The position numbers were made by a program, and so were the translations under genes. Source: Opitutaceae bacterium (GTDB lineage Bacteria > Verrucomicrobiota > Verrucomicrobiia > Opitutales > Opitutaceae). Taken from it: a stretch of DNA of 64,000 nucleotides. This document shows positions 1 through 64,000 of this stretch, piece after piece. The notes under the pieces are model-generated. The model was not told the origin of the DNA. It saw nothing but the letters and a program-made list of their open reading frames with translations, and did no database searches. The DNA lies in contig DASZQN010000045.1 in assembly GCA_035549635.1 (NCBI GenBank), forward strand, positions 9,286 through 73,285. Direction: 5' to 3'. Positions within the stretch are counted from its first letter, which is position 1; each line of letters begins with the position of its first letter.

Positions 1-1100
1 CGGGGCACCACCCCATCGCGGTCGCCGGCGGAGCGACCGGCATGATCGGCGATCCCTCGGGCAAATCCGCCGAGAGAAACCTCCTGAGCCCGGAGCAGCT
101 CCGGCACAACATCGCCGCCATCAGCGCGCAGCTCGGCCAGCTGCTCGACTTCAAGGCCGCTGCGAATCCCGCGCGCCTGCTGAACAACGCCGACTGGACC
201 GCCCCGCTCAGCTACCTGGATTTCCTGCGCGACGTCGGAAAATATTTCTCGCTCAACGTCATGCTCGCGAAGGATTCGGTGAAGAGCCGGATGGAAGGCG
301 ACGCCGGCATCAGCTACACCGAGTTCAGTTACCAGCTGCTCCAGGCCTTCGATTTCTGTCACCTGCGCGAGGCCTGCCGGTGCGAACTGCAGATCGGCGG
401 CTCCGACCAGTGGGGCAACATCACCGCCGGCACCGATTTCATCCGGAAGAAGCTGGGCGTGCCGGCCTGGGGCTGGACGTTCCCGCTCATCACCAAGGCC
501 GACGGAACGAAGTTCGGAAAGACCGAGGGCGGCGCCGTCTGGCTCGATCCGAAGAAGACCAGCCCGTACCGCTTCTACCAGTTCTTCGTGAACACCGAGG
601 ATGCGAAGGTCTCCGAATATCTCCGGAAGTTCACCTTCCTGGGACGGCCGGAGATCGAGACCCTCGAGTCGGCCCACGCCGCCAATCCCGGCGCCCGCGA
701 GGCGCACAAGGCCCTCGCCCGCGAGGTGACGCGGCTCGTCCACGGCCAGGCCGCACTCGACGCGGCCCTCAAGGCCAGCGAGATCCTTTTCGGCGGACCG
801 CTCGAGGGCGTCACCGAGACGATTTTCCAGGACGTCGTCGGTGAGATTCCCACCAAGGATATCGAATCCGCCAAGCTCGCCGGCGCCGGCCTCCCGATCA
901 CCGACCTCCTTGTGCACAGCGGCCTCTGCCCCTCGAAGGGCCAGGCCCGCAAGGACCTCGAGGGCGGCGGCATCTACCTGAACAACGTGCGCGTGTCCGA
1001 GTCAGCTCGCGCCGTCACCGCGGCCGACCTGCTTTTCGGCCAATATCTCCTGCTGCGGAAGGGCAAGAGGACCTATGCCGTGGTACGGACGGGAAAGTAA
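1..1100 (+). CDS. tyrS: Tyrosine--tRNA ligase, 5' end truncated by window edge
   Basis: The frame of ORF 42..1100 is open to the window start. It has the class I TyrRS KMSKS-equivalent KFGKT (TKFGKTEGG) and a C-terminal S4-like domain (SKGQARKDLEGGGIYLNNVRV). The HIGH region must lie upstream of the window. Confidence 0.9.
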   Translation, partial: GHHPIAVAGGATGMIGDPSGKSAERNLLSPEQLRHNIAAISAQLGQLLDFKAAANPARLLNNADWTAPLSYLDFLRDVGKYFSLNVMLAKDSVKSRMEGDAGISYTEFSYQLLQAFDFCHLREACRCELQIGGSDQWGNITAGTDFIRKKLGVPAWGWTFPLITKADGTKFGKTEGGAVWLDPKKTSPYRFYQFFVNTEDAKVSEYLRKFTFLGRPEIETLESAHAANPGAREAHKALAREVTRLVHGQAALDAALKASEILFGGPLEGVTETIFQDVVGEIPTKDIESAKLAGAGLPITDLLVHSGLCPSKGQARKDLEGGGIYLNNVRVSESARAVTAADLLFGQYLLLRKGKRTYAVVRTGK

Positions 1101-1218
1101 CAAGTAACAGGGACCGAGTGCCAAGGGCGCTGGCCAACATTCGAATGCCAGATGCCAAGCCTGATTGTGTGGCCCTCTCCTTGATACTTGGTCCCTGGCA
1201 CCTGGACCTTCCCTCCCG
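1101..1218. repeat. Intergenic repeat element, copy A (family shared with 4630-4756)
   Basis: It fills the tyrS / HExxH-gene convergent spacer. The left end is GTAACAAGTAACAGGGACCGAGTGCCAAGG. The right end is ACTTGGTCCCTGGCACCTGGACCTTCCCTCCC. Both are closely mirrored in copy B. Confidence 0.5.
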
Positions 1219-1989
1219 TTAGGGCTGAATCGCGCGCGCCCAAAAGCCCGCGTCCAGCTGCGGGCAGAATTTCGCCAGCCTCGCCTTCATCAGCTCGACC
1301 TTGAGCGTCAGCACGCCGTCGCGCTTGATGAAATCGCGCGCCTGGAGGTCGTTGAACATGAGGTTGGAAAAGAGTTCGGCCTTCTCCTCGCGGGAATCCG
1401 CCAGCGAATAGCGCGTGAGAAACCCCGGCGCGGGATGCGTGACGTCCGAGGACGGCCCGTGGCCGGCCGCGTTCGCCGCCGCCGGGTTGTAGGTCGTGCC
1501 CGGCGGATTCAACGCCTCCCACTCGGTGTCGCGCTCGAAGCCGAACGATGCGAAGTCGATGATGTGAAAAAACTCGTGGTGCATCAGCTTCCGCCGAAAG
1601 CGCTCGGAGAAAACGCCGCTGCGGACGTTCAGGTAGATCGTCTCGCTGTCCGAGACCGCGATGCCGCTGCGGCGGGCGCCGTCGCGCAGCAGGTCGCTGC
1701 AGAAGACGATCCGCTTGAGTCCCGAGAGCTTGAGCAGCTCGGGCGGATATTTCCCGAATTCCTTGCGGAACATGTAGAGGAAAAGGTCGATGTCGTTCGC
1801 CCCTGCATTCGTCCCGTCGATCCGGCCGTAGGCAGTGTCCACCGGGAAGGATTCGCCGCCCGCCAGCAGCTCGATGCCGGCCTTGTCCGCGTACTCCTTC
1901 TTCACCTGCTCGAAGAGCACGCTGCCGCGGGCCGCCGCCAGCATGAGCGTCCAGGCCAGGACCGCCGCCGTGATGCGAAGCGCCTTCAT
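1219..1989 (-). CDS. Secreted hypothetical protein with HExxH motif (possible zincin-like metalloprotein)
   Basis: 256-aa ORF with a signal-like N-terminus (MKALRITAAVLAWTLMLAAARG) and HExxH inside MHHEFFHIID. It starts 7 bp after the opcA stop on the same strand. High GC3 is consistent with coding. The family was not recognised with confidence. Confidence 0.6.
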   Translation of the reverse strand: MKALRITAAVLAWTLMLAAARGSVLFEQVKKEYADKAGIELLAGGESFPVDTAYGRIDGTNAGANDIDLFLYMFRKEFGKYPPELLKLSGLKRIVFCSDLLRDGARRSGIAVSDSETIYLNVRSGVFSERFRRKLMHHEFFHIIDFASFGFERDTEWEALNPPGTTYNPAAANAAGHGPSSDVTHPAPGFLTRYSLADSREEKAELFSNLMFNDLQARDFIKRDGVLTLKVELMKARLAKFCPQLDAGFWARAIQP

Positions 1990-1996
1990 CGGCCGG

Positions 1997-2995
1997 TCAG
2001 AAAAACATCGCCTCGCTCAGCGCCAGTTCCGGCGGAAGCAGGCTCGCGGCGGCGGACAACTTCGTGCAACCTGACTTCAGATCCGCCTCGAAGGTTGCCT
2101 GCTTCGCCGCGAGATTGCCGTTCCAGCGGAAAAACTTTCCCGCGTCGGCATAGTCGAACGTGATCGCGAGCCGTCCGTCGGGTCCGCCCGCGGGCAACGA
2201 CTGAAGCGCGAACGGCGTCCCGGCTTCGTCCGCGCCGCACTCGCCGAGGCGCCGCTGGAGCCACGCGAGCGTCACCCGCCCCTCGGCCGCGAGCGCCGCG
2301 GTGTGCGCCACCGTCACGCACTTCAGGCTCCCCACCAGGGCGTCCGGCGCGTACCCCGAGAGAAACTGGCCGACGGTCTGGCGCACCGGCAGCAGCCGCG
2401 AATAGACCAGGTCGCGCAACGCCTTCGGGTTCGGCCACGGATAAGTGAACGTGTCCGCCGGGGCGATGGCGCTGTCGATCATGACCCGCTTCGCGCGGCT
2501 GAGGAGATAGTGGTAGTCGGCCAGCCGGGCGCTGGCGGAAAAGCGGTGCGCCCAGTAGTAGAGCGGCAGGTCGGTCGAGAGACAGGTCGAGACCTGGCTC
2601 TCCAGGAATTTCCGCGCCGCCTGCGGATAGCTGAGCATCACGAATTCCACGCAGCGCTTGTCGCTTTTCGATTTTCCCAGGTGGCACTCCGCGTAGATCT
2701 TCGCGCGCATGTCGACGGCGCCGGACGGCGCGTCGGCCTGCGGGCAAAGCACCACGATCCGGCTCGGATAGCGCTTGGAGAACCCGACCACCGTGCGGAA
2801 CTGCGCCGCGGCGTCCTCCGCGGTGGTGTGGAGCCCGAGGTGCAGCACGAAGTTGACCTGGGTCGCCTTCGCGTCGTCGGGCTCGATCGCCGCGCCGCCG
2901 CTCTTCGCGGTGTCGGCCCACATCGCGGCGAAGCTCTTGGAGATTTCCGCGACCGGCACTTCCGTGCCGGGCAGCGCGTCGAAGATCGAGGGCAT
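1997..2995 (-). CDS. opcA: Glucose-6-phosphate dehydrogenase assembly protein OpcA-like
   Basis: I chose the internal Met (MPSIFDALPG..., ATG at 2995-2993) because the longer ORF would overlap the zwf 3' end. It lies 40 bp downstream of zwf. The N-terminal pattern (EISKSFAAMW...ATQVNFVLHLG) resembles OpcA proteins. Confidence 0.7.
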   Translation of the reverse strand: MPSIFDALPGTEVPVAEISKSFAAMWADTAKSGGAAIEPDDAKATQVNFVLHLGLHTTAEDAAAQFRTVVGFSKRYPSRIVVLCPQADAPSGAVDMRAKIYAECHLGKSKSDKRCVEFVMLSYPQAARKFLESQVSTCLSTDLPLYYWAHRFSASARLADYHYLLSRAKRVMIDSAIAPADTFTYPWPNPKALRDLVYSRLLPVRQTVGQFLSGYAPDALVGSLKCVTVAHTAALAAEGRVTLAWLQRRLGECGADEAGTPFALQSLPAGGPDGRLAITFDYADAGKFFRWNGNLAAKQATFEADLKSGCTKLSAAASLLPPELALSEAMFF

Positions 2996-3035
2996 CGTGA
3001 AGGAAAGGGAAAGGAGGGCCGTCCGCCCGGACGCT

Positions 3036-4574
3036 TCAGGGCCGCCGCCAGGCATGGCCGCTCGCCGCGAGCAGCTGGTCCGCGCCATCCGGGCCCCAGG
3101 AGCCCGCCGCATAGCTCTCCATCCCGTCGCGGCCGGCCGCGGACCAGGCCTCGAGCAGCGGGGTGTAGAGCCGCCAGGAGGCGAGCGCCTCGTCGCCGCG
3201 GATGAAGAGCGTGCCGTCGCCGATCATCGCGTCCAGCACCAGCCGCTCGTAGGCCTCCGGCGTGTTGGAGCCGAAGGTCGTGGCATAGCGGAAATTCATC
3301 TTTACCGGCTGCGTGCGCGTCTCCAGGCCCGGCACCTTGGTGTTGAGGATGAGGCTCAGCCCCTCGTCGGGCTGGATCTGGAACGAGAGCGTGTTCGTCG
3401 CCAGCTGGAATTTCTCGCCCTCGGCGAACAGCGTGCCGGGCGGGCGCTTGAAGTTGACGGCGATCTCCGAGACGCGGCGGGCCATCCGCTTGCCCGAGCG
3501 CAGGTAGAACGGCACGCCCTGCCAGCGCCAGTTGTTGATCGAGAGGCGCAGGGCCGCGAAGGTCTCGGTGCGCGACTGCGGGTTGATCCCCTCCTCCTCG
3601 AGGTAGCCCTTGGCCGGCTTGCCGCCGACCATGCCCGCGGCGTACTGCGCGCGGACGGCGTCGCCGCCCGGCCCGAGCGCCAGCGGCTGGATCGCCTTGA
3701 GCAGCTTCACCTTCTCGTCCCGCATCGACTCGGCGTCGAGCGCGCCGGGCGGCTCCATCGCCGTCAGCGCGACGAGCTGCATCGTGTGGTTCTGGATCAT
3801 GTCGCGCAGCGCGCCGCTCTGCTCGTAGTAGCCGCCGCGCGTGCCGACCCCGACCTCCTCGGCGACGGTGATCTGCACGCTGTCGATGAAGTTCCGGTTC
3901 CACAGCGGCTCGAAGATGGCGTTGGCGAAGCGCTGCACGAGCAGGTCCTGCACGGTCTCCTTGCCGAGATAGTGGTCGATGCGGAAGACCTGGTGCTCCT
4001 CGAACACGCCGCGGATCGTCTCGTTGAGGTGCTCGGCCGACTTCAAATCGCGGCCGAAGGGTTTCTCGATGATGACCTTTGAATGCTGCGGCGCCCCGAG
4101 GTGCTTGCCGGCCAGGCCGCTCGCGCCGAGGTTCTTCAGGATCGGCTCGAAGACCGTCGGCGGGGTCGAGATGTAGAACAGCCGCTGGAGGTCGCGGCCG
4201 AGCTTCTGCTCGATCTCGTCGACATGCTTCGCCAGGCGGTCGAACGCCTCCCTGTCGTCGTAGCCGCCGGCGACGTAGCTCGTGTTCGCGGCGATGCGGT
4301 TCCAGTTCTCGTCCTTCAGCTCGCGCCGGGAGAACTCCTTGATCGCGTCGGCCGACAGCTGGCGGAATTTCTCGTCGGGAATCGCGGTCCGGCCGTAGCC
4401 CACGAGATAGAAATCCGACGGCAGGAGGTTGTCCACGCTCAGGTTGTAGACGGCCGGGATGAGCTTGCGCGCCGTCAGGTCGCCCGAGGCGCCGAAGATC
4501 ACGACGACCGTCGGCGGTGCGCCGCGATGCTTGCTGAGTCCGTGCAGGAAAGGATGACGCTGGGAGTCGGCCAT
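3036..4574 (-). CDS. zwf: Glucose-6-phosphate 1-dehydrogenase
   Basis: 512 aa with the NADP-binding motif IFGASGDLTARKL and the catalytic signature RIDHYLGKE. Similarity to Zwf looks full length. Confidence 0.95.
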   Translation of the reverse strand: MADSQRHPFLHGLSKHRGAPPTVVVIFGASGDLTARKLIPAVYNLSVDNLLPSDFYLVGYGRTAIPDEKFRQLSADAIKEFSRRELKDENWNRIAANTSYVAGGYDDREAFDRLAKHVDEIEQKLGRDLQRLFYISTPPTVFEPILKNLGASGLAGKHLGAPQHSKVIIEKPFGRDLKSAEHLNETIRGVFEEHQVFRIDHYLGKETVQDLLVQRFANAIFEPLWNRNFIDSVQITVAEEVGVGTRGGYYEQSGALRDMIQNHTMQLVALTAMEPPGALDAESMRDEKVKLLKAIQPLALGPGGDAVRAQYAAGMVGGKPAKGYLEEEGINPQSRTETFAALRLSINNWRWQGVPFYLRSGKRMARRVSEIAVNFKRPPGTLFAEGEKFQLATNTLSFQIQPDEGLSLILNTKVPGLETRTQPVKMNFRYATTFGSNTPEAYERLVLDAMIGDGTLFIRGDEALASWRLYTPLLEAWSAAGRDGMESYAAGSWGPDGADQLLAASGHAWRRP

Positions 4575-4598
4575 GACGGGCGCACAGACTCAGGCCCT

Positions 4599-4628
4599 CG
4601 CCCACTTGGCTCAAGAGCCAAGTGGGCG
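4599..4628. repeat. Perfect 14-bp-arm palindrome CGCCCACTTGGCTC-AA-GAGCCAAGTGGGCG
   Basis: The arms are exact reverse complements. It lies 25 bp upstream of the zwf start codon and downstream of yraN. No T-tract is present on either strand. Confidence 0.8.
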
Positions 4629-4629
4629 C

Positions 4630-4756
4630 GAAGTGACAAGTAGCAAGGAACCCGTGCCAGGAGACAGCCCCGCTACTTACCGCCGTCCGCTTGGACCTGG
4701 GCTCTTGAAGGCTTCCTCCTGGAACTTGGCCCTTGTCCCCTGGACCTTTTCCCCCA
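4630..4756. repeat. Intergenic repeat element, copy B
   Basis: The left end GTGACAAGTAGCAAGGAACCCGTGCCAGGAG and the right end ACTTGGCCCTTGTCCCCTGGACCTTTTCCCCC align with copy A with a few substitutions or indels. It lies between the yraN stop and the zwf start. Confidence 0.5.
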
Positions 4757-5188
4757 TCAGGGGCGCCCCCTCGGCGGAAGCAGCGGGATGTTCTCGAAAT
4801 GGCGGACCTCCGGGACGGCGGTGGAACCCGCGGCCGGCAGCGCGACCTCGACGATGTCGAATCGCACCGTGACCGGCTTGACGCGCAGGCCGGCGAGATA
4901 GGCCTCGATCGCCCGCCGCATCACGGCCCGCTTGCGGGCGTCGACCGCGTGGTAACCCGACACGAGGGCGCCGGCCGCGCGGGCCTTGACCTCGACGAAC
5001 ACCAGCACCTCGCCGTCGCGCGCGACGAGATCGATTTCGTTCCGGCGGTCCCGCGGGCTGCGCCAGTTCCGCGCGACGATGCGGAAGGCCCGCTCGCGCC
5101 GCAGCCAGTCGGCGGCCAGCCGTTCTCCGCGCTCGCCCGGACCCGCCCGCTTGAAAATCCGGAGCCACCGGTCAAAAAGGCCGCTCAT
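4757..5188 (-). CDS. yraN: YraN family (UPF0102) endonuclease-like protein
   Basis: Internal start MSGLFDRW (ATG at 5188-5186). The core [50 protein letters not shown] matches the conserved YraN/UPF0102 pattern. The longer ORF to 5407 would overlap the divergent gspE-like gene. Confidence 0.8.
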
Positions 5189-5195
5189 CGCTGCG

Positions 5196-5233
5196 GAATT
5201 GTCATTGCCGACGGCTGCGCACGCTGACAATTC
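5196..5233. promoter_or_regulatory. 9-bp perfect inverted repeat (GAATTGTCA N20 TGACAATTC) in the 73-bp divergent yraN / GAF-GspE intergenic region; candidate operator
   Basis: GAATTGTCA at 5196-5204 and TGACAATTC at 5225-5233 are exact reverse complements. The tandem TTCAAG A TTCAAG (5231-5243) follows. Confidence 0.3.
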
Positions 5234-5261
5234 AAGATTCAAGTTTTCGCGCCCATCCCCA

Positions 5262-7442
5262 ATGGCTTCCGCCAACATCGCCAACACCCTCCGCCGCTCG
5301 CTCCTGATCAAGCTGATCTCGAAGCCGGCGCCCAGCCGGGAGGACGTCAACTCCGTGATCGAACTGACAGCTTCGAAGGTGGTCGAGGCCCTCCAGGCGC
5401 AGTCCATGACCCTCTATCTCATCGAGGGGAATGACATCACCTTCAAACACGTCTACTATTCCCCCACGCTGTGGGCGAAGGACCCGCCGCTGGAAAAGAA
5501 GCTGCAGGAGACCGCGGCGAAGCTGCTCACGCTCAAGCTCCCCCTCGGCACCGGCGTCGTCGGCAAGGTGATCGCGAGCGGCGAGGCGGTGTTTTTCCAG
5601 AACACCGACAGCCAGGCTCCGTTCATGTCCACGATGGCCAAGACCACCGGCTTCGAAGTGCGCTCGATGCTCACGGTGCCGCTCAAGGCCGCGACCACCA
5701 TCGGCGCGATCCAGGTGCTCAACAAGGAGGCGGCCGCCGGCACCAACGGCGAGTTCGTCGACAAGGACCTCACGCTGCTGCAGGAGGTCGCCGAGTACTC
5801 CTCCACCCTGATGCAGCGCATGCTGGACCCGAAGTTCCAGCTCAGCGCCGAGGACACCGCGAAGTTCGTCTCCAAGCTCACCGACCTCCCGCTCGTCACC
5901 AAGGTCGAGGAGGTCGAGTGCGACGAAAAGCTGATCGAGGCGGTCGGCGAGGCCATCATCCGCCGCGAGGGCATCTTCCCCTACAAGAAACTCGAGGGCA
6001 ACGCGGTCGCCGTCCTCATGGCCAACCCGCTCGACTACGCCAAGCGCGAGTCGTTCCAGCAGGCCACGGACTACGCGATCGACGACGTGCATGTCGCGCC
6101 CGCCACGCTCATCGAGCAGCTGGTGAAGAAGTTCTTCAAGGACACGAAGGGCGCGAACAGCGAGGTCGACATCGGCGCGGTCGCCGAGGTCATCAGCACC
6201 GCCTACAGCGCGGACCCCGCCGGCGCCGCCGTCTCGGCTGCGGATCTCGAGAGCGAGGACTCTGCGCCGATCGTACAGCTGGCGAACCGCATCATCGAGG
6301 ACGCCTACATCTCGGGCGCGTCCGACATCCACATCGAGCCGATGGAGAAGGACCTCCTCGTCCGGTACCGCATCGACGGTCTGTGCCAGGAAAAGCTCCG
6401 CCTGCCGAAGCAGGTCAGCAACTCGCTTTCCACCCGCCTGAAGATCATGTGCAACCTGGACATCTCCGAGCGCCGGTTGCCGCAGGACGGACGCATCGTG
6501 TTCAAGAAGTACACGAAGAAGAACATGGACATCGACCTGCGCGTCGCGACGGGCCCGATGAACCACGGCGAGAAGATCGTCATGCGTATCCTGGACAAGA
6601 CCAAGAGCACGCTGCCGCTTCCCGCGCTGGGCTTTTCCGACGAAAATCTCGCAAAGTACCGTGAGTGCATCCGCCAGCCCTACGGCATGATCCTGCACTG
6701 CGGGCCGACCGGCTCGGGCAAGTCGATGACGCTCTACTCGGCGCTCGGCGAGGTGAACACGCCCGACGTCAACATCCAGACCGCCGAGGACCCGATCGAA
6801 TACACGCTCGCCGGCATCAACCAGATGCAGATGAGCCGGCAGATCGGCCTGACCTTCGAGCGCGCGCTGCGCTGTTACCTGCGTATGGATCCCGACATCA
6901 TCCTCGTCGGTGAGATCCGCGACAAGGAGACCGCCGGCATCGCCGTCGAGGCCGCTCTCACCGGCCACTTGCTCGTGTCCACGCTCCACACCAACGACGC
7001 GCCGTCGACCGTCGCCCGTATCGGCGAGATGGGCGTGGAGCCGTTCAACATCTCCGCCTCGCTGGTCTGCGTCTGCGCCCAGCGTCTCCTGCGCCGCGTC
7101 TGCAAGAGCTGCAAGCAGCCGCACGAGCCCCAGGGCCGGGAAAAGGAGCTGATTGAAAAGGCGATCGGCTGGAGCGGCCAGATCTTCAAGGCCAACCCGC
7201 AGGGTTGTCCGACCTGCAACGGCACCGGCTACAAGGGCCGCGTCGGCATCCATGAGCTGATGACCAACAGCGAGGAGCTCGTCGAGGGCATCAACAAGGA
7301 GGCCGAGGTCGCCGTGCTCAAGCGCATCGCGATGAAGAACGGCATGAAGACGCTCCACCAGGACAGCATCCTGAAGGTGAAGATGGGGCTCACGACGGTC
7401 GAGGAAGCGCTGTCGAACGTCCCGCCGGACCTGATTACCTGA
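5262..7442 (+). CDS. GspE/PilB-family secretion/pilus ATPase with N-terminal GAF-like domain
   Basis: Start at [10 protein letters not shown] (ATG 5262). The upstream part of ORF 4986.. is R/S-rich and overlaps yraN. It has Walker A GPTGSGKS, Walker [13 protein letters not shown], His box [12 protein letters not shown] and a tetracysteine CKSCK...CPTCNGTG. The N-terminal ~170 aa are GAF-like ([13 protein letters not shown]...RSMLTVPLK...IGAIQVLNK), followed by a T2SSE_N/MshEN-like segment. Confidence 0.9.
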
Positions 7443-7476
7443 GCGGACGCCGCCCGCCGTTGGCCGGGCCGATCCC

Positions 7477-9165
7477 ATGCTGAGCTTCGTGCTGCCCGTC
7501 GGATTCGCCGCGGCGCTGCTCAGCCTCGCCTGTTGGGGCCTTGGCTCTCGCCTGGTCGCCTCGCGGGAGCCGCTCGTCGCCATGCTTGGCGGCTGGTGCC
7601 TGTTTCTCGTCCTGTGCGCGGGAGCCTGGCTGGCCGGCGTGCCGGCCGACCGCCTGCGGCCGTGTTTCTGGATTTTCTTCCTCGCCGGCCTGGTCGCGAT
7701 GTTTCTCGACCGGCGAGGGCGCGAGGCCGGCGTGGGGCTCGTCTGCACCGCGATCGTCACCGCCCTCCTCTGCGCGCCGTTCTGGCTGTATCCCCGCGTG
7801 CTGGCGTACGGCGCGCACGGGACCGACATGTGGGGCTACGTGAACGCCGCCGAGTGGCTGACCGGCCATTCCATCAGGGACCTCCCGGTGCCCGGCGTCG
7901 AGTCGATGCGTTTCAACTGGATCGCGCACGTGCTCGGCACCCAGGAGCGCCCGTTGAACTTCGAGCTGCTCGCCGGCATCGCCTCGGCCTGCGGCCTTAC
8001 TCCGACGCAGGCCTATTTCGTCTGTCCGATCGCCCTGCTCGCCAGCCTCGCGATGACGCTCGCCCGGACCACCGGCCTCTTTCGCCTCGGCCACGGGAGC
8101 CTGGCGGTGGCGACCGCGCTCGCCCTGGTCTTCCATCCCCTCATCGTCCTGCCCTGGATCGCGGGTTTCGCCGGAGGCGCGATCGTCGCCCTTTTTCTCG
8201 GACTGGCCTTCGCCGCGGCCGCCGCGGCGGAAGAGGGCCCCGCCCGCTCGGAGTCCCTGATGCTCGTGTTCCTTGCATTGGTGCTGTGCGCTCCGCTTTA
8301 CAGCATCAAGTTCCTGGCCGTCGCGCCCGTGGCGGTGCTGCTGCCGCTGGGCCAGGCGTGGGCCCGTCACCTCCGGGAGCACGGCCGGCCGGGGCTCCTT
8401 CCGCCGCAGGCGAGCGGGCTGACGCTGGTGGCGCTGGCCGCAGCCCTCTTCTTCGCCGTGGTCTCGTGGCACCGCGTGGCGGACCCCGAGGTCGGCGGCG
8501 CCAATCCCCAGTCTCCGTCCCGGGCCTTCGCCCATTTCCTCGGGCTCTTCGGCGGTTCCAGCCCCTATAGCTGGATCGGATTCCGCGCCTTCGAGCCGAT
8601 CGACGTCGACGCCGGGTCCAACCTGCCCGGCTGCGCCGCGCTCGCCGCGATGACGGCGGCGCTGGCGGCCGCGAGCTGGTCGCGCTGGCGCGCGCATCGC
8701 GACCTCCGCCTGCCGCTGCTCGTCGGCATCTGTCTCGGGTGCCTGTGGATCACGCGGGGTGACGAACGCACCATGGCCAAGGCCATGCCGGTGTTCGGCC
8801 TCGCGCTCCTCCTCCTGCTCGCGGTGGCTTCCCGCGACTGTCGCCCGCGCTGGCTGGGGCTGCTGGCCGGCGTCGTCTGCTGCCTGCCGGCGGTCCGTTC
8901 GCGGACCGAGCTCCACCAGTTCCTGCACGCGCCCTACATCCTCGCCACGGAGGACAACCTCGATGCCCAGGTGGACGCCACCCCCTGGATGAATCTCGCG
9001 TATCTCAATTTCCGGGAGGACCGGAGGGAACTCGACTGGGCGAAGTTTCCCCGGACGTTCCAGGAGCTCACGCATTTTCTTCCGCGCGAGGACCGCGAGC
9101 GCATCGTCGCAAAATACCACCTGCCCGCCCGCTGGGCCGACCCGGAGTTCGCGCCGGCACCCTGA
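7477..9165 (+). CDS. Polytopic inner-membrane protein of unknown function (GT-C-like topology possible)
   Basis: 562 aa with at least 10 hydrophobic segments, then a ~90-aa polar C-terminal domain. It starts 34 bp downstream of the GspE-like ATPase on the same strand. No catalytic motif was recognised. Confidence 0.6.
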   Translation: MLSFVLPVGFAAALLSLACWGLGSRLVASREPLVAMLGGWCLFLVLCAGAWLAGVPADRLRPCFWIFFLAGLVAMFLDRRGREAGVGLVCTAIVTALLCAPFWLYPRVLAYGAHGTDMWGYVNAAEWLTGHSIRDLPVPGVESMRFNWIAHVLGTQERPLNFELLAGIASACGLTPTQAYFVCPIALLASLAMTLARTTGLFRLGHGSLAVATALALVFHPLIVLPWIAGFAGGAIVALFLGLAFAAAAAAEEGPARSESLMLVFLALVLCAPLYSIKFLAVAPVAVLLPLGQAWARHLREHGRPGLLPPQASGLTLVALAAALFFAVVSWHRVADPEVGGANPQSPSRAFAHFLGLFGGSSPYSWIGFRAFEPIDVDAGSNLPGCAALAAMTAALAAASWSRWRAHRDLRLPLLVGICLGCLWITRGDERTMAKAMPVFGLALLLLLAVASRDCRPRWLGLLAGVVCCLPAVRSRTELHQFLHAPYILATEDNLDAQVDATPWMNLAYLNFREDRRELDWAKFPRTFQELTHFLPREDRERIVAKYHLPARWADPEFAPAP

Positions 9166-9168
9166 GAC

Positions 9169-10911
9169 TCAGCCGAGCTGATCGGCCACCTCTCGAAAAA
9201 TCCGTTCGCGGATGCCGACATCCCGCTTCCGGTCGGTGGCCAGCTCGAGCACGCGGATCCCGGCGGCCGGCAGCGCTGCGATCAGATCCGTGAAATGTTT
9301 CCAGTCGCGCACCTGGACATGTTCAACCCCGTACGCCGCGGCCAGGCGCGCGAAGTCCGCCTCCTGCGGCGTGGCCACGAATTCCTCGAAGGGCGGATCG
9401 AATTCCGACACGGGCAGATGTCCGAAGATGCCGCCGCCGCGGTTGTTGATGAGGACGATCGTGAGGCTGCCGCGGAACTTCGGCCGGATCAGGAAGCCGT
9501 TGGTGTCGTGGAGCAGCGCAAGGTCGCCCGTGAGCAGCACCGCCGGCGGACCGCCGTGGGCGACGCCCAGCGCGGTCGAAAGGGTGCCGTCGATTCCGTT
9601 GGCCCCGCGGTTGCAGAAGAGCTCGTGGGCGCGATCGCCGGGTGGCCAGTAGAATTCCACGTCGCGCGCCGGCATGCTGTTGGCGACGAACACCGGCGTC
9701 CCCGCCGGCAGGTGCCGGCCCAGCAGCCAGGCCGCGCGGCCCTCGAACAGCTCGGTCATCGCCTCCATCCGGTCGTCGAGGGCGGCCCGCGCCGTGCGCT
9801 CGGCTTCGGCCCAGAGTCGCCGATATTCGTCCGGACCGGAGCCCGGTGGCATCCCCGCGGCCAGCTGCGCGAGCGGAATCCGGCAGTGCCGGGTGCGGGC
9901 GTGCAACGCGTCGCGGTTGTCCGGCCGGGCGGTCGCGAGCCACACGGGCGCGTCCGCCTCCAGCACCCAGCGTCGCAGCACCTTGCTCGTGGGCCAGCCG
10001 CCGAGGCAGAGCACGGCCTCCGGCCGGAGCCGTTCGGCCGCGGATCCGCTGCGCAGGATCAGGTCGTAGGCGGTCACCAGATGCGCGCCGAGCGCGGCGT
10101 GGTGCCGGAGCGGGGAGAGGGTGTCCGCGAGCACGGGCCAGCCGAGCTTGCGCGCGAGCGCCGCCACGGTCCGCGCGAAATCCTCCGGCGCCGCCTGCTG
10201 CTCCGGCCCGGCGACGATGACCCCGCGGGCGCCGGCCGGCAGGCGGGGCGGATTTTCGCCGCCTCCCAGCGCCGGGTCGACAGGTTCGAGCTGGGCGAAG
10301 AAGCGCTCCCAATCGATCGCGGCGGCCAGCTTCCCGGCCGCGCCGCCGTCGGGCACCGGCGGCAACGGATCGCGGAACGGCGCGTTCAGGTGCACGGGGC
10401 CCGCCCCGTCCCGCAGGGTGCGCTCCACCGCGTGCACGAGGGTCTGCCGCAGGTAGCACAGGAATTTCTCGCTCAGCTTCGGCACCGCGAGCTCGTGATG
10501 GAAATTCACGTGGCCGCCGTAGAGCTTCTGCTGGTCGATGGTCTGGCCGGACGCGCAGGCGCGCATCTCCGGCGGGCGGTCGGCGGTGAGGACGAGCAGC
10601 GGCGCGCCGCTCTCCTGGGCCTCGATGACGGCCGGGAGGAAATTCGCCGCCGCCGTGCCGCTCGTGCAGACCAGCGCCACCGGGCGGCGGCTGCGCCGGG
10701 CCAGCCCGAGCGCGAAGAACGAGGCCGAGCGCTCGTCGAGCACGGGCACCGCCTCGATCCCCGGATGCGCGGCAAAGGCGAAGGCCAGCGGCGTCGAGCG
10801 CGAGCCGGGGCAGATCACCGCCTGCGCCACGCCGCACCGGTGCAGCGTCGCGGCCAGCACGCTGCACCAGAGCGAATTGACATTGCGGGAGTCGAGGGGC
10901 GGAAGGCTCAT
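9169..10911 (-). CDS. menD: 2-succinyl-5-enolpyruvyl-6-hydroxy-3-cyclohexene-1-carboxylate (SEPHCHC) synthase
   Basis: 580 aa with the N-terminal pattern NVNSLWCSVL...VICPGSRSTPL typical of MenD and the ThDP motif GDLALLHDTNGF. It overlaps the menF stop by 4 bp. Confidence 0.9.
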   Translation of the reverse strand: MSLPPLDSRNVNSLWCSVLAATLHRCGVAQAVICPGSRSTPLAFAFAAHPGIEAVPVLDERSASFFALGLARRSRRPVALVCTSGTAAANFLPAVIEAQESGAPLLVLTADRPPEMRACASGQTIDQQKLYGGHVNFHHELAVPKLSEKFLCYLRQTLVHAVERTLRDGAGPVHLNAPFRDPLPPVPDGGAAGKLAAAIDWERFFAQLEPVDPALGGGENPPRLPAGARGVIVAGPEQQAAPEDFARTVAALARKLGWPVLADTLSPLRHHAALGAHLVTAYDLILRSGSAAERLRPEAVLCLGGWPTSKVLRRWVLEADAPVWLATARPDNRDALHARTRHCRIPLAQLAAGMPPGSGPDEYRRLWAEAERTARAALDDRMEAMTELFEGRAAWLLGRHLPAGTPVFVANSMPARDVEFYWPPGDRAHELFCNRGANGIDGTLSTALGVAHGGPPAVLLTGDLALLHDTNGFLIRPKFRGSLTIVLINNRGGGIFGHLPVSEFDPPFEEFVATPQEADFARLAAAYGVEHVQVRDWKHFTDLIAALPAAGIRVLELATDRKRDVGIRERIFREVADQLG

Positions 10912-12347
10912 GGCGCGAGCAGGGCGTCCTGCATGGCTTTAAACTTCAGCTCCGTCTCCGCAAACTCGTTCTCCGGCGAGGAGCCGGCGACCAGGCCCGC
11001 GCCGGCGTAGAGCCGGGCGCGCGCGCCGGTGACGAGGGCCGAGCGGAGTCCGACGAAGAATTCGCCGCCGCCGCGGGCATTGAGCCAGCCGAGCGCGCCG
11101 GCATAGAGGCCGCGGGGAAAACCCTCGAGCCCGCGGATGCACGGGACGGCCGCCGCCTGCGGGGAGCCGCCCACCGCGGGCGTGGGGTGCAGGGCCGCCA
11201 CCGCGTCCAGCAGGCGCACCTCCGCCGGCAGCGTCGCACGGATCGCCGTGTGCAGGTGCTGCACGTTCGCCAGGCGGCGCACGCCGGGCTGGGCGGAGAA
11301 CTCGGGCCGCAGCCCGAGTTCCGCGAGGCGGCTGACGATGGCCTCGATCACGTGACCCTGTTCGCGCCGGTCCTTCTCGCTGCCCAGCAGGGCCGCGGCC
11401 AGCGCCGCGTCCTCGCTCGCGCTCGCACCGCGACGGACCGAGCCCGCCAGCGCCTCGGTCTCGAGCACTCCGCGGCTCACCCGCACGAGGCGTTCGGGGC
11501 TGGCGCCGATGAAGCTCTGCCCGCGGCCGTTCGCGAGGGAGAAGGCATAGCAGCCCGGAAAGCGCTGCCGGAGCCCGTTCAGGAGCTGCAGCGGATGCAG
11601 CGGCCGGCCGGCCGCGAGATCCCGCGCGCGGGCCAGGACGATCTTGGTGAACTCCCCACCCGCGATGCGCTCCAGCGCGCGCGCCACCGCCGCGCGATAG
11701 TCCCCGGCCTCGCTGATGGAAAACGGCGGCGGCGCCGTCTCCCGCTCCGCCGCTGCGGCCGGGGTGCCCCGCGGGGCTTCGGCGTAATTGAAGGCGCGGA
11801 ACTTGCCGTGCGCGCGCCAGACCCGGTCCGCCAGCGGGGCGAGGTCCGCGTCGGGTGCCACCGCGAGGTTCGCCACCGCCGTGGTGACCGTCCCGGCGCG
11901 CGCCACCTGCCAGCGCGGCACGAACACCCGTGCGGCCGGGAAGGGCTCGCCCGGCTCGGTCTCGTCCGCAAACGTGAAGCCGGCAAAAAAATGCGGCCCG
12001 CCGAACGGCGCATTCACGTCACCCACCGCCAGCGCGCCGGCCAGCGTTTCGTCGACCCAGGCCTGGACCGCGGCGAACCGGCCGGCCCCGCGCGCCTCGA
12101 ACTCCAATGCGACCTCCGCCCCAGAAACCGCGGTCTCCAGGTCCGGGCGCTCAGCATAGAAGTGCGGCTCGCCCGGCTCGAAGATCGACTCCAGCACGGC
12201 CAGGGGGTCGAGCGCGCCCACCTCGAGGGAGATGCTGACGAGCCGCGGCCGGCCCGCGCGCCGCGCGGCCTCCCGGCACTCCGCCAGGAACGCGTGCAGC
12301 GTCTCCGGCGTGGCGTTCGCGGCGAGGTCCAGCGGGAGGATCGTCAT
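10908..12347 (-). CDS. menF: Isochorismate synthase
   Basis: 479 aa with a chorismate-binding fold C-terminal region (SPERLVRV..., HPTPAVGG, GLYAGALGW, GGGEFFVGLRSA). Translationally coupled to menD. Confidence 0.85.
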   Translation of the reverse strand: MTILPLDLAANATPETLHAFLAECREAARRAGRPRLVSISLEVGALDPLAVLESIFEPGEPHFYAERPDLETAVSGAEVALEFEARGAGRFAAVQAWVDETLAGALAVGDVNAPFGGPHFFAGFTFADETEPGEPFPAARVFVPRWQVARAGTVTTAVANLAVAPDADLAPLADRVWRAHGKFRAFNYAEAPRGTPAAAAERETAPPPFSISEAGDYRAAVARALERIAGGEFTKIVLARARDLAAGRPLHPLQLLNGLRQRFPGCYAFSLANGRGQSFIGASPERLVRVSRGVLETEALAGSVRRGASASEDAALAAALLGSEKDRREQGHVIEAIVSRLAELGLRPEFSAQPGVRRLANVQHLHTAIRATLPAEVRLLDAVAALHPTPAVGGSPQAAAVPCIRGLEGFPRGLYAGALGWLNARGGGEFFVGLRSALVTGARARLYAGAGLVAGSSPENEFAETELKFKAMQDALLAP

Positions 12348-12353
12348 GAATGC

Positions 12354-12385
12354 GGAAGCCGGACGCCGGAAGCCGGACGCCGGAC
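12354..12385. repeat. Tandem 14-bp direct repeat GGAAGCCGGACGCC x2 (+4 bp), with an imperfect inverted partner at 12480-12496
   Basis: The copies at 12354-12367 and 12368-12381 are identical. CCGGCCTCTGGCGTCCG at 12480-12496 is the reverse complement of 12360-12376 at 15 of 17 positions. The repeat lies between the metG stop and the menF start. Confidence 0.7.
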
Positions 12386-12505
12386 AAAGGTGATCGGATC
12401 CAGGAAAGCGAACGCCATGAGGCAGGGAATTCTTCGCCCAGTCATATCATGCGGAGATCCCATGTTCGAAATCCGGCGGCCGGCCTCTGGCGTCCGCCAT
12501 CGTCC

Positions 12506-14041
12506 CTACTTCGTCGTCGCGGCCGGAGCCGGACGCGGGAACAGCACGAGGGACTCCGCGACCTTTTTCCCGGCGAGTTTCTCGCCCCAGGCGAGTTCAT
12601 CGCGCCACGCGGCGGCCGGCGCGTAGCCGAGCACGGCGTTGATTTTCGCCGTGGCCGTGGGGGTGACGTGCTGGATCAGCGCGACCGCGAGCCTCAGCGC
12701 CTCGGCCATCGTCGCCAGCGAGGTGCGCAGCAGCGCCTGGTCGGCTTCCGCCGCGGACTTGCCCAGCTTCCAGGGCGCGCGCTTCTCGATGTAGGCGTTC
12801 GTCTCCGTGAGGAAGAGCATCGCCCGCTCCAGCGCGGTGTGGAACTGGAAGCCCTCGCAGAGGGGGATGAATTCGTCGCGGGTCTTCTCCCACAGCGCCC
12901 GCAGGCTGCGCTCAAGATCCTGGTCCGGCCCGGCGGCGGGGATCACGCCACCGGCGAAACGCGTCGTCATGTTCAGCGTGCGGTTGACCAGGTTGCCGAG
13001 GTTGTTCGCCAGCTCGCTGTTGTAGCGCACCAGGAATTGGTCGCGGGTGAAGTCGCTGTCCTGCCCGACATTCATCTCGCGGATGAGGAAGTAGCGGAAC
13101 GCATCCGCGCCGAACTCCGCGACAAGGTCGAGCGGGTTGAGCGCATTGCCGGTGCTCTTCGACATCTTCGCCCCGCGCTGCAGCCACCAGCCGTGGACGA
13201 TGAGCTGGCGCGGGAGCGCAAGCCCGGCCGCCTGCAGCATGATCGGCCAGTACACTGCGTGCGGGGGCACGAGGATGTCCTTCCCAATCACGTGATGCGC
13301 CTCCGGCCAGATCTCCGGCCGCTGGCGGACCGCCGAGTAGTAGTTCACCAGCGCGTCGAACCAGACGTACGTCACAAACTTCTCGTCGAACGGCAGCGGG
13401 ATCCCCCACTCCAGGCGCTCGCGCGGACGGGAGATGCAGAGGTCGTTCAGCGGCTCCTTGAGGAACTCGAGCACCTGCGCCTGGCGGAAGCGCGGAAAGA
13501 TCCAGTCCGGGTTCTTCGTGAGAAAATCCACCAGCCAGTCCTGGTACTGGCGCAGCTTGAAGAAATAATTCGACTCGGTGATCTCGGTGACCTCGCCGAA
13601 AATCTCGGGCCAGGAGCCGTCGGGACTGCGGTCCTTCTCCTGCAGGAACTGCTCCTGCCGGGTCGAATAGAAGCCCTTGTACTCGGCGAGGTAGATCTCC
13701 CCCTTGTCGAAGAGCTGCTGGAGGATCTCGCGCACGACCGCCTGGTGGCGCGGCTCGGTCGTGCGGATGAAGTCGTCGTTGCTGATGTTCAGCTTCGGCA
13801 GGATCGCCTGGAACTCCGCGCTGACCTCGTCGGCGAGCTGCTGCGGGGGGATGCCCCGCTGGCGCGCGCTCGCCTGGACCTTCTGGCCGTGCTCGTCGGT
13901 GCCGGTGAGAAAATGCACCCGGTCCCCCATCTGCCGCCGGAACCGGGCAATGACGTCCGTCAGCACCTTTTCATAGGCATGGCCCAGGTGCGGCGAACCG
14001 TTCACGTAGTCGATCGCGGTGGTGAGATAGTACTGCTTCAT
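12506..14041 (-). CDS. metG: Methionine--tRNA ligase
   Basis: Start at MKQYYLTTAIDY (ATG 14041-14039). HIGH-type motif SPHLGHAYE and KMSKS (GAKMSKSTGN) are present. Confidence 0.93.
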   Translation of the reverse strand: MKQYYLTTAIDYVNGSPHLGHAYEKVLTDVIARFRRQMGDRVHFLTGTDEHGQKVQASARQRGIPPQQLADEVSAEFQAILPKLNISNDDFIRTTEPRHQAVVREILQQLFDKGEIYLAEYKGFYSTRQEQFLQEKDRSPDGSWPEIFGEVTEITESNYFFKLRQYQDWLVDFLTKNPDWIFPRFRQAQVLEFLKEPLNDLCISRPRERLEWGIPLPFDEKFVTYVWFDALVNYYSAVRQRPEIWPEAHHVIGKDILVPPHAVYWPIMLQAAGLALPRQLIVHGWWLQRGAKMSKSTGNALNPLDLVAEFGADAFRYFLIREMNVGQDSDFTRDQFLVRYNSELANNLGNLVNRTLNMTTRFAGGVIPAAGPDQDLERSLRALWEKTRDEFIPLCEGFQFHTALERAMLFLTETNAYIEKRAPWKLGKSAAEADQALLRTSLATMAEALRLAVALIQHVTPTATAKINAVLGYAPAAAWRDELAWGEKLAGKKVAESLVLFPRPAPAATTK

Positions 14042-14145
14042 GGCAGGAGCCGGCCAAACAAAGCCGCCCATGGGCAAATGTCGAAAGTTTTGACGCACGT
14101 CGCCCGGTCCCGCAGCGTGCGCCCGGCTCCCGCCCCCGGCCGCGC

Positions 14146-15396
14146 ATGAATTCCCTCACCCGCCTCGTCGGCTACTCCGCCGTGCTGCTGCTCGTTTTCC
14201 TCGGCGCGGCGCTGACGGCGCAGAGCTGGCTCCACCGGCAGACCCAGGAGCTGCGCGCCGAGGCGATCGAGGCGCGGCGGGCGCAGTTCCTCGCGGCCGC
14301 GCCGGTCGTGGCGCCGCCAGATCACCGCTGGAGTGCGGCGCAGGAGCGGATCCTCGGCGCCCTGGTCGGGGGCACCGTGACCATCCGGCCGCCCGCGACG
14401 ATGGCGGCGCCAGCCGATCCCGCGATGCTCTCCTTCGATCAGCCGCTCGCCGGGACGACGCCGGCGCTCAGTGCGCGGGTGGTCTTTCCCGCGGCCGCGA
14501 TGACCCGGCTGATTGCGCTGCAACAGCGGGTGGTCGTCGGCCTGGCCCTGCTCGCGGCGGTGCTGCTCGGGCTCTGGTGCCTGCTTGTCGCGTTCGCGTG
14601 GACCCGGCCGCCGCACGAGGTCGTGTCCAGCACGCCCTGGGCGAACGCGCAGGCCGAGATGAGCGGGCTCACCCACCTGGCGCGAACCTCCGTCGCCCAA
14701 GGCGAGGAACTCGGCCGCGAGCGCGATGTGCGCCGCCGCGCCGAGGAGGATGCACAGCTACGGCAGCGGCTGCTGGCCCAGTCCCTGGAGAGCAAGATCC
14801 GGCTGGGGCACGACCTCCACGACGGGATCATCCAGTCGCTCTACGCCGTCGGCCTGACGCTGGAGTCGGTGCGCCCGCTCATCACGAGCGATCCCGGCGA
14901 GGCGGATGGGCGCCTGACGAAATGCCTGCAGAGCCTGAACGCCACCATCCGCGACGTGCGGGCCTACATCACCGGCCTCGGCCCGGAAAACCTGCGCCGG
15001 ATCGGTTTCGCCCAGGCGCTCGAGGCCCTGGTGGCCGAGCTGCGCGCGGACCGCGCGGTCCAGTTCGATCTCCGCATCGACGAGGACGCCACCGCGCTGC
15101 TCTCGCCGGAGCAAAGCATCGACGCCCTCCAGATCGCCCGCGAGGCGATCAGCAACAGCCTCCGTCACGGCCGGGCCACCGCGATCACCGTGCGCCTGCA
15201 GCACAGCGACCGCGAGATCGGGCTGCTCGTGCAGGACAACGGCTGCGGCTTCGATCCCGCCCAGGGCTCCGGCGGCCACGGCCTCGGCAACATGCGGGCC
15301 CGCGCCGAGCGCCTGCGCGCCACCGTCCGCGTCGACAGCCGCCCCGGCGCGGGCACCCGCGTCGTCGTCACCCTCGCCGTCTCCCCTCCCCTATGA
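14146..15396 (+). CDS. Membrane sensor histidine kinase, NarX/DesK (HisKA_3) type
   Basis: Two hydrophobic segments, the H-box HDLHDGIIQSLYAVGL, and the HATPase motifs ISNSLRHG and GHGLGNMRARAE. Confidence 0.85.
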   Translation: MNSLTRLVGYSAVLLLVFLGAALTAQSWLHRQTQELRAEAIEARRAQFLAAAPVVAPPDHRWSAAQERILGALVGGTVTIRPPATMAAPADPAMLSFDQPLAGTTPALSARVVFPAAAMTRLIALQQRVVVGLALLAAVLLGLWCLLVAFAWTRPPHEVVSSTPWANAQAEMSGLTHLARTSVAQGEELGRERDVRRRAEEDAQLRQRLLAQSLESKIRLGHDLHDGIIQSLYAVGLTLESVRPLITSDPGEADGRLTKCLQSLNATIRDVRAYITGLGPENLRRIGFAQALEALVAELRADRAVQFDLRIDEDATALLSPEQSIDALQIAREAISNSLRHGRATAITVRLQHSDREIGLLVQDNGCGFDPAQGSGGHGLGNMRARAERLRATVRVDSRPGAGTRVVVTLAVSPPL

Positions 15397-16052
15397 ATCA
15401 TCCGGAAAAAAAACGCGTGCGCGTCGTCATGGTCGACGACAGCGAAGTCGTGCGCATGGGCCTTCGCTCGCTCCTCGGCGCCGCCCCGGCCATCGAGATC
15501 GTGGGCGAGGCCGCCAACGTCGCTGGCGCGATCGAGACCTGCGCCCGCGTCCGGCCCGACGTGGTGCTGCTCGACATCCGCCTGCCGGACGGCACCGGTT
15601 TCGACGCCTGCCGCCGCATCCTCAAGCAGCTCCCCGAGACCCGCGCCCTGATTCTCACCTCGGTCGCGGACGACACGCTCGTGGACGAGGCGATCCGGGC
15701 CGGAGCGCACGGCTACCTGCTGAAGGAGATCGACGGTGGCGGGCTGATGCGTGCGATCGCCGACGTGGCCGCGGGCAAGTCCACGCTCGACCCCTCCGTC
15801 ACCGCGCGCGTGATCCAGCTGATCAAGAGCGGTTCCTCCACCACGCATGACGCGTTCGCGATCCTCTCGCCGCAGGAGAGGAAAGTGCTCGCGCTGATCG
15901 CGGAAGGGCGGACCAACAAGGAGGTCGCCAGCCAGCTCGGTCTCGCGGAGAAGACCGTGAAGAATTATCTCAGCAACGTGTTCGAGAAGCTGCACGTCAC
16001 GCGCCGCTCCCAGGCCGCGGCGATGTTCGTCCGCGAGTCGCGCCAGCCGTAA
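15393..16052 (+). CDS. NarL/FixJ-family response regulator (REC + LuxR HTH)
   Basis: ATG at 15393 overlaps the kinase stop (ATGA). REC features are VVMVDDSEVV and VLLDIRLPDGTG. The LuxR HTH reads LSPQERKVLALIAEGRTNKEVASQLGLAEKTVKNYLSNVFEKL. Confidence 0.9.
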   Translation: MNHPEKKRVRVVMVDDSEVVRMGLRSLLGAAPAIEIVGEAANVAGAIETCARVRPDVVLLDIRLPDGTGFDACRRILKQLPETRALILTSVADDTLVDEAIRAGAHGYLLKEIDGGGLMRAIADVAAGKSTLDPSVTARVIQLIKSGSSTTHDAFAILSPQERKVLALIAEGRTNKEVASQLGLAEKTVKNYLSNVFEKLHVTRRSQAAAMFVRESRQP

Positions 16053-16086
16053 TCCGGCCGCCAGCCGAGCCTGATTCCGGCCGCTA

Positions 16087-16120
16087 GGGCCGAATGGCCC
16101 CACCCCGGCAGGGTCTTTTT
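16087..16120 (+). terminator. Weak candidate intrinsic terminator after the response regulator
   Basis: Small GC hairpins GGGCC-GAAT-GGCCC (16087-16100) and ACCC-CGGCA-GGGT (16102-16114) are followed by TTTTT (16116-16120). The stems are short. Confidence 0.3.
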
Positions 16121-16295
16121 ACCATTCGGACGCCTCTATGCGGCGGACGGGGATTCCGATATGATGAGCGGCAAGATGGAGAGCACTTCCAGCCACCCGC
16201 TGCCCGCCCCGTTCGCCGCCGCTACGCAGTCTCCGCAACCGGCGCATTTGTGTTCGCCTTGGGGCACCGCTCCCTGCAGATAAATCGCGCGCTCC

Positions 16296-16898
16296 ATGAC
16301 CGCCCACCGCTCCGTCACATCCGGGACCCCCGCCACCGCCGTTCCGGCCGGCGCCCGGACGTCCCGTGCGCGGCGCGGCCGGGGATTCACCCTGGCGGAG
16401 GTGATGATGTCGGTGACGATCTTCGCGATGCTCTCGCTCGGCGTCTATCAGATGCTGATCAAGTCCTATGAGCTGAGCGCGATCACCCGGTACCGGGACG
16501 ATGCCCGCGCCGTGCTGCTGACCTTCGCCGACCAGTTTTCGCGCCTCCAGACGACCCAGACCCACAGCGGGACCGCCTATGCCCGCTACCTCTTCCAACC
16601 CGCCGCCTCCCCGACGGGGACCGGCCTGCAGTGGGGTTCGTTGAGCGACCAGGATTCGCTCACGGCTCTGACATCGGTTCCCTCCCTCTCAGTGACGATC
16701 GGAAATTCGGCGGGCGGAAACGGCATTCCCGCCGCCATCACGCGCACGGTGGTGCCGCTCAATTCCGACGGCACCACCGCCGGCTCGGTGACCTATACCG
16801 CTGCGGGTTACATGCTCCTCGGTACGTTCACGGCCACCTACTCTGTTTTCGGCCATACCTACGTCCAGAGTGTCTCGGTCCTGCGCGCCGCCCCATGA
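16296..16898 (+). CDS. Prepilin-type N-terminal cleavage/methylation domain protein (minor pseudopilin 1)
   Basis: Class III signal: a basic leader ending RRGRG, then FTLAEVMMSVTIFAMLSLGVYQML (G-F-T-L-x-E consensus with Glu+5). 200 aa, typical pseudopilin size. Confidence 0.75.
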   Translation: MTAHRSVTSGTPATAVPAGARTSRARRGRGFTLAEVMMSVTIFAMLSLGVYQMLIKSYELSAITRYRDDARAVLLTFADQFSRLQTTQTHSGTAYARYLFQPAASPTGTGLQWGSLSDQDSLTALTSVPSLSVTIGNSAGGNGIPAAITRTVVPLNSDGTTAGSVTYTAAGYMLLGTFTATYSVFGHTYVQSVSVLRAAP

Positions 16899-18412
16899 TC
16901 CCGACGCCGTCACAATCGAGCGCCCGCCGCCCCCGGAAATCCGGGGGCTTCACGCTGGTCGAGCTCATGGTGTCGGCGACGCTGGGAGCGCTGGTGCTGG
17001 CCGCCGCGGCGTCGATCATCGTGATGACGACCCGCACGGTGTACAAGAACACCATGGTCGACGACGCGGTGAGCACCACCCGCAAGGTCCAGGAGCACCT
17101 CAACAAGGAAATCTCCGTCTCCGTCAGCCAAAGCACGCCGATCAAGATCCAGCCGGTCTTTTCCAATCCCTCCTCCACCACCCCGGTTCGCTACGCCACG
17201 ATCACCTATCGCGTGACGATCGGCTCCTTCTCCACCGTCTATACGGCCACGGACAAGTCCAGCAGCTCGATCGTGCTCAACTCCCCGGCGGACGTGCAGC
17301 CCGCCATCGGCGACTACCTCATGATCGACAGCCCGCTGCTGGGCTCCGCCGGTCCCCCGATCGTGGGTGGCGCCCTGATCACCGCCGTGGACGACCACCG
17401 TTCCAGCGGATCCGCCGGGACCATCACCCTCACGCTGGCGGACTCGATCGACAATTCCACCTACGGCACCTCGCACATCGACATTGACGCCGGCACCATC
17501 GCCAGCATCCAGCGCGAGCGCAAATACGAGACCGTCGACGGCGGGAGCGCCGCGGTCACCGAGCTGCATTGGTATTCCTCGACCGCCTCCGGCACGCCCT
17601 ACCAGGTGCTTTCCACCAATGTGGATTCCACCGATCGCTATCTTTTCGCGCAGGTCCCGGACGACCCGAACGCCCTCGAACCGTCCGTCAGCTGGCGCTT
17701 CCGGTTTCTCTCGTCGGAAACCAATCGCTACCTGCCCGGCTCGAAGCCGAGCTACTACCAGGCCAATTACGCCGAGGGCCTGCTCATGCCGAAGTCCGGC
17801 AACCCGCTGAACGTCTCCTCCTACGCCGGCATCACGACGTCCACCTCCACGACGACGACGACGAGCACGTCGACCAGCACCTCGACCACAACCTCGACGT
17901 CCACTTCGACCACTTCGACCACCAGTTCCAGCACCTCCATCTCCACGACGACTTCGACCACGTCGTCCATCTCCACGACGACTTCGTCTTCGAGCACCAC
18001 CTCGGTCGCGACCACCACCACGTCCACCTCGGTGACGACGACCACGTCGACGACCTCGACGTCGACGACGTCCATCTCGACGACCACCACGTCCACCACC
18101 TCGACGACGTCCATCTCCACGACGACGACGTCCACCACCTCGACGACGTCCATCTCGACGACCACCACGTCCACCACCAGCACGTCGTCGACCTCCATCT
18201 CGACATCGTCGACATCCTCGACCTCGACCTCGTCCTCGGTCACGACCACCTCGACGTCCACCTCGTCCACTTCGAGTTCGGTGTCGACCACCTCGACGTC
18301 GAGCACCTCGAGCACCACGTCGATTTCGACCACCACGACGTCCAGCTCGACCTCCAGTTCCACCAGTATCTCCACGACCACAACCACCACCTCCATCGTC
18401 TTCGATGGTTAG
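16895..18412 (+). CDS. Prepilin-type pseudopilin with 187-aa C-terminal poly-Ser/Thr tract
   Basis: ATG 16895 overlaps the upstream stop (ATGA). The leader is MIPTPSQSSARRPRKSG followed by GFTLVELMVSATLGALVLAAAASIIVM. A globular region of ~290 aa is followed by residues 314-500, which consist only of S/T plus a few I/V/A. The protein ends IVFDG. Confidence 0.75.
   Translation: MIPTPSQSSARRPRKSGGFTLVELMVSATLGALVLAAAASIIVMTTRTVYKNTMVDDAVSTTRKVQEHLNKEISVSVSQSTPIKIQPVFSNPSSTTPVRYATITYRVTIGSFSTVYTATDKSSSSIVLNSPADVQPAIGDYLMIDSPLLGSAGPPIVGGALITAVDDHRSSGSAGTITLTLADSIDNSTYGTSHIDIDAGTIASIQRERKYETVDGGSAAVTELHWYSSTASGTPYQVLSTNVDSTDRYLFAQVPDDPNALEPSVSWRFRFLSSETNRYLPGSKPSYYQANYAEGLLMPKSGNPLNVSSYAGITTSTSTTTTTSTSTSTSTTTSTSTSTTSTTSSSTSISTTTSTTSSISTTTSSSSTTSVATTTTSTSVTTTTSTTSTSTTSISTTTTSTTSTTSISTTTTSTTSTTSISTTTTSTTSTSSTSISTSSTSSTSTSSSVTTTSTSTSSTSSSVSTTSTSSTSSTTSISTTTTSSSTSSSTSISTTTTTTSIVFDG
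17834..18394 (+). repeat. In-frame low-complexity Ser/Thr-coding tract (561 bp) built from ACG/ACC/TCG/TCC/AGC codons
   Basis: Translated directly in the frame of CDS 16895..18412. There are no stops and no Pro, Gly or charged residues. The tract generates long spurious ORFs in other frames and on the opposite strand. Confidence 0.9.
18068..18184 (+). repeat. Three tandem 39-bp units each encoding TSISTTTTSTTST
   Basis: Units at 18068-18106, 18107-18145 and 18146-18184. The peptides are identical, while the DNA differs at synonymous positions (TCG/TCC, ACC ACC/ACG ACG, TCG/AGC). Confidence 0.9.
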
Positions 18413-18436
18413 GCCGGCGGCCGTCCTTCCCTTGTC

Positions 18437-20368
18437 ATGCCCATGAAAACTCACGCCCAACGCGGCAGTGTGCTGGTCACGACCCTCGTCTTTCTCACCA
18501 TCATCATCATTGGTGCGTTTGCCGTCTTCCAGCTGGCCCTGAACTCGTTCAAGAATTCCGAGCGCAACGAGCTGCGCGCCCGCGCCCGCGCGGTCGCCGA
18601 AAGCGAGCTCGAGTACCTGTACTACAATTTCGAAGGGCTGATCGTCGGCGGATCCTCGGCCAACAACGTGCCGTCGAATTTCTCGGCTTTCTGCGACCTC
18701 TCCAGCACACCGACGACGGACCATCCGCCCTTTACCGCCGCCCACCAGGCGCAGAACGACGGCTGGGTCGTCCGCCGCTCGATCACGTTCGACCAGACCG
18801 TGACCGGCACGATCCCGGGCACAACCAAGACCGGCACGATCTCCTATCTGACCGCGAAGATCGAGGTCGTTCCCGGCGCCCGGAGTTCGTCCTACAACAC
18901 GCTGGCCGTGCGCGTGGGACGCCGCTTCAACAACTCGACGACGTCGATCTTCCAGTACAGCATCTTCTTCCAAGGCGACCTGGAACTCGCGCCGAGCGGC
19001 GTGACCACCATCACCGGCGACATCGCGGCCAACGGCAGCATCTACATGGGCGCAAGCAGCGGCGGCACCCTCACCATCAACAACCAGATCCGCCATCTTT
19101 CCGGCTATTACTTCAACGAGGACTCCGCGGGCGCGGCGACGTACCGCAAGCCCGGCACCTGGAATGCCGCGACCGGCACCATCGTCACCACCGACACGAC
19201 CTCCCTCAACGCGCCCCTGTTCGGCACCTCCCAGATCAGCCAGTCCGAGACGATGAACTCGCCGGAGAATCTCCTCGGCGGCCTCGACGCCGACGCGCTC
19301 GCCACTTCGCGCAACGACCTGTTCGGCGCGACCGACACCCCGGCCAACCTGGCCATCGCCGAAAACAACGTCTATCGCTCCCTCATCGCTCCCCCTCCCT
19401 CCGCGGCTTCCACCGACGAGTATCCCACCGGGACCAACCTCAGCACCACTTCAGACGACGCCAGCCTCAACGCCCTCCGCGCGTATACCCGCGCGGGCGT
19501 GATCATCACGGTGGGCCGCACCGACAATGGCGATGGCACTTACAGTTATCCGGTCACCTTCACCGAGACCCGGTCCGGCGTCTCCACCACGGTGCCCGCC
19601 AGCACCTACGCCGGCGTCGTCACCAGCACGAGCATGTACGACCAGCGGGAGGGAAAATACGTCACGATCACCGATATCGATGTCGGTGCCCTCAAGACGA
19701 AGTTGTCCGCCAGCTTCCCCAACGATGCCAGCGGGCAGCCCACCTTTAACGGGCTGCTCTACGTGAACCTCAAGGATGGAGTGACCACCAATCCCGCCGC
19801 CGTCCGCCTGAACAACGCGGCGACGACGCCCGGCGTCGATACCGGCAGCGGATTTTCCGTCGCGACCAACGGCGGCCTCTACGTCCGGGGCAGCTACAAC
19901 ACCACGCCCTACGTCGATCCCAACACCGGCGTCAGTTCCAACAACCCCTGCATGCTGATGAGCGACGCGCTCACCATTCTCTCTTCCTCCTGGAATGACG
20001 CCAACGCCGGACCCACCTCCGACATCAGCCAGCGCGTCGCGACCACCGGCACCACCACGATCAACTCCGGCATCCTCACCGGCAACGTCCCGGCCTCCGC
20101 CACCGTGGCGAGCGGCGGCGCCCAGAACCTCGTGCGCTTCCTCGAGAACTGGACCGACAACAGCGGCAACAAGGGCACGGTGACCTTCAACGGCTCGCTC
20201 GGGCGGCTGTTCTCCTCGAAATATTTCACCGCCGCCTACCAGCAGCCCGGGCAGATCTACACGGTGCCGAACCGCAACTTCACGTTCAACACGGCGATGA
20301 AGACCAAGCGGCCGCCGGGCTCGCCGACGATCACCGCCTTCAGCCGCGGCACTTTCTTCACCTGGTAA
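18437..20368 (+). CDS. Large PilX/GspK-like minor pilin-like secreted protein
   Basis: 643 aa. The N-terminus QRGSVLVTTLVFLTIIIIGAFAVFQLAL lacks Glu+5, as in GspK/PilX-type proteins, and is followed by the PilX_N-like RARARAVAESELEYL. The remainder is T/S/N/G-rich and probably beta-rich. It starts 24 bp after the preceding pseudopilin. Confidence 0.65.
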   Translation: MPMKTHAQRGSVLVTTLVFLTIIIIGAFAVFQLALNSFKNSERNELRARARAVAESELEYLYYNFEGLIVGGSSANNVPSNFSAFCDLSSTPTTDHPPFTAAHQAQNDGWVVRRSITFDQTVTGTIPGTTKTGTISYLTAKIEVVPGARSSSYNTLAVRVGRRFNNSTTSIFQYSIFFQGDLELAPSGVTTITGDIAANGSIYMGASSGGTLTINNQIRHLSGYYFNEDSAGAATYRKPGTWNAATGTIVTTDTTSLNAPLFGTSQISQSETMNSPENLLGGLDADALATSRNDLFGATDTPANLAIAENNVYRSLIAPPPSAASTDEYPTGTNLSTTSDDASLNALRAYTRAGVIITVGRTDNGDGTYSYPVTFTETRSGVSTTVPASTYAGVVTSTSMYDQREGKYVTITDIDVGALKTKLSASFPNDASGQPTFNGLLYVNLKDGVTTNPAAVRLNNAATTPGVDTGSGFSVATNGGLYVRGSYNTTPYVDPNTGVSSNNPCMLMSDALTILSSSWNDANAGPTSDISQRVATTGTTTINSGILTGNVPASATVASGGAQNLVRFLENWTDNSGNKGTVTFNGSLGRLFSSKYFTAAYQQPGQIYTVPNRNFTFNTAMKTKRPPGSPTITAFSRGTFFTW

Positions 20369-20389
20369 GGTTTCCCCGCCGTCCGTCCC

Positions 20390-21280
20390 ATGAAAACCCT
20401 CCCGGCCGAGCCCGCCCGCCTCCCCGCTCCGCGGCCGGACACGCTCACGCCGTTCCGCGGCTTCCTGCATTTCGGCGAGGACGAGGACAATTTCGTGCTG
20501 CTGCGCGCGCGGCGGCTGCTGCGGCTGGGACGGGTCGATCTCGGGCACCTGCTCGAGTCGGAGCCGCCGCCAGATCCCGATGTCACCGCGGTCGTTCCCG
20601 CCCGCAACGAGGAGTCCACGGTCGGCGACGTCGTGCGCGAGTGCCTGCACTACGCGGCGCGCGTCATCGTCGTCGAGGGCGGCTCGACCGACCGCACCGC
20701 CGAGGTCGCGGCCAGGGCCGGGGCCCTCGTCGTGCGCGACCAGGGCCTTGGGAAGGGCGCAGCCCTCCGGCTGGCCGTAGCGCGGGTGGAGACGCCCATC
20801 TGCGTCTTCGTCGATGCCGACGGGTCCCACGATCCGATCGACATTCCGCTGCTCGTGGCTCCGATCAAGAGCGGCCTCGCCGACCACGTCACCGGCTCCC
20901 GCCTCCTCGGCGGCTCGGACGAGCTCCATGGCGGCGGCGACGAGTTCCTCCGGCTCGCCGGCTCGGCCTTCATCACTTCGCTCATCAACTGGCGGTTCGG
21001 CACCTGCCTGTCCGATTCGCAGAACGGCTTCCGCGCGATCCGCACAGACGTGTTCCGCCGCCTCGATCTGCGGGCGCGCCACACCACGATCGAGATGGAG
21101 ATGATCATGGCCACGCTGGTCTCGGGCTTCACCCTCACCGAGGTTCCCACCCACGAGCGTCCCCGCGCCGCCGGGTACTCCAAGATCTCCCTTTCCCGCC
21201 CCGGCACGTGGCTGGCCTACGGCTGGCAGCTGGTCCGCGGGCTGTGCCGGCGAAAGACTTCCTCCCGCCGTCCCGCATGA
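20390..21280 (+). CDS. Family 2 glycosyltransferase (polyprenyl-phosphate sugar synthase-like)
   Basis: GT-A signatures VTAVVPARNEE, VVEGGSTDRT and the DxD-type VDADGSHD. Resembles Dpm1/ArnC/GtrB-type enzymes. It starts 21 bp after the PilX-like gene. Confidence 0.85.
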   Translation: MKTLPAEPARLPAPRPDTLTPFRGFLHFGEDEDNFVLLRARRLLRLGRVDLGHLLESEPPPDPDVTAVVPARNEESTVGDVVRECLHYAARVIVVEGGSTDRTAEVAARAGALVVRDQGLGKGAALRLAVARVETPICVFVDADGSHDPIDIPLLVAPIKSGLADHVTGSRLLGGSDELHGGGDEFLRLAGSAFITSLINWRFGTCLSDSQNGFRAIRTDVFRRLDLRARHTTIEMEMIMATLVSGFTLTEVPTHERPRAAGYSKISLSRPGTWLAYGWQLVRGLCRRKTSSRRPA

Positions 21281-23028
21281 ACGGGGGATTCGACGCCGTG
21301 ATCGGCGTGTGGGACGGCCACGACGCTGGTGCCGCCTTGGTCGTGGACGGCCAGGTCCGGCTCGCCCTGAACGAGGAGCGCCTGAGCGGCCGCAAGCTCG
21401 ATGTCGGTTTCCCCGCGCGCGCCGTCGCCGCCATGCGCCAGGCGGCGGGCGGCCGTCGCATCGCCTGGGCCGGCACCACGTCCGACGCCGCCAAGACCCT
21501 GACGCGGCTGATTCCCTCCACCAAGGAAAGCTATTACCGGCTGCGCCGCCGGCTCGAGCCGCCCGGCCCGCTCCACGGGCTCACCGTGCGCGCGAAATAT
21601 TCACTCACCCAGCTGCCGACCAACGGGCTCCTGCGCGCCTGGGCGCGACGCTCGTTTGCCTCGGCCTTGCAGGTCCCGGCGGGCGAGGTCTTTCTCGTGG
21701 ATCACCACGCCGCGCATGCGGCCTCGGCCGCCTTCTGGCCCGAATGGGGCGGCGACGCCACCATCGTCACGCTCGACGGCATCGGCGATGGCGAATCGGG
21801 CTCCGTCTGGGCCTGGTCGGAGTCGGCCGGCGACATTTCCCCGCTGATCTCCATCCCCGGCTCGGCCTCCCTCGGCCTGTTCTTCGAGCACGTGACCAAC
21901 GAGCTCCAGATGCGCCCGCTGGAGGACGAGGGCAAGGTCATGGCGCTGGCGACCTACGCCGTCGAGACGCCGGTGGAGCGCAATCCGTTCCTGAAGTGGT
22001 TCTCCCTCACCACGGACGCGAAGCGGCTGCCCGTGCTCCGCTGCTCCGTGGCGCCGTCGCGCATGGCGCGCGAGGTTGCGCGCATCGTCTGGTGCACGCC
22101 GCGCGAGCAGGTCGCCCGGATGGCCCAGCAGACGCTGGAGGTCCTGGTGCCGCGGTTCTTCGCGCTGCTGGTCGAGGCCACCGGCCGCGGCGCCTTCGGC
22201 TACGCCGGCGGCGTGGCTTCGAACATCAAGGTCAACCGGCTCATCCGCGGCCTGCCGGGCGTCGAGCGCCTCGAGGTGTGCCCCGCGATGGGCGACGGCG
22301 GCCTCGCGCTCGGCGCCGCGCTCGCCACGTGGCGCCGCCTGACCGGCCGGCGCCCCCAGCCCTTCTCGGATTTCCGCCTCGGCTCCGACCAGGGCGACCT
22401 CGGACGCGACGCCAGCGCGATCGCGCGCCGGACGTCCGCGTCGCTCCTGCGCCCGCCGGATATCGCGGCCGCCGTCGCCGAACGCGTTGCCGCCGGCGAG
22501 ATCGTGATGTGGGCCCAGGGCCGCATGGAACTCGGGGCCCGCGCCCTCGGCGCCCGCAGCATCATCGCCCGGGCCGACAGCGTCGCCGCCCGCGACGATC
22601 TCAACCTGCGCCTCAAGCGCCGGGTGTGGTACCAGCCCTTCTGCCCCTCGATCCTGCTGTCCGAGGCGCCGGTGCTGCTGGCCGACTATCGCGGCCCGCG
22701 CGACACGAACCGCCACATGACCGCCGGCTTCCTCACCACGCCGCGGGGCCGGACGGCGCTCGCCGGTGCGATCGGCCCCGACGGCTCGTGCCGTCCCCAG
22801 ATGGTGGTCGAAAACGAAAGCGACCCATGGTACCGTCTGCTCGCCCGGGTGAAGGCCCTCACCGGCACCGGCGCGATCATCAACACGAGCCTCAACATGC
22901 ACGGGAAGCCGATGTCCGATGCGCCCGAGGGCGTCGTGGAGGCCTGGCTGGAAAGCGGCGTCGAGCATCTCGCGCTCGGTTCCGCCCTGCTGTCGAAGAA
23001 GGCCGCTGCGGCCGCCCCCTCCGCATGA
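21277..23028 (+). CDS. NodU/CmcH-family carbamoyltransferase
   Basis: ATG 21277 overlaps the GT2 stop (ATGA). N-terminal ASKHA-like IGVWDGHDAGAALV...LNEERLSGRK, conserved VDHHAAHAASAF, and a C-terminal region ending ...NTSLNMHGKPM typical of the family. Confidence 0.85.
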   Translation: MNGGFDAVIGVWDGHDAGAALVVDGQVRLALNEERLSGRKLDVGFPARAVAAMRQAAGGRRIAWAGTTSDAAKTLTRLIPSTKESYYRLRRRLEPPGPLHGLTVRAKYSLTQLPTNGLLRAWARRSFASALQVPAGEVFLVDHHAAHAASAAFWPEWGGDATIVTLDGIGDGESGSVWAWSESAGDISPLISIPGSASLGLFFEHVTNELQMRPLEDEGKVMALATYAVETPVERNPFLKWFSLTTDAKRLPVLRCSVAPSRMAREVARIVWCTPREQVARMAQQTLEVLVPRFFALLVEATGRGAFGYAGGVASNIKVNRLIRGLPGVERLEVCPAMGDGGLALGAALATWRRLTGRRPQPFSDFRLGSDQGDLGRDASAIARRTSASLLRPPDIAAAVAERVAAGEIVMWAQGRMELGARALGARSIIARADSVAARDDLNLRLKRRVWYQPFCPSILLSEAPVLLADYRGPRDTNRHMTAGFLTTPRGRTALAGAIGPDGSCRPQMVVENESDPWYRLLARVKALTGTGAIINTSLNMHGKPMSDAPEGVVEAWLESGVEHLALGSALLSKKAAAAAPSA

Positions 23029-24836
23029 GCCCGCGTTTCCAGCGTTTTCTCTGGCTCGGGTTCGCCCTGGCGGTGCTCCTGGCGACCGGGCTGTGGGCGC
23101 TGGGAGTCAGCGAGCGGACCATCGAGGCCCAGCGCCGCCTGGTCCCCGTCTCCACCGTCTGGGGCATGCACGCGTGCGTGGTCGCCATCGTCGCCGGGCT
23201 CGGCGCGATCGCCGTTCCGGTCGCGCGGATCCTGGGACGCCGCCGCCTTCTGACCGCGCTCGTGCTCGTGATCATCGGGGCCCTCGCCTGCGGGCTGGCG
23301 CCGCGCACCACCCGGATCTTTTTCGACGAGCACATCTACGCGCAGATCGGCCAGACCATCGCCCACACCGGACGCGCGGAAAACGTCAACTATGCGCGCG
23401 CGCAGTATGGGAAGCTCGAGGTTTACGACGCCGTGACCAACAAGCAGCCGAACGGGCTGCCCTACCTGCTCTCCTGGATCTTCCGGGTCGTCGGTGTCTC
23501 GGATGAGGCGGCGCACTTCCTGAATCCGGCGCTGGTGGGCCTGACCGCGGCGGCGCTCTACCTCGGCCTCGCCCTGGTCCCCTGGACCCTCCCGGCCGGC
23601 GCCGGCCTCGCCGCGGCGCTGCTGTTCGTCTTCACCCCGCTGGTGCTGTGGTGGGGGCACACCGTCGCGGTCGAGCCGGGGGCCGCGGCGAACGCCACCC
23701 TCGCCTTTTTCGCCGTCTGCGCCTACGCGCGGCTGCGCGACCGCGGGACCGCTCAGGGCGGCCCCGCCGCCGCGATGCTGCTCGCGGGCGCCACGGGCTT
23801 CGCGGTCTACTTCCGGCCCGAGTCCGTCCTGGTCTTCCCGCTGGTGGCCGCCGTGCTGTGGTCCACCGACGATCGTTTCATCGAGGACGTGTCCGCATGG
23901 GGCGCGCTCGCGCTCGCGATCGCGCTCGCGGCGCCGAATGTCATGCACCTCTGGTCGATGCGCGAGGAAAGCTGGGGCGCGCGCGACGGCCGGCGCTTCG
24001 CGCTCGATTTCGTCCAGAAGAACCTCGCCAGCAACGGAGGCTATTTCACCGACCTCAAGTGGTTCCCGATCGCCGGCACCGTGCTCGCGGGGCTGGGCGC
24101 GCTCTGGCTGCTGAAACGCAACCGCACCGCCGGCCTCGCGCTCGGCCTCTGGTTCCTTTTCTCCTGGGGCGTCTTCGTCCTCTTCTACGCCGGCGGCTAT
24201 TACTACGGGGCCAGCTCCCGCTACGCCGTGGTCTCGTGCGCGCCGGTCGCCGTGTTCATGGGCATCGGTCTCACCGCGGCGGTGGCCCGGCTGCGCTCCG
24301 CGCCTCTCCTCGGCTGGGGGCTGGCGGCCGCGGGCCTCATCAGCTGGGTCGCGAGCATGCACTACGTGCCGACGCGCAGCCGCGAGGCGATCGAGGCGCA
24401 GGCCGACGTCGACTTCGTCGCGCGGATCGCGCCGACGCTGCCGACCGGCTCCCTCGTCGTCTCGTCCGATCCCTGCGTGTGGTTGCTGCAGGGGGTCAGC
24501 GCCTCGCAGTTCTACACCGTCGAGCACATGATGCGCGAGGAGCTCGGGGAGCTCGTCAACCAGTACCCCGGCGGCATCTACATCCACTGGGGTTTCTGGC
24601 ACAACGCGGAGGCCGCTGCGGCGGAAGTCACCGCCCGGCTCCTCGTCGAGGACCACGCCGCCGTCGTCGCCCGCACCCAGAGCGAGGCCTACAAGCTCGC
24701 CCTCTACCGTCTCGACACCCCGGAGGCGCTTGCCCGCCCCGGCGTCAAACCGCCGCTTCCCCTGCGGCCGCAGACCGACCTCGATGCCGTGATGGCCCGC
24801 GTCCGGGCCGGATCCACGCCGGCCCCGTCCCAATGA
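23025..24836 (+). CDS. GT-C fold membrane glycosyltransferase (PMT_2/ArnT-like)
   Basis: ATG 23025 overlaps the upstream stop (ATGA). About 11 TM segments. The first periplasmic loop carries the acidic FFDEHIYAQIG motif, as in PMT/ArnT-type GT-C enzymes. The C-terminal ~150 aa are soluble. Confidence 0.7.
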   Translation: MSPRFQRFLWLGFALAVLLATGLWALGVSERTIEAQRRLVPVSTVWGMHACVVAIVAGLGAIAVPVARILGRRRLLTALVLVIIGALACGLAPRTTRIFFDEHIYAQIGQTIAHTGRAENVNYARAQYGKLEVYDAVTNKQPNGLPYLLSWIFRVVGVSDEAAHFLNPALVGLTAAALYLGLALVPWTLPAGAGLAAALLFVFTPLVLWWGHTVAVEPGAAANATLAFFAVCAYARLRDRGTAQGGPAAAMLLAGATGFAVYFRPESVLVFPLVAAVLWSTDDRFIEDVSAWGALALAIALAAPNVMHLWSMREESWGARDGRRFALDFVQKNLASNGGYFTDLKWFPIAGTVLAGLGALWLLKRNRTAGLALGLWFLFSWGVFVLFYAGGYYYGASSRYAVVSCAPVAVFMGIGLTAAVARLRSAPLLGWGLAAAGLISWVASMHYVPTRSREAIEAQADVDFVARIAPTLPTGSLVVSSDPCVWLLQGVSASQFYTVEHMMREELGELVNQYPGGIYIHWGFWHNAEAAAAEVTARLLVEDHAAVVARTQSEAYKLALYRLDTPEALARPGVKPPLPLRPQTDLDAVMARVRAGSTPAPSQ

Positions 24837-25978
24837 GCGCCCTCTACTCCTGGAGCCGCTTCGCCCTGCGCACCGCCGCGTCCGCCGCAGGGGTGGAAGG
24901 GCGCCCGACCAAGCTCATCTACATCGTGACGAAGCGCTGCCACTCGCGCTGCGTGTACTGCGACATCTGGAAGGTGAAGGACACTCCCGGCGGCCTCGAC
25001 GGCGAGCTCACGCTCGACGAGGTGAGGAAGGTCGCCGGCGCCAACCCGTTCCTGCAGTGGATCGATTTCACCGGTGGCGAGCCGACGGACCGGCCGGATT
25101 TCGTCGAGCTGGTCCAGGCCTTTTCCGTCGCCTGCCCGGACCTGCTCCTCGTGCATTTTCCCACCAACGGGATCGCGACGAAGCGCATCACCGGCGTGGT
25201 CGGGCACCTGAAGGACCTGCTCCGCGCCCGCCTCGTGGTGACCGTCTCGATCGACGGCCCGCCCGAGCTCAACGACCGTCTCCGCGGCATCCGCAACGAC
25301 TTCGGCCACGCGGTGGACTCGTTCGTGGCCATCCGGCGGCTCCTCGGGCCCGAGAACGCCTTCGTCGGCATGACGCTGCACGGGTGCAAGGCGTCCTGCG
25401 GATTCACCACCACCGAGCTGGTCGAGCGGACCTTCACCGCGGTCAACGACGCACTGCAGGCCCGCGGCGAGGCCCCGATCGGCTGGGGCGAATTCCACCT
25501 CAACATTCCGCATCTGTCCGAGCACTACTACGGCAACGAACATTCCGACGCCACCGCGAAGGACGGCTTCGGGGGTCCGGCCCACCGCGCGGAAATCGCC
25601 GATGCGCTGCGTTTCGCCGCGGCCCGGACGAAGAGCGGCGGACTGACGGCCATGCGCGCCGTCGAGCGCATCTACCGCTCCGAGGCCATGCGCTACCTTG
25701 CGCACGAGCCGATGTCCATCACCTGCTCCGCGCTTCTCTCCACGGCCTACCTTTCGGAAAAGGGCGACGTCTATCCCTGCACCATCTGGGACCGCCCGCT
25801 GGGCAATGTGCGCACCACGGGCTACGCGCTGATGCCGCTCATCGAGGCGGCCCGGCGACAGGGTGTGCGGCAGGAGGTCGCCGACCGGCGCTGTCCCAAT
25901 TGCTGGACTCCCTGCGAGGCCTATCCCGCCATCGGCACCTCTCCCCTGCAATCGCTCGCGGCGCTCGTCCGCGGCTGA
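24833..25978 (+). CDS. Radical SAM enzyme with C-terminal SPASM/twitch-like Cys cluster
   Basis: ATG 24833 overlaps the upstream stop (ATGA). CX3CX2C motif in KRCHSRCVYCDIW. C-terminal cysteines sit in CSALLSTAYLSEKGDVYPC and CPNCWTPCE. Confidence 0.85.
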   Translation: MSALYSWSRFALRTAASAAGVEGRPTKLIYIVTKRCHSRCVYCDIWKVKDTPGGLDGELTLDEVRKVAGANPFLQWIDFTGGEPTDRPDFVELVQAFSVACPDLLLVHFPTNGIATKRITGVVGHLKDLLRARLVVTVSIDGPPELNDRLRGIRNDFGHAVDSFVAIRRLLGPENAFVGMTLHGCKASCGFTTTELVERTFTAVNDALQARGEAPIGWGEFHLNIPHLSEHYYGNEHSDATAKDGFGGPAHRAEIADALRFAAARTKSGGLTAMRAVERIYRSEAMRYLAHEPMSITCSALLSTAYLSEKGDVYPCTIWDRPLGNVRTTGYALMPLIEAARRQGVRQEVADRRCPNCWTPCEAYPAIGTSPLQSLAALVRG

Positions 25979-25995
25979 GTCCTCCCTTTCCCGCC

Positions 25996-28101
25996 ATGAA
26001 CGACTCGTCCCGCCCGCCCAAACCCCTGATCCAGGTGCTTCCGATGCTCGTGGTGGCAGCCGTCCCCCTTGCGGCCTTTCTCGGTCTTTCGCTCGCCTTC
26101 CTTCTGGGCAAGCGGTTGCTGCCCGTTTACGGCGGGACCTTTGGCGGCTGGCTGGGTTGCGTGACCTACGGCCAGCTCGCGCTGCTGCTCGGCCAGGTGT
26201 GGGCGGCGTGGCTCCGGCGGCGGGATGCGCTGTTCCAGACTGCCGCCACCGCGGTCCTCAGCCTGCTGGCCGTGCTGACGTTCCACCTCCCCGACAATCA
26301 CCCGTCGGCCGGCGCCGGGCTCCTCCAGGCGATGTGGCGCCTTGCCCTCTCCAGCCTGCCTGCCGTCGTTCTGCTCGCCAGCGTCTCGCCGGTCCTGCAG
26401 GGCTGGCTTCGCCGCCGCGGCCAGGAAGTCCCCCCTTATCTCTATGCGCTTTCGAGCGTGGCGGCGCTCGGGGCCGTGTTCATCTATCCCTTCGTCATCG
26501 AGCCTGCCCTGCGCGTGTCGAACCAGGGGTTCTACTGGGAGGGAGGCCTGATCGTCCTCGCCGGCCTCCTGGCCGCGTCGGCATATATCTTCAAGCAGAC
26601 CGCGGGCGACTCCGGCAAGGAGCCCGTTTCAGGAGTCGCTCCGTCCACCTCCCTCGGCCTCCCGCTGCTGTGGCTCTGCTTGAGCGGCCTGACCTGCGTC
26701 AGCCTGCTCGGCGCGAGCTATTACCGCTCGATGGAGCTCGGATCGACGCCGCTGGCCTGGACCACGCCGCTGACCATTTATCTGCTCAGCATCGTGGTGA
26801 CCTTCTCCGGCCACTGGCGCCGATGGATGACCCTGACGACCGTCGTGTGGCTGGCGGCCAGCCTCACCGGCTTCCTGGTGGCGAAGCAGTCCCATCCGCA
26901 CGTCAACGGCGGCGTCGCCCCCTACCTCTTCTCACTCGCGGCCAGCGGGGCGTTCCTCGGCCACGCGTTGCTGCAGAGCCTGAGGCCGGCGCTGCACTCG
27001 GAAAAGTTCCTGTTCTGGGTCGCGACCGGCGGCCTGCTCGGCGCCGCGGCGGCCGCGACCATCATTCCCCGCCTGCTGCCCCAGCCGATCGAACTCGAAC
27101 TGGCCTCGGCTGGGCTGCTGGTCATGGGCATGCTCTGGCTCGTCGACCGGCATGACCCGGCGGTCGTCGCCGTCACCGCCGGCGTCCTCGTGATTCCCGT
27201 CCTCGGGCTCATCGTGCAGCAACGATATTTCGACGCGGCCGGCGGCGTGGTCCGCCGCGAGCGCGACTTCCACGGCAACATCTTCGTCCGGACCGACGCC
27301 CGCTGGGCGTCGCTCACCAGCTATGCCACGACTCGTGGCACCCAACTCCTGACCGATGCGGCCTCGCGCCGGCGCCCGACGCTTTATTACACCGAGAGCT
27401 CCGGCCTCGGCCGGGTCCTGCAGAAACTGCAGGCGGCCCGGCCGCGGATGAACGTCGGGGTGATCGGCCTCGGCGCGGGAACGCTCGCCGCGTATGCGCG
27501 GGCGGACGACACCTACGATTTCTGGGAGAACGATCCGAAGGTTCTGCGGGCGGCTCGCGAAAGCTTCACCTACGTCGCCGAGGCGGCGGGCCGGATCAAT
27601 CTCGTCCCCGGCGACGGCCGCCAGGCGCTGGAGGAATCCAAGACCGACTACGATCTGATCGTCGTCGACGCCTTCACCGGTGACGGGCCGCCGGCCTACC
27701 TGCTCACGCGCGAGGCGATGAGCGCTTACCTGAACCGGTTGAACGCGCGGGACGGGCTGCTGGTGATCCACGCCCAGGCGAACAACTACACGTTCTTCCC
27801 CGTCATCGAGGCCTCCGTGCGGACCCTGGCGCATTCGGCCCTCAATATCATCACCGAGATCAAGGAGACGACCGCCGACCGCGACCTGGATCCGCGGCCG
27901 ACGGAATACGTCGTCGTGTGCCGTCCGGAAAAGCGGCAGGAGATCGTGGATTGGGCTCCCGCCGAGGAAGACGGCGGACGGGTGACCCGCAAGGTCCAGG
28001 TCAACGACTCCGTGCTCGTGAATTCACAGCTGATCTGGAGCGACGATCGAAGCGCCGCATCTGACGCGCTCGACATGCCGCGGTTCATGGCCGCCCACTG
28101 A
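25996..28101 (+). CDS. Polytopic membrane protein fused to spermidine synthase-like (class I methyltransferase-fold) domain
   Basis: Start MNDSSRPPKP (ATG 25996), 17 bp after the radical SAM stop. About 12 TM segments are followed by NVGVIGLGAGTLAAY...NDPKVL...INLVPGDGRQAL...YDLIVVDAF, the SpeE-like aminopropyl/methyltransferase fold pattern. Confidence 0.75.
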   Translation: MNDSSRPPKPLIQVLPMLVVAAVPLAAFLGLSLAFLLGKRLLPVYGGTFGGWLGCVTYGQLALLLGQVWAAWLRRRDALFQTAATAVLSLLAVLTFHLPDNHPSAGAGLLQAMWRLALSSLPAVVLLASVSPVLQGWLRRRGQEVPPYLYALSSVAALGAVFIYPFVIEPALRVSNQGFYWEGGLIVLAGLLAASAYIFKQTAGDSGKEPVSGVAPSTSLGLPLLWLCLSGLTCVSLLGASYYRSMELGSTPLAWTTPLTIYLLSIVVTFSGHWRRWMTLTTVVWLAASLTGFLVAKQSHPHVNGGVAPYLFSLAASGAFLGHALLQSLRPALHSEKFLFWVATGGLLGAAAAATIIPRLLPQPIELELASAGLLVMGMLWLVDRHDPAVVAVTAGVLVIPVLGLIVQQRYFDAAGGVVRRERDFHGNIFVRTDARWASLTSYATTRGTQLLTDAASRRRPTLYYTESSGLGRVLQKLQAARPRMNVGVIGLGAGTLAAYARADDTYDFWENDPKVLRAARESFTYVAEAAGRINLVPGDGRQALEESKTDYDLIVVDAFTGDGPPAYLLTREAMSAYLNRLNARDGLLVIHAQANNYTFFPVIEASVRTLAHSALNIITEIKETTADRDLDPRPTEYVVVCRPEKRQEIVDWAPAEEDGGRVTRKVQVNDSVLVNSQLIWSDDRSAASDALDMPRFMAAH

Positions 28102-28115
28102 CCGTCGCGGAGGGG

Positions 28116-28724
28116 TCAGCCGCTCCGGCGCAGCCATTCGGCCAGGCGCGCCCACGCCCGGGCGCGGTGGCTGATGGAATTTTTCACCGCGTCGCCCAGC
28201 TCGGCAAAGGTCCGCCGGTGACCCGCCGGCACGAACAGCGGGTCATAACCGAACCCTGCGCCACCGCGCGGGGTGGAGAGAAGGTGGCCGCTGCAGACGC
28301 CCTCGAACACCTGCTCCACTCCGCCCGGCCCGGCGACGAACAACACGCAGACGAAATACGCGCCGCGCCGGCCTTCCGGGACGTCGCGCAGGGTGGTGAC
28401 CAGCTTCGCCAGGTTCGCCGCAGGATCGCCCTGAGGCCCTGCATAGTAAGCCGATTCCACGCCGGGTGCGCCGTCGAGCGCTTCCACGCACAATCCGCTG
28501 TCGTCGGCCAGGGCCCAGGCATCCGCCGGCAGCCGGGTCCGCAACGCCAGCGCCTTCTTGCGGGCGTTGCCGATAAAAGTTCCGGCATCCTCCGTCACCG
28601 GCGGCATCCCGCCCACGGTCCGCGCGGAAACGATCTCCACCGGCGCCGCCCCGCCCGCGGTCCGCGCCAGCGCGGAAAATTCCTCCGCCTTGTGCGCATT
28701 GCCCGAGGCCAGGTGGAATTTCAT
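28116..28724 (-). CDS. rdgB: dITP/XTP pyrophosphatase (Ham1/RdgB family)
   Basis: 202 aa with LASGNAHKAEEF, TFIGNARKKA, FGYDPLF and SHRARA motifs. Confidence 0.9.
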   Translation of the reverse strand: MKFHLASGNAHKAEEFSALARTAGGAAPVEIVSARTVGGMPPVTEDAGTFIGNARKKALALRTRLPADAWALADDSGLCVEALDGAPGVESAYYAGPQGDPAANLAKLVTTLRDVPEGRRGAYFVCVLFVAGPGGVEQVFEGVCSGHLLSTPRGGAGFGYDPLFVPAGHRRTFAELGDAVKNSISHRARAWARLAEWLRRSG

Positions 28725-28746
28725 GCCGCCACCCCCGTTCCGCGCC

Positions 28747-29907
28747 TCAGCGCACGTTGAACACCGTCTCGTCCACCAGCATCCGGTCCGGATAGACCAG
28801 GCGCCCGCGCATGAGCTCGTCGTCGCCGAAGGTCTCGTGGCGGATGTCGGTCAGGCGCACCGCCTGGTCGAGGCGCTCCGGCCGCAGCCCGCTGAAGACG
28901 CTCCGCGCCTTGTCGTCGGCGAACAGCACCGGCGCACGGTAGGCGAAGAGATAATCGAGCTGCCGGGCCCGCACCAGTTCGCTCAGCAGCTGCGCCCCGC
29001 CCTCGAAATAGACGCCGGCGATCCGCTCGGCGGCGCATTTCTGGCGGAAGTCGGCGAACGCCACGCGTTGGGTCGAGGACGGCAGGACCCAGACCTTCAC
29101 GCCGAGGTCCTGCAGTTTGCGCACGTACCCCAGCCCGCCGTGCGGTGTCGTCACCACCACGGTCCGGTCGTGAAATTCGTCGGTGTAGACCCGCGGCAGG
29201 TTCTGGTCGACGACGGTCCGGAGCAGGCCGTCGAAGACAAAGCGCCAGGGACACCACTCCGTGCCGTCGAGCCGCGCGGTGAGCCGGGGGTTGTCCCGCA
29301 GCACCGTCATGGCCCCGACCGCGATGCCGGGAAACAGCCGGCGCCAGCGGTGCACGTCCGCGCGGGCGCGCTCGTTGGTGATCCAGCGCGACTCGCCCGT
29401 CCGGCTCGCGATCTTGCCGTCCAGCGTCACGGCCGACTTGGCGGCAAACAGCGGCCGCTGCTCCGGGATCCAGTGGTTGAAAATCAGGTTCAGGTCGGCG
29501 CACTCGTCCGCCAGGACGCCGGTCACAACCTCGATGCCCGCCGCGCGCAGGATCTCGAAGCCCCGTCCCGCATGGGCGGGATTGGGGTCCGTCGCCCCGA
29601 CGACCACGCGCTTGAGACCCGCGGCGATGATCGCGTCGGTGCATGCCCCGGTGCGCCCCTCCGTCGAACACGGCTCGAGCGTCACGTACAGGGTCGCGTC
29701 CGGCCGCGGCGTCTTGCCGCGCGCCAGCAGGGCCAGGCGCTCCGCGTGGGGTCCTCCGTCCGGCGCGGTGGCGCCCTCGGCCACGATCCGCCCGTCCTCG
29801 ACGATCAGCGCCCCGACCATTGGGTTCGGGTGCGTCGTGCCCCAGACACCGCGCGCGAGCTCGAGCGCGCGCCGCATGAAGGGCTCGTGGTCAGAGGGGG
29901 ACGACAT
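28747..29907 (-). CDS. ribD: Bifunctional riboflavin biosynthesis deaminase/reductase RibD
   Basis: Start MSSPSDHEPFMRRALELA (ATG 29907-29905). CMP/dCMP-type zinc motifs HAERLAL and PCSTEGRTGACTDAI. C-terminal RibD_C reductase domain (KSAVTLDGKIA...). Confidence 0.9.
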   Translation of the reverse strand: MSSPSDHEPFMRRALELARGVWGTTHPNPMVGALIVEDGRIVAEGATAPDGGPHAERLALLARGKTPRPDATLYVTLEPCSTEGRTGACTDAIIAAGLKRVVVGATDPNPAHAGRGFEILRAAGIEVVTGVLADECADLNLIFNHWIPEQRPLFAAKSAVTLDGKIASRTGESRWITNERARADVHRWRRLFPGIAVGAMTVLRDNPRLTARLDGTEWCPWRFVFDGLLRTVVDQNLPRVYTDEFHDRTVVVTTPHGGLGYVRKLQDLGVKVWVLPSSTQRVAFADFRQKCAAERIAGVYFEGGAQLLSELVRARQLDYLFAYRAPVLFADDKARSVFSGLRPERLDQAVRLTDIRHETFGDDELMRGRLVYPDRMLVDETVFNVR

Positions 29908-30529
29908 AGGGGTTGTGCGCCTTCTCGCCGGCGACGGTCGTTTCCGGTCCGTGCCCGGGATGCACGATCGTCGGGTCTGGCAGAGAATAGATTTGTTCGC
30001 GAATCGATTTTTCCAGCGTCGGGAAGTCCCCGCCCGGCAGGTCCGTCCGGCCGATGCTGCCGTTGAACAGCGCGTCGCCCACGAACACCCGCCCCCACGA
30101 CGCAAAATAGAACAGCACGTTGCCCGGGCAGTGTCCCGGCACGTGGCGCACCTCGGCCTCCGTGCCGAGAGCCGCCAGCCGCTCGCCCGCCTTCAGCCAG
30201 TGATCCACGCGCACCGCCCGCAGACCCAGCCGCTCGCCCATGAAGCGCTCCATGATCTCCGGGGTCTCGATCATCGCCCGGTCCGCCGGATGCGCGCGCA
30301 CTTTCGCGCCGGTCGCCGCCACCACCTCCGCGCCGCCCTGCATATGGTCCCAGTGCCCGTGCGTCAGCCAGAGCTCCCCGAGGCGGCATTTCTCCGCGCG
30401 GAGGATCGGCTCCACATCGGCCCAGACGTCCCCGGGCGCGTCGATCAGCACGGCTTCGCCTCGCTCGGGCGCGGTGAGCAGATAGGCGTTGGTCTGGATC
30501 AGGCCGGCCGGCAGGACATGCAGTTTCAC
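29891..30529 (-). CDS. MBL-fold metallo-hydrolase (glyoxalase II-like)
   Basis: GTG start at 30529 (VKLHVLPAGLIQTNAYLL), with no in-frame ATG nearby. Has the HxHxDH motif THGHWDH and later HVPGHCPG. Only this 3' part of the 828-aa ORF 29891..32377 looks real. It overlaps the ribD start by 17 bp. Confidence 0.8.
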   Translation of the reverse strand: MKLHVLPAGLIQTNAYLLTAPERGEAVLIDAPGDVWADVEPILRAEKCRLGELWLTHGHWDHMQGGAEVVAATGAKVRAHPADRAMIETPEIMERFMGERLGLRAVRVDHWLKAGERLAALGTEAEVRHVPGHCPGNVLFYFASWGRVFVGDALFNGSIGRTDLPGGDFPTLEKSIREQIYSLPDPTIVHPGHGPETTVAGEKAHNPYVVPL

Positions 30530-30599
30530 GCCCGCCACTGCATGAGGTTTGTCCCGACCCGCAACGCCAAAGCGCGGCGGAAATCCGGACCGGCAGGTC

Positions 30600-30672
30600 T
30601 CGCGCAGAGGCGCAGGGACGCGGAGCCCGGAAGGCGAGATTCTTTTCTCCGCGCCTCCGTGTCTCTGCGCGA
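30600..30672. repeat. REP-like imperfect palindrome in divergent intergenic region
   Basis: The outer 10-bp stem is TCGCGCAGAG (30600-30609) with CTCTGCGCGA (30663-30672). The inner 7-bp stem is CGCGGAG (30619-30625) with CTCCGCG (30647-30653). Confidence 0.6.
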
Positions 30673-30700
30673 AACCGGCCGATTTTGTTCCGTTCCTGCT

Positions 30701-30722
30701 TTCCTGAGTTCCACATTTCACC
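30701..30722. repeat. Single copy of the TTCCTGAkTTCCACATT(T)CACC motif, also present as an inverted pair at 31554-31630
   Basis: TTCCTGAGTTCCACATTTCACC at 30701-30722 compares with TTCCTGATTTCCACATTCACC at 31610-31630. They differ by one substitution and one indel. Confidence 0.6.
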
Positions 30723-30757
30723 CCGGAACATTGCGAGGCTCGGGGTTTCCCAGACCC

Positions 30758-31540
30758 ATGCTTCGCCCCTCCCTGACCCTCGCGCTCGGTTTCCTCTTTT
30801 CGTCTTCCCTCCAGGCCGGCGTGCCGGAGCCGCTCGACGAGGCCTTCCAGAAGCTGGCCCGCGACAATGGCTCGTGGGCGTACACGCAGGTGAGCGTCTC
30901 CGTGGACAAGGATGGCAAGAGAGGCCCCGAGACGGTTTTCGTTTTCGATCCCTCGAAGCCGTTTCCCGAGCAATTCACGCCGCTCAAGATCAAGGGACAG
31001 CCCCCGACTGAAAAGCAGCTGGCGCAATACCGGCGCATGGGCGAGGCCCGCGAGCGGCGCCTCGAGCGGCAGACGGACAGCGCCCGCGACGAGCTCCTGC
31101 GGCTCAATGTGAGCGGCCGCTGGGTGATCGTCGACCTGGAGCACGCGACGGTCACCGAGACCAAGGCGGCCGCCCTCGTCTACGACATCCCCCTCCTCCC
31201 CGACGGACCCGGCGGCCTGCCGGTCGACCAGTTCCGCCTCGTCGCCCACGTGAACAAGGCGGACCGTGTCTTCGAGCAGGCCGAAATCACCCTGCGCTCC
31301 CCGCTCAAGCTCGGGACCTTCGCCAAGCTCAACGCCCTGAGCTATGCCTTCGGCTTCGCCCGCGTGGATGAAAAATACTCCCCCGCCCCCACGGCGCTCC
31401 ACATCGACCTTTCCGGGGCGATGTTCTTCTTCGGCCGGCGCGACGTCACCGACATCACCCGCCGGGATTTCCGGCACGTCACGCCCTACCGCTCCCGTTT
31501 CGACGTGAAGATCGGCCCGATGCGGACCATCGATTTCTGA
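30758..31540 (+). CDS. Secreted hypothetical protein
   Basis: Start MLRPSLTLALGFLFSSSLQAG (signal-peptide-like). 260 aa with a balanced composition unlike the R/G/P-rich spurious frames. Ends ...MRTIDF. No family recognised. Confidence 0.55.
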   Translation: MLRPSLTLALGFLFSSSLQAGVPEPLDEAFQKLARDNGSWAYTQVSVSVDKDGKRGPETVFVFDPSKPFPEQFTPLKIKGQPPTEKQLAQYRRMGEARERRLERQTDSARDELLRLNVSGRWVIVDLEHATVTETKAAALVYDIPLLPDGPGGLPVDQFRLVAHVNKADRVFEQAEITLRSPLKLGTFAKLNALSYAFGFARVDEKYSPAPTALHIDLSGAMFFFGRRDVTDITRRDFRHVTPYRSRFDVKIGPMRTIDF

Positions 31541-31553
31541 GGATGCGCTTCCC

Positions 31554-31626
31554 AATGTGGAAATCAGGAAAACGGGGATCGGATCCCCCATCGGAGGATA
31601 GAACCTCCTTTCCTGATTTCCACATT
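31554..31626. repeat. 18-bp perfect inverted repeat with 37-nt structured spacer between the hypothetical gene and leuB
   Basis: AATGTGGAAATCAGGAAA (31554-31571) pairs with TTTCCTGATTTCCACATT (31609-31626). The spacer contains the sub-hairpins GGGGATCGGATCCCC and GGAGG-N6-CCTCC. No U-tract follows. Confidence 0.75.
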
Positions 31627-31705
31627 CACCCTGCCTGTCCTTCTGAGGTGAAATTCGGAAGGGCTTGCCAGTCCGGGCCCCCGCTTGCCACTCTCCTCCT
31701 CCCCT

Positions 31706-32812
31706 ATGCCGACGCTCAAGTTTGCCGTTCTCGCTGGAGACTACATCGGACCCGAGGTCATGACCGAGGCCCTGCGCGTGCTGGAGCACGTCGCCCGGCA
31801 GGAGAAGCTCACGCTTGCCTACACCAAGGCCGACGTCGGCGGCGCCGGCATCGACAATCACGGCAAGGCGCTGCCCGACTCCACCGTGAAGCTCTGCGCC
31901 GAGTCCGACGCCATCCTGTTCGGCTCGGTCGGCGGACCGAAGTGGGAGAAGCTCCCGCCCAAGGACCAGCCCGAGCGCGCCGCGCTGCTGCCGCTGCGCA
32001 AGCACTTCACGCTCTTCGCCAATATCCGCCCCGGCCTGCTCTACCGCGAACTCACCGACGCCTCGCCGCTGAAGAGCGAGCGCATCCCGAACGGCATCGA
32101 CATCGTCTGCATCCGCGAACTCACCGGCGGCGTGTACTTCGGCAAGCCGAAGGAGACCACCCTCCTGCCCGACGGCGACATCCAGGCGGTCGACACGATG
32201 GTTTACCGCAAGAGCGAGATCGAGCGCATCCTCGCCACCGCCGTCACCGCCGCCCGCTCGCGCAAGAAAAAGCTCTGTTCGATCGACAAGGCCAACGTCC
32301 TCGAGACCTCCGTGCTCTGGCGCAAGACCGTGATCGACTACATGGCCAAGCACGCCCCGGAGATCGAGCTGAGCCACATGTACGTCGACAACGCCGCGAT
32401 GCAGCTGGCCCGCGATCCGAACCAGTTCGACGTCTTCGTCACCGAGAACATGTTCGGCGACATCCTTTCCGACGAGATGGCCGTCATCTGCGGCTCGCTC
32501 GGCATGCTGTCCTCCGCCTCCCTCGGCGCGGGGAAAAACTCCCTCGGCCTGCCTTTCGGCCTCTACGAGCCCGCGGGCGGCACCGCCCCGGACATCGCCG
32601 GCAAGGGCATCGCCAATCCCTGCGCGCAGATCCTGTCCGCCGCGCTCATGCTCCGCTTCAGTTTCGGCCTCGATAAAATCGCGACCCGCATCGAGGCCGC
32701 GGTCCGCGCCGCCGTCACCGGCGGCACGCGCACCGGCGACATCGCCTTCGGCAAGCCGTCCGTCGGCACCAGGGCCATGGCCGACGCCGTCATCGCCAAA
32801 CTTTCCGTTTAG
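31706..32812 (+). CDS. leuB: 3-isopropylmalate dehydrogenase
   Basis: Start [18 protein letters not shown] (ATG 31706). Motifs [11 protein letters not shown] and [10 protein letters not shown]. The stop overlaps the convergent kinase gene stop by 4 bp. Confidence 0.93.
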
Positions 32813-35787
32813 GCGGACGGCGTGGGCGCCGAAGCGGAAGTTGCGGGCGGCTTCGTCAGCAGATCGTTGAGCAATCGCAGCACCGCGTCCGCGGTGTAGG
32901 GCTTGGTCAGGATCGATCCGACCTCCAGCTCACCCAGGGCAGCAGTGGTGGCGGGATCCGCCAGCCCGGACATCTTGCCGCTTGAAATGACGACCTTGAT
33001 CGCGGGATTCATTTTCTTCAGCACCTGGATCATGATGACTCCGCCCATCACGGGCATGTCCAGGTCGGTCAGCACGACTTTCACCTCGGTGAGATGCAGC
33101 GCGAACTTCGCGCAGGCATCGCCGCCATCGGTGGCCGTCAGCACGCGGTATCCGAACTGCTCCAAGGTGCGGCCGATGACGTCGCGGATGCTCGCCTCGT
33201 CATCCACCACCAGGATCATTTCGCCCCGGCCCCGCGGAAGCGCGGTCGAGATGGCCGGGGCGCTCTCCGCCGGGACGGCGCCGGTTTCCGCCGGCAGGTA
33301 GATCTTGAATGTCGTGCCCGTGCCGACCTCGCTCTCGACGGTCACGAAACCTGCGTGGTTTTTCACGATGCCGATCAAGGTCGACAGCCCAAGGCCGGTA
33401 CCCTTGCCGACCTCCTTCGTCGTGAAAAAGGGATCGAAGATCTTGTCCATGACCTCGGGCGGAATGCCCGTGCCGGAATCGGCGACGGTCAGGCAGGCAT
33501 AGGCGCCCGGCTTCGCCTCCGGGCTCATCCCGGCGTAGTTTTCGTCGATCCGGACGTTTCGCGCCGTGAGGCTCAAGCGGCCGCCCGAGGGCATGGCGTC
33601 GCGGGCGTTGACGCAAAGATTGAGCAGGACCTGGTGCAGCTGGGTGGCATCGCCCATCAGCGGCCAGATGTCGATTGGCAGATCGGAGGAAATGACAATG
33701 TTCTTCGGAAAGGTCTCCCGCATGATCTCCTCCATTTCACGCACCAGGTCCTTCAGCCGCACCGCCTGGCGGCGCCCCTCGATGCCGCGGCCGAACATCA
33801 GCAGCTGCTTGACCAGATCGGCGCCGCGCCGGGCGCTCGTCTCGATCGTCGCGAGCGTCTTCTCGACCTGGGCCGGCGGAAGGCCGATGCGGAGGAGCGG
33901 CGCGCCCATCAGGATCGGAGCCAGAATGTTGTTCAGATCGTGCGCGATGCCCCCCGCCATCCGGCCGACGCTCTCCATGCGCTGCATCTGGGTCAGCTGG
34001 ATTTCGAGTTCCTTCCGGCCGGTAACATCCTCCGCCGTGCCGACGATGCGATAGACCCGCCCGCTTTCGTTCTCGATCGGATAGGCCCGGTCGCGGATCC
34101 AGCGCAGCGAGCCGTCGGGCCGTAATATCCGGTAGGTTTCGTCATAGTCGCCGCGGGCCTGCCTCTCCGTCGCCGCCGCCAGCACCCGGGCCCGGTCCTC
34201 GGGGTGGATCGCCTCCAGCCACATCCGCGGATTGTCGTAAAGACTCCGGCAGGTGCGGCCCCAGATTTTCTCGTAGGCGGGACTGACGTAGAGCATCGCG
34301 TTCTTGGCCGGGTCGGTCATCCAGAAGACCTCGCGGATATTTTCCACCGCCTGACGGAAGCGCTCCTCGCTTTCGCGGAGGGCCGCCTCCCCCTGCCTGC
34401 GTTCGGTGATGTCGCGCACAACGGCGACCAGGTAGTCCCGGTCGAGATTCACCAGCGTAAGGCTGACTTCCGTCGGGAAGGTCGTCCCGTCCTTCCGGCG
34501 GTGCATTCCCTCGATCGTGATCGGGCCGCCATTCCGCAGGCGCCGCTGGTGCTCCGCGTAGCGCTCCTGCGTCAGGGCCGGATGCAGGTCGAAAACGGTC
34601 AGTTTCAGATATTCCTCCCGGGAATAGTCGTGCGCCGCACAGGCCCGCTCGTTCATGTCGATGATCCGGCCGGTCTCCGGGTCGACGACCTCGATCATCT
34701 CGCCCGAGCGATCCATGAGCGTGCGGAACAACTTCAGGCCCGCCTCCGCCTGGCGGCGGTCCGTGATGTCGAGCACCACCCCCTGCGTACCCACGATGCG
34801 GCGGGCGGTGTCAAAAACCGGTGACTTGATGACATGCAGATAGAGCAGCTTGCCGTCGGGACGATGATACTCGTCCACCACTTCGAGGGAGCGCCCCGTT
34901 CGCATGATCTCCTCGTGGTGCTTCGTCGCCTCGGCCTTGAAGGGGTTCTCCTGCGCACTGAGTTCGTCCGGCGATCGTCCCACGAACTGGTCCGGCGTGG
35001 TGCCCCGCAGCCGGCAAAATGCCGAATTGACGAAAACGTAGCGTCCGGCCTCGTCCTTGCGGAAAACGCCCACGGGCATCTGCTCCACCAGCGAGGAATA
35101 GAGGGCCTGCGATTCACGCAGGGCGTTTTCCGCGATTTTCTGGTCTTCGAGCAGCCCCAGCAAGGCCCGCCGGGATTTTTCGGCGAGGGCCAGCAGCCGC
35201 TTTCCCTCGTGCTCATTTTTCCGGAGCTGCTCGAATTGTTGCTCGAGCAGCCGCTTGTCGCGGGCGTTCTCCTCCGCCTTTCGCGCCAATTCCCGCCCTT
35301 GGCGGCGAAGCTCGAGCTGCGTCACCACGTGCCGGCTCAACGCCCGCAGGGCCGTGCGTTGGTCCGGGGTGAGCTCGTGCGGGACACGATCCATCACACA
35401 AAGCGCCCCCAGCGCCTGGCCGTTCGGCGCCACGAGCGGCGCCCCGGCGTAAAACCGGATGTGCGGATCCTCCGTCACCAGCGGGCTGCTCGCAAATTTC
35501 GGGTCCGCCTGGGCATCGCGGACTTCCATGATCTCGTCGGCACGCAGGATGGTGTGGGCGCAAAAAGCGGCATTTCGGGGCGTCTCGGAAGCCTGGACAG
35601 CGATCCGGGCCTTGAACCACTGCCGGTCACGGTCGACCAGGGACACCGTCGCCGAGGGCACCTGGCAGACCTGCGCGGCCAGCAGCGCGAGATCGTCAAA
35701 GGCCTCCTCGGGCGGCGAGTCCAGAATCTCGTACTCCTGCAGGGTGGCGAGGCGCTGGGCCTCGTCGGCGGGCAACGGGGCGTTCAT
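32809..35787 (-). CDS. Hybrid sensor histidine kinase (GAF + 3 PAS + HisKA + HATPase + REC)
   Basis: 992 aa. N-terminal GAF (LQEYEILDSPPEEAFDDL...VSLVDRDRQWFKA). Three PAS-like repeats, each ending ...DITERRQ/DITDRRQ/DVTGRKE. H-box AGGIAHDLNNIL, G-boxes DSGTGIP and GKGTGLGLS, and a C-terminal REC (ILVVDDEASIRD...VLTDLDMPVMGG). Confidence 0.9.
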   Translation of the reverse strand: MNAPLPADEAQRLATLQEYEILDSPPEEAFDDLALLAAQVCQVPSATVSLVDRDRQWFKARIAVQASETPRNAAFCAHTILRADEIMEVRDAQADPKFASSPLVTEDPHIRFYAGAPLVAPNGQALGALCVMDRVPHELTPDQRTALRALSRHVVTQLELRRQGRELARKAEENARDKRLLEQQFEQLRKNEHEGKRLLALAEKSRRALLGLLEDQKIAENALRESQALYSSLVEQMPVGVFRKDEAGRYVFVNSAFCRLRGTTPDQFVGRSPDELSAQENPFKAEATKHHEEIMRTGRSLEVVDEYHRPDGKLLYLHVIKSPVFDTARRIVGTQGVVLDITDRRQAEAGLKLFRTLMDRSGEMIEVVDPETGRIIDMNERACAAHDYSREEYLKLTVFDLHPALTQERYAEHQRRLRNGGPITIEGMHRRKDGTTFPTEVSLTLVNLDRDYLVAVVRDITERRQGEAALRESEERFRQAVENIREVFWMTDPAKNAMLYVSPAYEKIWGRTCRSLYDNPRMWLEAIHPEDRARVLAAATERQARGDYDETYRILRPDGSLRWIRDRAYPIENESGRVYRIVGTAEDVTGRKELEIQLTQMQRMESVGRMAGGIAHDLNNILAPILMGAPLLRIGLPPAQVEKTLATIETSARRGADLVKQLLMFGRGIEGRRQAVRLKDLVREMEEIMRETFPKNIVISSDLPIDIWPLMGDATQLHQVLLNLCVNARDAMPSGGRLSLTARNVRIDENYAGMSPEAKPGAYACLTVADSGTGIPPEVMDKIFDPFFTTKEVGKGTGLGLSTLIGIVKNHAGFVTVESEVGTGTTFKIYLPAETGAVPAESAPAISTALPRGRGEMILVVDDEASIRDVIGRTLEQFGYRVLTATDGGDACAKFALHLTEVKVVLTDLDMPVMGGVIMIQVLKKMNPAIKVVISSGKMSGLADPATTAALGELEVGSILTKPYTADAVLRLLNDLLTKPPATSASAPTPSA

Positions 35788-36710
35788 AAAGGGGCTGGGT
35801 CGGCATAGCGCGGGACGGCACCCTGACGGACGAGCAGCTCATTCACTTCCGCCTTCAAGGTCTGCACCCGCTCCTCACGATTGAGCATCACCTCCTGCCA
35901 CCGCAGCAGTTCGTCGAGCTGCTCGCGGTTCTGCTGGCTGGCCCGCTTGCGGGCGGTGATGTCCTCGCTGAAAATCACGATGCCGCCGATCTGGCCGGGA
36001 GCCGCCAGCCAGGGATAAATCTCCCAGTGCAGCCATTGGGACGTGCCATCGGTCCGCACGAATTCCTCCTCCTCGGCCCGGGCGGCTTCCCCCGTCAGGC
36101 ACCGGCGGTGGATCGCTTTCCACCGCTCGGAAATCTCCGGAAACACCTCGTAATGGCTGCGGCCAATGACCGCGGGCGCCTCCAGGCCGTAGTCCGACAG
36201 CCACCGGCGGCTGCAGATCAGGTAGCGCATTTCCCGGTCAAACATGGCGATGGCCGCGGGGGCATGCTCCAGCAGCAGCCGCATCTGCTCCTCGCTCTCG
36301 CGCAGCGCGGCCAGGGCGGTCCGGCGCTCGCGCCGCAGGCTGTTCTGCTCCAGTGCCAGTTCCACCGCGGAGCCGAGGCGGGCCAGCCGGTCCTTCAGCA
36401 GGTAATCCATCGCTCCGCGCCGCATGGCCGCCACGGCTGTCTCCTCGCCAATCGTCCCGGAGACGATGATCAACGGAATCTCGAGTCCGCTCTGTTCCAG
36501 CAATTCCAGCGCCCGCAGTCCGCTGAAGGCCGGCATCTCGTAGTCGGAAAGCACCAGGTCCAGGTCGGTCTTGAGCTGAGCCAGAAATTCCGCTTCCGTG
36601 TCCACGCGCCGCCACTCCGGCGCGAAGCCGGCGTGCCGCAGGCTTCTCAGCACCAGCTCGGCATCGGCCGGGCGGTCTTCAACGATGAGAACGCGGAGAG
36701 TCTTCGGCAT
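35784..36710 (-). CDS. Response regulator receiver + PAS domain protein
   Basis: Start MPKTLRVLIVEDRPADAEL (ATG 36710-36708). REC with LVLSDYEMPAFSG, then PAS (LLLEHAPAAIAMFDREMRYL...IVIFSEDITARKRA) and a short coiled tail. There is a 4-bp overlap with the downstream hybrid kinase. Confidence 0.85.
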   Translation of the reverse strand: MPKTLRVLIVEDRPADAELVLRSLRHAGFAPEWRRVDTEAEFLAQLKTDLDLVLSDYEMPAFSGLRALELLEQSGLEIPLIIVSGTIGEETAVAAMRRGAMDYLLKDRLARLGSAVELALEQNSLRRERRTALAALRESEEQMRLLLEHAPAAIAMFDREMRYLICSRRWLSDYGLEAPAVIGRSHYEVFPEISERWKAIHRRCLTGEAARAEEEEFVRTDGTSQWLHWEIYPWLAAPGQIGGIVIFSEDITARKRASQQNREQLDELLRWQEVMLNREERVQTLKAEVNELLVRQGAVPRYADPAPL

Positions 36711-36714
36711 CGCT

Positions 36715-37164
36715 TCAGAGGTTCGACAACGGCTGATTGAGCAGCAGCCAGTAAACGCCCAGATCGCGCACGGCATTCACGAAGCGCTCGGAGTCGACCG
36801 GCTTGACGATGTAGCTGTTCACTCCGAGGTGATAGCTTTCCACGACATCCTGCTGCTCCCTGGAGGAGGTGAGCATCACCACCGGGATGGCCTTGGTTCG
36901 GGCGTCGCCCTTGATCCGGCGCAGCACTTCCAAACCGTCGATCTTGGGCAGTTTCAGGTCCAGCAGCACGACCTGCGGCAAGGGGGCGCCCGCGGCCGGA
37001 CCCTTCCCGTCCGCGCCAAAGATCAGCTCCAGTGCTTCAGCCCCGTCGCGCGCGACCTGAATCTGGTTCGCGATCTTCGCCTTGCGCAGCGCCCGGAGCG
37101 TCAGCTCGAGATCCTGAGGATTGTCCTCCACCAGCAGCAGATCGAAGGGCTTGGTCGCATTCAT
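36715..37164 (-). CDS. Stand-alone CheY/Rcp1-like response regulator
   Basis: 149 aa with LLLVEDNPQDLELTLRALRKA, VVLLDLKLPKIDGLEVL and PVVMLTSS...YIVKP. There is a 4-bp overlap with the upstream kinase gene. Confidence 0.88.
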   Translation of the reverse strand: MNATKPFDLLLVEDNPQDLELTLRALRKAKIANQIQVARDGAEALELIFGADGKGPAAGAPLPQVVLLDLKLPKIDGLEVLRRIKGDARTKAIPVVMLTSSREQQDVVESYHLGVNSYIVKPVDSERFVNAVRDLGVYWLLLNQPLSNL

Positions 37165-39056
37165 GGTTCTCCGACTCCTTCGACGGTGAAGTGAAAGGTC
37201 GCGCCCCGGTCCGGAATTCCCTCCGCCCAGATCCTGCCGCCGTGGCGGTTGACGATCCGCTGCACGATGGCGAGTCCGACCCCGGTGCCTTCATAGTCCT
37301 CCGCCTTGTGCAAGCGCTGGAAGACGCCGAAGAGCTTGCCCGCATAGCGCATGTCGAAGCCGGCGCCGTTGTCGCGGACGAAATAGACCGTTCGACCTTG
37401 CTCCCTGGAGGCTCCCACCTCGATCCGTGCCGGATTCCGCCTCCGGCTATATTTGAGCGCATTGGACAGCAGGTTGAACCAGACCTGCCTGAGCAGCGCC
37501 GGATCGCCGGAGCAGGGCGGCAGGTTCCCCGCGGTGAATTCCACGGCGCGCTCCTGTCGCTCCGCCGTCAGCGAATCCCAGACGTCGCGCACCAGCCCGT
37601 TGAGGTCGGTCTCGCGTTTGCCCAACGGCTGGCGGCTGAGGCGGGAGAAGGCCAGCAGATCGTCGATCAGCTCCCCCATCCGCTGCGCGCTTTCGCGGAT
37701 GATCGTCAGCTGCCGTTGTCCCTCCGCCGGAAGGGCCGGACCAAAATCCTCCATCACGGCCTGGGAAAAGCCGTCGATCGCCCGAAGCGGCGCACGGAGG
37801 TCGTGTGATACCGAATAGGAAAAGGCCTCGAGCTCGCGATTGGCCATTTCCAGCTGCGCCGTCCGCTCCTTGACTCGTTCCTCGAGGCTGGCGTTGAGCT
37901 GGCGGATTTCCGCCTCGGCGCGTTTCCGGCCGGAGATGTCGCGCGCCACCTTCGAGGCGCCGACAACCCGGCCTGTTCCGTCCCGGATCGGCGAGACCGT
38001 CACGGAAACATCGATCGGGCTGCCGTCGCGGCGGAGGCGCACCGTGTCGAAGTGCTGGATGCTGCCGCCGTTCCGGATCCGCTCGAGAATCTCGACTTCC
38101 TCATGCTGACGCTCGGGCGGAATGAGCTTCGTGATGGACTGATTTTCCATTTCCCGGGCGGAATAGCCAAAAATCGCTTCCGCTCCGGAATTCCAGCTGG
38201 TGACAATGCCCGCGAGGTCCTTGCCGACGATGGCATCGTTCGACGACTCCACGATTGCCGCCAGGCGGGCGGTGACCACCTCGGCCTCCTTTCGCTCGGT
38301 GATGTCTCGGATCAGCCCGAGCAAATTTCCGTCCGGCATCGCGGTCGCGATCACCTCGGCGGTGAAAATTGAACCGTCTTTCCGTCGCAGCTGCCACTCC
38401 CGCTGGTAGCGACCCCCGATCTCGAGCACGTCGCGGGCCTTGCCGACCTGCTCCCGCTCGCCGGGCGCCACGATATCGGAGGCATGCCGCCCGATGAGCT
38501 CGCTCCGCTCATAGCCCAGCATGCGGCACGCGCTGGAGTTGACGTCGACATAGCAGCTGTTGGCGTCCGCCACGACGATCCCGTCCGGAGCGTAGTCAAA
38601 CAGCGTGCGGTAGCGTTCTTCCGCCAGGCGTCGCGCCTCCTCCTCCAGCTTCCGGCGGGTGATGTCGGCCCGGATCGCCACATATTGTCGCGGCCTGCCA
38701 TCTTCGTTCAGAAACGGGACAATGGTGGTGTCCACCCAGTAAAAGCTGCCGTCCTTGGCCCGATTCCTGATTTCTCCCTTCCAGACCTGGCCACGCCCGA
38801 TCGTGGCCCACAGGTCGCGGATGAAGTCCTTCGGGTGATAGCCTGAATTGATGATCCGGTGGTCCTGGCCCATCAGCTCCGCGCGCGTGTACCCGGAGAT
38901 CGCGCAGAACTTGTCGTTCACGTAAGTGATTTTCCCCTGCGGATCGGTGAAGGCCACGATCGCGTGCTGGTCCAAGGCGGACTTGAGGTCGTCAACTTCC
39001 CTGGCCGACGTCTTGATCGCGCGGTCTGGGGCTGACGTTGAGGAAGCCTTCTTCAT
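37161..39056 (-). CDS. Cytoplasmic multi-PAS sensor histidine kinase
   Basis: 631 aa with no TM segment and three PAS repeats (each ...DITRRK/DITERKE/DISGRKR). H-box SYSVSHDLRAPLR. HATPase motifs LLSNALKYS, DNGAGFD and GTGVGLAIV. Confidence 0.9.
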   Translation of the reverse strand: MKKASSTSAPDRAIKTSAREVDDLKSALDQHAIVAFTDPQGKITYVNDKFCAISGYTRAELMGQDHRIINSGYHPKDFIRDLWATIGRGQVWKGEIRNRAKDGSFYWVDTTIVPFLNEDGRPRQYVAIRADITRRKLEEEARRLAEERYRTLFDYAPDGIVVADANSCYVDVNSSACRMLGYERSELIGRHASDIVAPGEREQVGKARDVLEIGGRYQREWQLRRKDGSIFTAEVIATAMPDGNLLGLIRDITERKEAEVVTARLAAIVESSNDAIVGKDLAGIVTSWNSGAEAIFGYSAREMENQSITKLIPPERQHEEVEILERIRNGGSIQHFDTVRLRRDGSPIDVSVTVSPIRDGTGRVVGASKVARDISGRKRAEAEIRQLNASLEERVKERTAQLEMANRELEAFSYSVSHDLRAPLRAIDGFSQAVMEDFGPALPAEGQRQLTIIRESAQRMGELIDDLLAFSRLSRQPLGKRETDLNGLVRDVWDSLTAERQERAVEFTAGNLPPCSGDPALLRQVWFNLLSNALKYSRRRNPARIEVGASREQGRTVYFVRDNGAGFDMRYAGKLFGVFQRLHKAEDYEGTGVGLAIVQRIVNRHGGRIWAEGIPDRGATFHFTVEGVGEP

Positions 39057-39152
39057 CGATCTGAAAAGCCTTGGGGCCCTGGGGCATTCAAGGGCTGCAT
39101 GCCTGAACGAGAACGACTGACTATGAAATAACCCGTGCCTGAACGCTTGATC

Positions 39153-40130
39153 TTAAGCCGCCTTTTTGGGCCTGGGTCGCAAGGCGGCTTTGAGCAAAGC
39201 CCAATCGAAGCTGAGGTGAGAGGTCGCCTGACGGAAATTTTCGAAGCCCACCGGCTTCACGATATAGGACTCGGCGCCCAACCGCCGGCATTCCGCGATA
39301 TCCTGGTCGTCCTGCGATACCGTCAGCACGATCACCGGGATCTCACGGGTAAGCTCGGCCTGTTTCATCTGACGAAGCACATCCAGACCCGGCACGGTCG
39401 GGAGATTCAAATCGAGCAGAACCACATGCGGCCGGGGGAGGCTTCGGCGGGCCGCATATCCCCTCCTCGCCAAGAGATAATCAAGCGCCTCGCCGCCATC
39501 GGATATGATCTTCGTCGGATTGCTGAAGCGGGCCTTTCGGAAGGCCCGCAGTGCCATCTCCGCATCCACCGGATTATCCTCCACCATGAGGATCTCGCCC
39601 AGGTCCTCGCGCACCGTCGGCTCCGCGCGGCCGCCGATTTTAACCAGCAAGCTCGACATCGATACGTCCAGCGCCTTGGCCAGGCTGGCCACGCTTCGGA
39701 GCGTGATGTTCCTCACTCCCCGCTCGATATCGGTGATGTAGGTGCGATGCAGCCCCGCCCGCCAGGCCAGTTCCTCCTGGGAAATTCCAAGGGAGTTTCG
39801 GCGGCGTTTCACCGCCGCCCCGAATCGCGCCTGAAGGCCGTTCCTGTTCTTTGAAACCTCGGGGTTCTTAAGCACTTGTGCCCTCAATTTTACCAGTGGC
39901 CTCAACAGACTATGAGTGACAATTGCCATCGCCAGCTCGTTGGCTTCGACGAAGGAACCCTTCCAGACTCCTGCCGGAAGCATCGTTTTTGGCCCTGGGT
40001 CCGGGACACGGACATCGTCGCCTGGTTTCCGTTTTCCATGGGCGAACGACAGGAAGACTCCGCCCCCCGCAGGAAGGGAGGGTTCATCGGGGTCGCCGAT
40101 CGGGACAGGAATCTTAAAATCCGCGCTCAT
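39153..40130 (-). CDS. XRE-family HTH followed by C-terminal receiver (REC) domain; start uncertain
   Basis: HTH_XRE: RRRNSLGISQEELAWRAGLHRTYITDIERGVRNITLRSVASLAKAL. REC: ILMVEDNPVDAEMALRAF...VVLLDLNLPTVPGLDVL...VIVLTVS...YIVKP. ATG 40130 has a GGAGA 6 nt upstream. Alternative starts are 40142, 39983 and 39929. Many A/T-ending codons make the GC3 clearly lower than in neighbouring genes. Confidence 0.7.
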   Translation of the reverse strand: MSADFKIPVPIGDPDEPSLPAGGGVFLSFAHGKRKPGDDVRVPDPGPKTMLPAGVWKGSFVEANELAMAIVTHSLLRPLVKLRAQVLKNPEVSKNRNGLQARFGAAVKRRRNSLGISQEELAWRAGLHRTYITDIERGVRNITLRSVASLAKALDVSMSSLLVKIGGRAEPTVREDLGEILMVEDNPVDAEMALRAFRKARFSNPTKIISDGGEALDYLLARRGYAARRSLPRPHVVLLDLNLPTVPGLDVLRQMKQAELTREIPVIVLTVSQDDQDIAECRRLGAESYIVKPVGFENFRQATSHLSFDWALLKAALRPRPKKAA

Positions 40131-40544
40131 CGGAATCTCCATGGGAGCCCGGCGCCAGATTGGATCTAATCGTTTGGGGGACTCTACGGGGTACTGACCG
40201 AAAAAACCGCGGTGGCAGCTCCGATGCGGTTGGATGATGCTTGGAGACGAGCCGGCCGAGGTTCGGTTACCGGTTACCTGCGGCAGCAATCTGTGGCCGA
40301 CACGCAACCTTGCCCCCACGACAACGGGGACACAAGCGCGAAGCGTATTACAAATGTGATATCCGGCGACGAGGAGAAGGCCAAAGGCAGGAGCAGCGCT
40401 GGCCTCGCAGTGCCCGGATTGCCGGCGGCAGGATAGCGCCAATCCCTCAAAGCCTTCTTCACATGGCGGTTGAAGATCGCTCTTTTCCTCATCCATCGCC
40501 CGCCTTGATTCCCACCCGCGACTCCTCTCTGCTCATTTCTCCGC

Positions 40545-43286
40545 ATGACCTCCGCCCAGATCCGCCAGTCGTTCCTCGATTTCTTCGCCGCCCAGGGGCA
40601 CACCCTCGTGCCGTCGGCGTCGCTGCTGCCCGACTCCCCCGGACTGCTGTTCACGAACGCCGGCATGAACCAGTTCGTCCCGATCTTCCTCGGGGACCGG
40701 AAGGCCGATGTCTCGAAGTGGGCCGGCGCCCGCCCCGCCCGCGACACGCGCGCGGCCGACACCCAGAAGTGCATCCGCGCAGGCGGCAAGCACAACGATC
40801 TCGAGGACGTCGGCTTCGACACCTACCATCACACGTTCTTCGAGATGCTCGGCAACTGGTCCTTCGGCGACTACTTCAAGAAGGAATCGCTCGAGTGGGG
40901 CTGGGACCTGATCACGCGCGTCTGGGGCATCCCCCCGAAACGTCTCTTCGCCACGGTCTACTCCCCCGACAAGTCCAAGGGCGACCCCTCGGAGTTCGAC
41001 CAGGAGGCCTACGACATCTGGGCCGGGATCTTCCGGAAGGCCGGCCTCGATCCGAAGGTCCACATCGTTCACGGCAACAAGAAGGACAATTTCTGGATGA
41101 TGGGCGACACCGGCCCCTGCGGCCCGTGCTCGGAGATCCACATCAACCTGCTTCCCTCCGACGACGAGCAGGCCGGACGGAAGCTCGTCAACAGCAGCTC
41201 CCCGCGCTGCATCGAGATCTGGAACCACGTCTTCATCCAGTTCAACGCGAACGCCGATGGCACCTTCGCCCCGCTCGCGGCCAAGCACGTCGACACCGGC
41301 ATGGGCTTCGAGCGCGTCGCCGGCATCCACGCGACGACGAATGGATTCAAGGACTTCACCAAGGATCCGTCGAACTACGCCGCCGACGTCTTCGCCCCGC
41401 TCTTCAACAAGGTCGCCGAACTCTCCGGCAAGACCTACCGCGCCACCGTCCCGACGAAACGCGAGGGGCTTTCCGAGCAGGAAGCGACCGATGTCGCTTT
41501 CCGCGTCCTCGCCGACCACGCCCGCTGCGTCAGCTGCGCGATCGCCGACGGTATCTTGCCAGGGAACGAGGGACGCAACTACGTCATCCGCCGGATCCTG
41601 CGGCGGGGGATTCTCTACGGTAAGAAACTGGGGCTGGGCACGGGCTTTTTCGAAAAGCTCGTGACTCCGGTCGTAGAGTCGCTGGGCGAGGTTTTCCCCG
41701 AGCTGAAACAGCAGAAAAATGTCATCGAGCGGGTCATCCGCGGCGAGGAGGAGTCGTTCGGTCGGACGCTGAGCAAGGGCTTGGAGATATTTTCCCAGCA
41801 CGCCGAGCTGGCTCCGGGGCAGCGGAACCTTTTCTCCGGGCAATCCGCCTTCCTCCTGTATGATTCCTACGGTTTTCCCCTCGACATGACCCAGCTGCTC
41901 GCCACCGAGCGCGGGCTCACGGTCGACACCGCCGGATTTGAGGCTGAGATGGAAAAGCAGCGCGAGCGCGGCCGGGCCTCGCAGAAGAAGGAAATCATCG
42001 TCGCCGCCACCGAGGGTGAGGCGACCGGGACGGCGGCGACAACCTTCGTCGGGTACACCGAACTGACCGCGAAGGCGCGGCTCGTCGATGTCGTGCGGAC
42101 GGAGAAGGAAACATTCCTCGTCTTCGACCGGACTCCTTTCTACGCCGAGATGGGTGGACAGATGGGCGACGCCGGAACCGTGCTGGTCGGCGGACAGCTC
42201 CTGCACATCGCCGACACGGTGAAGGACAAGTCGGGGCGCCACCTCCACCGCGTGGCGGTGGAAGGTGCAAGTGCCGAGGAGCAGGTTCCAAGTGCCATCC
42301 TTCAAATTCCAAATACGGGAGCGGAGGCGGAGCTGGCGGTGGATTTCGGGCGGCGGCGGGCCATCTCCCGTCACCACTCGGCGACGCATCTGCTGCACTG
42401 GGCGCTGCGCAAGGTGCTCGGCACGCACGTCCGCCAGGCCGGCACGCACAAGACGCCGGAACGCCTGCGGTTCGACTTCTCCCACTTCGAGGCGGTGACG
42501 CATGCCCAGCTGCTCGAGATCGAGCGGCTCGTGAACGAGCGCGTGATCGACAACGGCGAGGTCGAGACCTACGAGACCGAGTTCGACAAGAAGCCCGAGG
42601 GCACCCTCGCCTTTTTCGGCGACAAGTACGGCGCGATCGTGCGCGTGGTCGACATCGGCGGCTTCAGCCGCGAGCTGTGCGGCGGCACGCACGTGTCCAC
42701 CACGGGCGAGATCGGCCTCGTGAAGATCGTGGCCGAGATGGCGATCGCGGCCGGCACGCGGCGCATCGAGGCGGTCGCCGGGCAGCCGGCCTACGACCTC
42801 GTCGCCCAGCGCGAGGCGGCGCTCGCGGCGATCGGTGCGCACCTGTCGGCCGGCCCCCAGGATGTCGTCAAGAAACTCGAGCAGCTGCTGGCCCACCAGA
42901 AAGAGACGGAGAAACAGCTGAAATCCTTCCAGCAAAAGGCCGCCGCCGGCCTCGCCGACGAGCTCGCCGCCAAGGCCTCGGACCGCGGCGGACTCAGGTT
43001 TGTCACCGCGGTCGTCCCGACCGAGAGCCAGGAATCGCTGCGTTCGCTCGGGTCCCAGGTCCTGGCCAAGCTCGGCGAGGGCGTGGTCACCCTCGGCGCG
43101 GCCCTCGGCGACCGCGTGGCGCTCGTCGTCTTCTGCTCTCCCGCCGCGATCAAGGCCGGGCACCAGGCCGGCAAGCGCGTCAACGAGCTGTCGCTCCAGC
43201 TCGGCGGCAAGGGCGGCGGCAAACCCGATTTCGCCATGGGGGGTGGGAAGGACGTCGCCCGGCTCGCGGAAGTCGTCCGCGCCTAG
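40545..43286 (+). CDS. alaS: Alanine--tRNA ligase
   Basis: 913 aa with class II core motifs (FTNAGMNQF, RAGGKHNDLEDVG, FFEMLGNWSFGDYFK), the editing-domain HxxxH (HHSATHLLH...CGGTHV) and C-terminal DHHA1 (GGKGGGKPDFAMGGG). Confidence 0.95.
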   Translation: MTSAQIRQSFLDFFAAQGHTLVPSASLLPDSPGLLFTNAGMNQFVPIFLGDRKADVSKWAGARPARDTRAADTQKCIRAGGKHNDLEDVGFDTYHHTFFEMLGNWSFGDYFKKESLEWGWDLITRVWGIPPKRLFATVYSPDKSKGDPSEFDQEAYDIWAGIFRKAGLDPKVHIVHGNKKDNFWMMGDTGPCGPCSEIHINLLPSDDEQAGRKLVNSSSPRCIEIWNHVFIQFNANADGTFAPLAAKHVDTGMGFERVAGIHATTNGFKDFTKDPSNYAADVFAPLFNKVAELSGKTYRATVPTKREGLSEQEATDVAFRVLADHARCVSCAIADGILPGNEGRNYVIRRILRRGILYGKKLGLGTGFFEKLVTPVVESLGEVFPELKQQKNVIERVIRGEEESFGRTLSKGLEIFSQHAELAPGQRNLFSGQSAFLLYDSYGFPLDMTQLLATERGLTVDTAGFEAEMEKQRERGRASQKKEIIVAATEGEATGTAATTFVGYTELTAKARLVDVVRTEKETFLVFDRTPFYAEMGGQMGDAGTVLVGGQLLHIADTVKDKSGRHLHRVAVEGASAEEQVPSAILQIPNTGAEAELAVDFGRRRAISRHHSATHLLHWALRKVLGTHVRQAGTHKTPERLRFDFSHFEAVTHAQLLEIERLVNERVIDNGEVETYETEFDKKPEGTLAFFGDKYGAIVRVVDIGGFSRELCGGTHVSTTGEIGLVKIVAEMAIAAGTRRIEAVAGQPAYDLVAQREAALAAIGAHLSAGPQDVVKKLEQLLAHQKETEKQLKSFQQKAAAGLADELAAKASDRGGLRFVTAVVPTESQESLRSLGSQVLAKLGEGVVTLGAALGDRVALVVFCSPAAIKAGHQAGKRVNELSLQLGGKGGGKPDFAMGGGKDVARLAEVVRA
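42264..42320 (+). repeat. In-frame low-GC3 segment inside alaS (GASAEEQVPSAILQIPNTG), repeat-element-like
   Basis: The codons GGT GCA AGT ... GTT CCA AGT ... CTT CAA ATT CCA AAT ... GGA contrast with near-exclusive G/C-ending codons on both sides. It contains a CAAGTGCC direct repeat and CAAGT/GTGCCA/GGTTCC words shared with the intergenic elements at 1101-1218 and 4630-4756. Confidence 0.5.
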
Positions 43287-43458
43287 CGGCGCACGAGGCC
43301 GGGCGCGAGCCAAAGCCGGACCCGGCGCTTTTCGGGGCAACCCGCGGGAGGCATCTGCGTCATTTCCTCCCGTGGTCGGCACAAACCGGCTCCTTCACGG
43401 TCGCAATGAATCCATGCCGGCGCCCTTTCCAGCCTCCGCTCCCGTCCGCATTTTGCCC

Positions 43459-45705
43459 ATGCCTGCCAAGCTGATCCCCTTCCTGGCGCTTCTCGGTGCG
43501 ATGCTCGCGGGCGGCCTCGGCGGATGCAGTATGCCGGCGAGCGCCGGCCGGCAGGGAACCCGCAGCGCGCCCGTTTCCTCCCGGCACGAGCAGCTCCGGC
43601 AGGCCCTGGCCAAGGCGGACCGCCTGACAATCGTCGCGGCTCCGGCAGCCGGAGGGTCGCCGGTAACGCGCGACCTTTCCGGCGCTTCGGTGGCGGATTT
43701 CCTGGACTGCGTCGAGATCGACGAAGCCTATGGGCCGGTGCGGTGCGAGAGTCCGCGCGACGCCCTGTTCACCTTCTACGCCGGCCAACGGCCGATCGCG
43801 ACGATCAGCCTCCACCGCCTGGGTTATCTTCACTGGGAGGGCGGGTTATGGGGCGGCAGCGATGCGGTCATCACGACCGATTCCTCCCAGCGGCTTCAGC
43901 AGTGGGCCAAGCAGGCCGGCGCCGACGTGACCGTCATGCTGCAGGGCGTCGCCGCGCAGGAGACTCAGCGGGCCGAGGAGGCAAGGCAGCGGTTCTTCGC
44001 GTGCTTCACGCCGGAGGCCCGGAAGATTTTCGCCCAGGCCGACACCGTGGTCTACAACAGCCGCCATCTCCGCCGGGTCTCCACTCCCCTCGCCTCGCTC
44101 TACTCCGACCCGGCGGCGTTCGCCGAGGCGGGGTTGCGGGCCCTCGGTGAAAGTCCGCAGCGCTGGCTCGAGGACGACTGGGCGACCGGCGCGGTCGAAA
44201 CCGCGCTGCTCGGGCTCGATCCCGCCCTGGTCACCGCGGCGATGGACCGCGTCCAGGCCCAGCAGACGTCCTCGCTCGGCGCGGCCCGGCTGTTCTTCCA
44301 CGCCGGCTTCGAGGCGAAGCTGCCCGCGGCCGACCGCGGCGCCCGTGCCGTGCGGCTCGCCGACCTGGTCCTGCGGGCGGGCCGCGATTCCGACAAGCAC
44401 GCCATGCTCGAATGTCTCGCCCTCGTGCCCGGCGACGCCCCCGCGGATTTCCTGCGGGCCGTGGCGCGCGGCGACAAGACCTACGCCTACGCGCCGCCCT
44501 ACACCGAGCTCACCTCCGATACCGAGGAGCCGGGACTCCGCTCTGCCGCCGCCCTGCTGCTCGCCAAACGCGCCGATCCCGGGGCCGCGGCGATCATTGC
44601 GTCGCTGGCCGCGCTGAAGCCGTTCGGGCCCGACCAGGCCGCGCTGGAAATCGCCGCTGCCCTCGGCGACGGCGCCGCGCCGCTCAAGCCGGCGCATTTC
44701 AAATATCATTCCCGGCTGCTCGGCGTGGCCGCGCTGGCCGCACTGGAATGGCGGCCGGGATCCGGCATCCCGGTGGACGTGCTTTCCGCCGCCTGCACCC
44801 ATTTCCAGGAAGACGTGGCGGGACGCGCCGAAAAACTGGCCGAGCATTACCAGCTCCAGCGCGCCGATGAGGGCACCGGCACCGACGAACTCGCGATCGA
44901 CTACGACCCCCTGCTCGCCTCCTCCGATCCGCAGGCGGCGATCCAGGAGTATTCCGCCCTCATCCCCAAGGTCGCCGGCCTGACGCTCGCGCGGCTCTAT
45001 TCGCTGCGAGGGCAGGCCTACGCCAACCTCGGCAACTACGCCTCCGCCGAGGCCGACTACCTGAACGTGGAGAAATCCCCCTTTGCGGACGGCACCGACG
45101 TGCGGACTCGGCTCGCCTGGGTCCAGTGGTACCTCGGCGAGTTCGACGCCGCGGAGCAGACCATCGAGGACGCCCTGAAAGCCGACCCCAGCGCCGAACT
45201 GGTGCTGCTGCGCGGCATCATGCACTACGGGCTCGGCGACTTCAGCCGCGGCACGGAGGCCGACCTCATCGCGGCGCGCGTGCTGGATCCGACGGAAGGC
45301 TATGCCCCGCTTTTCCAGCATTTCGCCGCCACGCTCGGAGGCCGGCCGGAGCAGTCGCAGCTCCGCGCCTACCTCGCTTCGTCCCCGGACCTCCCGGACT
45401 GGCCGCGGCAGATCATGGGTTTCGTCCTCGGTTACATCGACGCGCGCCGCCTGCTCGAGATCGCGGCGGCGAGCGATCCGAACGAAGTGGACTGGCACAC
45501 CTGCGAGGCCACCTTCTACATTTCCCAGGCCGCGCGCGTCGCCGGTCACACCGAGGAGGAGCGGAAATACCTCGAGCAGTGCGCCGGCACCAACCAGCCG
45601 AACGTCGCGGAATTCTGGGTGGCGAAATACCGGCTGGATAAACTTCGTCCGGCAAGAAACGCTTTCCCGTCCCGGACTCGTCCGGGCAATGCGCCCAGCA
45701 TCTGA
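43459..45705 (+). CDS. Lipoprotein with C-terminal TPR-like repeats, unknown function
   Basis: Start MPAKLIPFLALLGAMLAGGLGGCS (lipobox LGGC). 748 aa with TPR-like segments (YSLRGQAYANLGNYASAEADYLNV; LAWVQWYLGEFDAAEQTIEDALKADP). Confidence 0.65.
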   Translation: MPAKLIPFLALLGAMLAGGLGGCSMPASAGRQGTRSAPVSSRHEQLRQALAKADRLTIVAAPAAGGSPVTRDLSGASVADFLDCVEIDEAYGPVRCESPRDALFTFYAGQRPIATISLHRLGYLHWEGGLWGGSDAVITTDSSQRLQQWAKQAGADVTVMLQGVAAQETQRAEEARQRFFACFTPEARKIFAQADTVVYNSRHLRRVSTPLASLYSDPAAFAEAGLRALGESPQRWLEDDWATGAVETALLGLDPALVTAAMDRVQAQQTSSLGAARLFFHAGFEAKLPAADRGARAVRLADLVLRAGRDSDKHAMLECLALVPGDAPADFLRAVARGDKTYAYAPPYTELTSDTEEPGLRSAAALLLAKRADPGAAAIIASLAALKPFGPDQAALEIAAALGDGAAPLKPAHFKYHSRLLGVAALAALEWRPGSGIPVDVLSAACTHFQEDVAGRAEKLAEHYQLQRADEGTGTDELAIDYDPLLASSDPQAAIQEYSALIPKVAGLTLARLYSLRGQAYANLGNYASAEADYLNVEKSPFADGTDVRTRLAWVQWYLGEFDAAEQTIEDALKADPSAELVLLRGIMHYGLGDFSRGTEADLIAARVLDPTEGYAPLFQHFAATLGGRPEQSQLRAYLASSPDLPDWPRQIMGFVLGYIDARRLLEIAAASDPNEVDWHTCEATFYISQAARVAGHTEEERKYLEQCAGTNQPNVAEFWVAKYRLDKLRPARNAFPSRTRPGNAPSI

Positions 45706-45721
45706 AACTTCCCCCGGATCC

Positions 45722-45970
45722 ATGGACCTCGGAGCCATCATCGACGAAATCGCCAGCCAGGCGGACGACTTTCTCGCCGGAGCGGCCAATCGCGAACAGG
45801 GACGCGCGGGCATCTCGGAACTGATCACCGTGGATTATCCCGATCTGAGGCCGGCCGACCGCAAGAAAGTCGTCGATGGCGTCATGGCCATCCTCGAGCG
45901 GGAGGATTTCTTCGACACCGAGTTCGCCGGCGGCGCCTTCGACGACAACGAGGAGGAAGAGGGCGAATAA
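45722..45970 (+). CDS. Small acidic hypothetical protein (82 aa)
   Basis: Starts MDLGAIIDEIASQ and ends with an acidic tail DDNEEEEGE. It starts 16 bp after the lipoprotein gene. Composition is unlike spurious high-GC frames. Confidence 0.45.
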   Translation: MDLGAIIDEIASQADDFLAGAANREQGRAGISELITVDYPDLRPADRKKVVDGVMAILEREDFFDTEFAGGAFDDNEEEEGE

Positions 45971-46073
45971 GCCCCCGGCCCGGCGTCTGCTTCGCGCCTC
46001 CGCGGCTTGGCGCGAACTTCTCCGGGAATTACCCGGCCCGGGAGTGTCCTAATTTGGCGAGGGCCGCACCAAT

Positions 46074-46136
46074 CATTCTCGTTCTTCTTTCTCATTCTCG
46101 TTCTCACTCCGGAGAAATCGCCGAGAACGAGAACGA
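46074..46136. repeat. AT-richer direct repeat (CATTCTCGTTCT x2) plus 11-14-bp hairpin upstream of ispH
   Basis: Direct copies at 46074-46085 and 46093-46104. The stem pairs TTCTCGTTCTC (46095-46105) with GAGAACGAGAA (46123-46133) around a 17-nt loop. Confidence 0.7.
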
Positions 46137-46222
46137 TATTTCAGAACCGTCGGTCAAATCAGGACACCACCCCCGGCCCGGTCCACTTGACCCGGGGCGG
46201 TGTGCCGTGTTGCTTGGGGGAA

Positions 46223-47959
46223 ATGCCTCCGGTTTCGGCCGTTCCGTCCACGCCCTGCTGCGTTCTCGCCTTCAACCCGGGAAACCAGCTGGCGGTGCGT
46301 GCGGACGGCGCCAGGGCCGGGCTGGCCTTCGCCGGCGCCGACCTCGCGGAAGCCACGGCGCAGCTGGAAGCGGCCTTTCCCGCGCACACCGCGCCCGTGG
46401 AATATTTTTCCACGGCAACCGGCGAGGGCGTGCACCGCGTTTTTTTTGTGCAGGTGAAGGGCCCGCCGTCGGACGAGGGGATCTCCTTCCGGCCCATCGA
46501 TGACCTTGCCGCTCCCGGAGGAGCGGTCACGCCGGGTCTGGCGGCGGTGGTGGAGAAGCTGGACCCTTATCTCATCGAGATCCCTTACCTCCACCTCGGC
46601 GAAAATGATTTCATCTACAAATTCCGGCCCGAGAAGGAGCGGAACACCTCGATCTACGCCCAGGACGCCGTGGCCGGCGCGCTGTATCAGTCGCAGCTCT
46701 GCACCGCGATCAAGGCGCTGGCCCGGCAGCAGGAGCGGTCCGCCGCCGCGCCGGTCACGCTCGATTTCGGGGCGGTGCGCCATGTGATTCCCAGCCATTT
46801 TGGCTTCTGTCTCGGGGTGAAGAACGCGATCGAGCGCGCCTATGAGACGCTGGCGGAAAATCCGGGCCGCCGGGTCTTCATGCTCTCGGAGCTCATCCAC
46901 AATCCCTTCGTGAACGAAGACCTGCTGCGTCGCGGGCTGCGTTATCTGCAGACGGACCGCGGAGCGCCCTACCCGGTCGACGACTCCGCCGGCACCGGCG
47001 GAACGTCGGCTCCGTCCTTCCTCTGGGACACGCTCACGCCCGCGGACATCGTGATCACCCCGGCGTTCGGCGCGACGGACGAGGACAAGGCGCGCCTGGT
47101 GCGGAAGGGCATTCCCGTCTACCAATACGACGCCACCTGCATGCTCGTGGAAAAAGTATGGAAGGCGGCGCGCGCCTACGGACGCGAGGGCTACACCGTG
47201 ATCATCCATGGCAAGCACGAGCATGAGGAGACGAAGGCGACCTTCTCCAACACCCGCCGCCATGCCCAGGCCGTCATCGTGCGCAACCTCGAGGAGACGC
47301 GCCAGCTCGGCGCCCTCATCGCGAGTCCCGACCCCGCCGTCCGGGCGCGATTCCACGAGCTTTTCGCCGGCCGGCACACCCCCGGTTTCGACGTGAACCG
47401 GCATCTGGAACGCGTGGCCGTCGTCAACCAGACGACGCTGCTGATGAACGAGACCCTCGCGATCATCGAGCACCTGCGCGGGGTTTACCGCGCCCGGTTC
47501 GGCGACGATTCGCGCGTCGGCGGCAGCAGCCGGCGGGACACGCTATGCTACGCCACCCAGGTGAACCAGGATGCGCTCAGCCGCGCGCTGGCGGAGCCCC
47601 TCGACGCGGCTTTCGTGATCGGCGGACGCAACTCGTCGAACACCTACCAGCTTTTCCGGCTTTGCGAACAGAAGCTGGGGCCGAAGGCCTTCTTCATCCA
47701 GTCGGAGCGCAGCATCCTCTCCCGCGCGCGGGTGGACCACTACGTTTACTCCGGCGGCGGCCAGGGCCACATCGAGGCTCGTCCGCTCTGGCCGGAAAAT
47801 GACGCCGGATCGATCGTCGCCCCCAAGCGGGTGCTCATCACCGGCGGGGCTTCCTGCCCCGACGGCATCATCCAGCAGGTCATCACGCGCATCAACGGCT
47901 TCTTCCCGTCCGAACGCCTGCGCGGGGTGGATGCCGTCCTGCAGGATCTCGCCGCCTGA
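46223..47959 (+). CDS. ispH: 4-hydroxy-3-methylbut-2-enyl diphosphate reductase, long (plant/cyanobacterial-like) form with extra N-terminal region
   Basis: Core motifs HFGFCLGVKNAIERA, HGKHEHEETKAT, VVNQTT and GGRNSSNT. I chose the start at MPPVSAV (ATG 46223). The upstream part of the ORF crosses the repeat hairpin. Confidence 0.85.
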   Translation: MPPVSAVPSTPCCVLAFNPGNQLAVRADGARAGLAFAGADLAEATAQLEAAFPAHTAPVEYFSTATGEGVHRVFFVQVKGPPSDEGISFRPIDDLAAPGGAVTPGLAAVVEKLDPYLIEIPYLHLGENDFIYKFRPEKERNTSIYAQDAVAGALYQSQLCTAIKALARQQERSAAAPVTLDFGAVRHVIPSHFGFCLGVKNAIERAYETLAENPGRRVFMLSELIHNPFVNEDLLRRGLRYLQTDRGAPYPVDDSAGTGGTSAPSFLWDTLTPADIVITPAFGATDEDKARLVRKGIPVYQYDATCMLVEKVWKAARAYGREGYTVIIHGKHEHEETKATFSNTRRHAQAVIVRNLEETRQLGALIASPDPAVRARFHELFAGRHTPGFDVNRHLERVAVVNQTTLLMNETLAIIEHLRGVYRARFGDDSRVGGSSRRDTLCYATQVNQDALSRALAEPLDAAFVIGGRNSSNTYQLFRLCEQKLGPKAFFIQSERSILSRARVDHYVYSGGGQGHIEARPLWPENDAGSIVAPKRVLITGGASCPDGIIQQVITRINGFFPSERLRGVDAVLQDLAA

Positions 47960-47974
47960 GCGGCGGCGAGAGCC

Positions 47975-49210
47975 CTAGAACCGGTAATTCACGCCGAAGC
48001 GGAATCCCTGCATGCTGCTCAGGTCCACGCGCGTCGAATAGGTGGCCGTGTCGTCCAGGCCGGGACTCGTATTCTGCACAATCGTCTGCGTGAAGCTGCC
48101 GGTGCTCTGGTAAACCGCGCCGAGATAGAAGGCCGTCCGGTTGGACATCCAGTACTCCATGCTGGCGTCGGCATAATATCCCGGCAGGAAATGGCTCTGG
48201 GTATCCGAGACGTCGGAAAAGATCTCGTTGCCCGTATCGGGCTTGAATTCCTGTTCGACCGAGTAGGTCGTCCCCGCATACACCAGCGCGCCGCCCAGGC
48301 TCAGTGTCGCCCGGAAATTGGTGGTCACCGGGAAAACCAGGGTCGGGCCCACGCGGAAGGTGTAATAGGCCCCGTGGAGGTGATAGTGGTTCATCACGCT
48401 CACGGTGTCGGTCGTGGTGGTCTGCGTGCGGGTCTCGGGCGTGTTGCCGAGGAGGACGGAGCTGTCGACCTGCACGGTCTGCGCCGTGCCGTCGGCATTC
48501 AGGAGGGTGTTGCCGCTCGAGTCCGTCAGCGGGACGCTGCTGCTGGACGGCGCCGAGTACGGCGGGGTCGGCGCGGGCGCCCCATTGAGCGAGTAGGTAT
48601 CGGTGATCGTCGTGATGTTGGCCTTCTCGAAGCTCGTCATCTTCGAGGCGAGATCGTTGATGCTCAGGCCGGCGGAGATGCTCCAGTCGAAGCGGCCGGC
48701 GATCTTGCCGATGTCGCGGGCGAGGACCACCTCGTTGCCGAAGCTGAGACCGGGGTTCTTCGAGCGCGGGCCGCTGTCGACCACGTCCGCCGTGTAGGCG
48801 TGCATCGCGATCGTCCCATCTCCCACGATCTGTTTCGCATCGGCGAAACCCCAGGTATTCGTGCTGCCGTCCGGCGTGATCAGCAGGCTCACCACCCCGC
48901 CGTTGCCATCGTCGATCGAGACCGTGCGCTGGTCCACGCCGACGTCGCCGTCGTGGTAAATCCGGGTTTCGCCCGTGCCCGTCGTGTCCGCGATATGCTG
49001 GGCTTCATCCGTGACATGACCGAAACCGTGGAAGCTGGATTTCGCGCCCGACAACCCCCGCATGCCGTAGGTCAGGGTGAACTTGGGGAGGTAAATGTAG
49101 ACGTCCGTGTCGAAAAAGAGGTTCGTGGGCGGCTCCGGCTCCGAATCGGGCTCGGCATAGACGGCTGTGGCGGTGAGCAGGCAGCAGAGCGCGATGAAGC
49201 GTTTTTTCAT
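47975..49210 (-). CDS. Outer-membrane beta-barrel protein, unknown substrate
   Basis: Start MKKRFIALCCLLTATAVYA (signal peptide). Alternating beta-strand-like pattern and a C-terminal ...GFRFGVNYRF with terminal Phe typical of OMPs. Confidence 0.65.
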   Translation of the reverse strand: MKKRFIALCCLLTATAVYAEPDSEPEPPTNLFFDTDVYIYLPKFTLTYGMRGLSGAKSSFHGFGHVTDEAQHIADTTGTGETRIYHDGDVGVDQRTVSIDDGNGGVVSLLITPDGSTNTWGFADAKQIVGDGTIAMHAYTADVVDSGPRSKNPGLSFGNEVVLARDIGKIAGRFDWSISAGLSINDLASKMTSFEKANITTITDTYSLNGAPAPTPPYSAPSSSSVPLTDSSGNTLLNADGTAQTVQVDSSVLLGNTPETRTQTTTTDTVSVMNHYHLHGAYYTFRVGPTLVFPVTTNFRATLSLGGALVYAGTTYSVEQEFKPDTGNEIFSDVSDTQSHFLPGYYADASMEYWMSNRTAFYLGAVYQSTGSFTQTIVQNTSPGLDDTATYSTRVDLSSMQGFRFGVNYRF

Positions 49211-49276
49211 GCAGGGTCGCCTGAAGACAGCGGGAAAGAGGACAAGGTTCAAGAAAAGTCTTGGACGGCCGCGCGG

Positions 49277-49765
49277 TCAGCGGCCGACGGGAACCGACCA
49301 GGTCAGCATGAGGGTCTCCGTCCCGGGATTCCGGCCATTGAGGCCCCCGTTGGAGATGTGGCCCACCGCCAAGCCGAGCCGGCGCCGATGGCCGACGTCG
49401 ACCGAGAATTCCGCCGTGCTGATGAACTCCACTGACGAGCCCAGGTCCCGGCCGCGATTGCGCTCATAGTAGCCCGGGCCGAACCCGAAGGTCAGCCGCA
49501 GGCGGTCGTCGAGGTCGAGGTTGTACAGCAACCCCGCGCCGAGCAGCCGCGAGCCGTCCGTCGCCCAGGTCGCCAGCAGGCGCGGCTGGAAGGCGCCGGG
49601 CGCCGCCAGCCGGTAATCGGCGGAAAAGTTGAGGGTCTTGTCGGAGTCCAGGACGCCGAGGAGGCCGGCGCCGAAGCCGGCGCGGGCCGGCTCATGCGCG
49701 GACAAGAGGAAAGGTGCGGCCAGGAAGAGGAGGCCGGTCCAGGACCGGCGCCAAGGGATGGTCAT
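49277..49765 (-). CDS. Acyloxyacyl hydrolase / lipid A deacylase PagL-like outer-membrane protein
   Basis: 162 aa with a signal peptide, a small beta-barrel pattern and the conserved-looking GHISNGGLNGRNPGTE motif (His-x-Ser-Asn as in the PagL family). Confidence 0.6.
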   Translation of the reverse strand: MTIPWRRSWTGLLFLAAPFLLSAHEPARAGFGAGLLGVLDSDKTLNFSADYRLAAPGAFQPRLLATWATDGSRLLGAGLLYNLDLDDRLRLTFGFGPGYYERNRGRDLGSSVEFISTAEFSVDVGHRRRLGLAVGHISNGGLNGRNPGTETLMLTWSVPVGR

Positions 49766-49842
49766 GCGGGAAACGCGCGAGGCAGAGGATTCGCCCGCGA
49801 CGGGTCAAGAGCAGACCCGCGATCCCGGCGGCCGTGCCGGGG

Positions 49843-50547
49843 TTATTCGTTGAACTCGTCGAATTTCTTCGCCGCCTCGTCCTGCGCCCGGTGGGCCGCG
49901 GCCACCTGCGGGTCGGCCGCGCCCTCGCGCTCCCGGAGCTTCTTCTCCCGCTTGTTCAAGTCGTCGGCGCGCTGCTCCAGCTCCGTCTCCTTCTCCTGCT
50001 GCTGCATCATCTTTTCGAAAAGCTTGGACTCGTTCTCCTCCATGAAGCGCTCGCGCTCCGTGATCGCGGCCTTCTGCTCCTTGAGCGAGGCCTCCTGCTG
50101 GTCGAGCGCGGCCTTGAGCTGCTCCAGCGCGGCCTGCTCCTCCTTCGACACGGCGGCCTTCGCCTCCGGCGCCTTCTTCTTCGTCGCGGCCATGACCTTC
50201 TCCCGCGCGACCAGCAGCGCCTCCGCCTCCGCGAGGTCGCGCTCCCGCTCGATCTGCCGCGCCTCCGTGTCCTCGACGGCCCGCTCGCGCTCGACCAGCC
50301 GCATCTCCAGCGCGCGGAGCGAGCGCTCGAGCGCGGAGACCTGGTCGCCGTTCAGGACCTTGCTCTCCTCGCCCCACGGCGTCCGCGTGGCGGAGACGAT
50401 CTGCGCGATCTGCTTGCGCGCCTCGGCCGAGGCCGCCGAGAGCTCGACCGCCGAGACGGGGCGCCGCCGCAGCGTCAGCGCGGGCGCGGCGTTGGTGGGC
50501 TTGACCGGGAACTTGATCGGGCTCGGGGGACCAGGCGCGTCCGGCAT
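49843..50547 (-). CDS. Coiled-coil protein, unknown function
   Basis: 234 aa. A Pro-rich N-terminus is followed by ~170 aa of E/K/A/R/L-rich heptad-like sequence (ALERSLRALEMRLVERERAVEDTEARQIERERDLAEAEALL...). It starts 6 bp after the upstream gene. Confidence 0.6.
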   Translation of the reverse strand: MPDAPGPPSPIKFPVKPTNAAPALTLRRRPVSAVELSAASAEARKQIAQIVSATRTPWGEESKVLNGDQVSALERSLRALEMRLVERERAVEDTEARQIERERDLAEAEALLVAREKVMAATKKKAPEAKAAVSKEEQAALEQLKAALDQQEASLKEQKAAITERERFMEENESKLFEKMMQQQEKETELEQRADDLNKREKKLREREGAADPQVAAAHRAQDEAAKKFDEFNE

Positions 50548-50553
50548 GGCGGA

Positions 50554-51393
50554 TTATTTCTTGAAGAGCTTGGAAAAGAAGCCCGATTTCTTCTCTCCAC
50601 CCATACCCCGGGAGGAGCCCAGGAGCGGCTTCAGGAGCTCCGCGACCTTCGCCTCGGCCGCCGGGTTGCCGAGCACCACGAGGTGCCGGGACAGCGAGCC
50701 GCCGGCGGCGAGATCCTGCTTGAGCGCGTCGAGTTCCGGCTTGAACCACTCCGCGGCCGCGGCCGCGCGCTCGGCGGGCGCCGGCGCCGCCGCCGCCTGG
50801 GCGAGCGCCTCGAACAGGTGCAGGCCCTTCGCGCCCGGGCGGAACGGCAGGCACTGCGCCAGCGTCTGCTCATCGATGTGCGAAAGCGAGTTGAGCAGGC
50901 GGCGAAAATCGCCGCCGACGATCACGTTCTGCGACATGTCCTGCGCGAAGACCGCGAACCCGCCGAGGGTCGTGAGCTTTTCCAGCTTGCAGAACTCGCG
51001 CGTGTCCGGCCCGAGCGCGGTGAGCGCGATCGGAAAGGCCTCGGGGATCTCCAGCCGCGCCATGTTCTTCAGCATCTGGTTGTCCTTTTTCTCCGCCGCG
51101 GCCGTCTGCGCGACCATGTCGCCGAAGGGATCATCGAAGGCGAGCGTGTCCTTGAGCATGCCGATGAGCTGGTCCGCGCGCGTGGGCGGCTGGCCCTTGA
51201 GCACCAGCAGCGCCACCATCTCGTCGTAAGGCAGCTCGATGTATTTCGCCGGCGTCTCGTCCTTGCCCTTCACCGGCCAGTCGGGGCCGTCGAGGTTCTG
51301 CGCCAGGCTGCTCAGCGCGGTGTTGACCATGATGGACGAGGCGAAGGCGGCGCGCACGTCGTCCCAGTCCTTGGCGGTGTATTTGTCGGGCAT
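50554..51393 (-). CDS. Hypothetical protein with C-terminal amphipathic MinD-like tail
   Basis: Start MPDKYTAKDW (ATG 51393-51391). 279 aa with no recognised domain. The C-terminus is ...GGEKKSGFFSKLFKK. Confidence 0.6.
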   Translation of the reverse strand: MPDKYTAKDWDDVRAAFASSIMVNTALSSLAQNLDGPDWPVKGKDETPAKYIELPYDEMVALLVLKGQPPTRADQLIGMLKDTLAFDDPFGDMVAQTAAAEKKDNQMLKNMARLEIPEAFPIALTALGPDTREFCKLEKLTTLGGFAVFAQDMSQNVIVGGDFRRLLNSLSHIDEQTLAQCLPFRPGAKGLHLFEALAQAAAAPAPAERAAAAAEWFKPELDALKQDLAAGGSLSRHLVVLGNPAAEAKVAELLKPLLGSSRGMGGEKKSGFFSKLFKK

Positions 51394-51463
51394 GACAGGT
51401 GAGATTGAGTACTGGCGTTGGTTAAGCGGAAAGGGAGGCGGCGGCAAGCTCGCGCGCCGCGGG

Positions 51464-52360
51464 TCAGAGCTGCGCGCCCTGCCGGATGATCTCGGTGGCC
51501 AGCTTGCGGTAGTCGCTCACCACGCTGTCCTGGGTGCTCTCGTCGGTGGTGTCGCCCACCAGGACGACGGGCAGGCCGAGCGTGACCGCGCGGCGCACCA
51601 CCATCGCGTCGCGGATCTGCGTGTCGAAGATCTTCGCGTTCTGTCCGACGCGCTTGGCCGCGCGAAATTGGTTCAGGCGAAGCTGCATCCGCATCTTCGG
51701 CACCTCGATGTCCACGCCGGTCTTGATCGAGTTGAAGATCAGGCCCTGGACCTGCGCGGGCACGCCCATCGCCGCCTTCCGGAAGCTGGCCGAGAGCTGG
51801 TGAAACTTGCCGAGCTTCTCGACCAGCAGCGTGAAGCCGATGAGGCTGAGCGCATCCGGATTCGAGGGCACGTAGATCTCGTTCGCCGAGAAAATGCCGC
51901 ATTGCGAGGCGCGGAGGATGTTCGGCGGGCAGTCGAAGAGGACGAAGTCGTAGTTCTCCTCCACCGCCGCGAGCTGCTCGGCGAAGATCACGTACGCGGG
52001 GCGCTTCGGATCCCCGGTATACTCGTTCTCGAGGTCGACGAGGTTGAAGGCGGTCGGCGCGAGATCCAGGCCCGGCAGCAGCTTCTCGCCGGCTTTGCCC
52101 TCCACGACGTCCTTGATGATGATGTCCTTCAGCTGCACCTTGCCCGGATCGAAGATCGAGTAGATCGCACCTTCGCCGGTCGTGTTGATCTTGTTCCAGC
52201 GTTCCAGCCGGAGCAGCCAGATGCTCGCGTTGGACTGCGTGTCAAAATCGCAGAGGAGGACGCGCTTGCCCTGCTTCGCGAGGCAAGCGGCCGTGTTGAC
52301 GATGAGCGAGGTCTTGCCGACGCCGCCCTTGTAGTTGATGAATGCGATCTTGCGTGCCAT
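51464..52360 (-). CDS. ParA/MinD-family P-loop ATPase (orphan)
   Basis: Start MARKIAFINYKGGVGKTS (deviant Walker A KGGVGKT), followed by LLCDFDTQSNAS and FVLFDCPPN (Walker B region). 298 aa. No parB, parS or origin-type neighbours. Confidence 0.88.
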   Translation of the reverse strand: MARKIAFINYKGGVGKTSLIVNTAACLAKQGKRVLLCDFDTQSNASIWLLRLERWNKINTTGEGAIYSIFDPGKVQLKDIIIKDVVEGKAGEKLLPGLDLAPTAFNLVDLENEYTGDPKRPAYVIFAEQLAAVEENYDFVLFDCPPNILRASQCGIFSANEIYVPSNPDALSLIGFTLLVEKLGKFHQLSASFRKAAMGVPAQVQGLIFNSIKTGVDIEVPKMRMQLRLNQFRAAKRVGQNAKIFDTQIRDAMVVRRAVTLGLPVVLVGDTTDESTQDSVVSDYRKLATEIIRQGAQL

Positions 52361-52430
52361 CCAGTGAAAGACGTTAAGAAGCGTTGCCTGAGCCGGTTGA
52401 AGATGCCACCTCGGCCCTGACGGGCGAGCC

Positions 52431-52464
52431 AAAAAAAAGCGGCCGCCGCTTTCATTAATTTTTT
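52431..52464. terminator. Terminator-like hairpin flanked by A8 and T6 inside a divergent intergenic region
   Basis: AAAAAAAA (52431-52438), then a GC stem AAAGCGG-CCG-CCGCTTT (52436-52452), then TTTTTT at 52459-52464. It lies between the divergent ParA-like and REC gene starts. Confidence 0.35.
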
Positions 52465-52582
52465 CGGTTCGCCGCAAGCCCCGCTCCCTGAGCGCGTACC
52501 GACGGTCGCCGCGGGAAGTCACCGGGATGTAACGTCGCCGTCATCCCGTCGCCACCCGGATGCCCGATCCTCATCGGCCAAA

Positions 52583-52978
52583 ATGCCGCTCACCATCCTC
52601 AGTGTGGACGACGAACGCGATGTCACCGACCTGGTGCATTTCCATCTCACGCGGGCCGGGTACCGCGTGACCACGGCCTCCTGCGGGCGCGAGGCGCTCG
52701 AGAGTGTCCGGCTGGTTCCGCCGGACCTGATCCTGCTCGATCTCATGCTGCCCGACGTGGACGGCTTCGCGATCTGCGAGATCCTGCGACGGCAGGCGGC
52801 GACCGCGACGATCCCGATCGTGATCCTCACCGCCTGGGCGACCACCGACGCCCACAGCCTCGGCCTCGAGCTGGGAGCGCTCGACTACCTGACCAAGCCC
52901 TTCAGTCCGAAGGAACTCGTCGAGCGGGTGCGGCGCCTGCTCGACCTGCGGCCGGCGGCGCCTACGCTGGGCGGGTGA
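52583..52978 (+). CDS. Stand-alone receiver-domain response regulator
   Basis: 131 aa with ILSVDDERDV, LILLDLMLPDVDGF, IVILTA and YLTKPF. No output domain. Confidence 0.85.
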   Translation: MPLTILSVDDERDVTDLVHFHLTRAGYRVTTASCGREALESVRLVPPDLILLDLMLPDVDGFAICEILRRQAATATIPIVILTAWATTDAHSLGLELGALDYLTKPFSPKELVERVRRLLDLRPAAPTLGG

Positions 52979-53454
52979 ACAAGCTCCTCCTTCGCGACGA
53001 GATCCTCGCCCGGCTGCAGCGCGAGCTCGCCACGCAGGCGGCCGCGGCGCACCAGACCCGCGACGAGGCCATCAGCGAGGAGAGCAAGGCCGAGAACAAG
53101 TACGACACGCGCAGCATCGAGGCGGGCTATCTCGCCGAGGGACAGGCGCGGATGACAGCCGAGATCCAGGCGCGCATCGACGCCTACCGCAGTTTCTTCC
53201 CGCCGGACTTCCCGCCCGGCGCATCCATCGCGGTCGGTGCACTCGTCGAAGTGGAAAGCGGCGGACGGCGCACCTGGTATTTTCTCGGTCCGCGCGCGGG
53301 CGGGATGGAAATTCCCCTCGATGGCACTTCCGTGCTCGTGCTCACGCCGCAATCACCGCTCGGGCGGGAACTGCTGGGCCGCCGCGAGGGTGACGCGATC
53401 GCCGCCCCTGCGCGCGGCGCGAGGGCGCCGCAGCGCATCGTCCGCGTGGAGTGA
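52975..53454 (+). CDS. GreA/GreB-family transcription factor-like protein
   Basis: GTG start overlapping the REC stop (GTGA). N-terminal coiled coil with an acidic tip region (EESKAENKYDTRS). C-terminal Gre-like domain (GASIAVGALVEVE...YFLGP...LTPQSPLGRELLGRREGDAI). Confidence 0.7.
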   Translation: MNKLLLRDEILARLQRELATQAAAAHQTRDEAISEESKAENKYDTRSIEAGYLAEGQARMTAEIQARIDAYRSFFPPDFPPGASIAVGALVEVESGGRRTWYFLGPRAGGMEIPLDGTSVLVLTPQSPLGRELLGRREGDAIAAPARGARAPQRIVRVE

Positions 53455-53462
53455 GTCCGGCG

Positions 53463-54122
53463 CTAGTCGCCGAGCCGATACACCACCGGCACCACGAGGC
53501 GGAAGGACACCGGCCGGCCCTCCCTCCGGCCCGGTTCGAAAACCCATCTCGAGACCGCGCGCAGCGTCGGCTCGTCGAAGGATCGGTCGCTCGAGCGCAC
53601 CACCCGGGGATTGAGCACGCGGCCCGAGGGGTCGACGGCGAACTCCACGAGGACCTCGCCAACGATGCCGGCCGCCCGGGCCGCCGCGGGATAGGCCGGC
53701 GGAATCCGCACGCGCGCCCGCGGGACCTCGTCGAGCATCGCGACATCGACCATCGTGCCGCCCCCGGAAAAGTCGGGCCCCTCCCCGCCCGGCCGGAAAA
53801 TTCCCGGATCAACCAGGGACGCCGTCGCCAACGAAGGTGCCGGCGGAGTCGGCACCGGAACGATGAAGTCCGGATGATGTTCGGCGTCGACCGGCTCGAA
53901 CCGCTCCTCCTGCGTCGGCGGTCCCGGATTTTTCGAGGATGCTTTTTCGGCGTCTTCCGGTTCCGGCGACGGCTCGATGACCGTCAGCGGATGGTCGAGG
54001 AGGATGAATCTTTCCCCGGTCCGCTGGACGGGCGCGCGGGATGTTTTCGTGAAACCGAACAACAGGAAAGCCAGCAGCGTGAGGGCGAAGGCGGCGGGAA
54101 GCGCGAAGCGGCGACGTTTCAT
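53463..54122 (-). CDS. TonB-family energy transducer
   Basis: Start MKRRRFALPAAFALTLLAFLLF (N-terminal anchor). A Pro/Glu-rich spacer is followed by the TonB_C pattern PPAYPAAARAAGIVGEVLVEFAVDPSGRV. No exbB or exbD adjacent. Confidence 0.75.
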   Translation of the reverse strand: MKRRRFALPAAFALTLLAFLLFGFTKTSRAPVQRTGERFILLDHPLTVIEPSPEPEDAEKASSKNPGPPTQEERFEPVDAEHHPDFIVPVPTPPAPSLATASLVDPGIFRPGGEGPDFSGGGTMVDVAMLDEVPRARVRIPPAYPAAARAAGIVGEVLVEFAVDPSGRVLNPRVVRSSDRSFDEPTLRAVSRWVFEPGRREGRPVSFRLVVPVVYRLGD

Positions 54123-54540
54123 GGGACCTCCTTTGGTTGGGAATGAATGCCTGTTCATCGTGATGAGGTTCCGGCGGGATTCCTTCTTAGGCCGATTTCT
54201 CGCCGCTGCCGTGTCCGGGAACTTCCACGGCGGCCGGCATGATTTTATTTCCTTCGCGGGCGACGAGATGACGAAGGTGTCACCGGCGAAAGCTCGACAC
54301 CCGGCGCCGCCCGCGCCACTTTTCCCCAGTGTTCGCGCTCCTTTCAAGACCAGCGGGCGGACCTCTCCGCCGGTGTCCCCGGAGGATTTTTTCGCCTAGG
54401 GACATCACCCCTCATTTTACAGATGGCATGATTGACTCGGGCGGGTTGTTGGATTCCTAATCAACCTGCGTAAGCTCCCTTGTTTTAATACTCTAGGCAA
54501 CAATGTCTGCCCTGCCCGAAACCGGCCCCTCCTTCCCGCG

Positions 54541-56994
54541 ATGCTGACCTCCAGCGGCATGCCCCTCCGGTGGCGGCTGACGCTGCTCATCACCTTGGTC
54601 TGCACCCTGACCCTCGGGGCGGCGTTCGCAGGGTATTACGTCATGGAGGTGCGCCGTCTGCACGATGACGTCGCGAAGACCTCCGACGACATCGCGAACC
54701 AGGTTGCGGTGAATGTCACCGGCATCCTCGAGAAAAATCCCGCTGCCACTGAAGAGGAGCTGCCGCTGCGAATCTGGCTCACCAGCAACGAGACCATCAT
54801 CACCGCCGTCGTCTACTCGCCGACCAACAAGGTCCTCTCCAAATGGGTGCGGCCGGGCTCCGGTGGAGCGATCGGCTCGGTGCGGGCCGCGTACGTCAGC
54901 ACGTTTTCCACCGACGAGGCCGTGATTCCCAAGCGCCTCACCGGCCCGGGCGGCCGGCGCCTCGGCACCCTCGTGCTGACGGCGCAGGCCAGCCCCGAGG
55001 CGCGCCAGAGCCTGCTTGAGCCGCTGCAGGCGATGGGAGGACTTTTTCTCCTCGCCATGCTCGGCGGACTCGTCGTCTCCCGCTTTCTCCAGCGCGGCAT
55101 CTCCGAGCCCATCACGAAGCTCGCGGGGATCGCGCGCCGGGTCGCGACCGATGGCGACTACTCCGCGCGCGCCGAGGTCCGGGGCGGTGGCGAGACGGCC
55201 GTGCTGGTCGAGGCGTTCAACTCGATGCTCACGACGATCCAGCAGCGCGACGCGGAGCTGGTCGTGGCCAAGAACAACGCGGAGAAGGCCCGCGAGCGCC
55301 TGGCCGAGATCAACGCCATGCTCGAGGAGGCCAACCGCACCCTCGAGGCCAAGGTCGCCGAGCGCACCGTCGAACTCCACAAGGCGATGACCGCGGCGCG
55401 CGACGCGAACCAGGCCAAGAGCTCCTTCCTCGCCAAGATGAGCCACGAGCTGCGCACCCCGATGAACGCCATCATCGGCTATGCCGAGATGCTCATCGAG
55501 GACGCCACCGACCGCGGTGACAACGGCGCGATCGCCGACCTGCGCAAGATTCTCAGTGCCGCCCGGCACCTGCTCGGGTTGATCAACGACGTGCTGGATC
55601 TCTCCAAGATCGAGGCCGGCAAGATGGACCTGTACCTCGAGTCCTTCGACGTCTGCACGCTGGTGCACGATGTGATCCCGACGGCCCAGCCGCTCATCGA
55701 CCGGAACAAGAACCAGCTGAAGGTGGACTGCCCGGAAAACTTCGGCACCATGCGGGCCGATGCCACCAAGCTCCGGCAGATCCTGCTCAATCTGCTCAGC
55801 AACGCCTCCAAGTTCACCGAGGAGGGCGTCGTCTCCCTCGAAGTGAGCCGCGACCAGGCCGGTCCGCGCGAGATGGTGGTGATGCTGGTGCGCGACAGCG
55901 GCATCGGCATGACGCCGGAGCAGATGGGCCGCCTCTTCCAGGTCTTCAGCCAGGCCGACAAGTCCACCTCCGCCAAGTTCGGCGGCACCGGCCTGGGGCT
56001 CGCCATCTCGCGGCAGTTCGCCCGCCTGATGGGCGGCGACATCACCGTCGCGAGCAAGATGGGCGAAGGCTCCGTCTTCACGGTGCGCATCCCGGCGGAG
56101 GTCGCGCCGGTCAAGGCGACGCCCGAGGGCGAGACAACGCCGCCCATGCCGGTGCCGGAGAAGGCGCCGGCCCCCGCGCCCGCCGGGCCTCCGCGCCGCG
56201 GTCGGGTGCTCGTCATCGACGCCGACGACGCCGTCAACACGATGCTGCAGGACCTGCTCGGCCGCGAAGGCTACACGGTGAACGTCGCCCGCAACGGCGA
56301 GGAGGCCGTCGCCCGCGCGCGCGAGATGAGCCCGCACGTCGTCATCCTCGACACGCTGATGCCCGGCGCGGAAGGCGGCAATCTCCTCTCCCAGCTCAAG
56401 ATCCACCCGCTGCTCGCGAACCTGCCGTTCGTCCTGCTGACGATGGACAACCACGCCACCGGCGGCGTCGCCATCGGCGCCGCGGACTACATGAGCAAGC
56501 CGATCGACGGCGGGCGGCTTCTGGCCATCCTCGCCAAATACAGCGCCGCGCGCAGCGAAAACGCCATCATGGTCGTGGAGGACGACGCTCCCACGCGGAA
56601 CATGATCGTGCGCCTGCTGGAGCGCGAGGGCTGGCCCGCGCTCCAGGCCGAGAACGGCCGCGCCGCCCTCGGCCTGCTCGAGCGCAACACGCCCTCGGTC
56701 GTGCTCCTGGACCTGCTCATGCCCGAGCTCGACGGCTTCGCCGTGCTGCGGGCGATGCGCGCCCACGCCGTCTGGCGGGACATTCCCGTGGTGGTACTGA
56801 CCTCGCTCGACCTTACCGCCGAGGTGCGGGGCTTCCTCGAGAAGCAGGCTGAGCGCGTGCTGCAAAAGGGCAGCTATTCGCGCGACGAGCTGCTCCGCGA
56901 GGTCCGTGACTCGGTGGAGGAGTTCATGCGCCGCACCGGCCGGAGCAACCCGCCCTTCCCGCGCCCCTCCGCGGTGGCCTCGATCCTTTCCTGA
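54541..56994 (+). CDS. Membrane hybrid histidine kinase (TM-sensor-TM-HAMP-HisKA-HATPase-REC-REC)
   Basis: 817 aa. H-box [21 protein letters not shown] boxes [15 protein letters not shown] and [10 protein letters not shown]. Two receivers ([10 protein letters not shown]...ILDTLMPG and [10 protein letters not shown]...[11 protein letters not shown]). Confidence 0.9.
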
Positions 56995-57009
56995 AATCCC
57001 CTCTTTCCC

Positions 57010-57393
57010 ATGGCCAAAATACTGCTCGTTGAAGACAACGAAATGAACCGCGACATGCTCGGCCGCCGCCTGGAAAAACGCGGCTACCAGATCGCGATCG
57101 CCGCCGACGGCCCGACGGGGCTGGCGCTGGCGCGCAGCGGGAAACCCGATCTGATCCTCATGGACATGAGCCTGCCCGGCATCGACGGCTGGGAGGCCAG
57201 CCGCCAGCTCAAGGCCGATCCCGCCACCGCGGGCATCCCCATCATCGCGCTCACCGCCCACGCCATGGCGGAGGATCGCGAAAAGGCCCTCGCCGCCGGC
57301 TGCAACGAGTACGAGACCAAGCCCGTGGAGCTGACCAGCCTGCTGGCGAAGATCGAGACCTTGCTGCCCAAGTCCGGCAAGCCCGGCGCATGA
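57010..57393 (+). CDS. Stand-alone CheY-like response regulator
   Basis: 127 aa with ILLVEDNEMNRDML, LILMDMSLPGIDG, IIALTAHA and YETKP. It starts 15 bp after the kinase gene. Confidence 0.88.
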   Translation: MAKILLVEDNEMNRDMLGRRLEKRGYQIAIAADGPTGLALARSGKPDLILMDMSLPGIDGWEASRQLKADPATAGIPIIALTAHAMAEDREKALAAGCNEYETKPVELTSLLAKIETLLPKSGKPGA

Positions 57394-59027
57394 GCGGAGA
57401 ATCGTCCAAACCCGTCACCCCGGACGCCGCGCCCGCGCCCTCGGAGCACACCCGGCCCATGTGGCCCCTCCCGGCCGGCATCGACGAGGAGGCGCTCAAG
57501 CGGCTGCGCCACGATCTCCGCACGCCCCTCAACCAGATCATCGGCTACACCGAAATGCTGATCGAGACCGCCGCCGAGGGCGGCTCGACCACGCTCGCCG
57601 AGGACCTGCAGCACCTGCACGCGTCCGGCAGCCAGATCCTGACCCTGCTCAACGAGGGACTCGCGCAATGGAAGGTCGAGGCCGGCAAGGTCGACCTCGT
57701 CGCCCTGCGCCGCAGTCTCCTCGGCCCGCTCAACGGCGTGCTCGGCTACCGCGACCTCTGCGAGGAGACCGCCCGTGCGCTCGGGCTGAACGAGACCGTG
57801 GCCGACCTGGAGAAGATCTCCCTGGCCTCGCGCAATCTCCGGAAGATGCTCGAGCAGGAGTCGTTCGCCGAGCGCTACCATCTCGGCACGCCCTCGCCGA
57901 TGACCGGCGGCTCGGCCTCGCCCATCGTCCCCGGCGGCACGCGCGCGGGCGCCTACGCCGTCCCCGCCGCCACCAGCCCGGCCACCGGCCACCTCCTGAT
58001 CGTGGACGACGAGCCGCTCAACCGCGAGATGCTCGTGCGCCGCCTGAACCGCATGGGCTTCACCGCCGTCGGCGCCGAAAACGGCCAGGTCGCCCTCGAC
58101 ATCATCGGCCGCGAGCCCTTCGACCTCGTGCTGCTCGACATCCTCATGCCGGTGCTGGACGGCTTCCAGACCCTCGAGCGCCTGAAGGCCGACGAGAAAC
58201 TGAAGCACATCCCCGTCATCATGCTCACCGCGCTCGACGAGGTTTCGGCCACGGTCCGCTGCATCGAGGCCGGCGCCGAGGACTACGTCCCGAAGCCCTT
58301 CAATCCCGTCATCCTCCGCGCGCGCATCGGCGCCTCGCTGGAAAAAAAACGCCTGCGCGACCAGGAGCGCGCCCACCTCGCGGAGATCCAGGCCGAGCGC
58401 GCCAAGTCGGAGCGGCTCCTGCTCAACATCCTGCCGAAGGCGATCGGCGACCGGCTCAAGGCCGGCGAGGAGCCGATCGTCGACGCCGTGCCGGAGGCGA
58501 CCGTGCTGTTTGCGGACATCGTCAATTTCACCGGCATCGCCGCCGACCTCTCACCGGCGAAGACGGTCGGCCGCCTCAACGAGATTTTCTCCGACTTCGA
58601 CCTGCTGGTCGAGGGCATGGGGGTCGAGAAGATCAAGACCATCGGCGATTCCTACATGGTGGTCGGCGGCGTCCCTCTCGCCGTACCCGACCACGCCGTG
58701 CGCTGCGCGGACATGGCCCTGGCGATGCTCGAGGTCATGGAGGTCTTCAACCAGCGCAACAACGTGCGCTGGCAGATTCGCATCGGCATGCACACCGGCC
58801 CGCTGGTCGCGGGGATCATCGGCTCCAAGAAATTCGCCTACGATCTCTGGGGCGACACCGTGAACATCGCCAGCCGCCTGGAATCGCACGGCGAGGCCGG
58901 CATCATCCAGGTGTCGCAGGCCACCGCCGACCTCCTGAAGCCGCACTTCGTCATCGAGCCCCGCGGCAGCATCGAACTGAAGAACCGCGGCGAGATGACC
59001 GCCTACCGGCTGGTCGGGCGCAAATAG
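57390..59027 (+). CDS. HisKA-like phosphotransfer domain + REC + class III adenylate/guanylate cyclase
   Basis: ATG overlaps the upstream stop (ATGA). It has the H-box LRHDLRTPLNQIIGY and no HATPase domain. A second degenerate copy (LRRSLLGPLNGVLGY) lacks the His. REC (LLIVDDEPLN...LLDILMPVLDG). Cyclase motifs VLFADIVNFTG, KTIGDSYMVVGG and YDLWGDTVNIASR. Confidence 0.88.
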   Translation: MSGESSKPVTPDAAPAPSEHTRPMWPLPAGIDEEALKRLRHDLRTPLNQIIGYTEMLIETAAEGGSTTLAEDLQHLHASGSQILTLLNEGLAQWKVEAGKVDLVALRRSLLGPLNGVLGYRDLCEETARALGLNETVADLEKISLASRNLRKMLEQESFAERYHLGTPSPMTGGSASPIVPGGTRAGAYAVPAATSPATGHLLIVDDEPLNREMLVRRLNRMGFTAVGAENGQVALDIIGREPFDLVLLDILMPVLDGFQTLERLKADEKLKHIPVIMLTALDEVSATVRCIEAGAEDYVPKPFNPVILRARIGASLEKKRLRDQERAHLAEIQAERAKSERLLLNILPKAIGDRLKAGEEPIVDAVPEATVLFADIVNFTGIAADLSPAKTVGRLNEIFSDFDLLVEGMGVEKIKTIGDSYMVVGGVPLAVPDHAVRCADMALAMLEVMEVFNQRNNVRWQIRIGMHTGPLVAGIIGSKKFAYDLWGDTVNIASRLESHGEAGIIQVSQATADLLKPHFVIEPRGSIELKNRGEMTAYRLVGRK

Positions 59028-59235
59028 CGGCGGGTACGGACCGGCCGCCCCTGTCGTGGCCCGGACCGCTTGCGGATGAGGTCACTCCCTGCCGGTCACG
59101 CACCGACCGGGATCGGCGGCCCGAAAAAACGTAACAATTGAACGGTTGCCGGTCTCCGTCAGCGGGGCGTAACCTGATCGTGACAGCCCCTCCCGTGCCC
59201 CGCCAATTCCGCCATCTGGCTTCGCTGATTCCCCC

Positions 59236-59745
59236 ATGAAAAGCCGCCGCAAATCCAGCTCGCGTGCCACCACCGGAAACAAATCCGGCTCCTCCGATTC
59301 CCGCCTCGTCGCCGCCCGGCGCCAGGCGGAAGCCGCCCGCGAGCGCGCCCAGGCGGCGAAGGCCGAGCTGAAACTCGCGCGCAAGGCGTTCAAGAAGGCC
59401 AAGAAGCTCGCCAAGGCGGCCCGCAGGAAGCTCAAGGCGCTGAAGAACGCCGCCATTCCCTCCCATTATCCGCCGGCGAAGCCGGCGGCCGGGGCCCGCA
59501 AGCAGGGCGCCTCCAAGCCGCGAAAATCCACCGGGCCCCGGAAGCGTCCGTCGCCAAAGGCAAAGAAGCCTTCGGGTCGCGTCCGCTCCTCCGCCGCGAC
59601 AGCCGCTTCCCTGGAGTCGATGCCCCGCGAGGCGAGCCCATGGATCGAGGCCGCCCCCGCCGAACCCGCCGCCCACGTTGAGCAGGAATCGGGTGCAGTC
59701 CCGCCGGCCGAGCCGCCCCCGCCGCCGGATTTACCCGCTTCGTAA
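59236..59745 (+). CDS. Lys/Ala/Pro-rich basic hypothetical protein (histone H1/AlgP-like composition)
   Basis: 169 aa containing AKAELKLARKAFKKAKKLAKAARRKLKALK and then PAKPAAGARKQGASKPRKSTGPRKRPSPKAKKP. Consistent use of AAG Lys codons argues for real coding rather than a GC artefact. Confidence 0.55.
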   Translation: MKSRRKSSSRATTGNKSGSSDSRLVAARRQAEAARERAQAAKAELKLARKAFKKAKKLAKAARRKLKALKNAAIPSHYPPAKPAAGARKQGASKPRKSTGPRKRPSPKAKKPSGRVRSSAATAASLESMPREASPWIEAAPAEPAAHVEQESGAVPPAEPPPPPDLPAS

Positions 59746-59839
59746 GCTAGCGATCGCGCCCGTCGCCGAATTGGCCGGGCGCGTTGATTTCAGCCCGTCG
59801 CAGGGAACGGATGCGGGCGAAGGCGCCCGGCCCGTTGGG

Positions 59840-60301
59840 TCAATGCGCTCCGGCTCCGCTCTCCAGTCCCTTGGCGTTCACGGTGAGCACGACCAGGCGC
59901 AGCAGGCGGGTCCGGCTGTCCCGCAGCTCGAGGCTCACGGTGTCACCGAGCCTTCGCTCGAAGAAAATCCCGAGCATGGTATCGCGGCTCATGCCCGAGC
60001 GGGGCCGGCCGTTGATCATGAAGATCTCGTCGTCCGGATTGAGGTGCGCCTCGGCCGCGGCCGAGCCTGGGGCGACCTGGCCCACCCGCATCCATTTTAT
60101 CTTTCCGCCCCAGATGACTCCGAAATTGGTGACGATCGAGAGACCGAAATTGCTGATCCTCGTCTCCCGGACAAAAAAAGGCGAAAGACGCTCGACCTGC
60201 GCATCACTCGATGGGGCCGCGTGTGCCGGAGCAGCCGCCCATCCCGCCGCCACCGGCAGAACCAAGATCAGGGCCGCAACGATCCGACGGACTTTCATCA
60301 C
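59840..60301 (-). CDS. Secreted PDZ-domain protein
   Basis: Signal peptide MMKVRRIVAALILVLPVAAGWAAAPAHA. PDZ-like segment GKIKWMRVGQVAPGSAAAEAHLNPDDEIFMINGRP. Confidence 0.65.
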   Translation of the reverse strand: MMKVRRIVAALILVLPVAAGWAAAPAHAAPSSDAQVERLSPFFVRETRISNFGLSIVTNFGVIWGGKIKWMRVGQVAPGSAAAEAHLNPDDEIFMINGRPRSGMSRDTMLGIFFERRLGDTVSLELRDSRTRLLRLVVLTVNAKGLESGAGAH

Positions 60302-60439
60302 CTGGGAAACAGGAAAAGGGGGAAACTCCGTTTCGATCCCGGCTTCAATTCACAGGAGGAATACCGAGGACAGCCAGAGGCCGGATCGGACATTCTCGGA
60401 TCGGCCTCGGGTTTCCTCCTGCAAAACCGGATCGCTGCC

Positions 60440-61654
60440 TCACGGCGCCCTTTGCGCCGGATAATCCTTCCACAGCCACTCCAGCGCCTCCGGCAGGAGC
60501 TGCGCCCGCGCGTTGCCCACCCCGTGGCCCGCATTGAGGCAGAAAACATACTGGTAGTGGTAGCCTTTCGCCTTGAGCACCGCGGCCATGCGGTTGTTGG
60601 CCTCGACCCAGTCGTGCATGCCGTCGCGCATGACATTCGGGTTGAGCAGATCTTTGTCGCCGACGGCCATCCAGAGGCGGATGGGCTTTTTGGCGCTCTG
60701 CGGGATCAGCTTCTCGTGAAAATCCCAGGCACCGTCGGGCGTGGTCGGATCGAAGGGCCACTGCTGGTTCACGAACGTGCCGGAAAACGTCAGCACCCGA
60801 TGATACCACTCCGGATGATACCACGCCATGATGAGCGCGGCCGAACCGCCGGAGCTCGTGCCCATGGTCGCGCGGCCCTCGGGGTCGGTCGTCAGCTTTA
60901 CGCCGCAGTTCTTCTCCACCTGCGGCAGGACCTCGGCCTGGATGAACTCGGCGAACAGCCCCGACATGGTGTCGTACTCACGTCCGCGCTCGTGGCCCTG
61001 CGCATCTCCGCCGCCGTGCGCGATCATGACGACCACGATCGGCGGCACCCGGTGCTGGGCGATGAGGTTGTCGAGGATGCGCGGGAGGCTCAGGTCCGGC
61101 CGCCCCATTTCCCGCGGGCCGTCGTGCACCACGAGGAAGGGCGCCGCCGTGCCCGCCACGTACTGGGCCGGGACGTAGACGGTGATGGTGCGCTGGTAGT
61201 CGATCGGGTGCGTCTCCACGATCACCGTCTTGGGGTTCTTGGGATCGACCGTGCCGAAGGGAACGTCCCGCGCGATGCCCGGGTTGTAGAACTTGCTCGT
61301 TTTCGAATCGATGACGAACTGCTGCACCCGCCCCTGCGGCACGCCCGCGACGACGGTCGACTCCGGCGCCGGCACGTATTCCGGCCCGGCGAGAAAATCC
61401 CCGTCCGCATCGACCGGCGGATTCACACCCGCCACCGCCCGCAGCCCGCGGCCGTCGCCCGGCTTCGCCCCCAGCACGGTGAACTTCGGCATTCCCGGCC
61501 CGTCCGGGAGCCGCACCGGCGGAGTCGGCCGCGCCGCGGCCGGGGGAGTCGGCGTCTCCGCCGCCTGCCCGGCAACGGACAAGGCGATCAGCGCCAGCGT
61601 CGTCAGCAGACAGCCGAAGGTCGGGGCAGATTCAATCAGGCGTTCTTTTTTCAT
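60440..61654 (-). CDS. Secreted alpha/beta-hydrolase esterase (enterochelin-esterase/CE1-like 'putative esterase' family)
   Basis: Start MKKERLIESAPTFGCLLTTLALIAL. Nucleophile elbow GTSSGGSAA, followed by ...DKDLL...H motifs typical of esterase D/enterochelin esterase-like proteins. Confidence 0.75.
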   Translation of the reverse strand: MKKERLIESAPTFGCLLTTLALIALSVAGQAAETPTPPAAARPTPPVRLPDGPGMPKFTVLGAKPGDGRGLRAVAGVNPPVDADGDFLAGPEYVPAPESTVVAGVPQGRVQQFVIDSKTSKFYNPGIARDVPFGTVDPKNPKTVIVETHPIDYQRTITVYVPAQYVAGTAAPFLVVHDGPREMGRPDLSLPRILDNLIAQHRVPPIVVVMIAHGGGDAQGHERGREYDTMSGLFAEFIQAEVLPQVEKNCGVKLTTDPEGRATMGTSSGGSAALIMAWYHPEWYHRVLTFSGTFVNQQWPFDPTTPDGAWDFHEKLIPQSAKKPIRLWMAVGDKDLLNPNVMRDGMHDWVEANNRMAAVLKAKGYHYQYVFCLNAGHGVGNARAQLLPEALEWLWKDYPAQRAP

Positions 61655-61715
61655 AGGGGTGGAGGCGATTTCACTCATTTTCCGCCGCTCGTCGAGCGCC
61701 GGGATTCCCCCCTCG

Positions 61716-62219
61716 TCACGGTCTGCGCCGCAGGGAGAATTCCGGCGGACGCTGCAGGGTCTGGAGCACGACGCAGTATTTCTCGGTCAGCCGCAGGAGA
61801 TTCGCGACCTGCTCCTCCGTCGCGTCCGTGTCGAGGGTCACCAGGAGCCGGATCCGCTGCAGTCCCACCGGAACATCCTTGGCCACGGCCAGGGTCCCCC
61901 GAAAATCAAGATCCCCTTCCGCCTCGATCACGGCATCGCGCAGCGGGACTCCGAGCGCCGTCGCGACCGCATTCAGCGTCACACCCGTGCAGGCGACCAG
62001 CGCCTCGAGAAGCATGTCACCCGAGCACGCGAAGCCTCCCGTTCCGCCGGTCGCGGGATGCAATCCCGCCGCCACCAGCGCCCGGCCGGTTTCGACCCGG
62101 CAACTGATCCCTTCGTTGAGGCGCCCGCGCGCCCTCAGCGTGACGAGCGCCTTTTCCGGCGATTCCCGATACTGCGCCTTGAACGGCGCCTGTTTGGCCC
62201 TGAGTTCATTGCTGTCCAT
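61716..62219 (-). CDS. OsmC/Ohr-family peroxiredoxin-like protein
   Basis: 167 aa. It carries the two conserved Cys contexts (FACSGDMLLEALVACTGVTL) and the overall OsmC pattern. Confidence 0.8.
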   Translation of the reverse strand: MDSNELRAKQAPFKAQYRESPEKALVTLRARGRLNEGISCRVETGRALVAAGLHPATGGTGGFACSGDMLLEALVACTGVTLNAVATALGVPLRDAVIEAEGDLDFRGTLAVAKDVPVGLQRIRLLVTLDTDATEEQVANLLRLTEKYCVVLQTLQRPPEFSLRRRP

Positions 62220-62265
62220 AAATCGATGGTGTGCAGACGCGACCGCGCGGCCTTCTACCGCCGGC

Positions 62266-62526
62266 TCAGCGGTGCGGACAGCCGGGCCAGCAGCACGGCC
62301 GGCGCATGCCTCCGCGCATCTTGTCGATGCCGACGGCGATGCGGTGTTTCCGGGTCTCTTCCTTCTTGGCGGACGTCACCCAGCAAATCCACTCGTTCCG
62401 CGCCAGCGGGGTGATGTCGCCCCAAAGGTGCCTGGCCACGGAGTTGGACGCGACGGCCTTCCGCAAATCCGCCGGGAGTTTGTGCACGGTGCCGCCTGCG
62501 AGCTTTTCGGGGGCCTTTGCTTTCAT
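62266..62526 (-). CDS. YdeI/OmpD-associated family small protein
   Basis: Start MKAKAPEKL (ATG 62526-62524). Motifs LPADLRKAV, ITPLARNEWICWV and the C-terminal RRPCCWPGCPHR, characteristic of this family. Confidence 0.6.
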   Translation of the reverse strand: MKAKAPEKLAGGTVHKLPADLRKAVASNSVARHLWGDITPLARNEWICWVTSAKKEETRKHRIAVGIDKMRGGMRRPCCWPGCPHR

Positions 62527-62643
62527 GAGGTAAATGGTGGCGGAATTTTCACCGTAGAGGCACAAAGCGCGCGAAGCCCAGTGTGATGGCGAAGACCTCA
62601 CCGGCTCTCCGCGCTCCGTGGCTCCGTGGTGAACCTGCCGGTG

Positions 62644-64000
62644 TCAGCCTTCCGCCGACCACTTGAAAATCGTGGTGCTCAAAGCCGGCAGCGTGAGGAC
62701 GACGCTCTGGCTGAAGCCGTCCGCGGGTACGTCCTCCGTCTCGCGGCCGCCGTCATTGCCCACGCCGGTGCCGCCGTAGAACTGGCTGTTGGTGTTCACG
62801 ACTTCCTTCCAGAAGCCCCGTCGCGGCACGCCGACGCGGTAGCCCGGGCGCACGATCGGGGTGAAATGGCCGACCACCGCGAACAGGTTCTGCTCGAACG
62901 GATCCGACCGCAGGTAGGCGAGCACGCTGGCGTCCGCGTCCTGGCAGCTCAGCCAGCGGAAGCCCTGCGGATTGAAATCGTTCCGGCTCAGCACGGGCTC
63001 GGACGTGTACAGCCGGTTGAGGTCGCGCACGAGCAGCCGGATGCCCTCGTGGTCGAGATACTGGCAGAGATGCCAGTCGAGGCTGGCCGCATAGTTCCAT
63101 TCCGCGGCCTGGCCGAACTCGCCGCCCATGAAGAGCAGCTTCTTCCCGGGCCAGCCCCAGAGGTGCCCGTAGAGCGCGCGGAGGTTGGCCGCCTTCTCGG
63201 GGATGTGCCAGGCGCCCATCTTGAAGAGCAGCGACGCCTTCCCGTGGACGACCTCGTCGTGCGAGAACACCGTCACGAAGTTCTCCGCGTACTGGTAGAG
63301 CATCCCGAAGGTCAGGTCGTTCTGGTGCCACTTGCGGTGGATCGGCTCCTTCTGGAAATAGCGCAGGGTGTCGTGCATCCAGCCCATGTTCCACTTGTAG
63401 TCGAAGCCCAGGCCGCCGTCCCGCACCGGGCGGCTGACGCCGGCGAACGACGTGCTTTCCTCCGCGATCATCCGCACTCCCGGGTAATACTGGTGCACGA
63501 GGTCGTTCGTCTCGCGCAGGAACGCGATCGCCTCGAGGTTTTCGCGGCCGCCGTGGCGGTTCGGGATCCACTGGCCCTCCTTGCGCGAGTAGTCGAGGTA
63601 GAGCATCGAGGCCACCGCGTCGACCCGCAGGCCGTCGAGGTGGTAGCGGTCGCACCAGGCCAGGGCGTTCGCGACGAGGAAGCAGCGCACTTCGTTGCGG
63701 CCGTAGTTGAAGATCAGCGTGCCCCAGTCCATGTGCGCGCCCTGCCGCGGGTCCGCGTGCTCGTACAGGTGCGTGCCGTCGAACTCCGCGAGGGCGAAGC
63801 TGTCCCGCGGGAAATGCGCCGGCACCCAGTCCAGGATGACGCCGATGCCGCGGCGGTGCAGGTGGTCGACGAAGAACGCGAAGTCGTCCGGCGTGCCGAA
63901 GCGCTGCGTCGGGGCGTAGAAACCCGTCACCTGGTAGCCCCACGAGCCGTCGAACGGATGCTCCGCCAGTGGCATCAGCTCGACGTGGGTGAAGCCCATC
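62644..64000 (-). CDS. glgB: 1,4-alpha-glucan branching enzyme, C-terminal ~450 aa (5' end beyond window)
   Basis: GH13 conserved regions [25 protein letters not shown] and FSHDEV. The frame is open to the window end. Confidence 0.93.

Follow-up and report, generated by a model that had tools for sequence, protein, structure and literature searches.

A minor-pilin triad with a mucin-like Ser/Thr tail beside a four-enzyme cassette in Opitutaceae: a possible pilus-tip glycoprotein locus

The window analyzed here, a 64-kb stretch of DNA from an Opitutaceae MAG, contained eight co-directional genes at 16296-28101: a triad of minor (pseudo)pilins (pp1, pp2, and pp3), a four-enzyme cassette, and a gene for a SpeE-like membrane fusion protein (Table 1). 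We give an even chance to the reading that this is a pilus-tip glycoprotein locus, in which the cassette glycosylates the Ser/Thr tail of pp2. More broadly, and with confidence somewhat short of even, we propose that an undescribed, widespread four-enzyme cassette makes a carbamoylated, radical-SAM-tailored polyprenyl-phosphate sugar and adds it to exported proteins at their long Ser/Thr tracts. In Opitutia-labelled genomes it would be hard-wired to a tip minor pilin, giving a mucin-like brush and a new type of bacterial, possibly archaeal, protein O-glycosylation. An earlier sequence-only reading had proposed a self-contained machine that O-glycosylates its own pseudopilin, and overall that interpretation was partly supported.

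Table 1 Features of the locus and its upstream flank, in window coordinates.
Feature	Coordinates	Strand	Evidence
Histidine kinase (HisKA_3 + HATPase_c), possible regulator, accessory	14146..15396	+	Pfam
NarL/LuxR-type response regulator (Response_reg + GerE), possible regulator, accessory	15393..16052	+	Pfam
pp1, small minor (pseudo)pilin, leader G-FTLAE	16296..16898	+	N_methyl 28.4 bits
pp2, minor (pseudo)pilin: leader, globular domain of ~300 aa, Ser/Thr tail, terminal SIVFDG	16895..18412	+	
Mucin-like Ser/Thr tail of pp2, residues 319-505, predicted O-glycosylation acceptor	17849..18409	+	Composition, repeats
pp3, large PilX/ComZ-type tip pilin without Glu+5	18437..20368	+	AF2 fold, ComZ match
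GT2 glycosyltransferase, probable polyprenyl-phosphate sugar synthase type (AglJ/PpgS/DPM/ArnC-like)	20390..21280	+	Pfam, NCBIfam, PDB
O-carbamoyltransferase, NodU/TobZ/NovN/GdmN type, soluble	21277..23028	+	Pfam, PDB; HHxAH motif
GT-C membrane glycosyltransferase (PMT_2 family), C-terminal periplasmic alpha/beta domain	23025..24836	+	AF2, Foldseek, alignment
Radical SAM enzyme, SPASM/twitch-like C-terminal Cys cluster	24833..25978	+	Pfam, Cys motifs
Polytopic membrane domain (~440 aa) fused to SpeE-like Rossmann domain, accessory	25996..28101	+	NF037959

All eight ORFs were in frame with an ATG start. Adjacent genes overlapped by ATGA at four junctions (16895, 21277, 23025, and 24833) and were otherwise separated by gaps of 24 bp (18413-18436), 21 bp (20369-20389), and 17 bp (25979-25995), so the coordinates bore out the gene number and spacing described previously. 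Profile searches with Pfam and NCBIfam likewise agreed with the earlier domain calls for all products. Termination between 20368 and 20390 had been raised as a check on the link between the pilins and the enzymes; the sequence of this 21-bp pp3/GT2 junction had no terminator-like site, a result that is uninformative on a shared promoter or transcript. The description of the locus as self-contained did not hold, as neither the locus nor the large ORFs scanned at 37-62 kb encoded a prepilin peptidase, pilus or type II secretion machinery, or a recognized flippase.

Both pp1 (leader RRGRG/FTLAE) and pp2 (RKSGG/FTLVE; N_methyl 30.2 bits) exceeded the 21.2-bit Pfam threshold for N_methyl and had the type IV pilin leader, with G-1, F/M+1, E+5, and a hydrophobic alpha-1N helix. 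GspJ, ComGF, or PilV models matched pp1 at the N-terminus alone, and its orthologues occupied the same position in related loci at 29-52% identity. The leader of pp3 (QRG/SVLVT) lacked Glu+5 and had no N_methyl match in Pfam. Its AF2 model (pLDDT 91.9) had a long N-terminal helix (residues 9-70) followed by a beta-rich body, the features of the PilX/GspK/ComZ class (a large beta-rich insertion and a pilin-like N-terminal helix without Glu+5). The sole significant PDB match of the model was Thermus ComZ (6qvi; E 5.5e-8, TM 0.24-0.29), a beta-solenoid PilX of core minor-pilin sets. The N_methyl scores, leaders, and ComZ fold match thus upheld the earlier view of two G-F-T-L-x-E leaders and a third, GspK/PilX-like protein without Glu+5. 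The C-terminus of pp3 (residues 531-617 only) matched NCBIfam HpsA (NF038301; 6e-13), the cyanobacterial PilX_EPS/HpsA type, at 47.3 bits versus the full-length equivalog cut-off of 400. By its modelled fold pp3 is ComZ/PilX/HpsA-like, and size and gene order suggest that pp1 is PilV-like and pp2 PilW-like.

The final 187 residues of pp2 were 90.4% Ser/Thr (94 T, 75 S), as the sequence-only reading had described. The DNA of the tail consisted of imperfect 39/78-bp repeats, and its length differed by 26 aa from that in the near-identical genome GCA_964504515.1. A Thr/Ser-rich tail of 64-360 aa was kept in every readable pp2 orthologue (25/25).

We compared the locus with 39 other Verrucomicrobiota (Opitutia-labelled) species-representative loci covering the pp3/enzyme junction. 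pp3 adjoined the GT2/carbamoyltransferase/GT-C/radical SAM block in 39/39, and the order of the triad was the same in all except L036, where the triad was inverted yet still adjacent. Identities across these loci were 29-52% for the pilins and 48-85% for the enzymes, with at least 59% for the radical SAM enzyme. The adjacency of pp3 and the enzyme block, retained in every locus despite pilin divergence, is confirmed as beyond chance, and the proposed neighborhood link between the Ser/Thr-tailed pilin and the enzymes was conserved throughout the Opitutia-labelled set. Verrucomicrobiota synteny could still reflect one inherited event, and the examples may all stem from a single ancestral arrangement. 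A minor-pilin operon and an envelope glycosylation cassette that became neighbors once in an ancestor and were co-inherited without functional coupling would fit this history and the uninformative junction scan. We consider this very improbable, given that the pp3/GT2 junction is so short, that the adjacency has outlasted both divergence of the pilins to ~30% identity and the L036 inversion, and that Magnetococcales and Dadabacteria evolved like pairings independently (below).

The GT2 (Glycos_transf_2, 3e-19) contained the DAD motif. Its best NCBIfam matches, all below cut-off, were AglJ (136 vs 325 bits), PpgS (71 vs 370), and Dol-P-hexose transferase, and its PDB sequence matches included ArnC and Pyrococcus DPMS. 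The carbamoyltransferase had the Kae1-like N domain and YrdC-like C domain of NodU/CmcH/TobZ (Carbam_trans_N 2e-17, 64 bits; Carbam_trans_C 3e-41, 141 bits); it matched NovN, TobZ, and GdmN in the PDB at ~1e-46 to 1e-40 and fell below the NCBIfam NodU equivalog cut-off (69 vs 1000). The radical SAM enzyme (Radical_SAM 6e-13, 49.7 bits) contained the CxxxCxxC motif as C36x3C40x2C43, with all three Cys invariant. Its C-terminus (C298...G311x4C316 and C354x2C357x3C361) had five conserved Cys (Cx12Gx4C, Cx2Cx3C) versus the seven canonical in SPASM, and its SPASM score lay at 21.1 bits, with the cut-off at 21.5. Carbamoyltransferases of this kind require ATP and carbamoyl phosphate, and radical SAM enzymes require SAM and a reductant. 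Because both enzymes are soluble and use these cofactors, they are predicted to modify the sugar donor in the cytoplasm and not the exported glycoprotein. Tailoring must therefore precede transfer, which replaces the earlier idea that the glycan or protein could be decorated further.

The 603-aa product of the gene at 23025-24836 passed the fold test set for it earlier, as its AF2 model (pLDDT 88.7, pTM 0.90) had a GT-C fold. The best 43 Foldseek matches in the PDB were all GT-C enzymes, among them STT3/AglB/PglB, ArnT, AftB, ALG12, DPY19, PMTs, and Emb. ArnT (TM 0.54-0.55, normalized by target length) ranked behind only ALG12, and Pmt1, Pmt2, and Pmt4 were partial matches (TM 0.25-0.48), in a comparison that cannot tell protein-acting from lipid- or glycan-acting GT-Cs. 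Residues R97, D101, E102, and Y105 (RIFFDEHIY), which carry the acidic motif of the first extracytoplasmic loop, were invariant in 69 aligned sequences. The protein matched PMT_2 (PF13231; 4.7e-7, 30.6 bits) and had no match at E<=0.1 to Pfam PMT (PF02366), which a GT39 protein O-mannosyltransferase should have, or to MIR, which a eukaryotic PMT should have as well. NCBIfam returned no ArnT, Lgm, or Flm equivalog match and did not place the protein in ArnT (GT83), its one match being LA_3751/3752 at 15.6 bits; a PDB sequence search had no matches. The probable type of the adjacent GT2 suggests that the GT-C uses a polyprenyl-phosphate-linked donor.

The fusion protein scored 45.7 bits against NCBIfam 'fused MFS/spermidine synthase' (NF037959; cut-off 40), but reached only 19.5 of the 22.9 bits needed for Pfam Spermine_synth. 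In an alignment to spermidine synthase, GLG-AGT replaced the GGGDGG dcSAM motif, which sets the protein apart from SpeE. The fusion was restricted to Verrucomicrobiota loci and was missing from L046, L052, and all loci outside Verrucomicrobiota, and the "five-gene operon" proposed earlier is better described as a functional unit of four genes. The domains of the NarL-type two-component pair upstream were as predicted, but its suggested control of the locus fared less well: kinase/regulator homologues lay upstream of pp1 in only ~12/19 testable Verrucomicrobiota loci, and we treat the pair as accessory.

By themselves the enzymes make up an independent cassette of GT2, radical SAM (SPASM-type or B12-type), carbamoyltransferase, and GT-C that recurred in many phyla, usually without pilins. 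The GT-C subfamily comprised 644 representatives of 50%-identity clusters at E<=1e-30 and spanned, among others, Verrucomicrobiota, Magnetococcales, Bdellovibrionota, Dadabacteria, and a DPANN archaeon. The link to Ser/Thr-tailed pilins nevertheless recurred with non-homologous proteins. In a Magnetococcales locus (L086) the gene for a 573-aa N_methyl prepilin, whose poly-S/T tract spanned ~190 aa, lay 2.9 kb upstream of the cassette, and more prepilin-type genes were nearby. In a Dadabacteria locus (L059) two TadE-type pseudopilin genes directly followed the radical SAM gene, one with a Ser/Thr tract of ~100 aa. The tract proteins of both loci were without homology to pp2 past the leader, and the order of the cassette genes differed. 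A Magnetococcus GT-C homologue (L168) was found within an MshE/secretin pilus cluster.

Ser/Thr tracts of at least 40 aa numbered 12 in 885 kb of non-Verrucomicrobiota GT-C loci versus 0 in ~315 kb of control sequence, an enrichment that comes from low counts and from controls not matched for taxon. Such tracts were present in just 8/43 long loci outside Verrucomicrobiota, mostly on lipoproteins or on secreted proteins that contain S/T linkers, including glycoside hydrolases and CBM proteins, and not on pilins. These neighbors, the breadth of the GT-C subfamily, and the frequent occurrence of the cassette alone amid housekeeping genes would fit a general PMT-like protein O-glycosylation system, with pp2 one of many substrates and its adjacency not a dedicated pairing. 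We regard this as quite unlikely, since the triad adjacency was invariant in Verrucomicrobiota, even after the L036 inversion, and the tail was kept in all readable pp2 orthologues; it also overlaps the pilus-tip glycoprotein reading without excluding it. The eukaryotic PMTs (GT39) and actinobacterial Ppm1/Pmt, in which a GT2 polyprenyl-phosphate sugar synthase and a GT-C modify Ser/Thr-rich regions of exported proteins, share with our GT-C the acidic DE motif in the first extracytoplasmic loop. They differ in that our GT-C matches PMT_2 alone, and weakly, and in that Ppm1/Pmt has no counterpart to the carbamoyltransferase and radical SAM steps.

The cassette might instead modify a non-protein envelope acceptor (lipid A/LPS core, lipoglycan, peptidoglycan, or secreted polysaccharide), with the pseudopilus exporting or displaying this material, as has been suggested for HpsA and the Hps pseudopilins of cyanobacteria, and the Ser/Thr tail only a spacer, which we think unlikely. 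In the lipid A pathways ArnC/ArnD/ArnT, Bordetella LgmA/B/C, and Francisella FlmF2/NaxD/FlmK, a GT2 makes an undecaprenyl-phosphate sugar that is tailored in the cytoplasm and transferred outside by a GT-C. Our cassette has the same GT2/tailoring/GT-C design, ArnT ranks near the top of the structural matches of its GT-C, and most non-Verrucomicrobiota copies were without an adjacent Ser/Thr-tract or pilin-like protein. However, the lipid A pathways tailor by deformylation or deacetylation, whereas the predicted chemistry here is carbamoylation and a radical SAM reaction, and there was no ArnT or ArnC equivalog-level match. In the inspected loci no lipid A/LPS or Wzx/Wzy/ABC polysaccharide export genes were beside the cassette, and the neighbors were pilins and S/T-tract proteins. 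The sequence-only reading had held that copies without a Ser/Thr-rich neighbor, for example beside LPS or lipid A genes, would count against it; most copies were without such a neighbor, which goes some way toward that refutation, and none of the examined copies was beside recognizable LPS/lipid A genes. The cassette was also carried by a Woesearchaeota MAG (hhalign 95% probability for the GT-C), and as Woesearchaeota are without LPS, lipid A is unlikely as a general acceptor. Finally, an envelope acceptor leaves unexplained the poly-S/T tracts on unrelated, cassette-adjacent pilin-like proteins in three phyla.

The HpsA match of pp3 also bears on the envelope acceptor. The cyanobacterial hps locus, like ours, joins pseudopilin genes to glycosyltransferase genes, and HpsA-D are tied to polysaccharide export (PMC6495340 and a preprint). 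The hps glycosyltransferases are thought to make a secreted polysaccharide, unlike the role proposed here, and the available portions of both accounts mention neither a Ser/Thr-tailed pilin nor a GT-C/carbamoyltransferase/radical SAM cassette.

Pilin glycosylation by a GT-C has a precedent in Pseudomonas aeruginosa, where TfpW uses a lipid-linked donor to modify pilins with oligomers of D-arabinofuranose (bioRxiv 10.1101/2020.04.19.049825). In group IV strains (Pa5196/PA7) the GT-C gene is beside the pilin gene, as here, and the pilin is O-glycosylated in the periplasm with a lipid-linked sugar made in the cytoplasm, as we propose. TfpW modifies a few Ser/Thr sites of the major pilin, whereas the predicted acceptor here is a minor pilin whose mucin-like tail runs to 64-360 aa. 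The TfpW donor comes from DprE1/DprE2-type D-arabinofuranose synthesis, in contrast to the GT2, carbamoyltransferase, and radical SAM enzyme of this locus.

For the pilus-tip glycoprotein reading we infer the following chemical steps, acceptor, and tip location. The three pilins would form a core minor-pilin set capping a type IV filament or pseudopilus, the machinery for which would be encoded at another place in the genome. The GT2 would put a monosaccharide onto polyprenyl phosphate at the cytoplasmic face, and the carbamoyltransferase and radical SAM enzyme would tailor the lipid-linked sugar or its nucleotide precursor, still in the cytoplasm; the order and substrates of these two steps are guesses. 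The lipid-linked sugar would then be flipped, and candidate flippases are the SpeE fusion, through its polytopic domain, and the GT-C. Once in the periplasm, the sugar would be transferred by the GT-C to Ser/Thr residues in the tail of pp2, with pp2 still anchored in the inner membrane. The GT-C may also act on other exported Ser/Thr-tract proteins. The outcome would be a dense glycosylated brush at the pilus tip.

If confirmed, a minor pilin bearing such a mucin-like tail would add a new class of pilus-tip protein, and the tailoring of a lipid-linked sugar by both carbamoylation and radical SAM chemistry would be new to bacterial protein glycosylation. The pilus-tip glycoprotein reading would give a function to a conserved and widely spread cassette, and the invariant pairing in Verrucomicrobiota names a specific predicted acceptor, which makes that function directly testable. 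A glycosylated tip could serve adhesion, polysaccharide binding, or phage evasion in the abundant Verrucomicrobiota of soil and freshwater.

Eight co-directional open reading frames fill 16296-28101 of the window, all with ATG starts and with the overlaps and gaps (24, 21 and 17 bp) first described from sequence alone. Pfam and NCBIfam profile searches agreed with the enzyme domains assigned in that reading. The genes immediately upstream encode a HisKA_3 kinase and a NarL-type regulator, and opposite-strand housekeeping genes flank the whole group (MetG, MenF and MenD upstream, Ham1 and RibD downstream). A scan of 13900-28900 found no promoter-like sites, and none of the seven terminator-like sites in that interval (5.5 expected) fell at a gene junction. 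Neither the flanks nor ten large ORFs scanned at 37-62 kb encoded pilus or secretion machinery; the ten comprised sensor kinases, AlaRS, LytB, an adenylate cyclase, an esterase and two ORFs without a Pfam match.

Features of the window and of related loci (L handles) in other genomes and MAGs; a slash marks the leader boundary
Feature	Sequence	Position	Strand	Detail
Two-component pair	window	14146-16052		
pp1	window	16296-16898	+	RRGRG/FTLAE; N_methyl 28.4 bits (cut-off 21.2)
pp2	window	16895-18412	+	RKSGG/FTLVE; N_methyl 30.2 bits (cut-off 21.2)
pp2 tail	window	17849-18409	+	
pp2 terminal motif	window	18392-18409	+	SIVFDG
pp3	window	18437-20368	+	QRG/SVLVT; no Glu+5
GT2	window	20390-21280	+	
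Carbamoyltransferase	window	21277-23028	+	
GT-C	window	23025-24836	+	
Radical SAM	window	24833-25978	+	
SpeE fusion	window	25996-28101	+	
ATGA overlaps (four)	window	16895, 21277, 23025, 24833	+	
pp2 of GCA_964504515.1	L001	2141-3580		
pp2 tail to radical SAM	L006	8314-11134		
Second tailed ORF	L011	2-787		
Second tailed ORF	L025	1-996		
Secreted protein	L060	5762-6113		
Secreted protein	L064	2004-2852		
Woesearchaeota cassette	L069	9321-14346		
Ser/Thr-tract ORF pair	L087	12016-16005		
Second PMT_2 gene	L087	13368-15164	-	
MshE/secretin pilus cluster with GT-C	L168	3192-21698		
B12-type slot	L170	6499-7839		
B12-type slot, other loci				L092, L093, L099, L101, L105, L108, L110, L117, L124, L131, L137, L143, L144, L147, L151, L154, L163, L164

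The first three genes encode a pilin triad (pp1-pp3). Structure prediction gave a confident model of pp3 (pLDDT 91.9), whose only significant structural match was ComZ, the Thermus competence pilin (E 5.5e-8, low TM). HpsA matched the pp3 C-terminus in NCBIfam; at 47 bits the hit stayed below the 400-bit cut-off, and full HpsA membership was rejected. According to a 2026 preprint, a beta-solenoid interrupts the pilin fold in cyanobacterial PilX proteins, one subfamily of which is homologous to HpsA, and PilX-PilV-PilW-FimT form a core minor-pilin set. Given the ComZ fold match, the HpsA-like C-terminus and this set, the triad is best read as a core minor-pilin set capping a filament, in which pp3 is the PilX/ComZ-type member. 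By size and gene order alone, pp1 would be PilV-like and pp2 PilW-like. The pp2 globular domain had no match in a sequence search against solved structures, and a PHROGs scan of pp3, the radical SAM enzyme and the SpeE fusion returned no useful match.

Ser and Thr make up 90.4% of the C-terminal 187 residues of pp2. The strongly negative GC skew (-0.18 to -0.25) across the pilin genes at 16001-20000 probably stems from ACC/ACG/TCG-rich Thr/Ser coding and not from a replication signal. In the Opitutaceae MAG GCA_964504515.1 (L001) the radical SAM protein is identical and gene order is unchanged. Its pp2 has 479 residues, compared with 505 in the window, and is otherwise identical; the 26-residue difference is one 78-bp tail repeat unit, so closely related strains differ in tail length.

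A scan of relatives, limited to one genome per species, found 79 loci, some of them labelled Opitutus sp. GAS368. All 39 of the Verrucomicrobiota (Opitutia-labelled) loci that span the junction have pp3 next to GT2, carbamoyltransferase, GT-C and radical SAM, and an inverted triad in one of them (L036) keeps its adjacency to the enzyme block. Identity across these loci was 29-52% for the pilins and 48-85% for the enzymes. Every readable pp2 orthologue (25/25) carries a Thr/Ser-rich tail of 64-360 residues, a count that includes "TTTAGTTTKG"-type tails under the initial composition threshold. The SpeE fusion is missing from the two most divergent loci, L046 and L052 (Opitutaceae-labelled; L052 lies in JASGHD010000001.1). 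The NarL-type pair, which the sequence-only reading had offered as a possible controller, does lie upstream; it is adjacent in only ~12 of 19 testable loci, and both it and the SpeE fusion are therefore accessory.

Several further features were seen among these relatives. The pp2 tails of L046 and L052, at 64 and 76 aa, are the shortest, and in L052 histidine biosynthesis genes (HisC- and HisB-like) follow radical SAM. In L006 the pp2 tail runs directly into radical SAM, with pp3, GT2, carbamoyltransferase and GT-C absent and no N runs; either the deletion is genuine or the MAG is misassembled. After the tail, T-S-I-x-(F/Y)-D-G-COOH closes most pp2 orthologues (C-termini in L007-L056), a motif with a possible role in recognition, docking or strand complementation. 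Just upstream of pp1, L011 and L025 have a second Ser/Thr-tailed ORF, truncated by the locus end and closing in ...E(Y/F)DG, so that some genomes may carry the tailed pilin as tandem paralogues.

Among the enzymes, GT2 best matched AglJ, PpgS, a Dol-P-hexose transferase and ArnC in profile searches. The carbamoyltransferase is a soluble two-domain O-carbamoyltransferase of the TobZ/NodU type, dependent on ATP and carbamoyl phosphate. The radical SAM enzyme has a borderline SPASM domain and matched PqqE and SkfB weakly among solved structures. The SpeE fusion joins a polytopic membrane domain, at most a candidate flippase, to a SpeE-like domain (NF037959) whose alignment lacks the GGGDGG aspartate and which therefore may not use decarboxylated SAM. 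The remaining cassette enzyme, GT-C, was a PMT_2 membrane protein by profile search and had no match in a sequence search against solved structures. The sequence-only reading hinged on a GT-C fold for this 603-aa product, and a confident model (pLDDT 88.7, pTM 0.90) predicts one, with all 43 best PDB matches being GT-C enzymes (STT3/AglB/PglB, ArnT, AftB, ALG12, DPY19, Pmt1/2/4 and Emb). R97, D101, E102 and Y105 (RIFFDEHIY) were invariant in 69 family members. The fold search on this predicted structure leaves open whether the acceptor is a protein, a lipid or a glycan.

Outside Verrucomicrobiota, GT2, carbamoyltransferase, GT-C and radical SAM occur together, with neither the triad nor the SpeE fusion, in MAGs that carry the labels Lysobacteraceae, Dadabacteria, Bdellovibrionales and Oligoflexia and in a Woesearchaeota MAG. 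The enzyme block is thus an independent cassette. The GT-C subfamily comprises 644 representatives of 50%-identity clusters at E<=1e-30, and a GT-C-seeded metagenome scan added 80 loci. Among 22 non-Verrucomicrobiota loci with at least 5.5 kb on either side, carbamoyltransferase was present in 19 (usually directly upstream of GT-C), GT2 in 17, radical SAM in 17 (9 of SPASM type and 8 of B12-binding type in the same slot) and all four in 16. The B12-binding enzyme takes the slot between GT2 and carbamoyltransferase in about half of non-Verrucomicrobiota cassettes, a non-orthologous replacement inside a conserved cassette. In the Woesearchaeota MAG, hhalign aligned the membrane protein beside the other three genes to the GT-C family (probability 95%), YFDE motif included. 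Two Bdellovibrionota-like loci (L064 and L060) encode, directly after GT-C, a secreted protein without a Pfam match; their N-termini are alike, which would fit a conserved partner or substrate.

The strongest argument that the tail could be the acceptor is the recurrence of the cassette beside unrelated Ser/Thr-tract proteins. In a Magnetococcales locus (L086), which has more prepilin-type genes nearby, a 573-aa N_methyl prepilin with a central poly-S/T tract of ~190 residues is encoded 2.9 kb upstream of it. In Dadabacteria (L059) a pair of TadE-type pseudopilin genes comes immediately after radical SAM, one of them with a ~100-residue poly-S/T tract. These tract proteins had no homology to pp2 past the leader, and their cassettes differ in gene order. 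Homology of pp2 or pp3 to Magnetococcales pilin-like proteins was likewise confined to the leader, so the recurrence arose independently and not by transfer of a cluster. Ser/Thr-tract neighbours elsewhere are lipoproteins and secreted enzymes with S/T linkers. Tracts of at least 40 aa numbered 12 in 885 kb of non-Verrucomicrobiota GT-C loci versus 0 in ~315 kb of taxon-unmatched control sequence, where ~4 were expected at equal rates (Poisson P(0) ~0.014). Since 35 of 43 long non-Verrucomicrobiota loci lacked such a neighbour, the cassette is not obligatorily paired with an adjacent substrate. RiPP-type maturation of the tail by the SPASM enzyme was considered unlikely because the tail has no Cys and about half of cassettes carry a B12-type enzyme; the expected export of pilin tails also counts against it.

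Two other arrangements were seen. In L087 two paralogous lipoprotein-like Ser/Thr-tract ORFs flank a second PMT_2 gene near the cassette. Magnetococcus sp. YQC-9 (L168), also taken as part of the recurrence, has a GT-C homologue within a pilus cluster that encodes a secretin and two MshE-type ATPases; the homologue stands alone there, carbamoyltransferase, GT2 and radical SAM genes being absent.

The carbamoyltransferase and radical SAM enzyme are both soluble and must therefore act in the cytoplasm. By analogy with Arn, Lgm and Flm/Nax logic, the most economical scheme would have GT2 load a sugar onto polyprenyl phosphate; the lipid-linked sugar would be carbamoylated and altered by radical chemistry, then flipped, and once in the periplasm GT-C would attach it to Ser/Thr residues in the tail of membrane-anchored pp2. 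In a documented precedent, the GT-C TfpW, whose gene neighbours that of a pilin, glycosylates the pilin from a lipid-linked donor (bioRxiv 10.1101/2020.04.19.049825). The layout, domains and GT-C fold were confirmed and the proposal that this locus O-glycosylates the tail is partly supported; we infer the acceptor identity and every chemical step. Pilin O-glycosylation by GT-C and lipid-linked sugar tailoring are both known kinds of system. Within the searchable literature, queries on the cassette or locus and on a fused MFS/spermidine synthase found no description of either the mucin-tailed minor pilin conserved across Opitutia-labelled genomes or the widespread GT2 / radical SAM / carbamoyltransferase / GT-C cassette, which crosses domains if the binning of the Woesearchaeota MAG (L069) is correct.

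What the first reader, a model, noticed from the sequence alone, without database searches (positions are those of the whole stretch)
17834..18394. 187-residue Ser/Thr-only C-terminal tract on a type II secretion/type IV pilus-like pseudopilin
After a normal class III signal and a ~290-aa globular part, the protein continues with 187 residues. These consist only of Thr and Ser with occasional Ile, Val or Ala. There is no Pro, Gly or charged residue. The protein then ends with IVFDG.

Pseudopilins and minor pilins are normally compact proteins packed into a helical fibre tip. A long, presumably extended and heavily modifiable tail is not a feature I associate with them. Unlike mucin or actinobacterial PMT substrates, the tract lacks proline, so it may have distinct structural properties. 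One possibility is a beta-rich or polar-zipper structure, another a glycan bottlebrush.
Basis: seen in the sequence. Interest (0 to 1): 0.6.

Follow-up and report, generated by a model that had tools for sequence, protein, structure and literature searches.

The report
Pilus subunit with giant Thr/Ser tail
A soil Opitutaceae bacterium encodes a pilus-type (prepilin) protein that ends in a 190-residue tail of almost pure threonine and serine; the tail is a conserved family trait, always next to a private set of membrane sugar-transfer enzymes, so it is most likely a sugar-coated, mucin-like stalk on a pilus tip protein.

Summary
Gene 16895-18412 (+) encodes a 505-aa prepilin-type protein. Residues 313-502 contain only T97, S77, I10, V5 and A1, and the protein ends IVFDG. 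It is the only such tract in the 4.35-Mb genome and is not an assembly artefact. Only the copy number of a 39-bp repeat is uncertain (1 or 3 units), and both forms stay in frame.

The tail is a family hallmark. About 35 sequence clusters, essentially all Opitutaceae/Opitutia, share the head domain. Every full-length member checked carries a Thr/Ser-rich tract of about 50-320 aa, one of about 600 aa, and nearly all end in hydrophobic-x-x-Asp.

AlphaFold2 folds the head confidently and leaves the tail disordered and undocked.

In 9 of 9 relatives' loci with enough flank, as in the window, the gene lies in one cassette: pilin, this pilin, a PilX/HpsA-like protein, a polyprenyl-phosphate-sugar synthase-like GT2, a carbamoyltransferase, a GT-C (PMT_2), a radical SAM/SPASM enzyme and a membrane protein. 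Across 301 genomes of the class, this GT-C subfamily occurs only in the three genomes that carry the strongly matching Thr/Ser-tailed pilin.

Best reading (about 0.55): a periplasmically O-glycosylated, mucin-like stalk on a tip-type minor pilin. This is a new variant of known pilin and disordered-region glycosylation. No glycan has been shown.

The parts
14146..15396 (+). Sensor histidine kinase (HisKA_3 / HATPase_c) upstream of the cassette. It is syntenic in most related loci.
   Evidence: Pfam; synteny by tblastn.
15396..16052 (+). NarL/LuxR-type response regulator, the likely regulator of the cassette (inferred from conserved position only).
   Evidence: Pfam Response_reg + GerE; synteny.
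16296..16898 (+). pil1: a small prepilin-type protein (G|FTLAE, Glu+5 present). Its stop overlaps the start of the next gene (ATGA).
   Evidence: Pfam N_methyl E 1.1e-6; ATGA junction; conserved in 8/8 loci at 43-52% identity.
16895..18412 (+). pil2: the gene of the finding, a 505-aa prepilin-type protein with a Thr/Ser tail.
16895..16948 (+). Class III (prepilin) leader, residues 1-18. The predicted cleavage is between G18 and F19, with Glu at +5 (E23).
   Evidence: Pfam PF07963 over residues 14-39. T20, V22 and E23 are invariant in 13 sequences. One prepilin peptidase gene is present in the genome.
16949..17830 (+). Pilin head, residues 19-312: a long N-terminal helix followed by a beta-rich globular domain. 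It ends in the conserved junction YAEGL(I/L)MPKSGNPL.
   Evidence: AlphaFold2 model of family member P0013 with a 36-sequence alignment: residues 22-332 mostly pLDDT >90, pTM 0.73. Alignments. No relative in the PDB by fold or sequence.
17831..18400 (+). Thr/Ser tract, residues 313-502 (T97, S77, I10, V5, A1). Ile or Val appears about every 13-15 residues in its second half. It is predicted to be disordered.
   Evidence: pLDDT about 30 and coil; unique in the genome.
18068..18184 (+). Three tandem 39-bp units, each encoding TSISTTTTSTTST. They differ only at synonymous sites, including one TCG to AGC Ser switch. This is the site of the 78-bp length difference between assemblies.
   Evidence: unitig depths.
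18395..18409 (+). C-terminal motif I-V-F-D-G (family consensus: hydrophobic-x-[F/Y/L/I]-D-G at the C-terminus). The Asp is invariant in the 36 aligned family members.
18437..20368 (+). PilX/GspK-like 643-aa protein. It has an N-terminal hydrophobic pilin-like segment with Thr instead of Glu at +5. Its C-terminal 87 aa resemble the C-terminus of cyanobacterial HpsA.
   Evidence: NCBIfam NF038301 E 6.2e-13, a partial match far below the cut-off. Sequence. Conserved in 8/8 loci.
20390..21280 (+). GT2 glycosyltransferase of the polyprenyl-phosphate-sugar synthase type.
   Evidence: Pfam Glycos_transf_2 E 3e-19. Best NCBIfam hits are AglJ, PpgS and a dolichyl-P-hexose transferase. PDB hits include ArnC and Dol-P-Man synthase. 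71-79% identical across loci.
21277..23028 (+). NodU/CmcH-type carbamoyltransferase.
   Evidence: Pfam Carbam_trans_N and Carbam_trans_C; NodU E 3.8e-19.
23025..24836 (+). GT-C membrane glycosyltransferase (PMT_2). It carries an invariant RI(F/L)(F/Y)DEH(I/L)Y...TGRAE motif in the long loop after the third transmembrane helix.
   Evidence: Pfam PMT_2 30.6 bits against a cut-off of 26.1. Motif conservation in 8 orthologues. Hydropathy. Exclusive co-occurrence with pil2.
24833..25978 (+). Radical SAM enzyme with a SPASM-like C-terminal domain. Its role is unknown.
   Evidence: Pfam Radical_SAM E 6e-13; SPASM E 3.9e-4, just under the cut-off. 72-77% identical across loci.
25996..28101 (+). Polytopic membrane protein with a weak spermidine-synthase-like C-terminal domain; the last gene of the cassette.
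   Evidence: Pfam Spermine_synth E 7.5e-4, below the cut-off; syntenic in all loci long enough to show it.

Best explanation
pil2 is a minor, tip-type subunit of a type IV filament (type IV pilus or type II secretion-like pseudopilus) in an Opitutaceae bacterium.

Proposed sequence of events:
1. The protein inserts into the inner membrane by its prepilin helix. Its head and tail face the periplasm.
2. The 190-residue Thr/Ser tract is an intrinsically disordered region.
3. While still in the periplasm, the tract is densely O-glycosylated by the cassette's own enzymes. The GT2 loads a sugar onto polyprenyl phosphate in the cytoplasm. The carbamoyltransferase may O-carbamoylate that sugar. The GT-C (PMT_2 type) transfers it to Thr/Ser from its periplasmic Asp-Glu loop.
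4. The result is an extended, protease-resistant, mucin-like stalk or brush. At 0.25-0.35 nm per residue, 190 residues would reach about 50-65 nm.
5. pil2 is displayed together with pil1 and the Glu5-less PilX/HpsA-like protein at the filament tip.
6. The invariant C-terminal hydrophobic-x-x-Asp(-Gly) peptide is a separate functional element, most likely a short docking or capping motif for a partner.

What is shown:
- Gene, frame and tract.
- Family-wide conservation of the tail and its end motif.
- Disorder prediction.
- Operon synteny.
- Exclusive co-occurrence of the GT-C subfamily with the pilin.
- Family-level enzyme assignments.

What is inferred:
- Glycosylation itself, the identity of the sugar, tip location, and the role of the end motif.
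For: 1. Prepilin identity: the N_methyl motif with G-1/F+1/E+5 and a long helix plus beta head in the AlphaFold2 model. The genome has one prepilin peptidase and four secretins.

2. A pilin triad: pil1, pil2 and a Glu5-less PilX-like protein are translationally packed (ATGA overlap, 24-bp gap). The third protein shares HpsA's C-terminal region.

3. The tail is selected for composition, not sequence. In the 32 members measured it is 51-322 aa (median 166). Thr exceeds Ser, and there is almost no acidic residue except at the very end. The punctuating residues vary. One relative carries about 600 aa.

4. Tail disorder: pLDDT about 30-40, while the head reaches >90.

5. Synteny: GT2, carbamoyltransferase, GT-C, radical SAM and the membrane protein follow the triad in 9/9 loci with enough flank. 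The enzymes are 54-85% identical, the pilins 36-52%.

6. The GT2's nearest families are all polyprenyl-phosphate-sugar synthases. The GT-C passes the PMT_2 cut-off. It has an invariant DE motif in the 75-aa loop after TM3, and that loop is predicted periplasmic because the TM2-TM3 turn is GRRR.

7. Phyletic test: among 301 genomes of the class, this GT-C subfamily (E <= 1e-20) is found only in G000, G160 and G292. These are exactly the three genomes with strong pil2 hits, on the same contig about 6 kb downstream. Two congeners of G292 lack both.

8. pil2 is the only Ser/Thr-tract ORF in the genome.

9. Experimental precedents:
- GtrB (GT2) plus the GT-C PgtC2 glucosylate extracytoplasmic Ser/Thr-rich disordered regions in streptococci and protect them from proteolysis (PMC12041528).
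- The GT-C TfpW glycosylates Pseudomonas group IV pilin (bioRxiv 10.1101/2020.04.19.049825).
Against: - No glycan, protein or transcript has been observed. The organism is a metagenome-assembled genome.
- The genome holds about 20 PMT_2-type paralogues, so GT-C genes as such are not diagnostic of protein glycosylation.
- The cassette enzymes could instead modify a polysaccharide, a lipid or the PilX-like protein.
- All enzyme matches are far below equivalog cut-offs, so the sugar is unknown.
- Tip location rests on gene order and the missing Glu5 of the neighbour. The head has no detectable structural similarity to solved GspJ/PilW or any other pilin head. Only three pilin-like genes are present, not the usual four.
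- One diverged relative (G148) keeps the triad, with a Thr-Pro repeat tail, without the cassette. So the tail can exist without these enzymes.
- The roles of the radical SAM/SPASM enzyme and the last membrane protein are unexplained.
Confidence: 0.55

Rival explanations
1. The tract is an unglycosylated flexible spacer or tether. Its only job is to hold the conserved C-terminal peptide, or the pilin head, at a distance. The neighbouring sugar enzymes serve another product, such as an exopolysaccharide, lipopolysaccharide or the PilX-like protein.
For: - The most conserved element of the tail is its last 5 residues, not the tract.
- Tail length and composition drift freely.
- A relative with a Thr-Pro repeat tail lacks the cassette.
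- The genome holds about 20 PMT_2 paralogues with presumably non-protein substrates.
Against: - It does not explain why the tract is so strongly Thr/Ser-biased in every cassette-bearing member. These are the acceptor residues of O-glycosylation.
- It does not explain why a private GT-C subfamily occurs only where this pilin occurs.
- A naked poly-Ser/Thr chain of 190-600 aa would be expected to be exposed to periplasmic and extracellular proteases. Streptococcal Ser/Thr-rich regions need glycosylation for protection (PMC12041528).
Confidence: 0.2
2. The tract is the covalent anchor or primer of a long polysaccharide, making a proteoglycan. The triad plus cassette would be a pilus-dependent slime or exopolysaccharide export system analogous to the cyanobacterial Hps / EPS-type minor pilin set.
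For: - The downstream protein shares the HpsA C-terminal region.
- In cyanobacteria, HpsA-like PilX proteins pair with a PilV that has a long polar coil, and are tied to polysaccharide-dependent motility (PMC13759059).
- GT-C enzymes fed by polyprenyl-phosphate monosaccharides can build oligomers, as proposed for TfpW (bioRxiv 10.1101/2020.04.19.049825).
Against: - The cassette has no polymerase, flippase, Wzx/Wzy or synthase-type genes and only one GT2.
- The HpsA match is partial: 87 of 1503 profile positions, 47 bits against a cut-off of 400.
- No Hps pseudopilin model matches pil1 or pil2 at E <= 0.01.
Confidence: 0.12
3. The tract folds into a regular beta-rich structure (polar zipper, beta-solenoid or amyloid-like fibre).
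For: - Thr, Ile and Val favour beta strands.
- In this protein Ile or Val recurs every 13-15 residues.
Against: - AlphaFold2 predicts coil with pLDDT of about 30 in two independent runs.
- Relatives replace Ile/Val by Lys, Gly, Leu-Gly, Ala-Gly, Gln, Arg or Pro, with periods from 5 to about 14. This does not fit a shared fold.
- Length varies from about 50 to about 600 aa.
Confidence: 0.05
4. The tract is an artefact: an assembly error in a low-complexity repeat, or not translated in this frame because the real product stops earlier or the antisense Val/Glu/Asp-rich ORF 17821-18396 is the gene.
For: - The short-read graph breaks at the 39-bp repeat, and two assemblies differ by 78 bp.
- An antisense ORF of 191 aa with high GC3 exists.
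Against: - Both flanks of the tract are covered without a mismatch in four runs.
- Both length variants are in frame.
- The Ser/Thr frame is continuous with the pilin head. In all but the most diverged relative read (L009), including those on very long contigs, it ends at the same conserved hydrophobic-x-x-Asp peptide.
- Ser is encoded by both TCN (65) and AGY (12) codons, which points to selection on Ser in this frame.
- The antisense frame shares wobble positions with the sense frame, which explains its openness and its high GC3.
Confidence: 0.02

Closest known systems
Pseudomonas aeruginosa / P. paraeruginosa group IV pilin with TfpW (a GT-C D-arabinofuranosyl transferase); bioRxiv 10.1101/2020.04.19.049825
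   Same: - A type IV pilin gene is genetically linked to a GT-C membrane glycosyltransferase.
- That enzyme modifies pilin Ser/Thr in the periplasm from a polyprenyl-phosphate sugar donor.
   Different: - There the substrate is the major pilin, modified at a few sites on a folded head.
- Here it is a minor-pilin-like protein with a dedicated disordered tract of 190 aa (up to about 600 aa in relatives).
- The GT-C here is PMT_2-type, with no detected relationship to TfpW.
- The cassette adds a carbamoyltransferase, a radical SAM/SPASM enzyme and a further membrane protein.
Streptococcal Ser/Thr-rich extracytoplasmic disordered regions glycosylated by GtrB (GT2) plus PgtC2 (GT-C, YfhO family); PMC12041528
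   Same: - The same logic: a poly-Ser/Thr disordered region outside the cytoplasm, a GT2 polyprenyl-phosphate-sugar synthase and a GT-C transferase.
- Glycosylation protects the region from proteolysis.
   Different: - Those regions are short tails or linkers on membrane-associated housekeeping proteins such as PrsA and PBP1a, in monoderm bacteria.
- The enzymes there are not linked to one substrate.
- Here there is a single giant tract on a pilin in a diderm bacterium, with a private, co-inherited enzyme set of a different GT-C family.
Cyanobacterial EPS-type core minor pilins: PilX_EPS (HpsA-like) with PilV_EPS; PMC13759059
   Same: - A minor pilin set contains an enlarged PilX whose sequence profile maps to HpsA.
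- It is paired with a pilin that carries a long, flexible, polar, low-complexity segment.
- Glycosyltransferase genes lie nearby in the hps locus.
   Different: - Only the last 87 residues of the neighbour match HpsA.
- In cyanobacteria the polar coil is an internal loop between strands beta3 and beta4. Here the tract is C-terminal, and AlphaFold2 does not dock the end back onto the head.
- Three pilin-like genes are present instead of four.
- No sequence similarity of pil2 to Hps pseudopilins was detected.
Modular type IV pilins, e.g. Streptococcus sanguinis PilB; PMC8179133
   Same: A pilin module carries an extra C-terminal module that gives the filament a new surface property.
   Different: Known modules are folded domains such as vWA or lectin. 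Here the 'module' is a low-complexity Thr/Ser tract plus a 5-residue terminal motif.
[quoted passage not shown]
   Same: A short, conserved C-terminal peptide is the proposed attachment point to a minor pilin complex. This is a possible model for the invariant hydrophobic-x-x-Asp-Gly end of pil2.
   Different: PilY1 is a large non-pilin protein. Here the peptide sits on a pilin itself. Docking was not testable with these tools because no multimer prediction was available.
Actinobacterial protein O-mannosylation (Ppm1 GT2 plus Pmt GT-C), recalled from my own knowledge
   Same: A polyprenyl-phosphate-sugar synthase and a PMT-like GT-C act on Ser/Thr-rich regions of exported proteins.
   Different: - Those substrates are Pro/Thr/Ala-rich, and the enzyme is GT39 (Pfam PMT, PF02366).
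- Here only PMT_2 is matched, the tract is proline-free, and the system is specific to one cassette.

Membership tests
Type IV pilin / pseudopilin superfamily (prepilin-type N-terminal cleavage/methylation proteins) | Class III signal peptide: a short basic leader, Gly at -1, Phe at +1, Glu at +5 and a hydrophobic alpha1N segment. | tested here: met
   Pfam PF07963 E 2.9e-7, 30.2 bits against a cut-off of 21.2. TIGR02532 at 16.3 bits, exactly at its cut-off. The sequence reads RKSGG|FTLVE.
Type IV pilin / pseudopilin superfamily (prepilin-type N-terminal cleavage/methylation proteins) | A long N-terminal alpha-helix packed against a beta-sheet head. | tested here: met
   AlphaFold2 model of family member P0013: helix 22-74 followed by more than 12 strands, head pLDDT mostly >90, pTM 0.73. 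The window's own protein was modelled only with a shallow alignment and gave a poor model.
Type IV pilin / pseudopilin superfamily (prepilin-type N-terminal cleavage/methylation proteins) | A prepilin peptidase and an assembly machinery in the same genome. | tested here: met
   One Peptidase_A24 gene, four secretins, and a GAF-MshEN-T2SSE ATPase at 4986-7442.
Type IV pilin / pseudopilin superfamily (prepilin-type N-terminal cleavage/methylation proteins) | Incorporation into a filament. | not testable with these tools
   This needs sheared-pili proteomics or immunogold electron microscopy.
Core minor pilin / tip complex (GspH-I-J-K, FimU-PilV-W-X) | A cluster of several pilin-like genes that includes one lacking Glu+5 (GspK/PilX type). 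| tested here: met
   The pil1, pil2 and 643-aa genes are contiguous. The third reads RG|SVLVT, with Thr at +5. The triad is conserved in 8/8 loci.
Core minor pilin / tip complex (GspH-I-J-K, FimU-PilV-W-X) | A head fold like solved GspJ/PilW (or GspI/PilV) structures. | tested here: not met
   The best Foldseek PDB hit has E 1.2e-3 and TM-score <= 0.25, and no pilin is among the top hits. A profile search of PDB sequences hits only the N-terminal helix at E >= 0.08.
Core minor pilin / tip complex (GspH-I-J-K, FimU-PilV-W-X) | Four core minor pilins. | tested here: not met
   Only three pilin-like genes are in the cassette, in all loci.
Cyanobacterial Hps / EPS-type minor pilin set (HpsA = PilX_EPS, PilV_EPS) | A neighbour that matches the HpsA profile. 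| tested here: inconclusive
   NF038301 E 6.2e-13, but only profile positions 1328-1412 of 1503, and 47 bits against a cut-off of 400.
Cyanobacterial Hps / EPS-type minor pilin set (HpsA = PilX_EPS, PilV_EPS) | The polar coil is inserted between beta3 and beta4 of the pilin fold, so it is a loop and not a tail. | tested here: not met
   In the AlphaFold2 model of the short-tailed member, the C-terminal motif stays undocked with pLDDT of about 36. A monomer model cannot exclude docking onto a partner.
Lipid-linked-sugar protein O-glycosylation (GT2 polyprenyl-P-sugar synthase plus GT-C; GtrB/PgtC2-, Ppm1/Pmt- or TfpW-like) | A GT2 of the polyprenyl-phosphate-sugar synthase class. | tested here: met
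   The best NCBIfam hits are AglJ (1.6e-39), PpgS and a dolichyl-P-hexose transferase. PDB hits include ArnC and Dol-P-Man synthase. All are below equivalog cut-offs, so the assignment is at class level only.
Lipid-linked-sugar protein O-glycosylation (GT2 polyprenyl-P-sugar synthase plus GT-C; GtrB/PgtC2-, Ppm1/Pmt- or TfpW-like) | A GT-C enzyme with a conserved acidic motif in the first long extracytoplasmic loop. | tested here: met
   PMT_2 at 30.6 bits against a cut-off of 26.1. FDEH is invariant in 8 orthologues. The motif lies in the 75-aa loop after TM3, and the preceding turn GRRR implies a periplasmic side. That topology is inferred from hydropathy.
Lipid-linked-sugar protein O-glycosylation (GT2 polyprenyl-P-sugar synthase plus GT-C; GtrB/PgtC2-, Ppm1/Pmt- or TfpW-like) | Linkage of the enzyme and a Ser/Thr-rich extracytoplasmic acceptor. 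| tested here: met
   Same operon in 9/9 loci. The GT-C subfamily is present in 3 of 301 genomes, and these are exactly the three with strong pil2 hits.
Lipid-linked-sugar protein O-glycosylation (GT2 polyprenyl-P-sugar synthase plus GT-C; GtrB/PgtC2-, Ppm1/Pmt- or TfpW-like) | A glycan actually attached to Thr/Ser of the protein. | not testable with these tools
   This needs mass spectrometry, glycostaining or a mobility shift in enzyme mutants.
GT39 protein O-mannosyltransferases proper (Pfam PMT, PF02366, with MIR domain in eukaryotes) | A match to the PMT (PF02366) model. | tested here: not met
   Only PMT_2 (PF13231) is matched. No PDB sequence relative appears at E <= 0.1.

The most novel reading that the evidence does not exclude
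The triad plus the five-enzyme cassette is an undescribed 'pilus-borne mucin' system.
- A type IV filament tip complex would carry a 50-150-nm bottlebrush of (possibly carbamoylated) sugars on a poly-Thr/Ser chain.
- The invariant C-terminal hydrophobic-x-x-Asp-Gly peptide would dock by strand addition onto pil1 or the PilX/HpsA-like protein, as PilY1's C-terminus is proposed to do.
- The tract would then be a closed glycosylated loop, not a free tail.
- This would be a verrucomicrobial counterpart of the cyanobacterial EPS-type pili, in which the 'slime' is a glycoprotein covalently tied to the pilus.
- The radical SAM/SPASM enzyme would install a further, so far unknown, modification on the sugar or the peptide.
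Probability: 0.15. Interest if true: 0.8.

Novelty: new variant of a known kind. Interest (0 to 1): 0.55.

Why it matters
Pilins are normally compact proteins. Known pilin glycosylation decorates a few sites on the major subunit.

Here a whole protein family devotes one third to two thirds of a minor pilin to a Thr/Ser tract. It also carries its own private lipid-linked-sugar glycosylation cassette.

If the tract is glycosylated, three things follow:
- It would give one natural substrate to a GT-C subfamily. GT-C enzymes are a very large class that mostly lack assigned substrates.
- It would extend the newly recognised principle of 'Ser/Thr-rich disordered regions glycosylated by GT2 plus GT-C' from streptococci to diderm Verrucomicrobiota.
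- It would suggest how soil and freshwater Opitutaceae build an adhesive, lubricating or protective coat at a pilus tip.

The link to HpsA-like PilX proteins may also bear on how type IV filaments are coupled to slime or exopolysaccharide in other phyla.

Tried and rejected
1. The tract as an internal loop whose conserved end returns to the pilin sheet, as in cyanobacterial PilV_EPS. I modelled the short-tailed member P0013 with a 36-sequence alignment. The head folded confidently, but the last 48 residues stayed below pLDDT 50 and undocked. This is not supported for the monomer. Docking onto a partner remains open.

2. Classifying the head as GspJ/PilW/PilV. Foldseek against the PDB and a profile search of PDB sequences found nothing beyond the N-terminal helix.

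3. A full-length AlphaFold2 run of the window's own protein with 13 sequences gave a poor model (mean pLDDT 46.8). I used it only for the tail.

4. Assembly artefact. Rejected from Logan unitigs in four runs and from comparison with a second assembly. Raw long reads were not available for this organism.

5. The antisense 191-aa Val/Glu/Asp ORF as the real gene. Rejected, because it shares wobble positions with the sense frame. The sense frame is continuous with the pilin head and ends at a conserved motif in relatives.

6. 'Proline-free tail goes with the cassette'. Rejected as a rule. P0030 has a Thr/Val/Pro/Arg tail and the full cassette. Only the Thr-Pro-repeat relative in G148 lacks the cassette.

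7. Synonymous differences between the three 39-bp units as a frame test. Four of the five differences are also synonymous in the antisense frame, so the test is weak. Only the TCG to AGC switch discriminates.

8. Literature searches for an already described poly-Ser/Thr pilin tail found none. The library does not cover subscription journals.

9. PDB sequence searches for the GT-C and the PilX-like protein found no relatives.

Full report
**What is there**

The window is high-GC DNA (about 0.61-0.75 in 2-kb windows). Related loci are titled Opitutaceae, Opitutia or Verrucomicrobiota metagenome-assembled genomes.

On the + strand, an ORF whose likely ATG is at 16895 runs to the stop at 18410-18412. 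It encodes 505 aa.
- Residues 14-39 match the prokaryotic N-terminal methylation motif (PF07963, E 2.9e-7, above the cut-off). The motif reads RKSGG|FTLVE, that is Gly-1, Phe+1, Glu+5.
- Residues 313-502 (window 17831-18400) contain only T97, S77, I10, V5 and A1.
- The protein then ends FDG.
- A six-frame scan of the whole 4.35-Mb genome (107 contigs, 98.8% complete) finds no other ORF with a 40-aa window of at least 80% Ser+Thr.
- About 18 ORFs carry a canonical prepilin motif. This one is the longest.

**Is it an artefact?**

Tandem Repeats Finder shows many short imperfect periods and one clean 39-bp x 3 array. The three units (18068-18184) each encode TSISTTTTSTTST and differ only synonymously.

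In four soil-metagenome runs:
- Logan contigs cover both flanks of the tract without a single difference.
- The graph breaks only at this array.
- A 99-108-bp unitig containing the distinctive middle unit is present at about flank depth.
- The 39-mer shared by units 1 and 3 is at roughly 1.5-3.8x flank depth.

This fits three units. A second public assembly, about 99% identical over 5.4 kb, has exactly two units fewer. The deletion is 78 bp, in frame, and the rest of the aligned tract stretch is identical. It gives a 479-aa product. That difference is either strain polymorphism or a collapse.

Relatives on very long contigs keep long in-frame tails. Examples are a 1.29-Mb contig whose neighbouring gene is broken into three ORFs, and a 'MFD' contig. 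From their names and error pattern I infer these are long-read assemblies.

The antisense 191-aa Val/Glu/Asp ORF (17821-18396) is a shadow. Its third codon positions coincide with those of the sense frame. Ser is encoded by both TCN (65) and AGY (12) codons.

**The tail is a family hallmark**
- A word-indexed search found seven relatives, 48-49% identical in the head. All have Ser/Thr-rich tails and all end (I/V)-x-F-D-G(E).
- A profile search of 1.84 billion cluster representatives found 35 clusters at E <= 1e-30.
- In the 32 members measured, the tail after the conserved junction MPKSGNPL is 51-322 aa (median 166). Thr always exceeds Ser. Acidic residues are essentially confined to the last few positions. 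The punctuating residues differ by lineage: none, K, L-G, A-G, Q, R, V or P.
- One Verrucomicrobiae relative has a tail of about 600 aa and, exceptionally, ends VRGG.
- Across 36 aligned members only seven columns are invariant: Met1, the pilin Glu5, four head residues and the C-terminal Asp.
- In a sample of 301 genomes of the class, matches spanning the full head occur in four genomes, all of the same family. The other matches are confined to the N-terminal part, mostly the prepilin helix.

**Structure**

With a 13-sequence alignment, the window's protein modelled poorly. The tail came out as coil at pLDDT of about 30.

With a 36-sequence alignment, the short-tailed member P0013 gave a confident head: helix 22-74 plus a beta-rich domain, pLDDT mostly >90, pTM 0.73. 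The last 48 residues, including the terminal motif, stayed below 50 and undocked.

The head has no relative in the PDB by Foldseek (best TM-score <= 0.25) or by profile search.

I had hoped to show that the tract is a loop closed by the terminal strand, as in cyanobacterial PilV_EPS. The monomer model does not support that.

**Context**

The gene is the second of eight co-directional, tightly packed genes:

| Gene | Window | Evidence |
|---|---|---|
| pil1 | 16296-16898 | ATGA overlap with pil2 |
| pil2 | 16895-18412 | this finding |
| 643-aa protein | 18437-20368 | hydrophobic N-terminus lacks Glu5 (RG\|SVLVT); last 87 aa match the C-terminal part of HpsA (E 6.2e-13, far below the cut-off) |
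| GT2 | 20390-21280 | nearest families are all polyprenyl/dolichyl-phosphate-sugar synthases: AglJ, PpgS, Dol-P-hexose transferase, ArnC, DPMS |
| NodU-type carbamoyltransferase | 21277-23028 | |
| PMT_2-type GT-C | 23025-24836 | |
| Radical SAM/SPASM-like enzyme | 24833-25978 | |
| Polytopic membrane protein | 25996-28101 | weak spermidine-synthase-like end |

A histidine kinase and a NarL-type regulator lie just upstream.

The order pil1, pil2, PilX-like, GT2, carbamoyltransferase, GT-C, radical SAM, membrane protein is kept in all nine relatives' loci with enough flank. The enzymes are 54-85% identical and the pilins only 36-52%. That pattern is what one expects for exposed proteins.

The GT-C has an invariant RI(F/L)(F/Y)DEH(I/L)Y...TGRAE motif in the 75-aa loop after its third transmembrane helix. 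The preceding turn is GRRR, so the loop should be periplasmic (topology inferred).

**Co-occurrence test**

Although the genome has about 20 PMT_2-type paralogues, this particular GT-C subfamily (E <= 1e-20) is found in only 3 of 301 genomes of the class.
- These are G000, G160 and G292, exactly the three with strong pil2 hits.
- In each case it lies on the same contig about 6 kb downstream.
- Two other members of G292's genus have neither, so the unit is gained or lost as a block.
- A fourth genome (G148) has a diverged triad whose pilin carries a roughly 220-aa Thr-Pro repeat tail ending PLPDF. It lacks the GT-C and carbamoyltransferase orthologues.

**How it most likely works**

Prepilins sit in the inner membrane with their C-terminal part in the periplasm. 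This is established knowledge of the family. The tract is therefore exposed to the periplasmic face of the GT-C.

The GT2 plus GT-C pair is the standard way to glycosylate outside the cytoplasm from polyprenyl-phosphate monosaccharides.
- Streptococci were recently shown to glucosylate Ser/Thr-rich disordered regions with GtrB plus the GT-C PgtC2, protecting them from proteolysis (PMC12041528).
- Pseudomonas group IV pilin is glycosylated by the GT-C TfpW (bioRxiv 10.1101/2020.04.19.049825).

I therefore read the tract as a densely O-glycosylated, extended, mucin-like stalk on a tip-type minor pilin. The sugar may be O-carbamoylated.

Pairing with a Glu5-less, HpsA-like PilX recalls the cyanobacterial EPS-type minor pilin set. 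There, an enlarged PilX co-occurs with a PilV that carries a long polar coil (PMC13759059).

The invariant terminal hydrophobic-x-x-Asp(-Gly) peptide is a distinct element. A short C-terminal stretch is how PilC/PilY1 is predicted to dock on minor pilins (bioRxiv 10.64898/2026.09.18.752573), so a docking role is plausible but untested.

Glycosylation, the sugar, tip location and the roles of the radical SAM enzyme and the last membrane protein are inferences or unknown.

**Rivals**
- An unglycosylated spacer, with the enzymes serving another product (0.2).
- A proteoglycan primer of an Hps-like slime system (0.12).
- A folded beta structure (0.05).
- An artefact (0.02).

**Verdict**

I found no description of such tails in the searched literature.

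Earlier notes of this scan describe many pilin plus GT-C pairings in other phyla. The general theme is therefore recurrent. This case stands out in four ways: the size of the tract, its presence on a minor pilin, the conserved end motif and the five-enzyme private cassette.

I rate it a new variant of a known kind, with interest 0.55.

Noticed in passing
window 24833-25978: A radical SAM enzyme with a SPASM-like C-terminal domain is a fixed member of the cassette (72-77% identical across loci). Its weak best matches are peptide-maturing radical SAM/SPASM enzymes. pil2 has no cysteine at all, so thioether chemistry on the tail is excluded. The substrate (sugar or peptide) is unknown.
   Followed up: partly
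window 25996-28101: The last gene of the cassette encodes a polytopic membrane protein of about 700 aa. Its C-terminal part weakly resembles spermidine synthase (Pfam E 7.5e-4, below the cut-off). It is syntenic in all loci long enough to show it. It could be a flippase or a modifying enzyme.
   Followed up: partly
window 4986-7442: A GAF-MshEN-T2SSE (PilB/MshE-like) ATPase lies 10 kb upstream. Housekeeping genes on the opposite strand separate it from the cassette. The same arrangement is seen in locus L001. No platform, secretin or peptidase gene is nearby.
   Followed up: partly
genome G000 (20 places): The genome carries about 20 PMT_2-type GT-C paralogues, an unusually large set. Only the cassette copy is linked to a Ser/Thr-tract protein.
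   Followed up: no
G160:C8:11672-12457 and 14383-15285 (L013): One related genome has two tandem copies of the Ser/Thr-tailed pilin upstream of a single cassette.
   Followed up: no
L014 (G148:C4:525843-526745, minus strand): A diverged triad has a pilin with a roughly 220-aa Thr-Pro repeat tail (TPTPTRTPT...) ending PLPDF. Its genome lacks the GT-C and carbamoyltransferase orthologues. This may be a natural 'rigid linker instead of glycan' variant.
   Followed up: partly
L009:10621-13602: The most diverged relative, a Verrucomicrobiae metagenome-assembled genome, has a Ser/Thr/Ala/Lys tail of about 600 aa. It ends VRGG, without the otherwise invariant Asp.
   Followed up: no
window 17821-18396 (minus strand): An open 191-aa antisense frame of Val/Glu/Asp with GC3 0.92 runs under the tract. 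It is a shadow ORF: its wobble positions coincide with those of the sense frame. It could mislead gene callers.
   Followed up: yes
window 16296-28101 against loci L001-L009: Across orthologous cassettes the enzymes are far more conserved (54-85% identity) than the three pilin-like proteins (36-52%). This fits diversifying pressure on exposed parts.
   Followed up: partly

Follow-up and report, generated by a model that had tools for sequence, protein, structure and literature searches.

The locus examined here raises the question of what a ParA/MinD-like ATPase is doing in an Opitutaceae genome beside two genes of no recognisable family. ParA/MinD ATPases are a general bacterial means of placing things in the cell, and new sets of partners have revealed new cargo or new uses of the ATPase cycle; neither of the two partners in this locus is annotated anywhere.

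In the window, by which we mean the whole analysed stretch of 64,000 nt, the ParA-like ORF runs on the minus strand from an ATG at 52360 to a stop at 51464 (298 aa, N-terminus MARKIAFINYKGGVGKT), followed on the same strand by the middle ORF (51393 to 50554, 279 aa, identical to database protein P0001) and the coiled-coil ORF (50547 to 49843, 234 aa), with ParA and the middle gene separated by 70 nt and the other two genes by 6 nt. The strand, the sizes (298, 279 and 234 aa) and the 6 bp gap given in the initial annotation all held. GC content of the trio was 0.88-0.97 at the third codon position versus 0.41-0.43 at the second, a contrast strong enough to indicate that all three ORFs are real genes. 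The neighbours in the window were an outer-membrane barrel-like protein, PagL, IspH, a receiver-domain protein, a GreA-like protein, TonB, a hybrid kinase and a cyclase. This list, together with motif scans for parS and ParB, bore out the earlier statement that the trio lies outside any ParB, parS, min, flagellar, chemotaxis or cellulose context: the sole parS-like site had three mismatches (chance level), the ParB box II motif (GERRxRA) occurred zero times in the roughly 1 Mb made up of the window and 90 related loci, and the neighbour check found no cellulose, flagellar or pilus-assembly genes adjoining the trio. Rfam gave no match in the region upstream of ParA or anywhere in the window. 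Moreover, the base composition of the locus equals that of its flanks and its synteny with IspH is that of the core genome, which argues that it is not a mobile element.

The first gene (51464..52360, minus strand) encodes a ParA/MinD-family ATPase with intact motifs, as initially proposed from its KGGVGKT sequence. The deviant Walker A motif YKGGVGKT occupies residues 10-17 with the signature lysine at K11, Pfam AAA_31 matched with E=1.4e-35 (123 bits, cut-off 27), and PHROG 164 'ParA-like partition protein' matched over the full length (E=2.5e-39). In seven orthologues (62-79% identical) the P-loop, D38, D40 and D143 were invariant, and every catalytic motif of the ParA/MinD family is thus present in the sequence. 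The best PDB relatives were Soj proteins (E about 1e-13, the alignment ending at residue 184). The family searches matched generic ParA/MinD models only, and the protein fell far under the cut-offs of all specific NCBIfam models, including those for MinD (TIGR01968, 36.9 bits, cut-off 212.9; PRK10818, 25.7 bits, cut-off 508), partition ParA (NF041546, 67 bits, cut-off 180), RepA and BcsQ (TIGR03371, 24.9 bits, cut-off 157.85, with bcs genes absent among the neighbours); the Pfam BcsQ model scored 32 bits, above its own threshold. The MipZ model PF09140, a profile of 262 positions, aligned only with residues 5-44 (P-loop), and the PDB match to FleN was weak (E=7e-4, P-loop only), with no flagellar genes near the trio to suggest FlhG/FleN.

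The ATPase has neither an N-terminal extension nor a C-terminal membrane tail, which sets it further apart from MinD and FlhG/FleN. Its C-terminus reads ...DYRKLATEIIRQGAQL, and over the last 38 residues the net charge is -3. Residues 181-260 have a net charge of +10 in the window protein and a median of +10 in 73 orthologues. According to published work, a basic C-terminus points to use of the nucleoid and a membrane-targeting sequence to use of the membrane (PMC11407121, PMC10241942). Since the strongly basic C-terminal half and the missing membrane tail form a ParA-like pattern, we predict from charge that this ATPase binds nucleoid DNA.

The second gene (50554..51393, minus strand) encodes an all-alpha protein of an Opitutales-restricted family. 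More than 1184 homologues were found, all named 'hypothetical protein', and a set of 1.84 billion proteins grouped at 50% identity contained just 195 clusters of the family. In the AlphaFold2 model (mean pLDDT 78) residues 1-87 form an N-domain, followed by a conserved linker motif; residues 101-258 form a C-domain, after which a variable linker leads to a basic-hydrophobic tail. Searches of Pfam, NCBIfam, PADLOC and PHROG and a profile search of PDB gave nothing significant, and Foldseek gave no PDB match better than E=1.5. Armadillo repeats were considered for residues 133-182 and rejected, each repeat having an E of 50-90; the summed E=1e-3 was discounted because it is inflated by repeats in designed target proteins, and the hint is kept as a weak lead only. 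The linker motif FDDPFGDM (residues 86-93; 51115..51138, minus strand) lies in a low-confidence linker (pLDDT <50 for residues 88-100), and F86, D87, P89, F90, G91 and M93 were invariant in 25 sequences, which makes FDxPFGxM a candidate short interaction motif.

The C-terminal tail KKSGFFSKLFKK of the same protein (50557..50592, minus strand) is a predicted amphipathic membrane-targeting sequence. It follows a linker of variable length and is conserved as KKxGFFxxLFKK, with K269, G271 and F277 invariant or nearly so; the basic-G-hydrophobic pattern was present in 79 of 87 orthologues (median net charge +4), and distant members of the family (320-450 aa) carry comparable tails. The hydrophobic moment of the tails (median 0.47) was not separated from that of shuffled tails (0.43 +/- 0.16), so the predicted membrane binding is read from pattern and conservation only. 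The 279-aa tail resembles the membrane anchor of MinD, and MinD tails gave only 0.38-0.40 on the same scale. The membrane-tail partner described initially thus corresponds to the 279-aa protein, on the strength of the pattern and its conservation.

The third gene (49843..50547, minus strand) encodes a protein that AlphaFold2 models as a disordered N-terminus, a short helix (residues 33-54) and two long helices (67-124 and 135-233), the latter supporting the coiled coil that had been called from the sequence. There were 247 homologues at E<=1e-3, none in a nameable family; Pfam, NCBIfam, PADLOC, PHROGs and the PDB profile search gave nothing significant, and no Foldseek match in PDB was better than E=1.5. 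The absence of a recognisable domain therefore holds for both partners across family libraries, PDB profiles and Foldseek, and neither a helix-turn-helix nor a ribbon-helix-helix domain was detected in either of them. PADLOC matches in the locus consisted of P-loop-only hits or coiled-coil noise, and a defence-system reading was rejected.

At the N-terminus of the coiled-coil protein we found a peptide, SPIKFPVKPTNAAPALTLRRRP (residues 9-30; 50458..50523, minus strand), in which I11, F13, P14, L24 and L26 were invariant and K12, R28 and R29 nearly so. The region is disordered in the model (pLDDT 48-59), the LxL[RK][RK] motif was present in 77 of 80 orthologues, and the first 35 residues had a median net charge of +4 compared with -6 for the whole protein. 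Partner proteins of ParA/MinD ATPases generally act through a basic disordered N-terminal peptide (PMC10241942; bioRxiv 10.1101/2025.12.01.691545). A positively charged peptide of this kind, which the initial annotation had proposed to look for, is thus present, conserved and disordered, and is predicted to activate the ATPase. The opposite end of the protein is a DEFNE motif (49846..49860, minus strand) conserved in 73 of 80 orthologues; in a distant clade, where the third protein is unrelated (about 240 aa), it also ends in DEF.

Conservation of gene order, which had been suggested as a check, was then clear across relatives. Relatives of the 279-aa protein occurred in 382 species genomes, and the best 80 of these 382 all belonged to Opitutales or other Verrucomicrobia. 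The ParA gene lay directly upstream of the middle gene in 82 of the 82 loci first examined, and in 80 of them the coiled-coil gene followed, so that the full trio was colinear on one strand. The ParA-middle pair was also kept in seven further, more distant contexts (L083-L086, L088-L090) with differing flanking genes. Median identity fell from 80% in ParA to 64% in the middle protein and 54% in the coiled-coil protein, with IspH at 70%, i.e. the ATPase is more conserved than a nearby housekeeping gene; in the distant clade ParA was still 62-64% identical while the middle protein fell to about 23%. Such a gradient is typical of an ATPase plus its adaptors. A homologue of the outer-membrane barrel gene was present in 59 of the 82 loci; L083 also has one but L084 does not, and the gene was rejected as a fourth member. 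Protein P0327 (422 aa), a candidate natural fusion of the second and third proteins, was judged too weak as evidence, coming from a single 2.1-kb contig with 30% identity over the coiled-coil core (E=2e-4).

Some 75 nt upstream of the start codon of ParA, a T-run followed by TTGGCTCGC (52424..52438, minus strand) was conserved across nine loci: the T-run and TTGRCTCGC could be aligned in all of them, the distant L083 and L084 included, while the surrounding DNA could not. The two are probably the UP element and the -35 box of an operon promoter. A terminator-like hairpin in the same region was rejected, as the hairpin was not conserved and the conserved element reads better as a promoter. Within the trio this element was found upstream of ParA only, and the gaps between the genes are short (medians of 20-23 nt across loci), which fits a single operon conserved in Opitutales.

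Taken with the domain features above, these observations lead us to favour, with moderate confidence, the reading that the trio is an uncharacterised, Opitutales-specific three-protein positioning system of the ParA/MinD type, with a layout closest to that of PomXYZ; no description of such a module in Opitutaceae or Verrucomicrobia was found in the literature. The ParA-adaptor-scaffold system put forward initially gains support as a hypothesis short of proof, and a match of either partner to a known system (BcsQ, FlhG, Min, ParB), which would have spoken against it, was not found, and neither was the lack of shared gene order that would have done the same. In the proposed mechanism, ATP-bound ATPase dimers would bind the nucleoid, while the 279-aa protein would be held at the inner face of the cytoplasmic membrane by its MinD-like basic-hydrophobic tail and the coiled-coil protein would self-associate into a scaffold. 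ParB, MinE, McdB and PomX all stimulate ATP hydrolysis by their ATPases, and by analogy the disordered arginine-rich N-terminal peptide of the coiled-coil protein may contact the ATPase dimer and do the same, with the DEFNE end and the FDxPFGxM motif as likely contact points inside the complex. Local hydrolysis would then deplete the ATPase around the membrane-tethered complex, and the resulting gradient would bring the complex to, or keep it at, a given position with respect to the nucleoid.

PomXYZ, which positions the division site on the nucleoid of Myxococcus xanthus, likewise combines one tail-less ParA-type ATPase with two lineage-specific dedicated partners and has been described as unusual for having two. 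The same architecture, an ATPase with two partners of which one is a coiled-coil protein bearing a basic peptide at its N-terminus, was present in 80 of 82 loci here; we regard this as functional analogy, not homology. The weak armadillo-like signal of the 279-aa protein is only loosely reminiscent of the HEAT repeats of PomY. The two systems differ in gene order, in the sizes of their proteins and in host (Myxococcota and Verrucomicrobiota, respectively), and PomX and PomY have not been described with a membrane tail whereas one partner here carries a MinD-like one. Searched against general sequence and fold libraries, neither partner showed a relation to any known protein. McdAB shares a nucleoid ParA-type ATPase (predicted in our case) and a fast-evolving partner that joins a coiled coil to a basic disordered N-terminus and a conserved C-terminal motif (features described in general terms in PMC10241942 and PMC11407121), but has one partner where the trio has two; McdA and McdB entries were absent among the significant PDB matches, and the neighbourhoods of about 6 kb checked in the window and related loci had no microcompartment or shell-protein genes. 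Soj/ParA-Spo0J/ParB-parS supplies the best structural and profile relatives of the ATPase, yet the trio has neither ParB nor parS, and the partition ParA score stays well below its cut-off. MinCDE resembles the trio in its deviant Walker A ATPase, its basic-hydrophobic C-terminal tail (KKGFLKRLF type) and its short-peptide activator, the last predicted here; in MinCDE, however, the tail is on the ATPase (MinD), whereas here it is on a partner, the ATPase fails the MinD models, and neither partner matched the MinC or MinE families in Pfam and NCBIfam. Noc is a ParB-like nucleoid occlusion protein that binds DNA, has an amphipathic membrane helix and works with no ATPase partner. If our model is right, the trio would resemble it conceptually in joining nucleoid to membrane through an amphipathic helix, but Noc is a ParB homologue and nothing here resembles ParB.

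The domain logic of the trio is unusual, as the tail is on the adaptor while the ATPase looks like a nucleoid binder, and it would couple two surfaces that known systems use separately. Conservation in the core genome across a whole order of Verrucomicrobiota, with the ATPase above IspH, indicates that the function of the module is probably central. As to cargo, division-site placement is a guess, and it is our best one because MinCDE is reported to be lacking in the PVC superphylum, whose cell organisation is unusual, its loss being placed at the PVC ancestor (PMC2474590); the module may bear on division-site choice in the FtsZ-using members. In the full form of this idea the trio would replace Min and nucleoid occlusion in Opitutales, with nucleoid-bound ParA steering the membrane-tethered complex to mid-cell and the FtsZ ring being placed there, which we find doubtful. 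Were it true, a ParA-based means of choosing the division site would have evolved independently a third time, after MipZ and PomXYZ, and this would be the first with its membrane anchor on the partner and not on the ATPase. The short conserved motifs (the RRR peptide, FDxPFGxM, the DEF end and the tail) offer testable handles.

The positioning reading was weighed against four others. The trio could be a split MinD, in which the 279-aa protein brings the ATPase to the membrane by supplying the tail in trans, the coiled-coil protein stands in for MinE or MinC, and the membrane is patterned, not the nucleoid. The likeness of the 279-aa tail to that of MinD, the reported loss of MinCDE in the PVC lineage and the ATPase having no tail of its own all agree with this, but the ATPase matched the ParA partition models (PHROG 164) better than TIGR01968 and has in its C-terminal half the strong positive charge seen in nucleoid binders, and we think this reading unlikely. 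Partition ParA and Soj being the closest profiles and structures also invites a role in DNA segregation, with one partner as a novel centromere-binding protein that takes the place of ParB on the chromosome or an integrated element. We attach very little probability to this: parS did not exceed chance and no ParB motif occurred in the roughly 1 Mb of related loci, no helix-turn-helix or ribbon-helix-helix was detected in the partners, the locus is not a mobile element by its synteny and composition, and a membrane tail would be unusual for a centromere protein.

The genes around the trio bear on the other two. An ATPase that, like BcsQ, FlhG or TadZ, assembles or regulates an envelope machine, together with the neighbouring barrel protein and TonB and with no positioning involved, would account for the homologue of the 425-aa barrel-like protein that follows the trio in those 59 loci, for the TonB gene near it in 31 of 82, and for the Pfam BcsQ score. 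We give it little credence, because the barrel gene is missing from L084, the flanks have wholly changed in L084-L090 while the ParA-middle pair stays, the NCBIfam BcsQ score is far too low, and cellulose, flagellar and pilus-assembly genes do not adjoin the trio. Finally, the three genes could be unrelated and stand side by side through conservation of gene order in a young lineage; indeed, the GreA-like gene and IspH, probably unrelated to the trio, are also syntenic in many loci. This is hardly credible, since the ParA-middle pair outlasts the change of every other neighbour, the gaps are as short as 6-70 nt in the window and similarly short elsewhere, and whatever protein occupies the third slot always has a basic N-terminus and ends in DEF, even where it is an unrelated one.

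The three genes of the trio lie in a row on the minus strand, with the ParA/MinD-like ATPase at 52360-51464 (298 aa, start MARKIAFINYKGGVGKT), the middle protein at 51393-50554 (279-aa ORF) and the coiled-coil protein at 50547-49843 (234-aa ORF), separated by 70 nt and then 6 nt; the ORFs lie exactly where the initial annotation placed them. The DNA is 66-68% GC, and because third-position GC (0.88-0.97) was far above second-position GC (0.41-0.43), all three ORFs are genuine genes. The operon-like arrangement is shared by related genomes: the ParA gene was directly upstream of the middle gene in 82/82 loci, the coiled-coil gene came next on the same strand in 80 of them, and the median gaps were 22.5 nt and 20 nt. 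Co-occurrence was strict even among distant middle-protein members (320-685 aa, identity down to about 23%), where the flanking genes were wholly different and the ATPase gene, 62-79% identical, was still directly upstream. Relative to the window proteins, median identity fell from 80% (ATPase) through 64% (middle protein) to 54% (coiled-coil protein), compared with 70% for the neighbouring housekeeping gene IspH. Such a pattern is what one would expect of a conserved ATPase served by dedicated adaptors that evolve quickly. Some 75 nt upstream of the ParA ATG, 9/9 aligned loci have a T-run and then TTGRCTCGC (52424-52438, minus strand) at a constant distance from the start codon, in surrounding DNA that could not be aligned; this probably represents the UP element and -35 box of the operon promoter, and no element of this type was apparent between the trio genes. 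A terminator-like hairpin reported by the scan at 52435-52453 was not conserved across the aligned loci and was rejected.

The ATPase belongs to the ParA/MinD family, matching Pfam AAA_31 (E=1.4e-35) and, over its full length, PHROG 164 'ParA-like partition protein' (E=2.5e-39), and its closest solved relatives in the PDB are Soj proteins (E about 1e-13). All specific NCBIfam models stayed far short of their curated cut-offs, including partition ParA (67 bits, cut-off 180), RepA (55, cut-off 348), MinD (37, cut-off 213) and BcsQ (25, cut-off 158). The catalytic motifs are intact, with the signature lysine and P-loop present and D38, D40 and D143 invariant. There is no N-terminal extension, the C-terminus is neither hydrophobic nor amphipathic, and the stretch 181-260 is basic, at net +10 (73 orthologues: median +10, minimum +6); in these respects the protein resembles a nucleoid binder.

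The middle protein had been described as lacking any recognisable domain, and this was borne out: no significant match was found in Pfam, NCBIfam, PADLOC or PHROGs, a profile search of PDB sequences yielded no more than a weak armadillo-repeat-like signal, which repeats in the target proteins had inflated, and the AlphaFold2 model (mean pLDDT 78) had no Foldseek PDB match better than E=1.5. In that model the fold is entirely alpha-helical: an N-domain (residues 1-87) and a C-domain (101-258) are joined by a low-confidence linker that contains an invariant FDxPFGxM motif, and the N-terminal region is present in a second copy in the distant member P0281. Past the C-domain, a variable-length linker leads to the tail KKSGFFSKLFKK; tails of this kind occur in 79/87 orthologues (median net charge +4), and long distant members have comparable ones, such as PAKKGFFARLFSRG and GGFFAKLKALFSRG. 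The membrane-targeting sequence of E. coli MinD is KKGFLKRLFGG, which the tail closely resembles. Judged by hydrophobic moment, the tail could not be told apart from shuffled versions, so it is read as a putative membrane anchor on the grounds of its pattern, position and conservation. More than 1184 database homologues of the middle protein were found, every one unnamed and, where a source was named, from Opitutaceae or Verrucomicrobia. The family is narrow, since an exhaustive profile search across 1.84 billion representative proteins gave hits in just 195 clusters at E<=1e-3. When one genome per species was scanned, relatives turned up in 382 genomes, and the top 80 were all from Opitutales or other Verrucomicrobia.

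The coiled-coil protein had no significant match in NCBIfam, PADLOC, PHROGs, the PDB profile search or a Pfam copy that did not include PF27881.1, an accession precomputed on some of its homologues (e.g. P0128, P0139, P0216), and its AlphaFold2 model (mean pLDDT 80) had no Foldseek PDB match better than E=1.5. Residues 1-32 are disordered, yet contain the conserved peptide PI[KR]FP...LxLRRR, with LxL[RK][RK] in 77/80 orthologues, and the first 35 residues have a net charge of +4 versus -6 for the whole protein; the positively charged N-terminal peptide hoped for at the outset is thus present. Next come a short helix bearing a conserved ATRxP[WF] motif and a pair of long helices, and the protein closes with a conserved DEFNE motif. 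Partners of ParA/MinD ATPases generally act through such a positively charged, disordered N-terminal peptide (PMC10241942; for PomX, bioRxiv 10.1101/2025.12.01.691545). In P0327 (422 aa, L087:549-1817), which is encoded on one 2.1-kb contig, the middle protein is perhaps naturally fused to the conserved coiled-coil core; the match is weak (E=2e-4, 30% identical across 64 residues).

One distant Opitutales clade lacks the coiled-coil protein; there, an unrelated, unannotated globular protein of ~240 aa is encoded upstream of ParA instead (L085:6281-6994, L086:308-1018, L088:170-895, L089:3330-4052). It has a basic N-terminus (MxQRKYKVTT) and a C-terminal end LPT[IF]DEF[ED], and shares the DEF end with the coiled-coil protein. 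That two proteins with no relationship to each other occupy one genetic slot and share both end features suggests that the ends are the functional interfaces. Just upstream, L085 and L089 have a Ser/Thr protein kinase gene, and in L088 a PP2C phosphatase gene adjoins the pair.

We consider it reasonably probable that the trio is a three-protein ParA-type positioning system, and the ParA-adaptor-scaffold proposal of the initial annotation is supported as a hypothesis by the synteny, the conserved motifs and the unmatched partners. We infer which surface this system uses, which contacts its proteins make and that the ATPase is stimulated: the ATP-bound dimer would sit on the nucleoid, the middle protein would be tethered to the membrane via its tail, and the coiled-coil protein would be the scaffold whose RRR peptide stimulates hydrolysis, so that the resulting ATPase gradient would place the membrane-tethered complex relative to the nucleoid. 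PomXYZ is closest in layout, also combining a tail-less ParA-type ATPase with two dedicated partners, one of them a coiled-coil protein that activates through a basic N-terminal peptide, and the trio's counterpart peptide is the predicted activator; PomXYZ is described as unusual in having two activators (bioRxiv 10.1101/2025.12.01.691545). What sets the trio apart is that its MinD-like tail is on a partner, alongside an ATPase that resembles a nucleoid binder. The trio falls outside the MinD, partition ParA, BcsQ, MipZ, FlhG and McdAB families, since for each of them a defining feature was looked for and found absent. MinC, MinD and MinE were inferred to have been lost at the PVC ancestor in a comparative genome study (PMC2474590), and given this inferred loss and the housekeeping-level conservation of the module, division-site placement is our best guess for the cargo process. 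Literature searches found no description of this module, which is order-wide, unannotated and open to experiment; if it does select the Opitutales division site, its interest would be high.

Among the alternatives, a split-MinD system acting on the membrane is unlikely; the ATPase scored better against ParA partition models than against MinD, and its C-terminal half is strongly basic. An assembly ATPase for an envelope machine seems quite improbable. DNA segregation by a system working without ParB is highly improbable. The window has no ParB and its parS-like sites are not above chance, the ParB box II motif is absent from the window and 90 related loci (about 1 Mb in total), and no min, flagellar, chemotaxis-array or cellulose genes adjoin the trio, so that the absence of such context, as originally claimed, holds. 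That synteny alone links the genes, with no functional tie, is scarcely credible; the ATPase-middle pair is kept even in distant loci. The same finding disposes of the objection, named at the outset, that relatives might show no conserved synteny.

On one side the trio is flanked by a 425-aa outer-membrane barrel-like protein, a PagL-like deacylase and IspH, and on the other by a receiver-domain protein, a GreA-like protein, TonB, a hybrid histidine kinase and a cyclase. The barrel-like protein (47975-49252, minus strand) has a signal peptide, ends in a ...GVNYRF barrel signature and belongs to no Pfam family. Its gene was downstream of the trio in 59/82 loci and in the more distant L083 (27% identity, E=1e-31); it is syntenic within Opitutaceae but was rejected as a core member because it is absent from the distant locus L084. 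The stand-alone receiver-domain gene and the GreA-like gene (52583-53454, plus strand) are divergent from the ParA operon, a position kept by the GreA-like gene in 56/82 loci and by the receiver gene in only 10/82. Elsewhere in the window, a cluster of prepilin-type genes (16296-20368, plus strand) includes two proteins whose N-termini bear GFTL[AV]E motifs. One is encoded at 16296-16898; the other, from an ORF that ends at 18412, carries a repeat tail of about 190 residues made up solely of Ser and Thr, and after it comes a 643-aa protein with a similar hydrophobic N-terminus. An antisense 'VVVVE' ORF at 17821-18396 was dismissed as an artefact of the Ser/Thr repeat. The prepilin-type region has a lower GC content (0.64) and a strongly negative GC skew.
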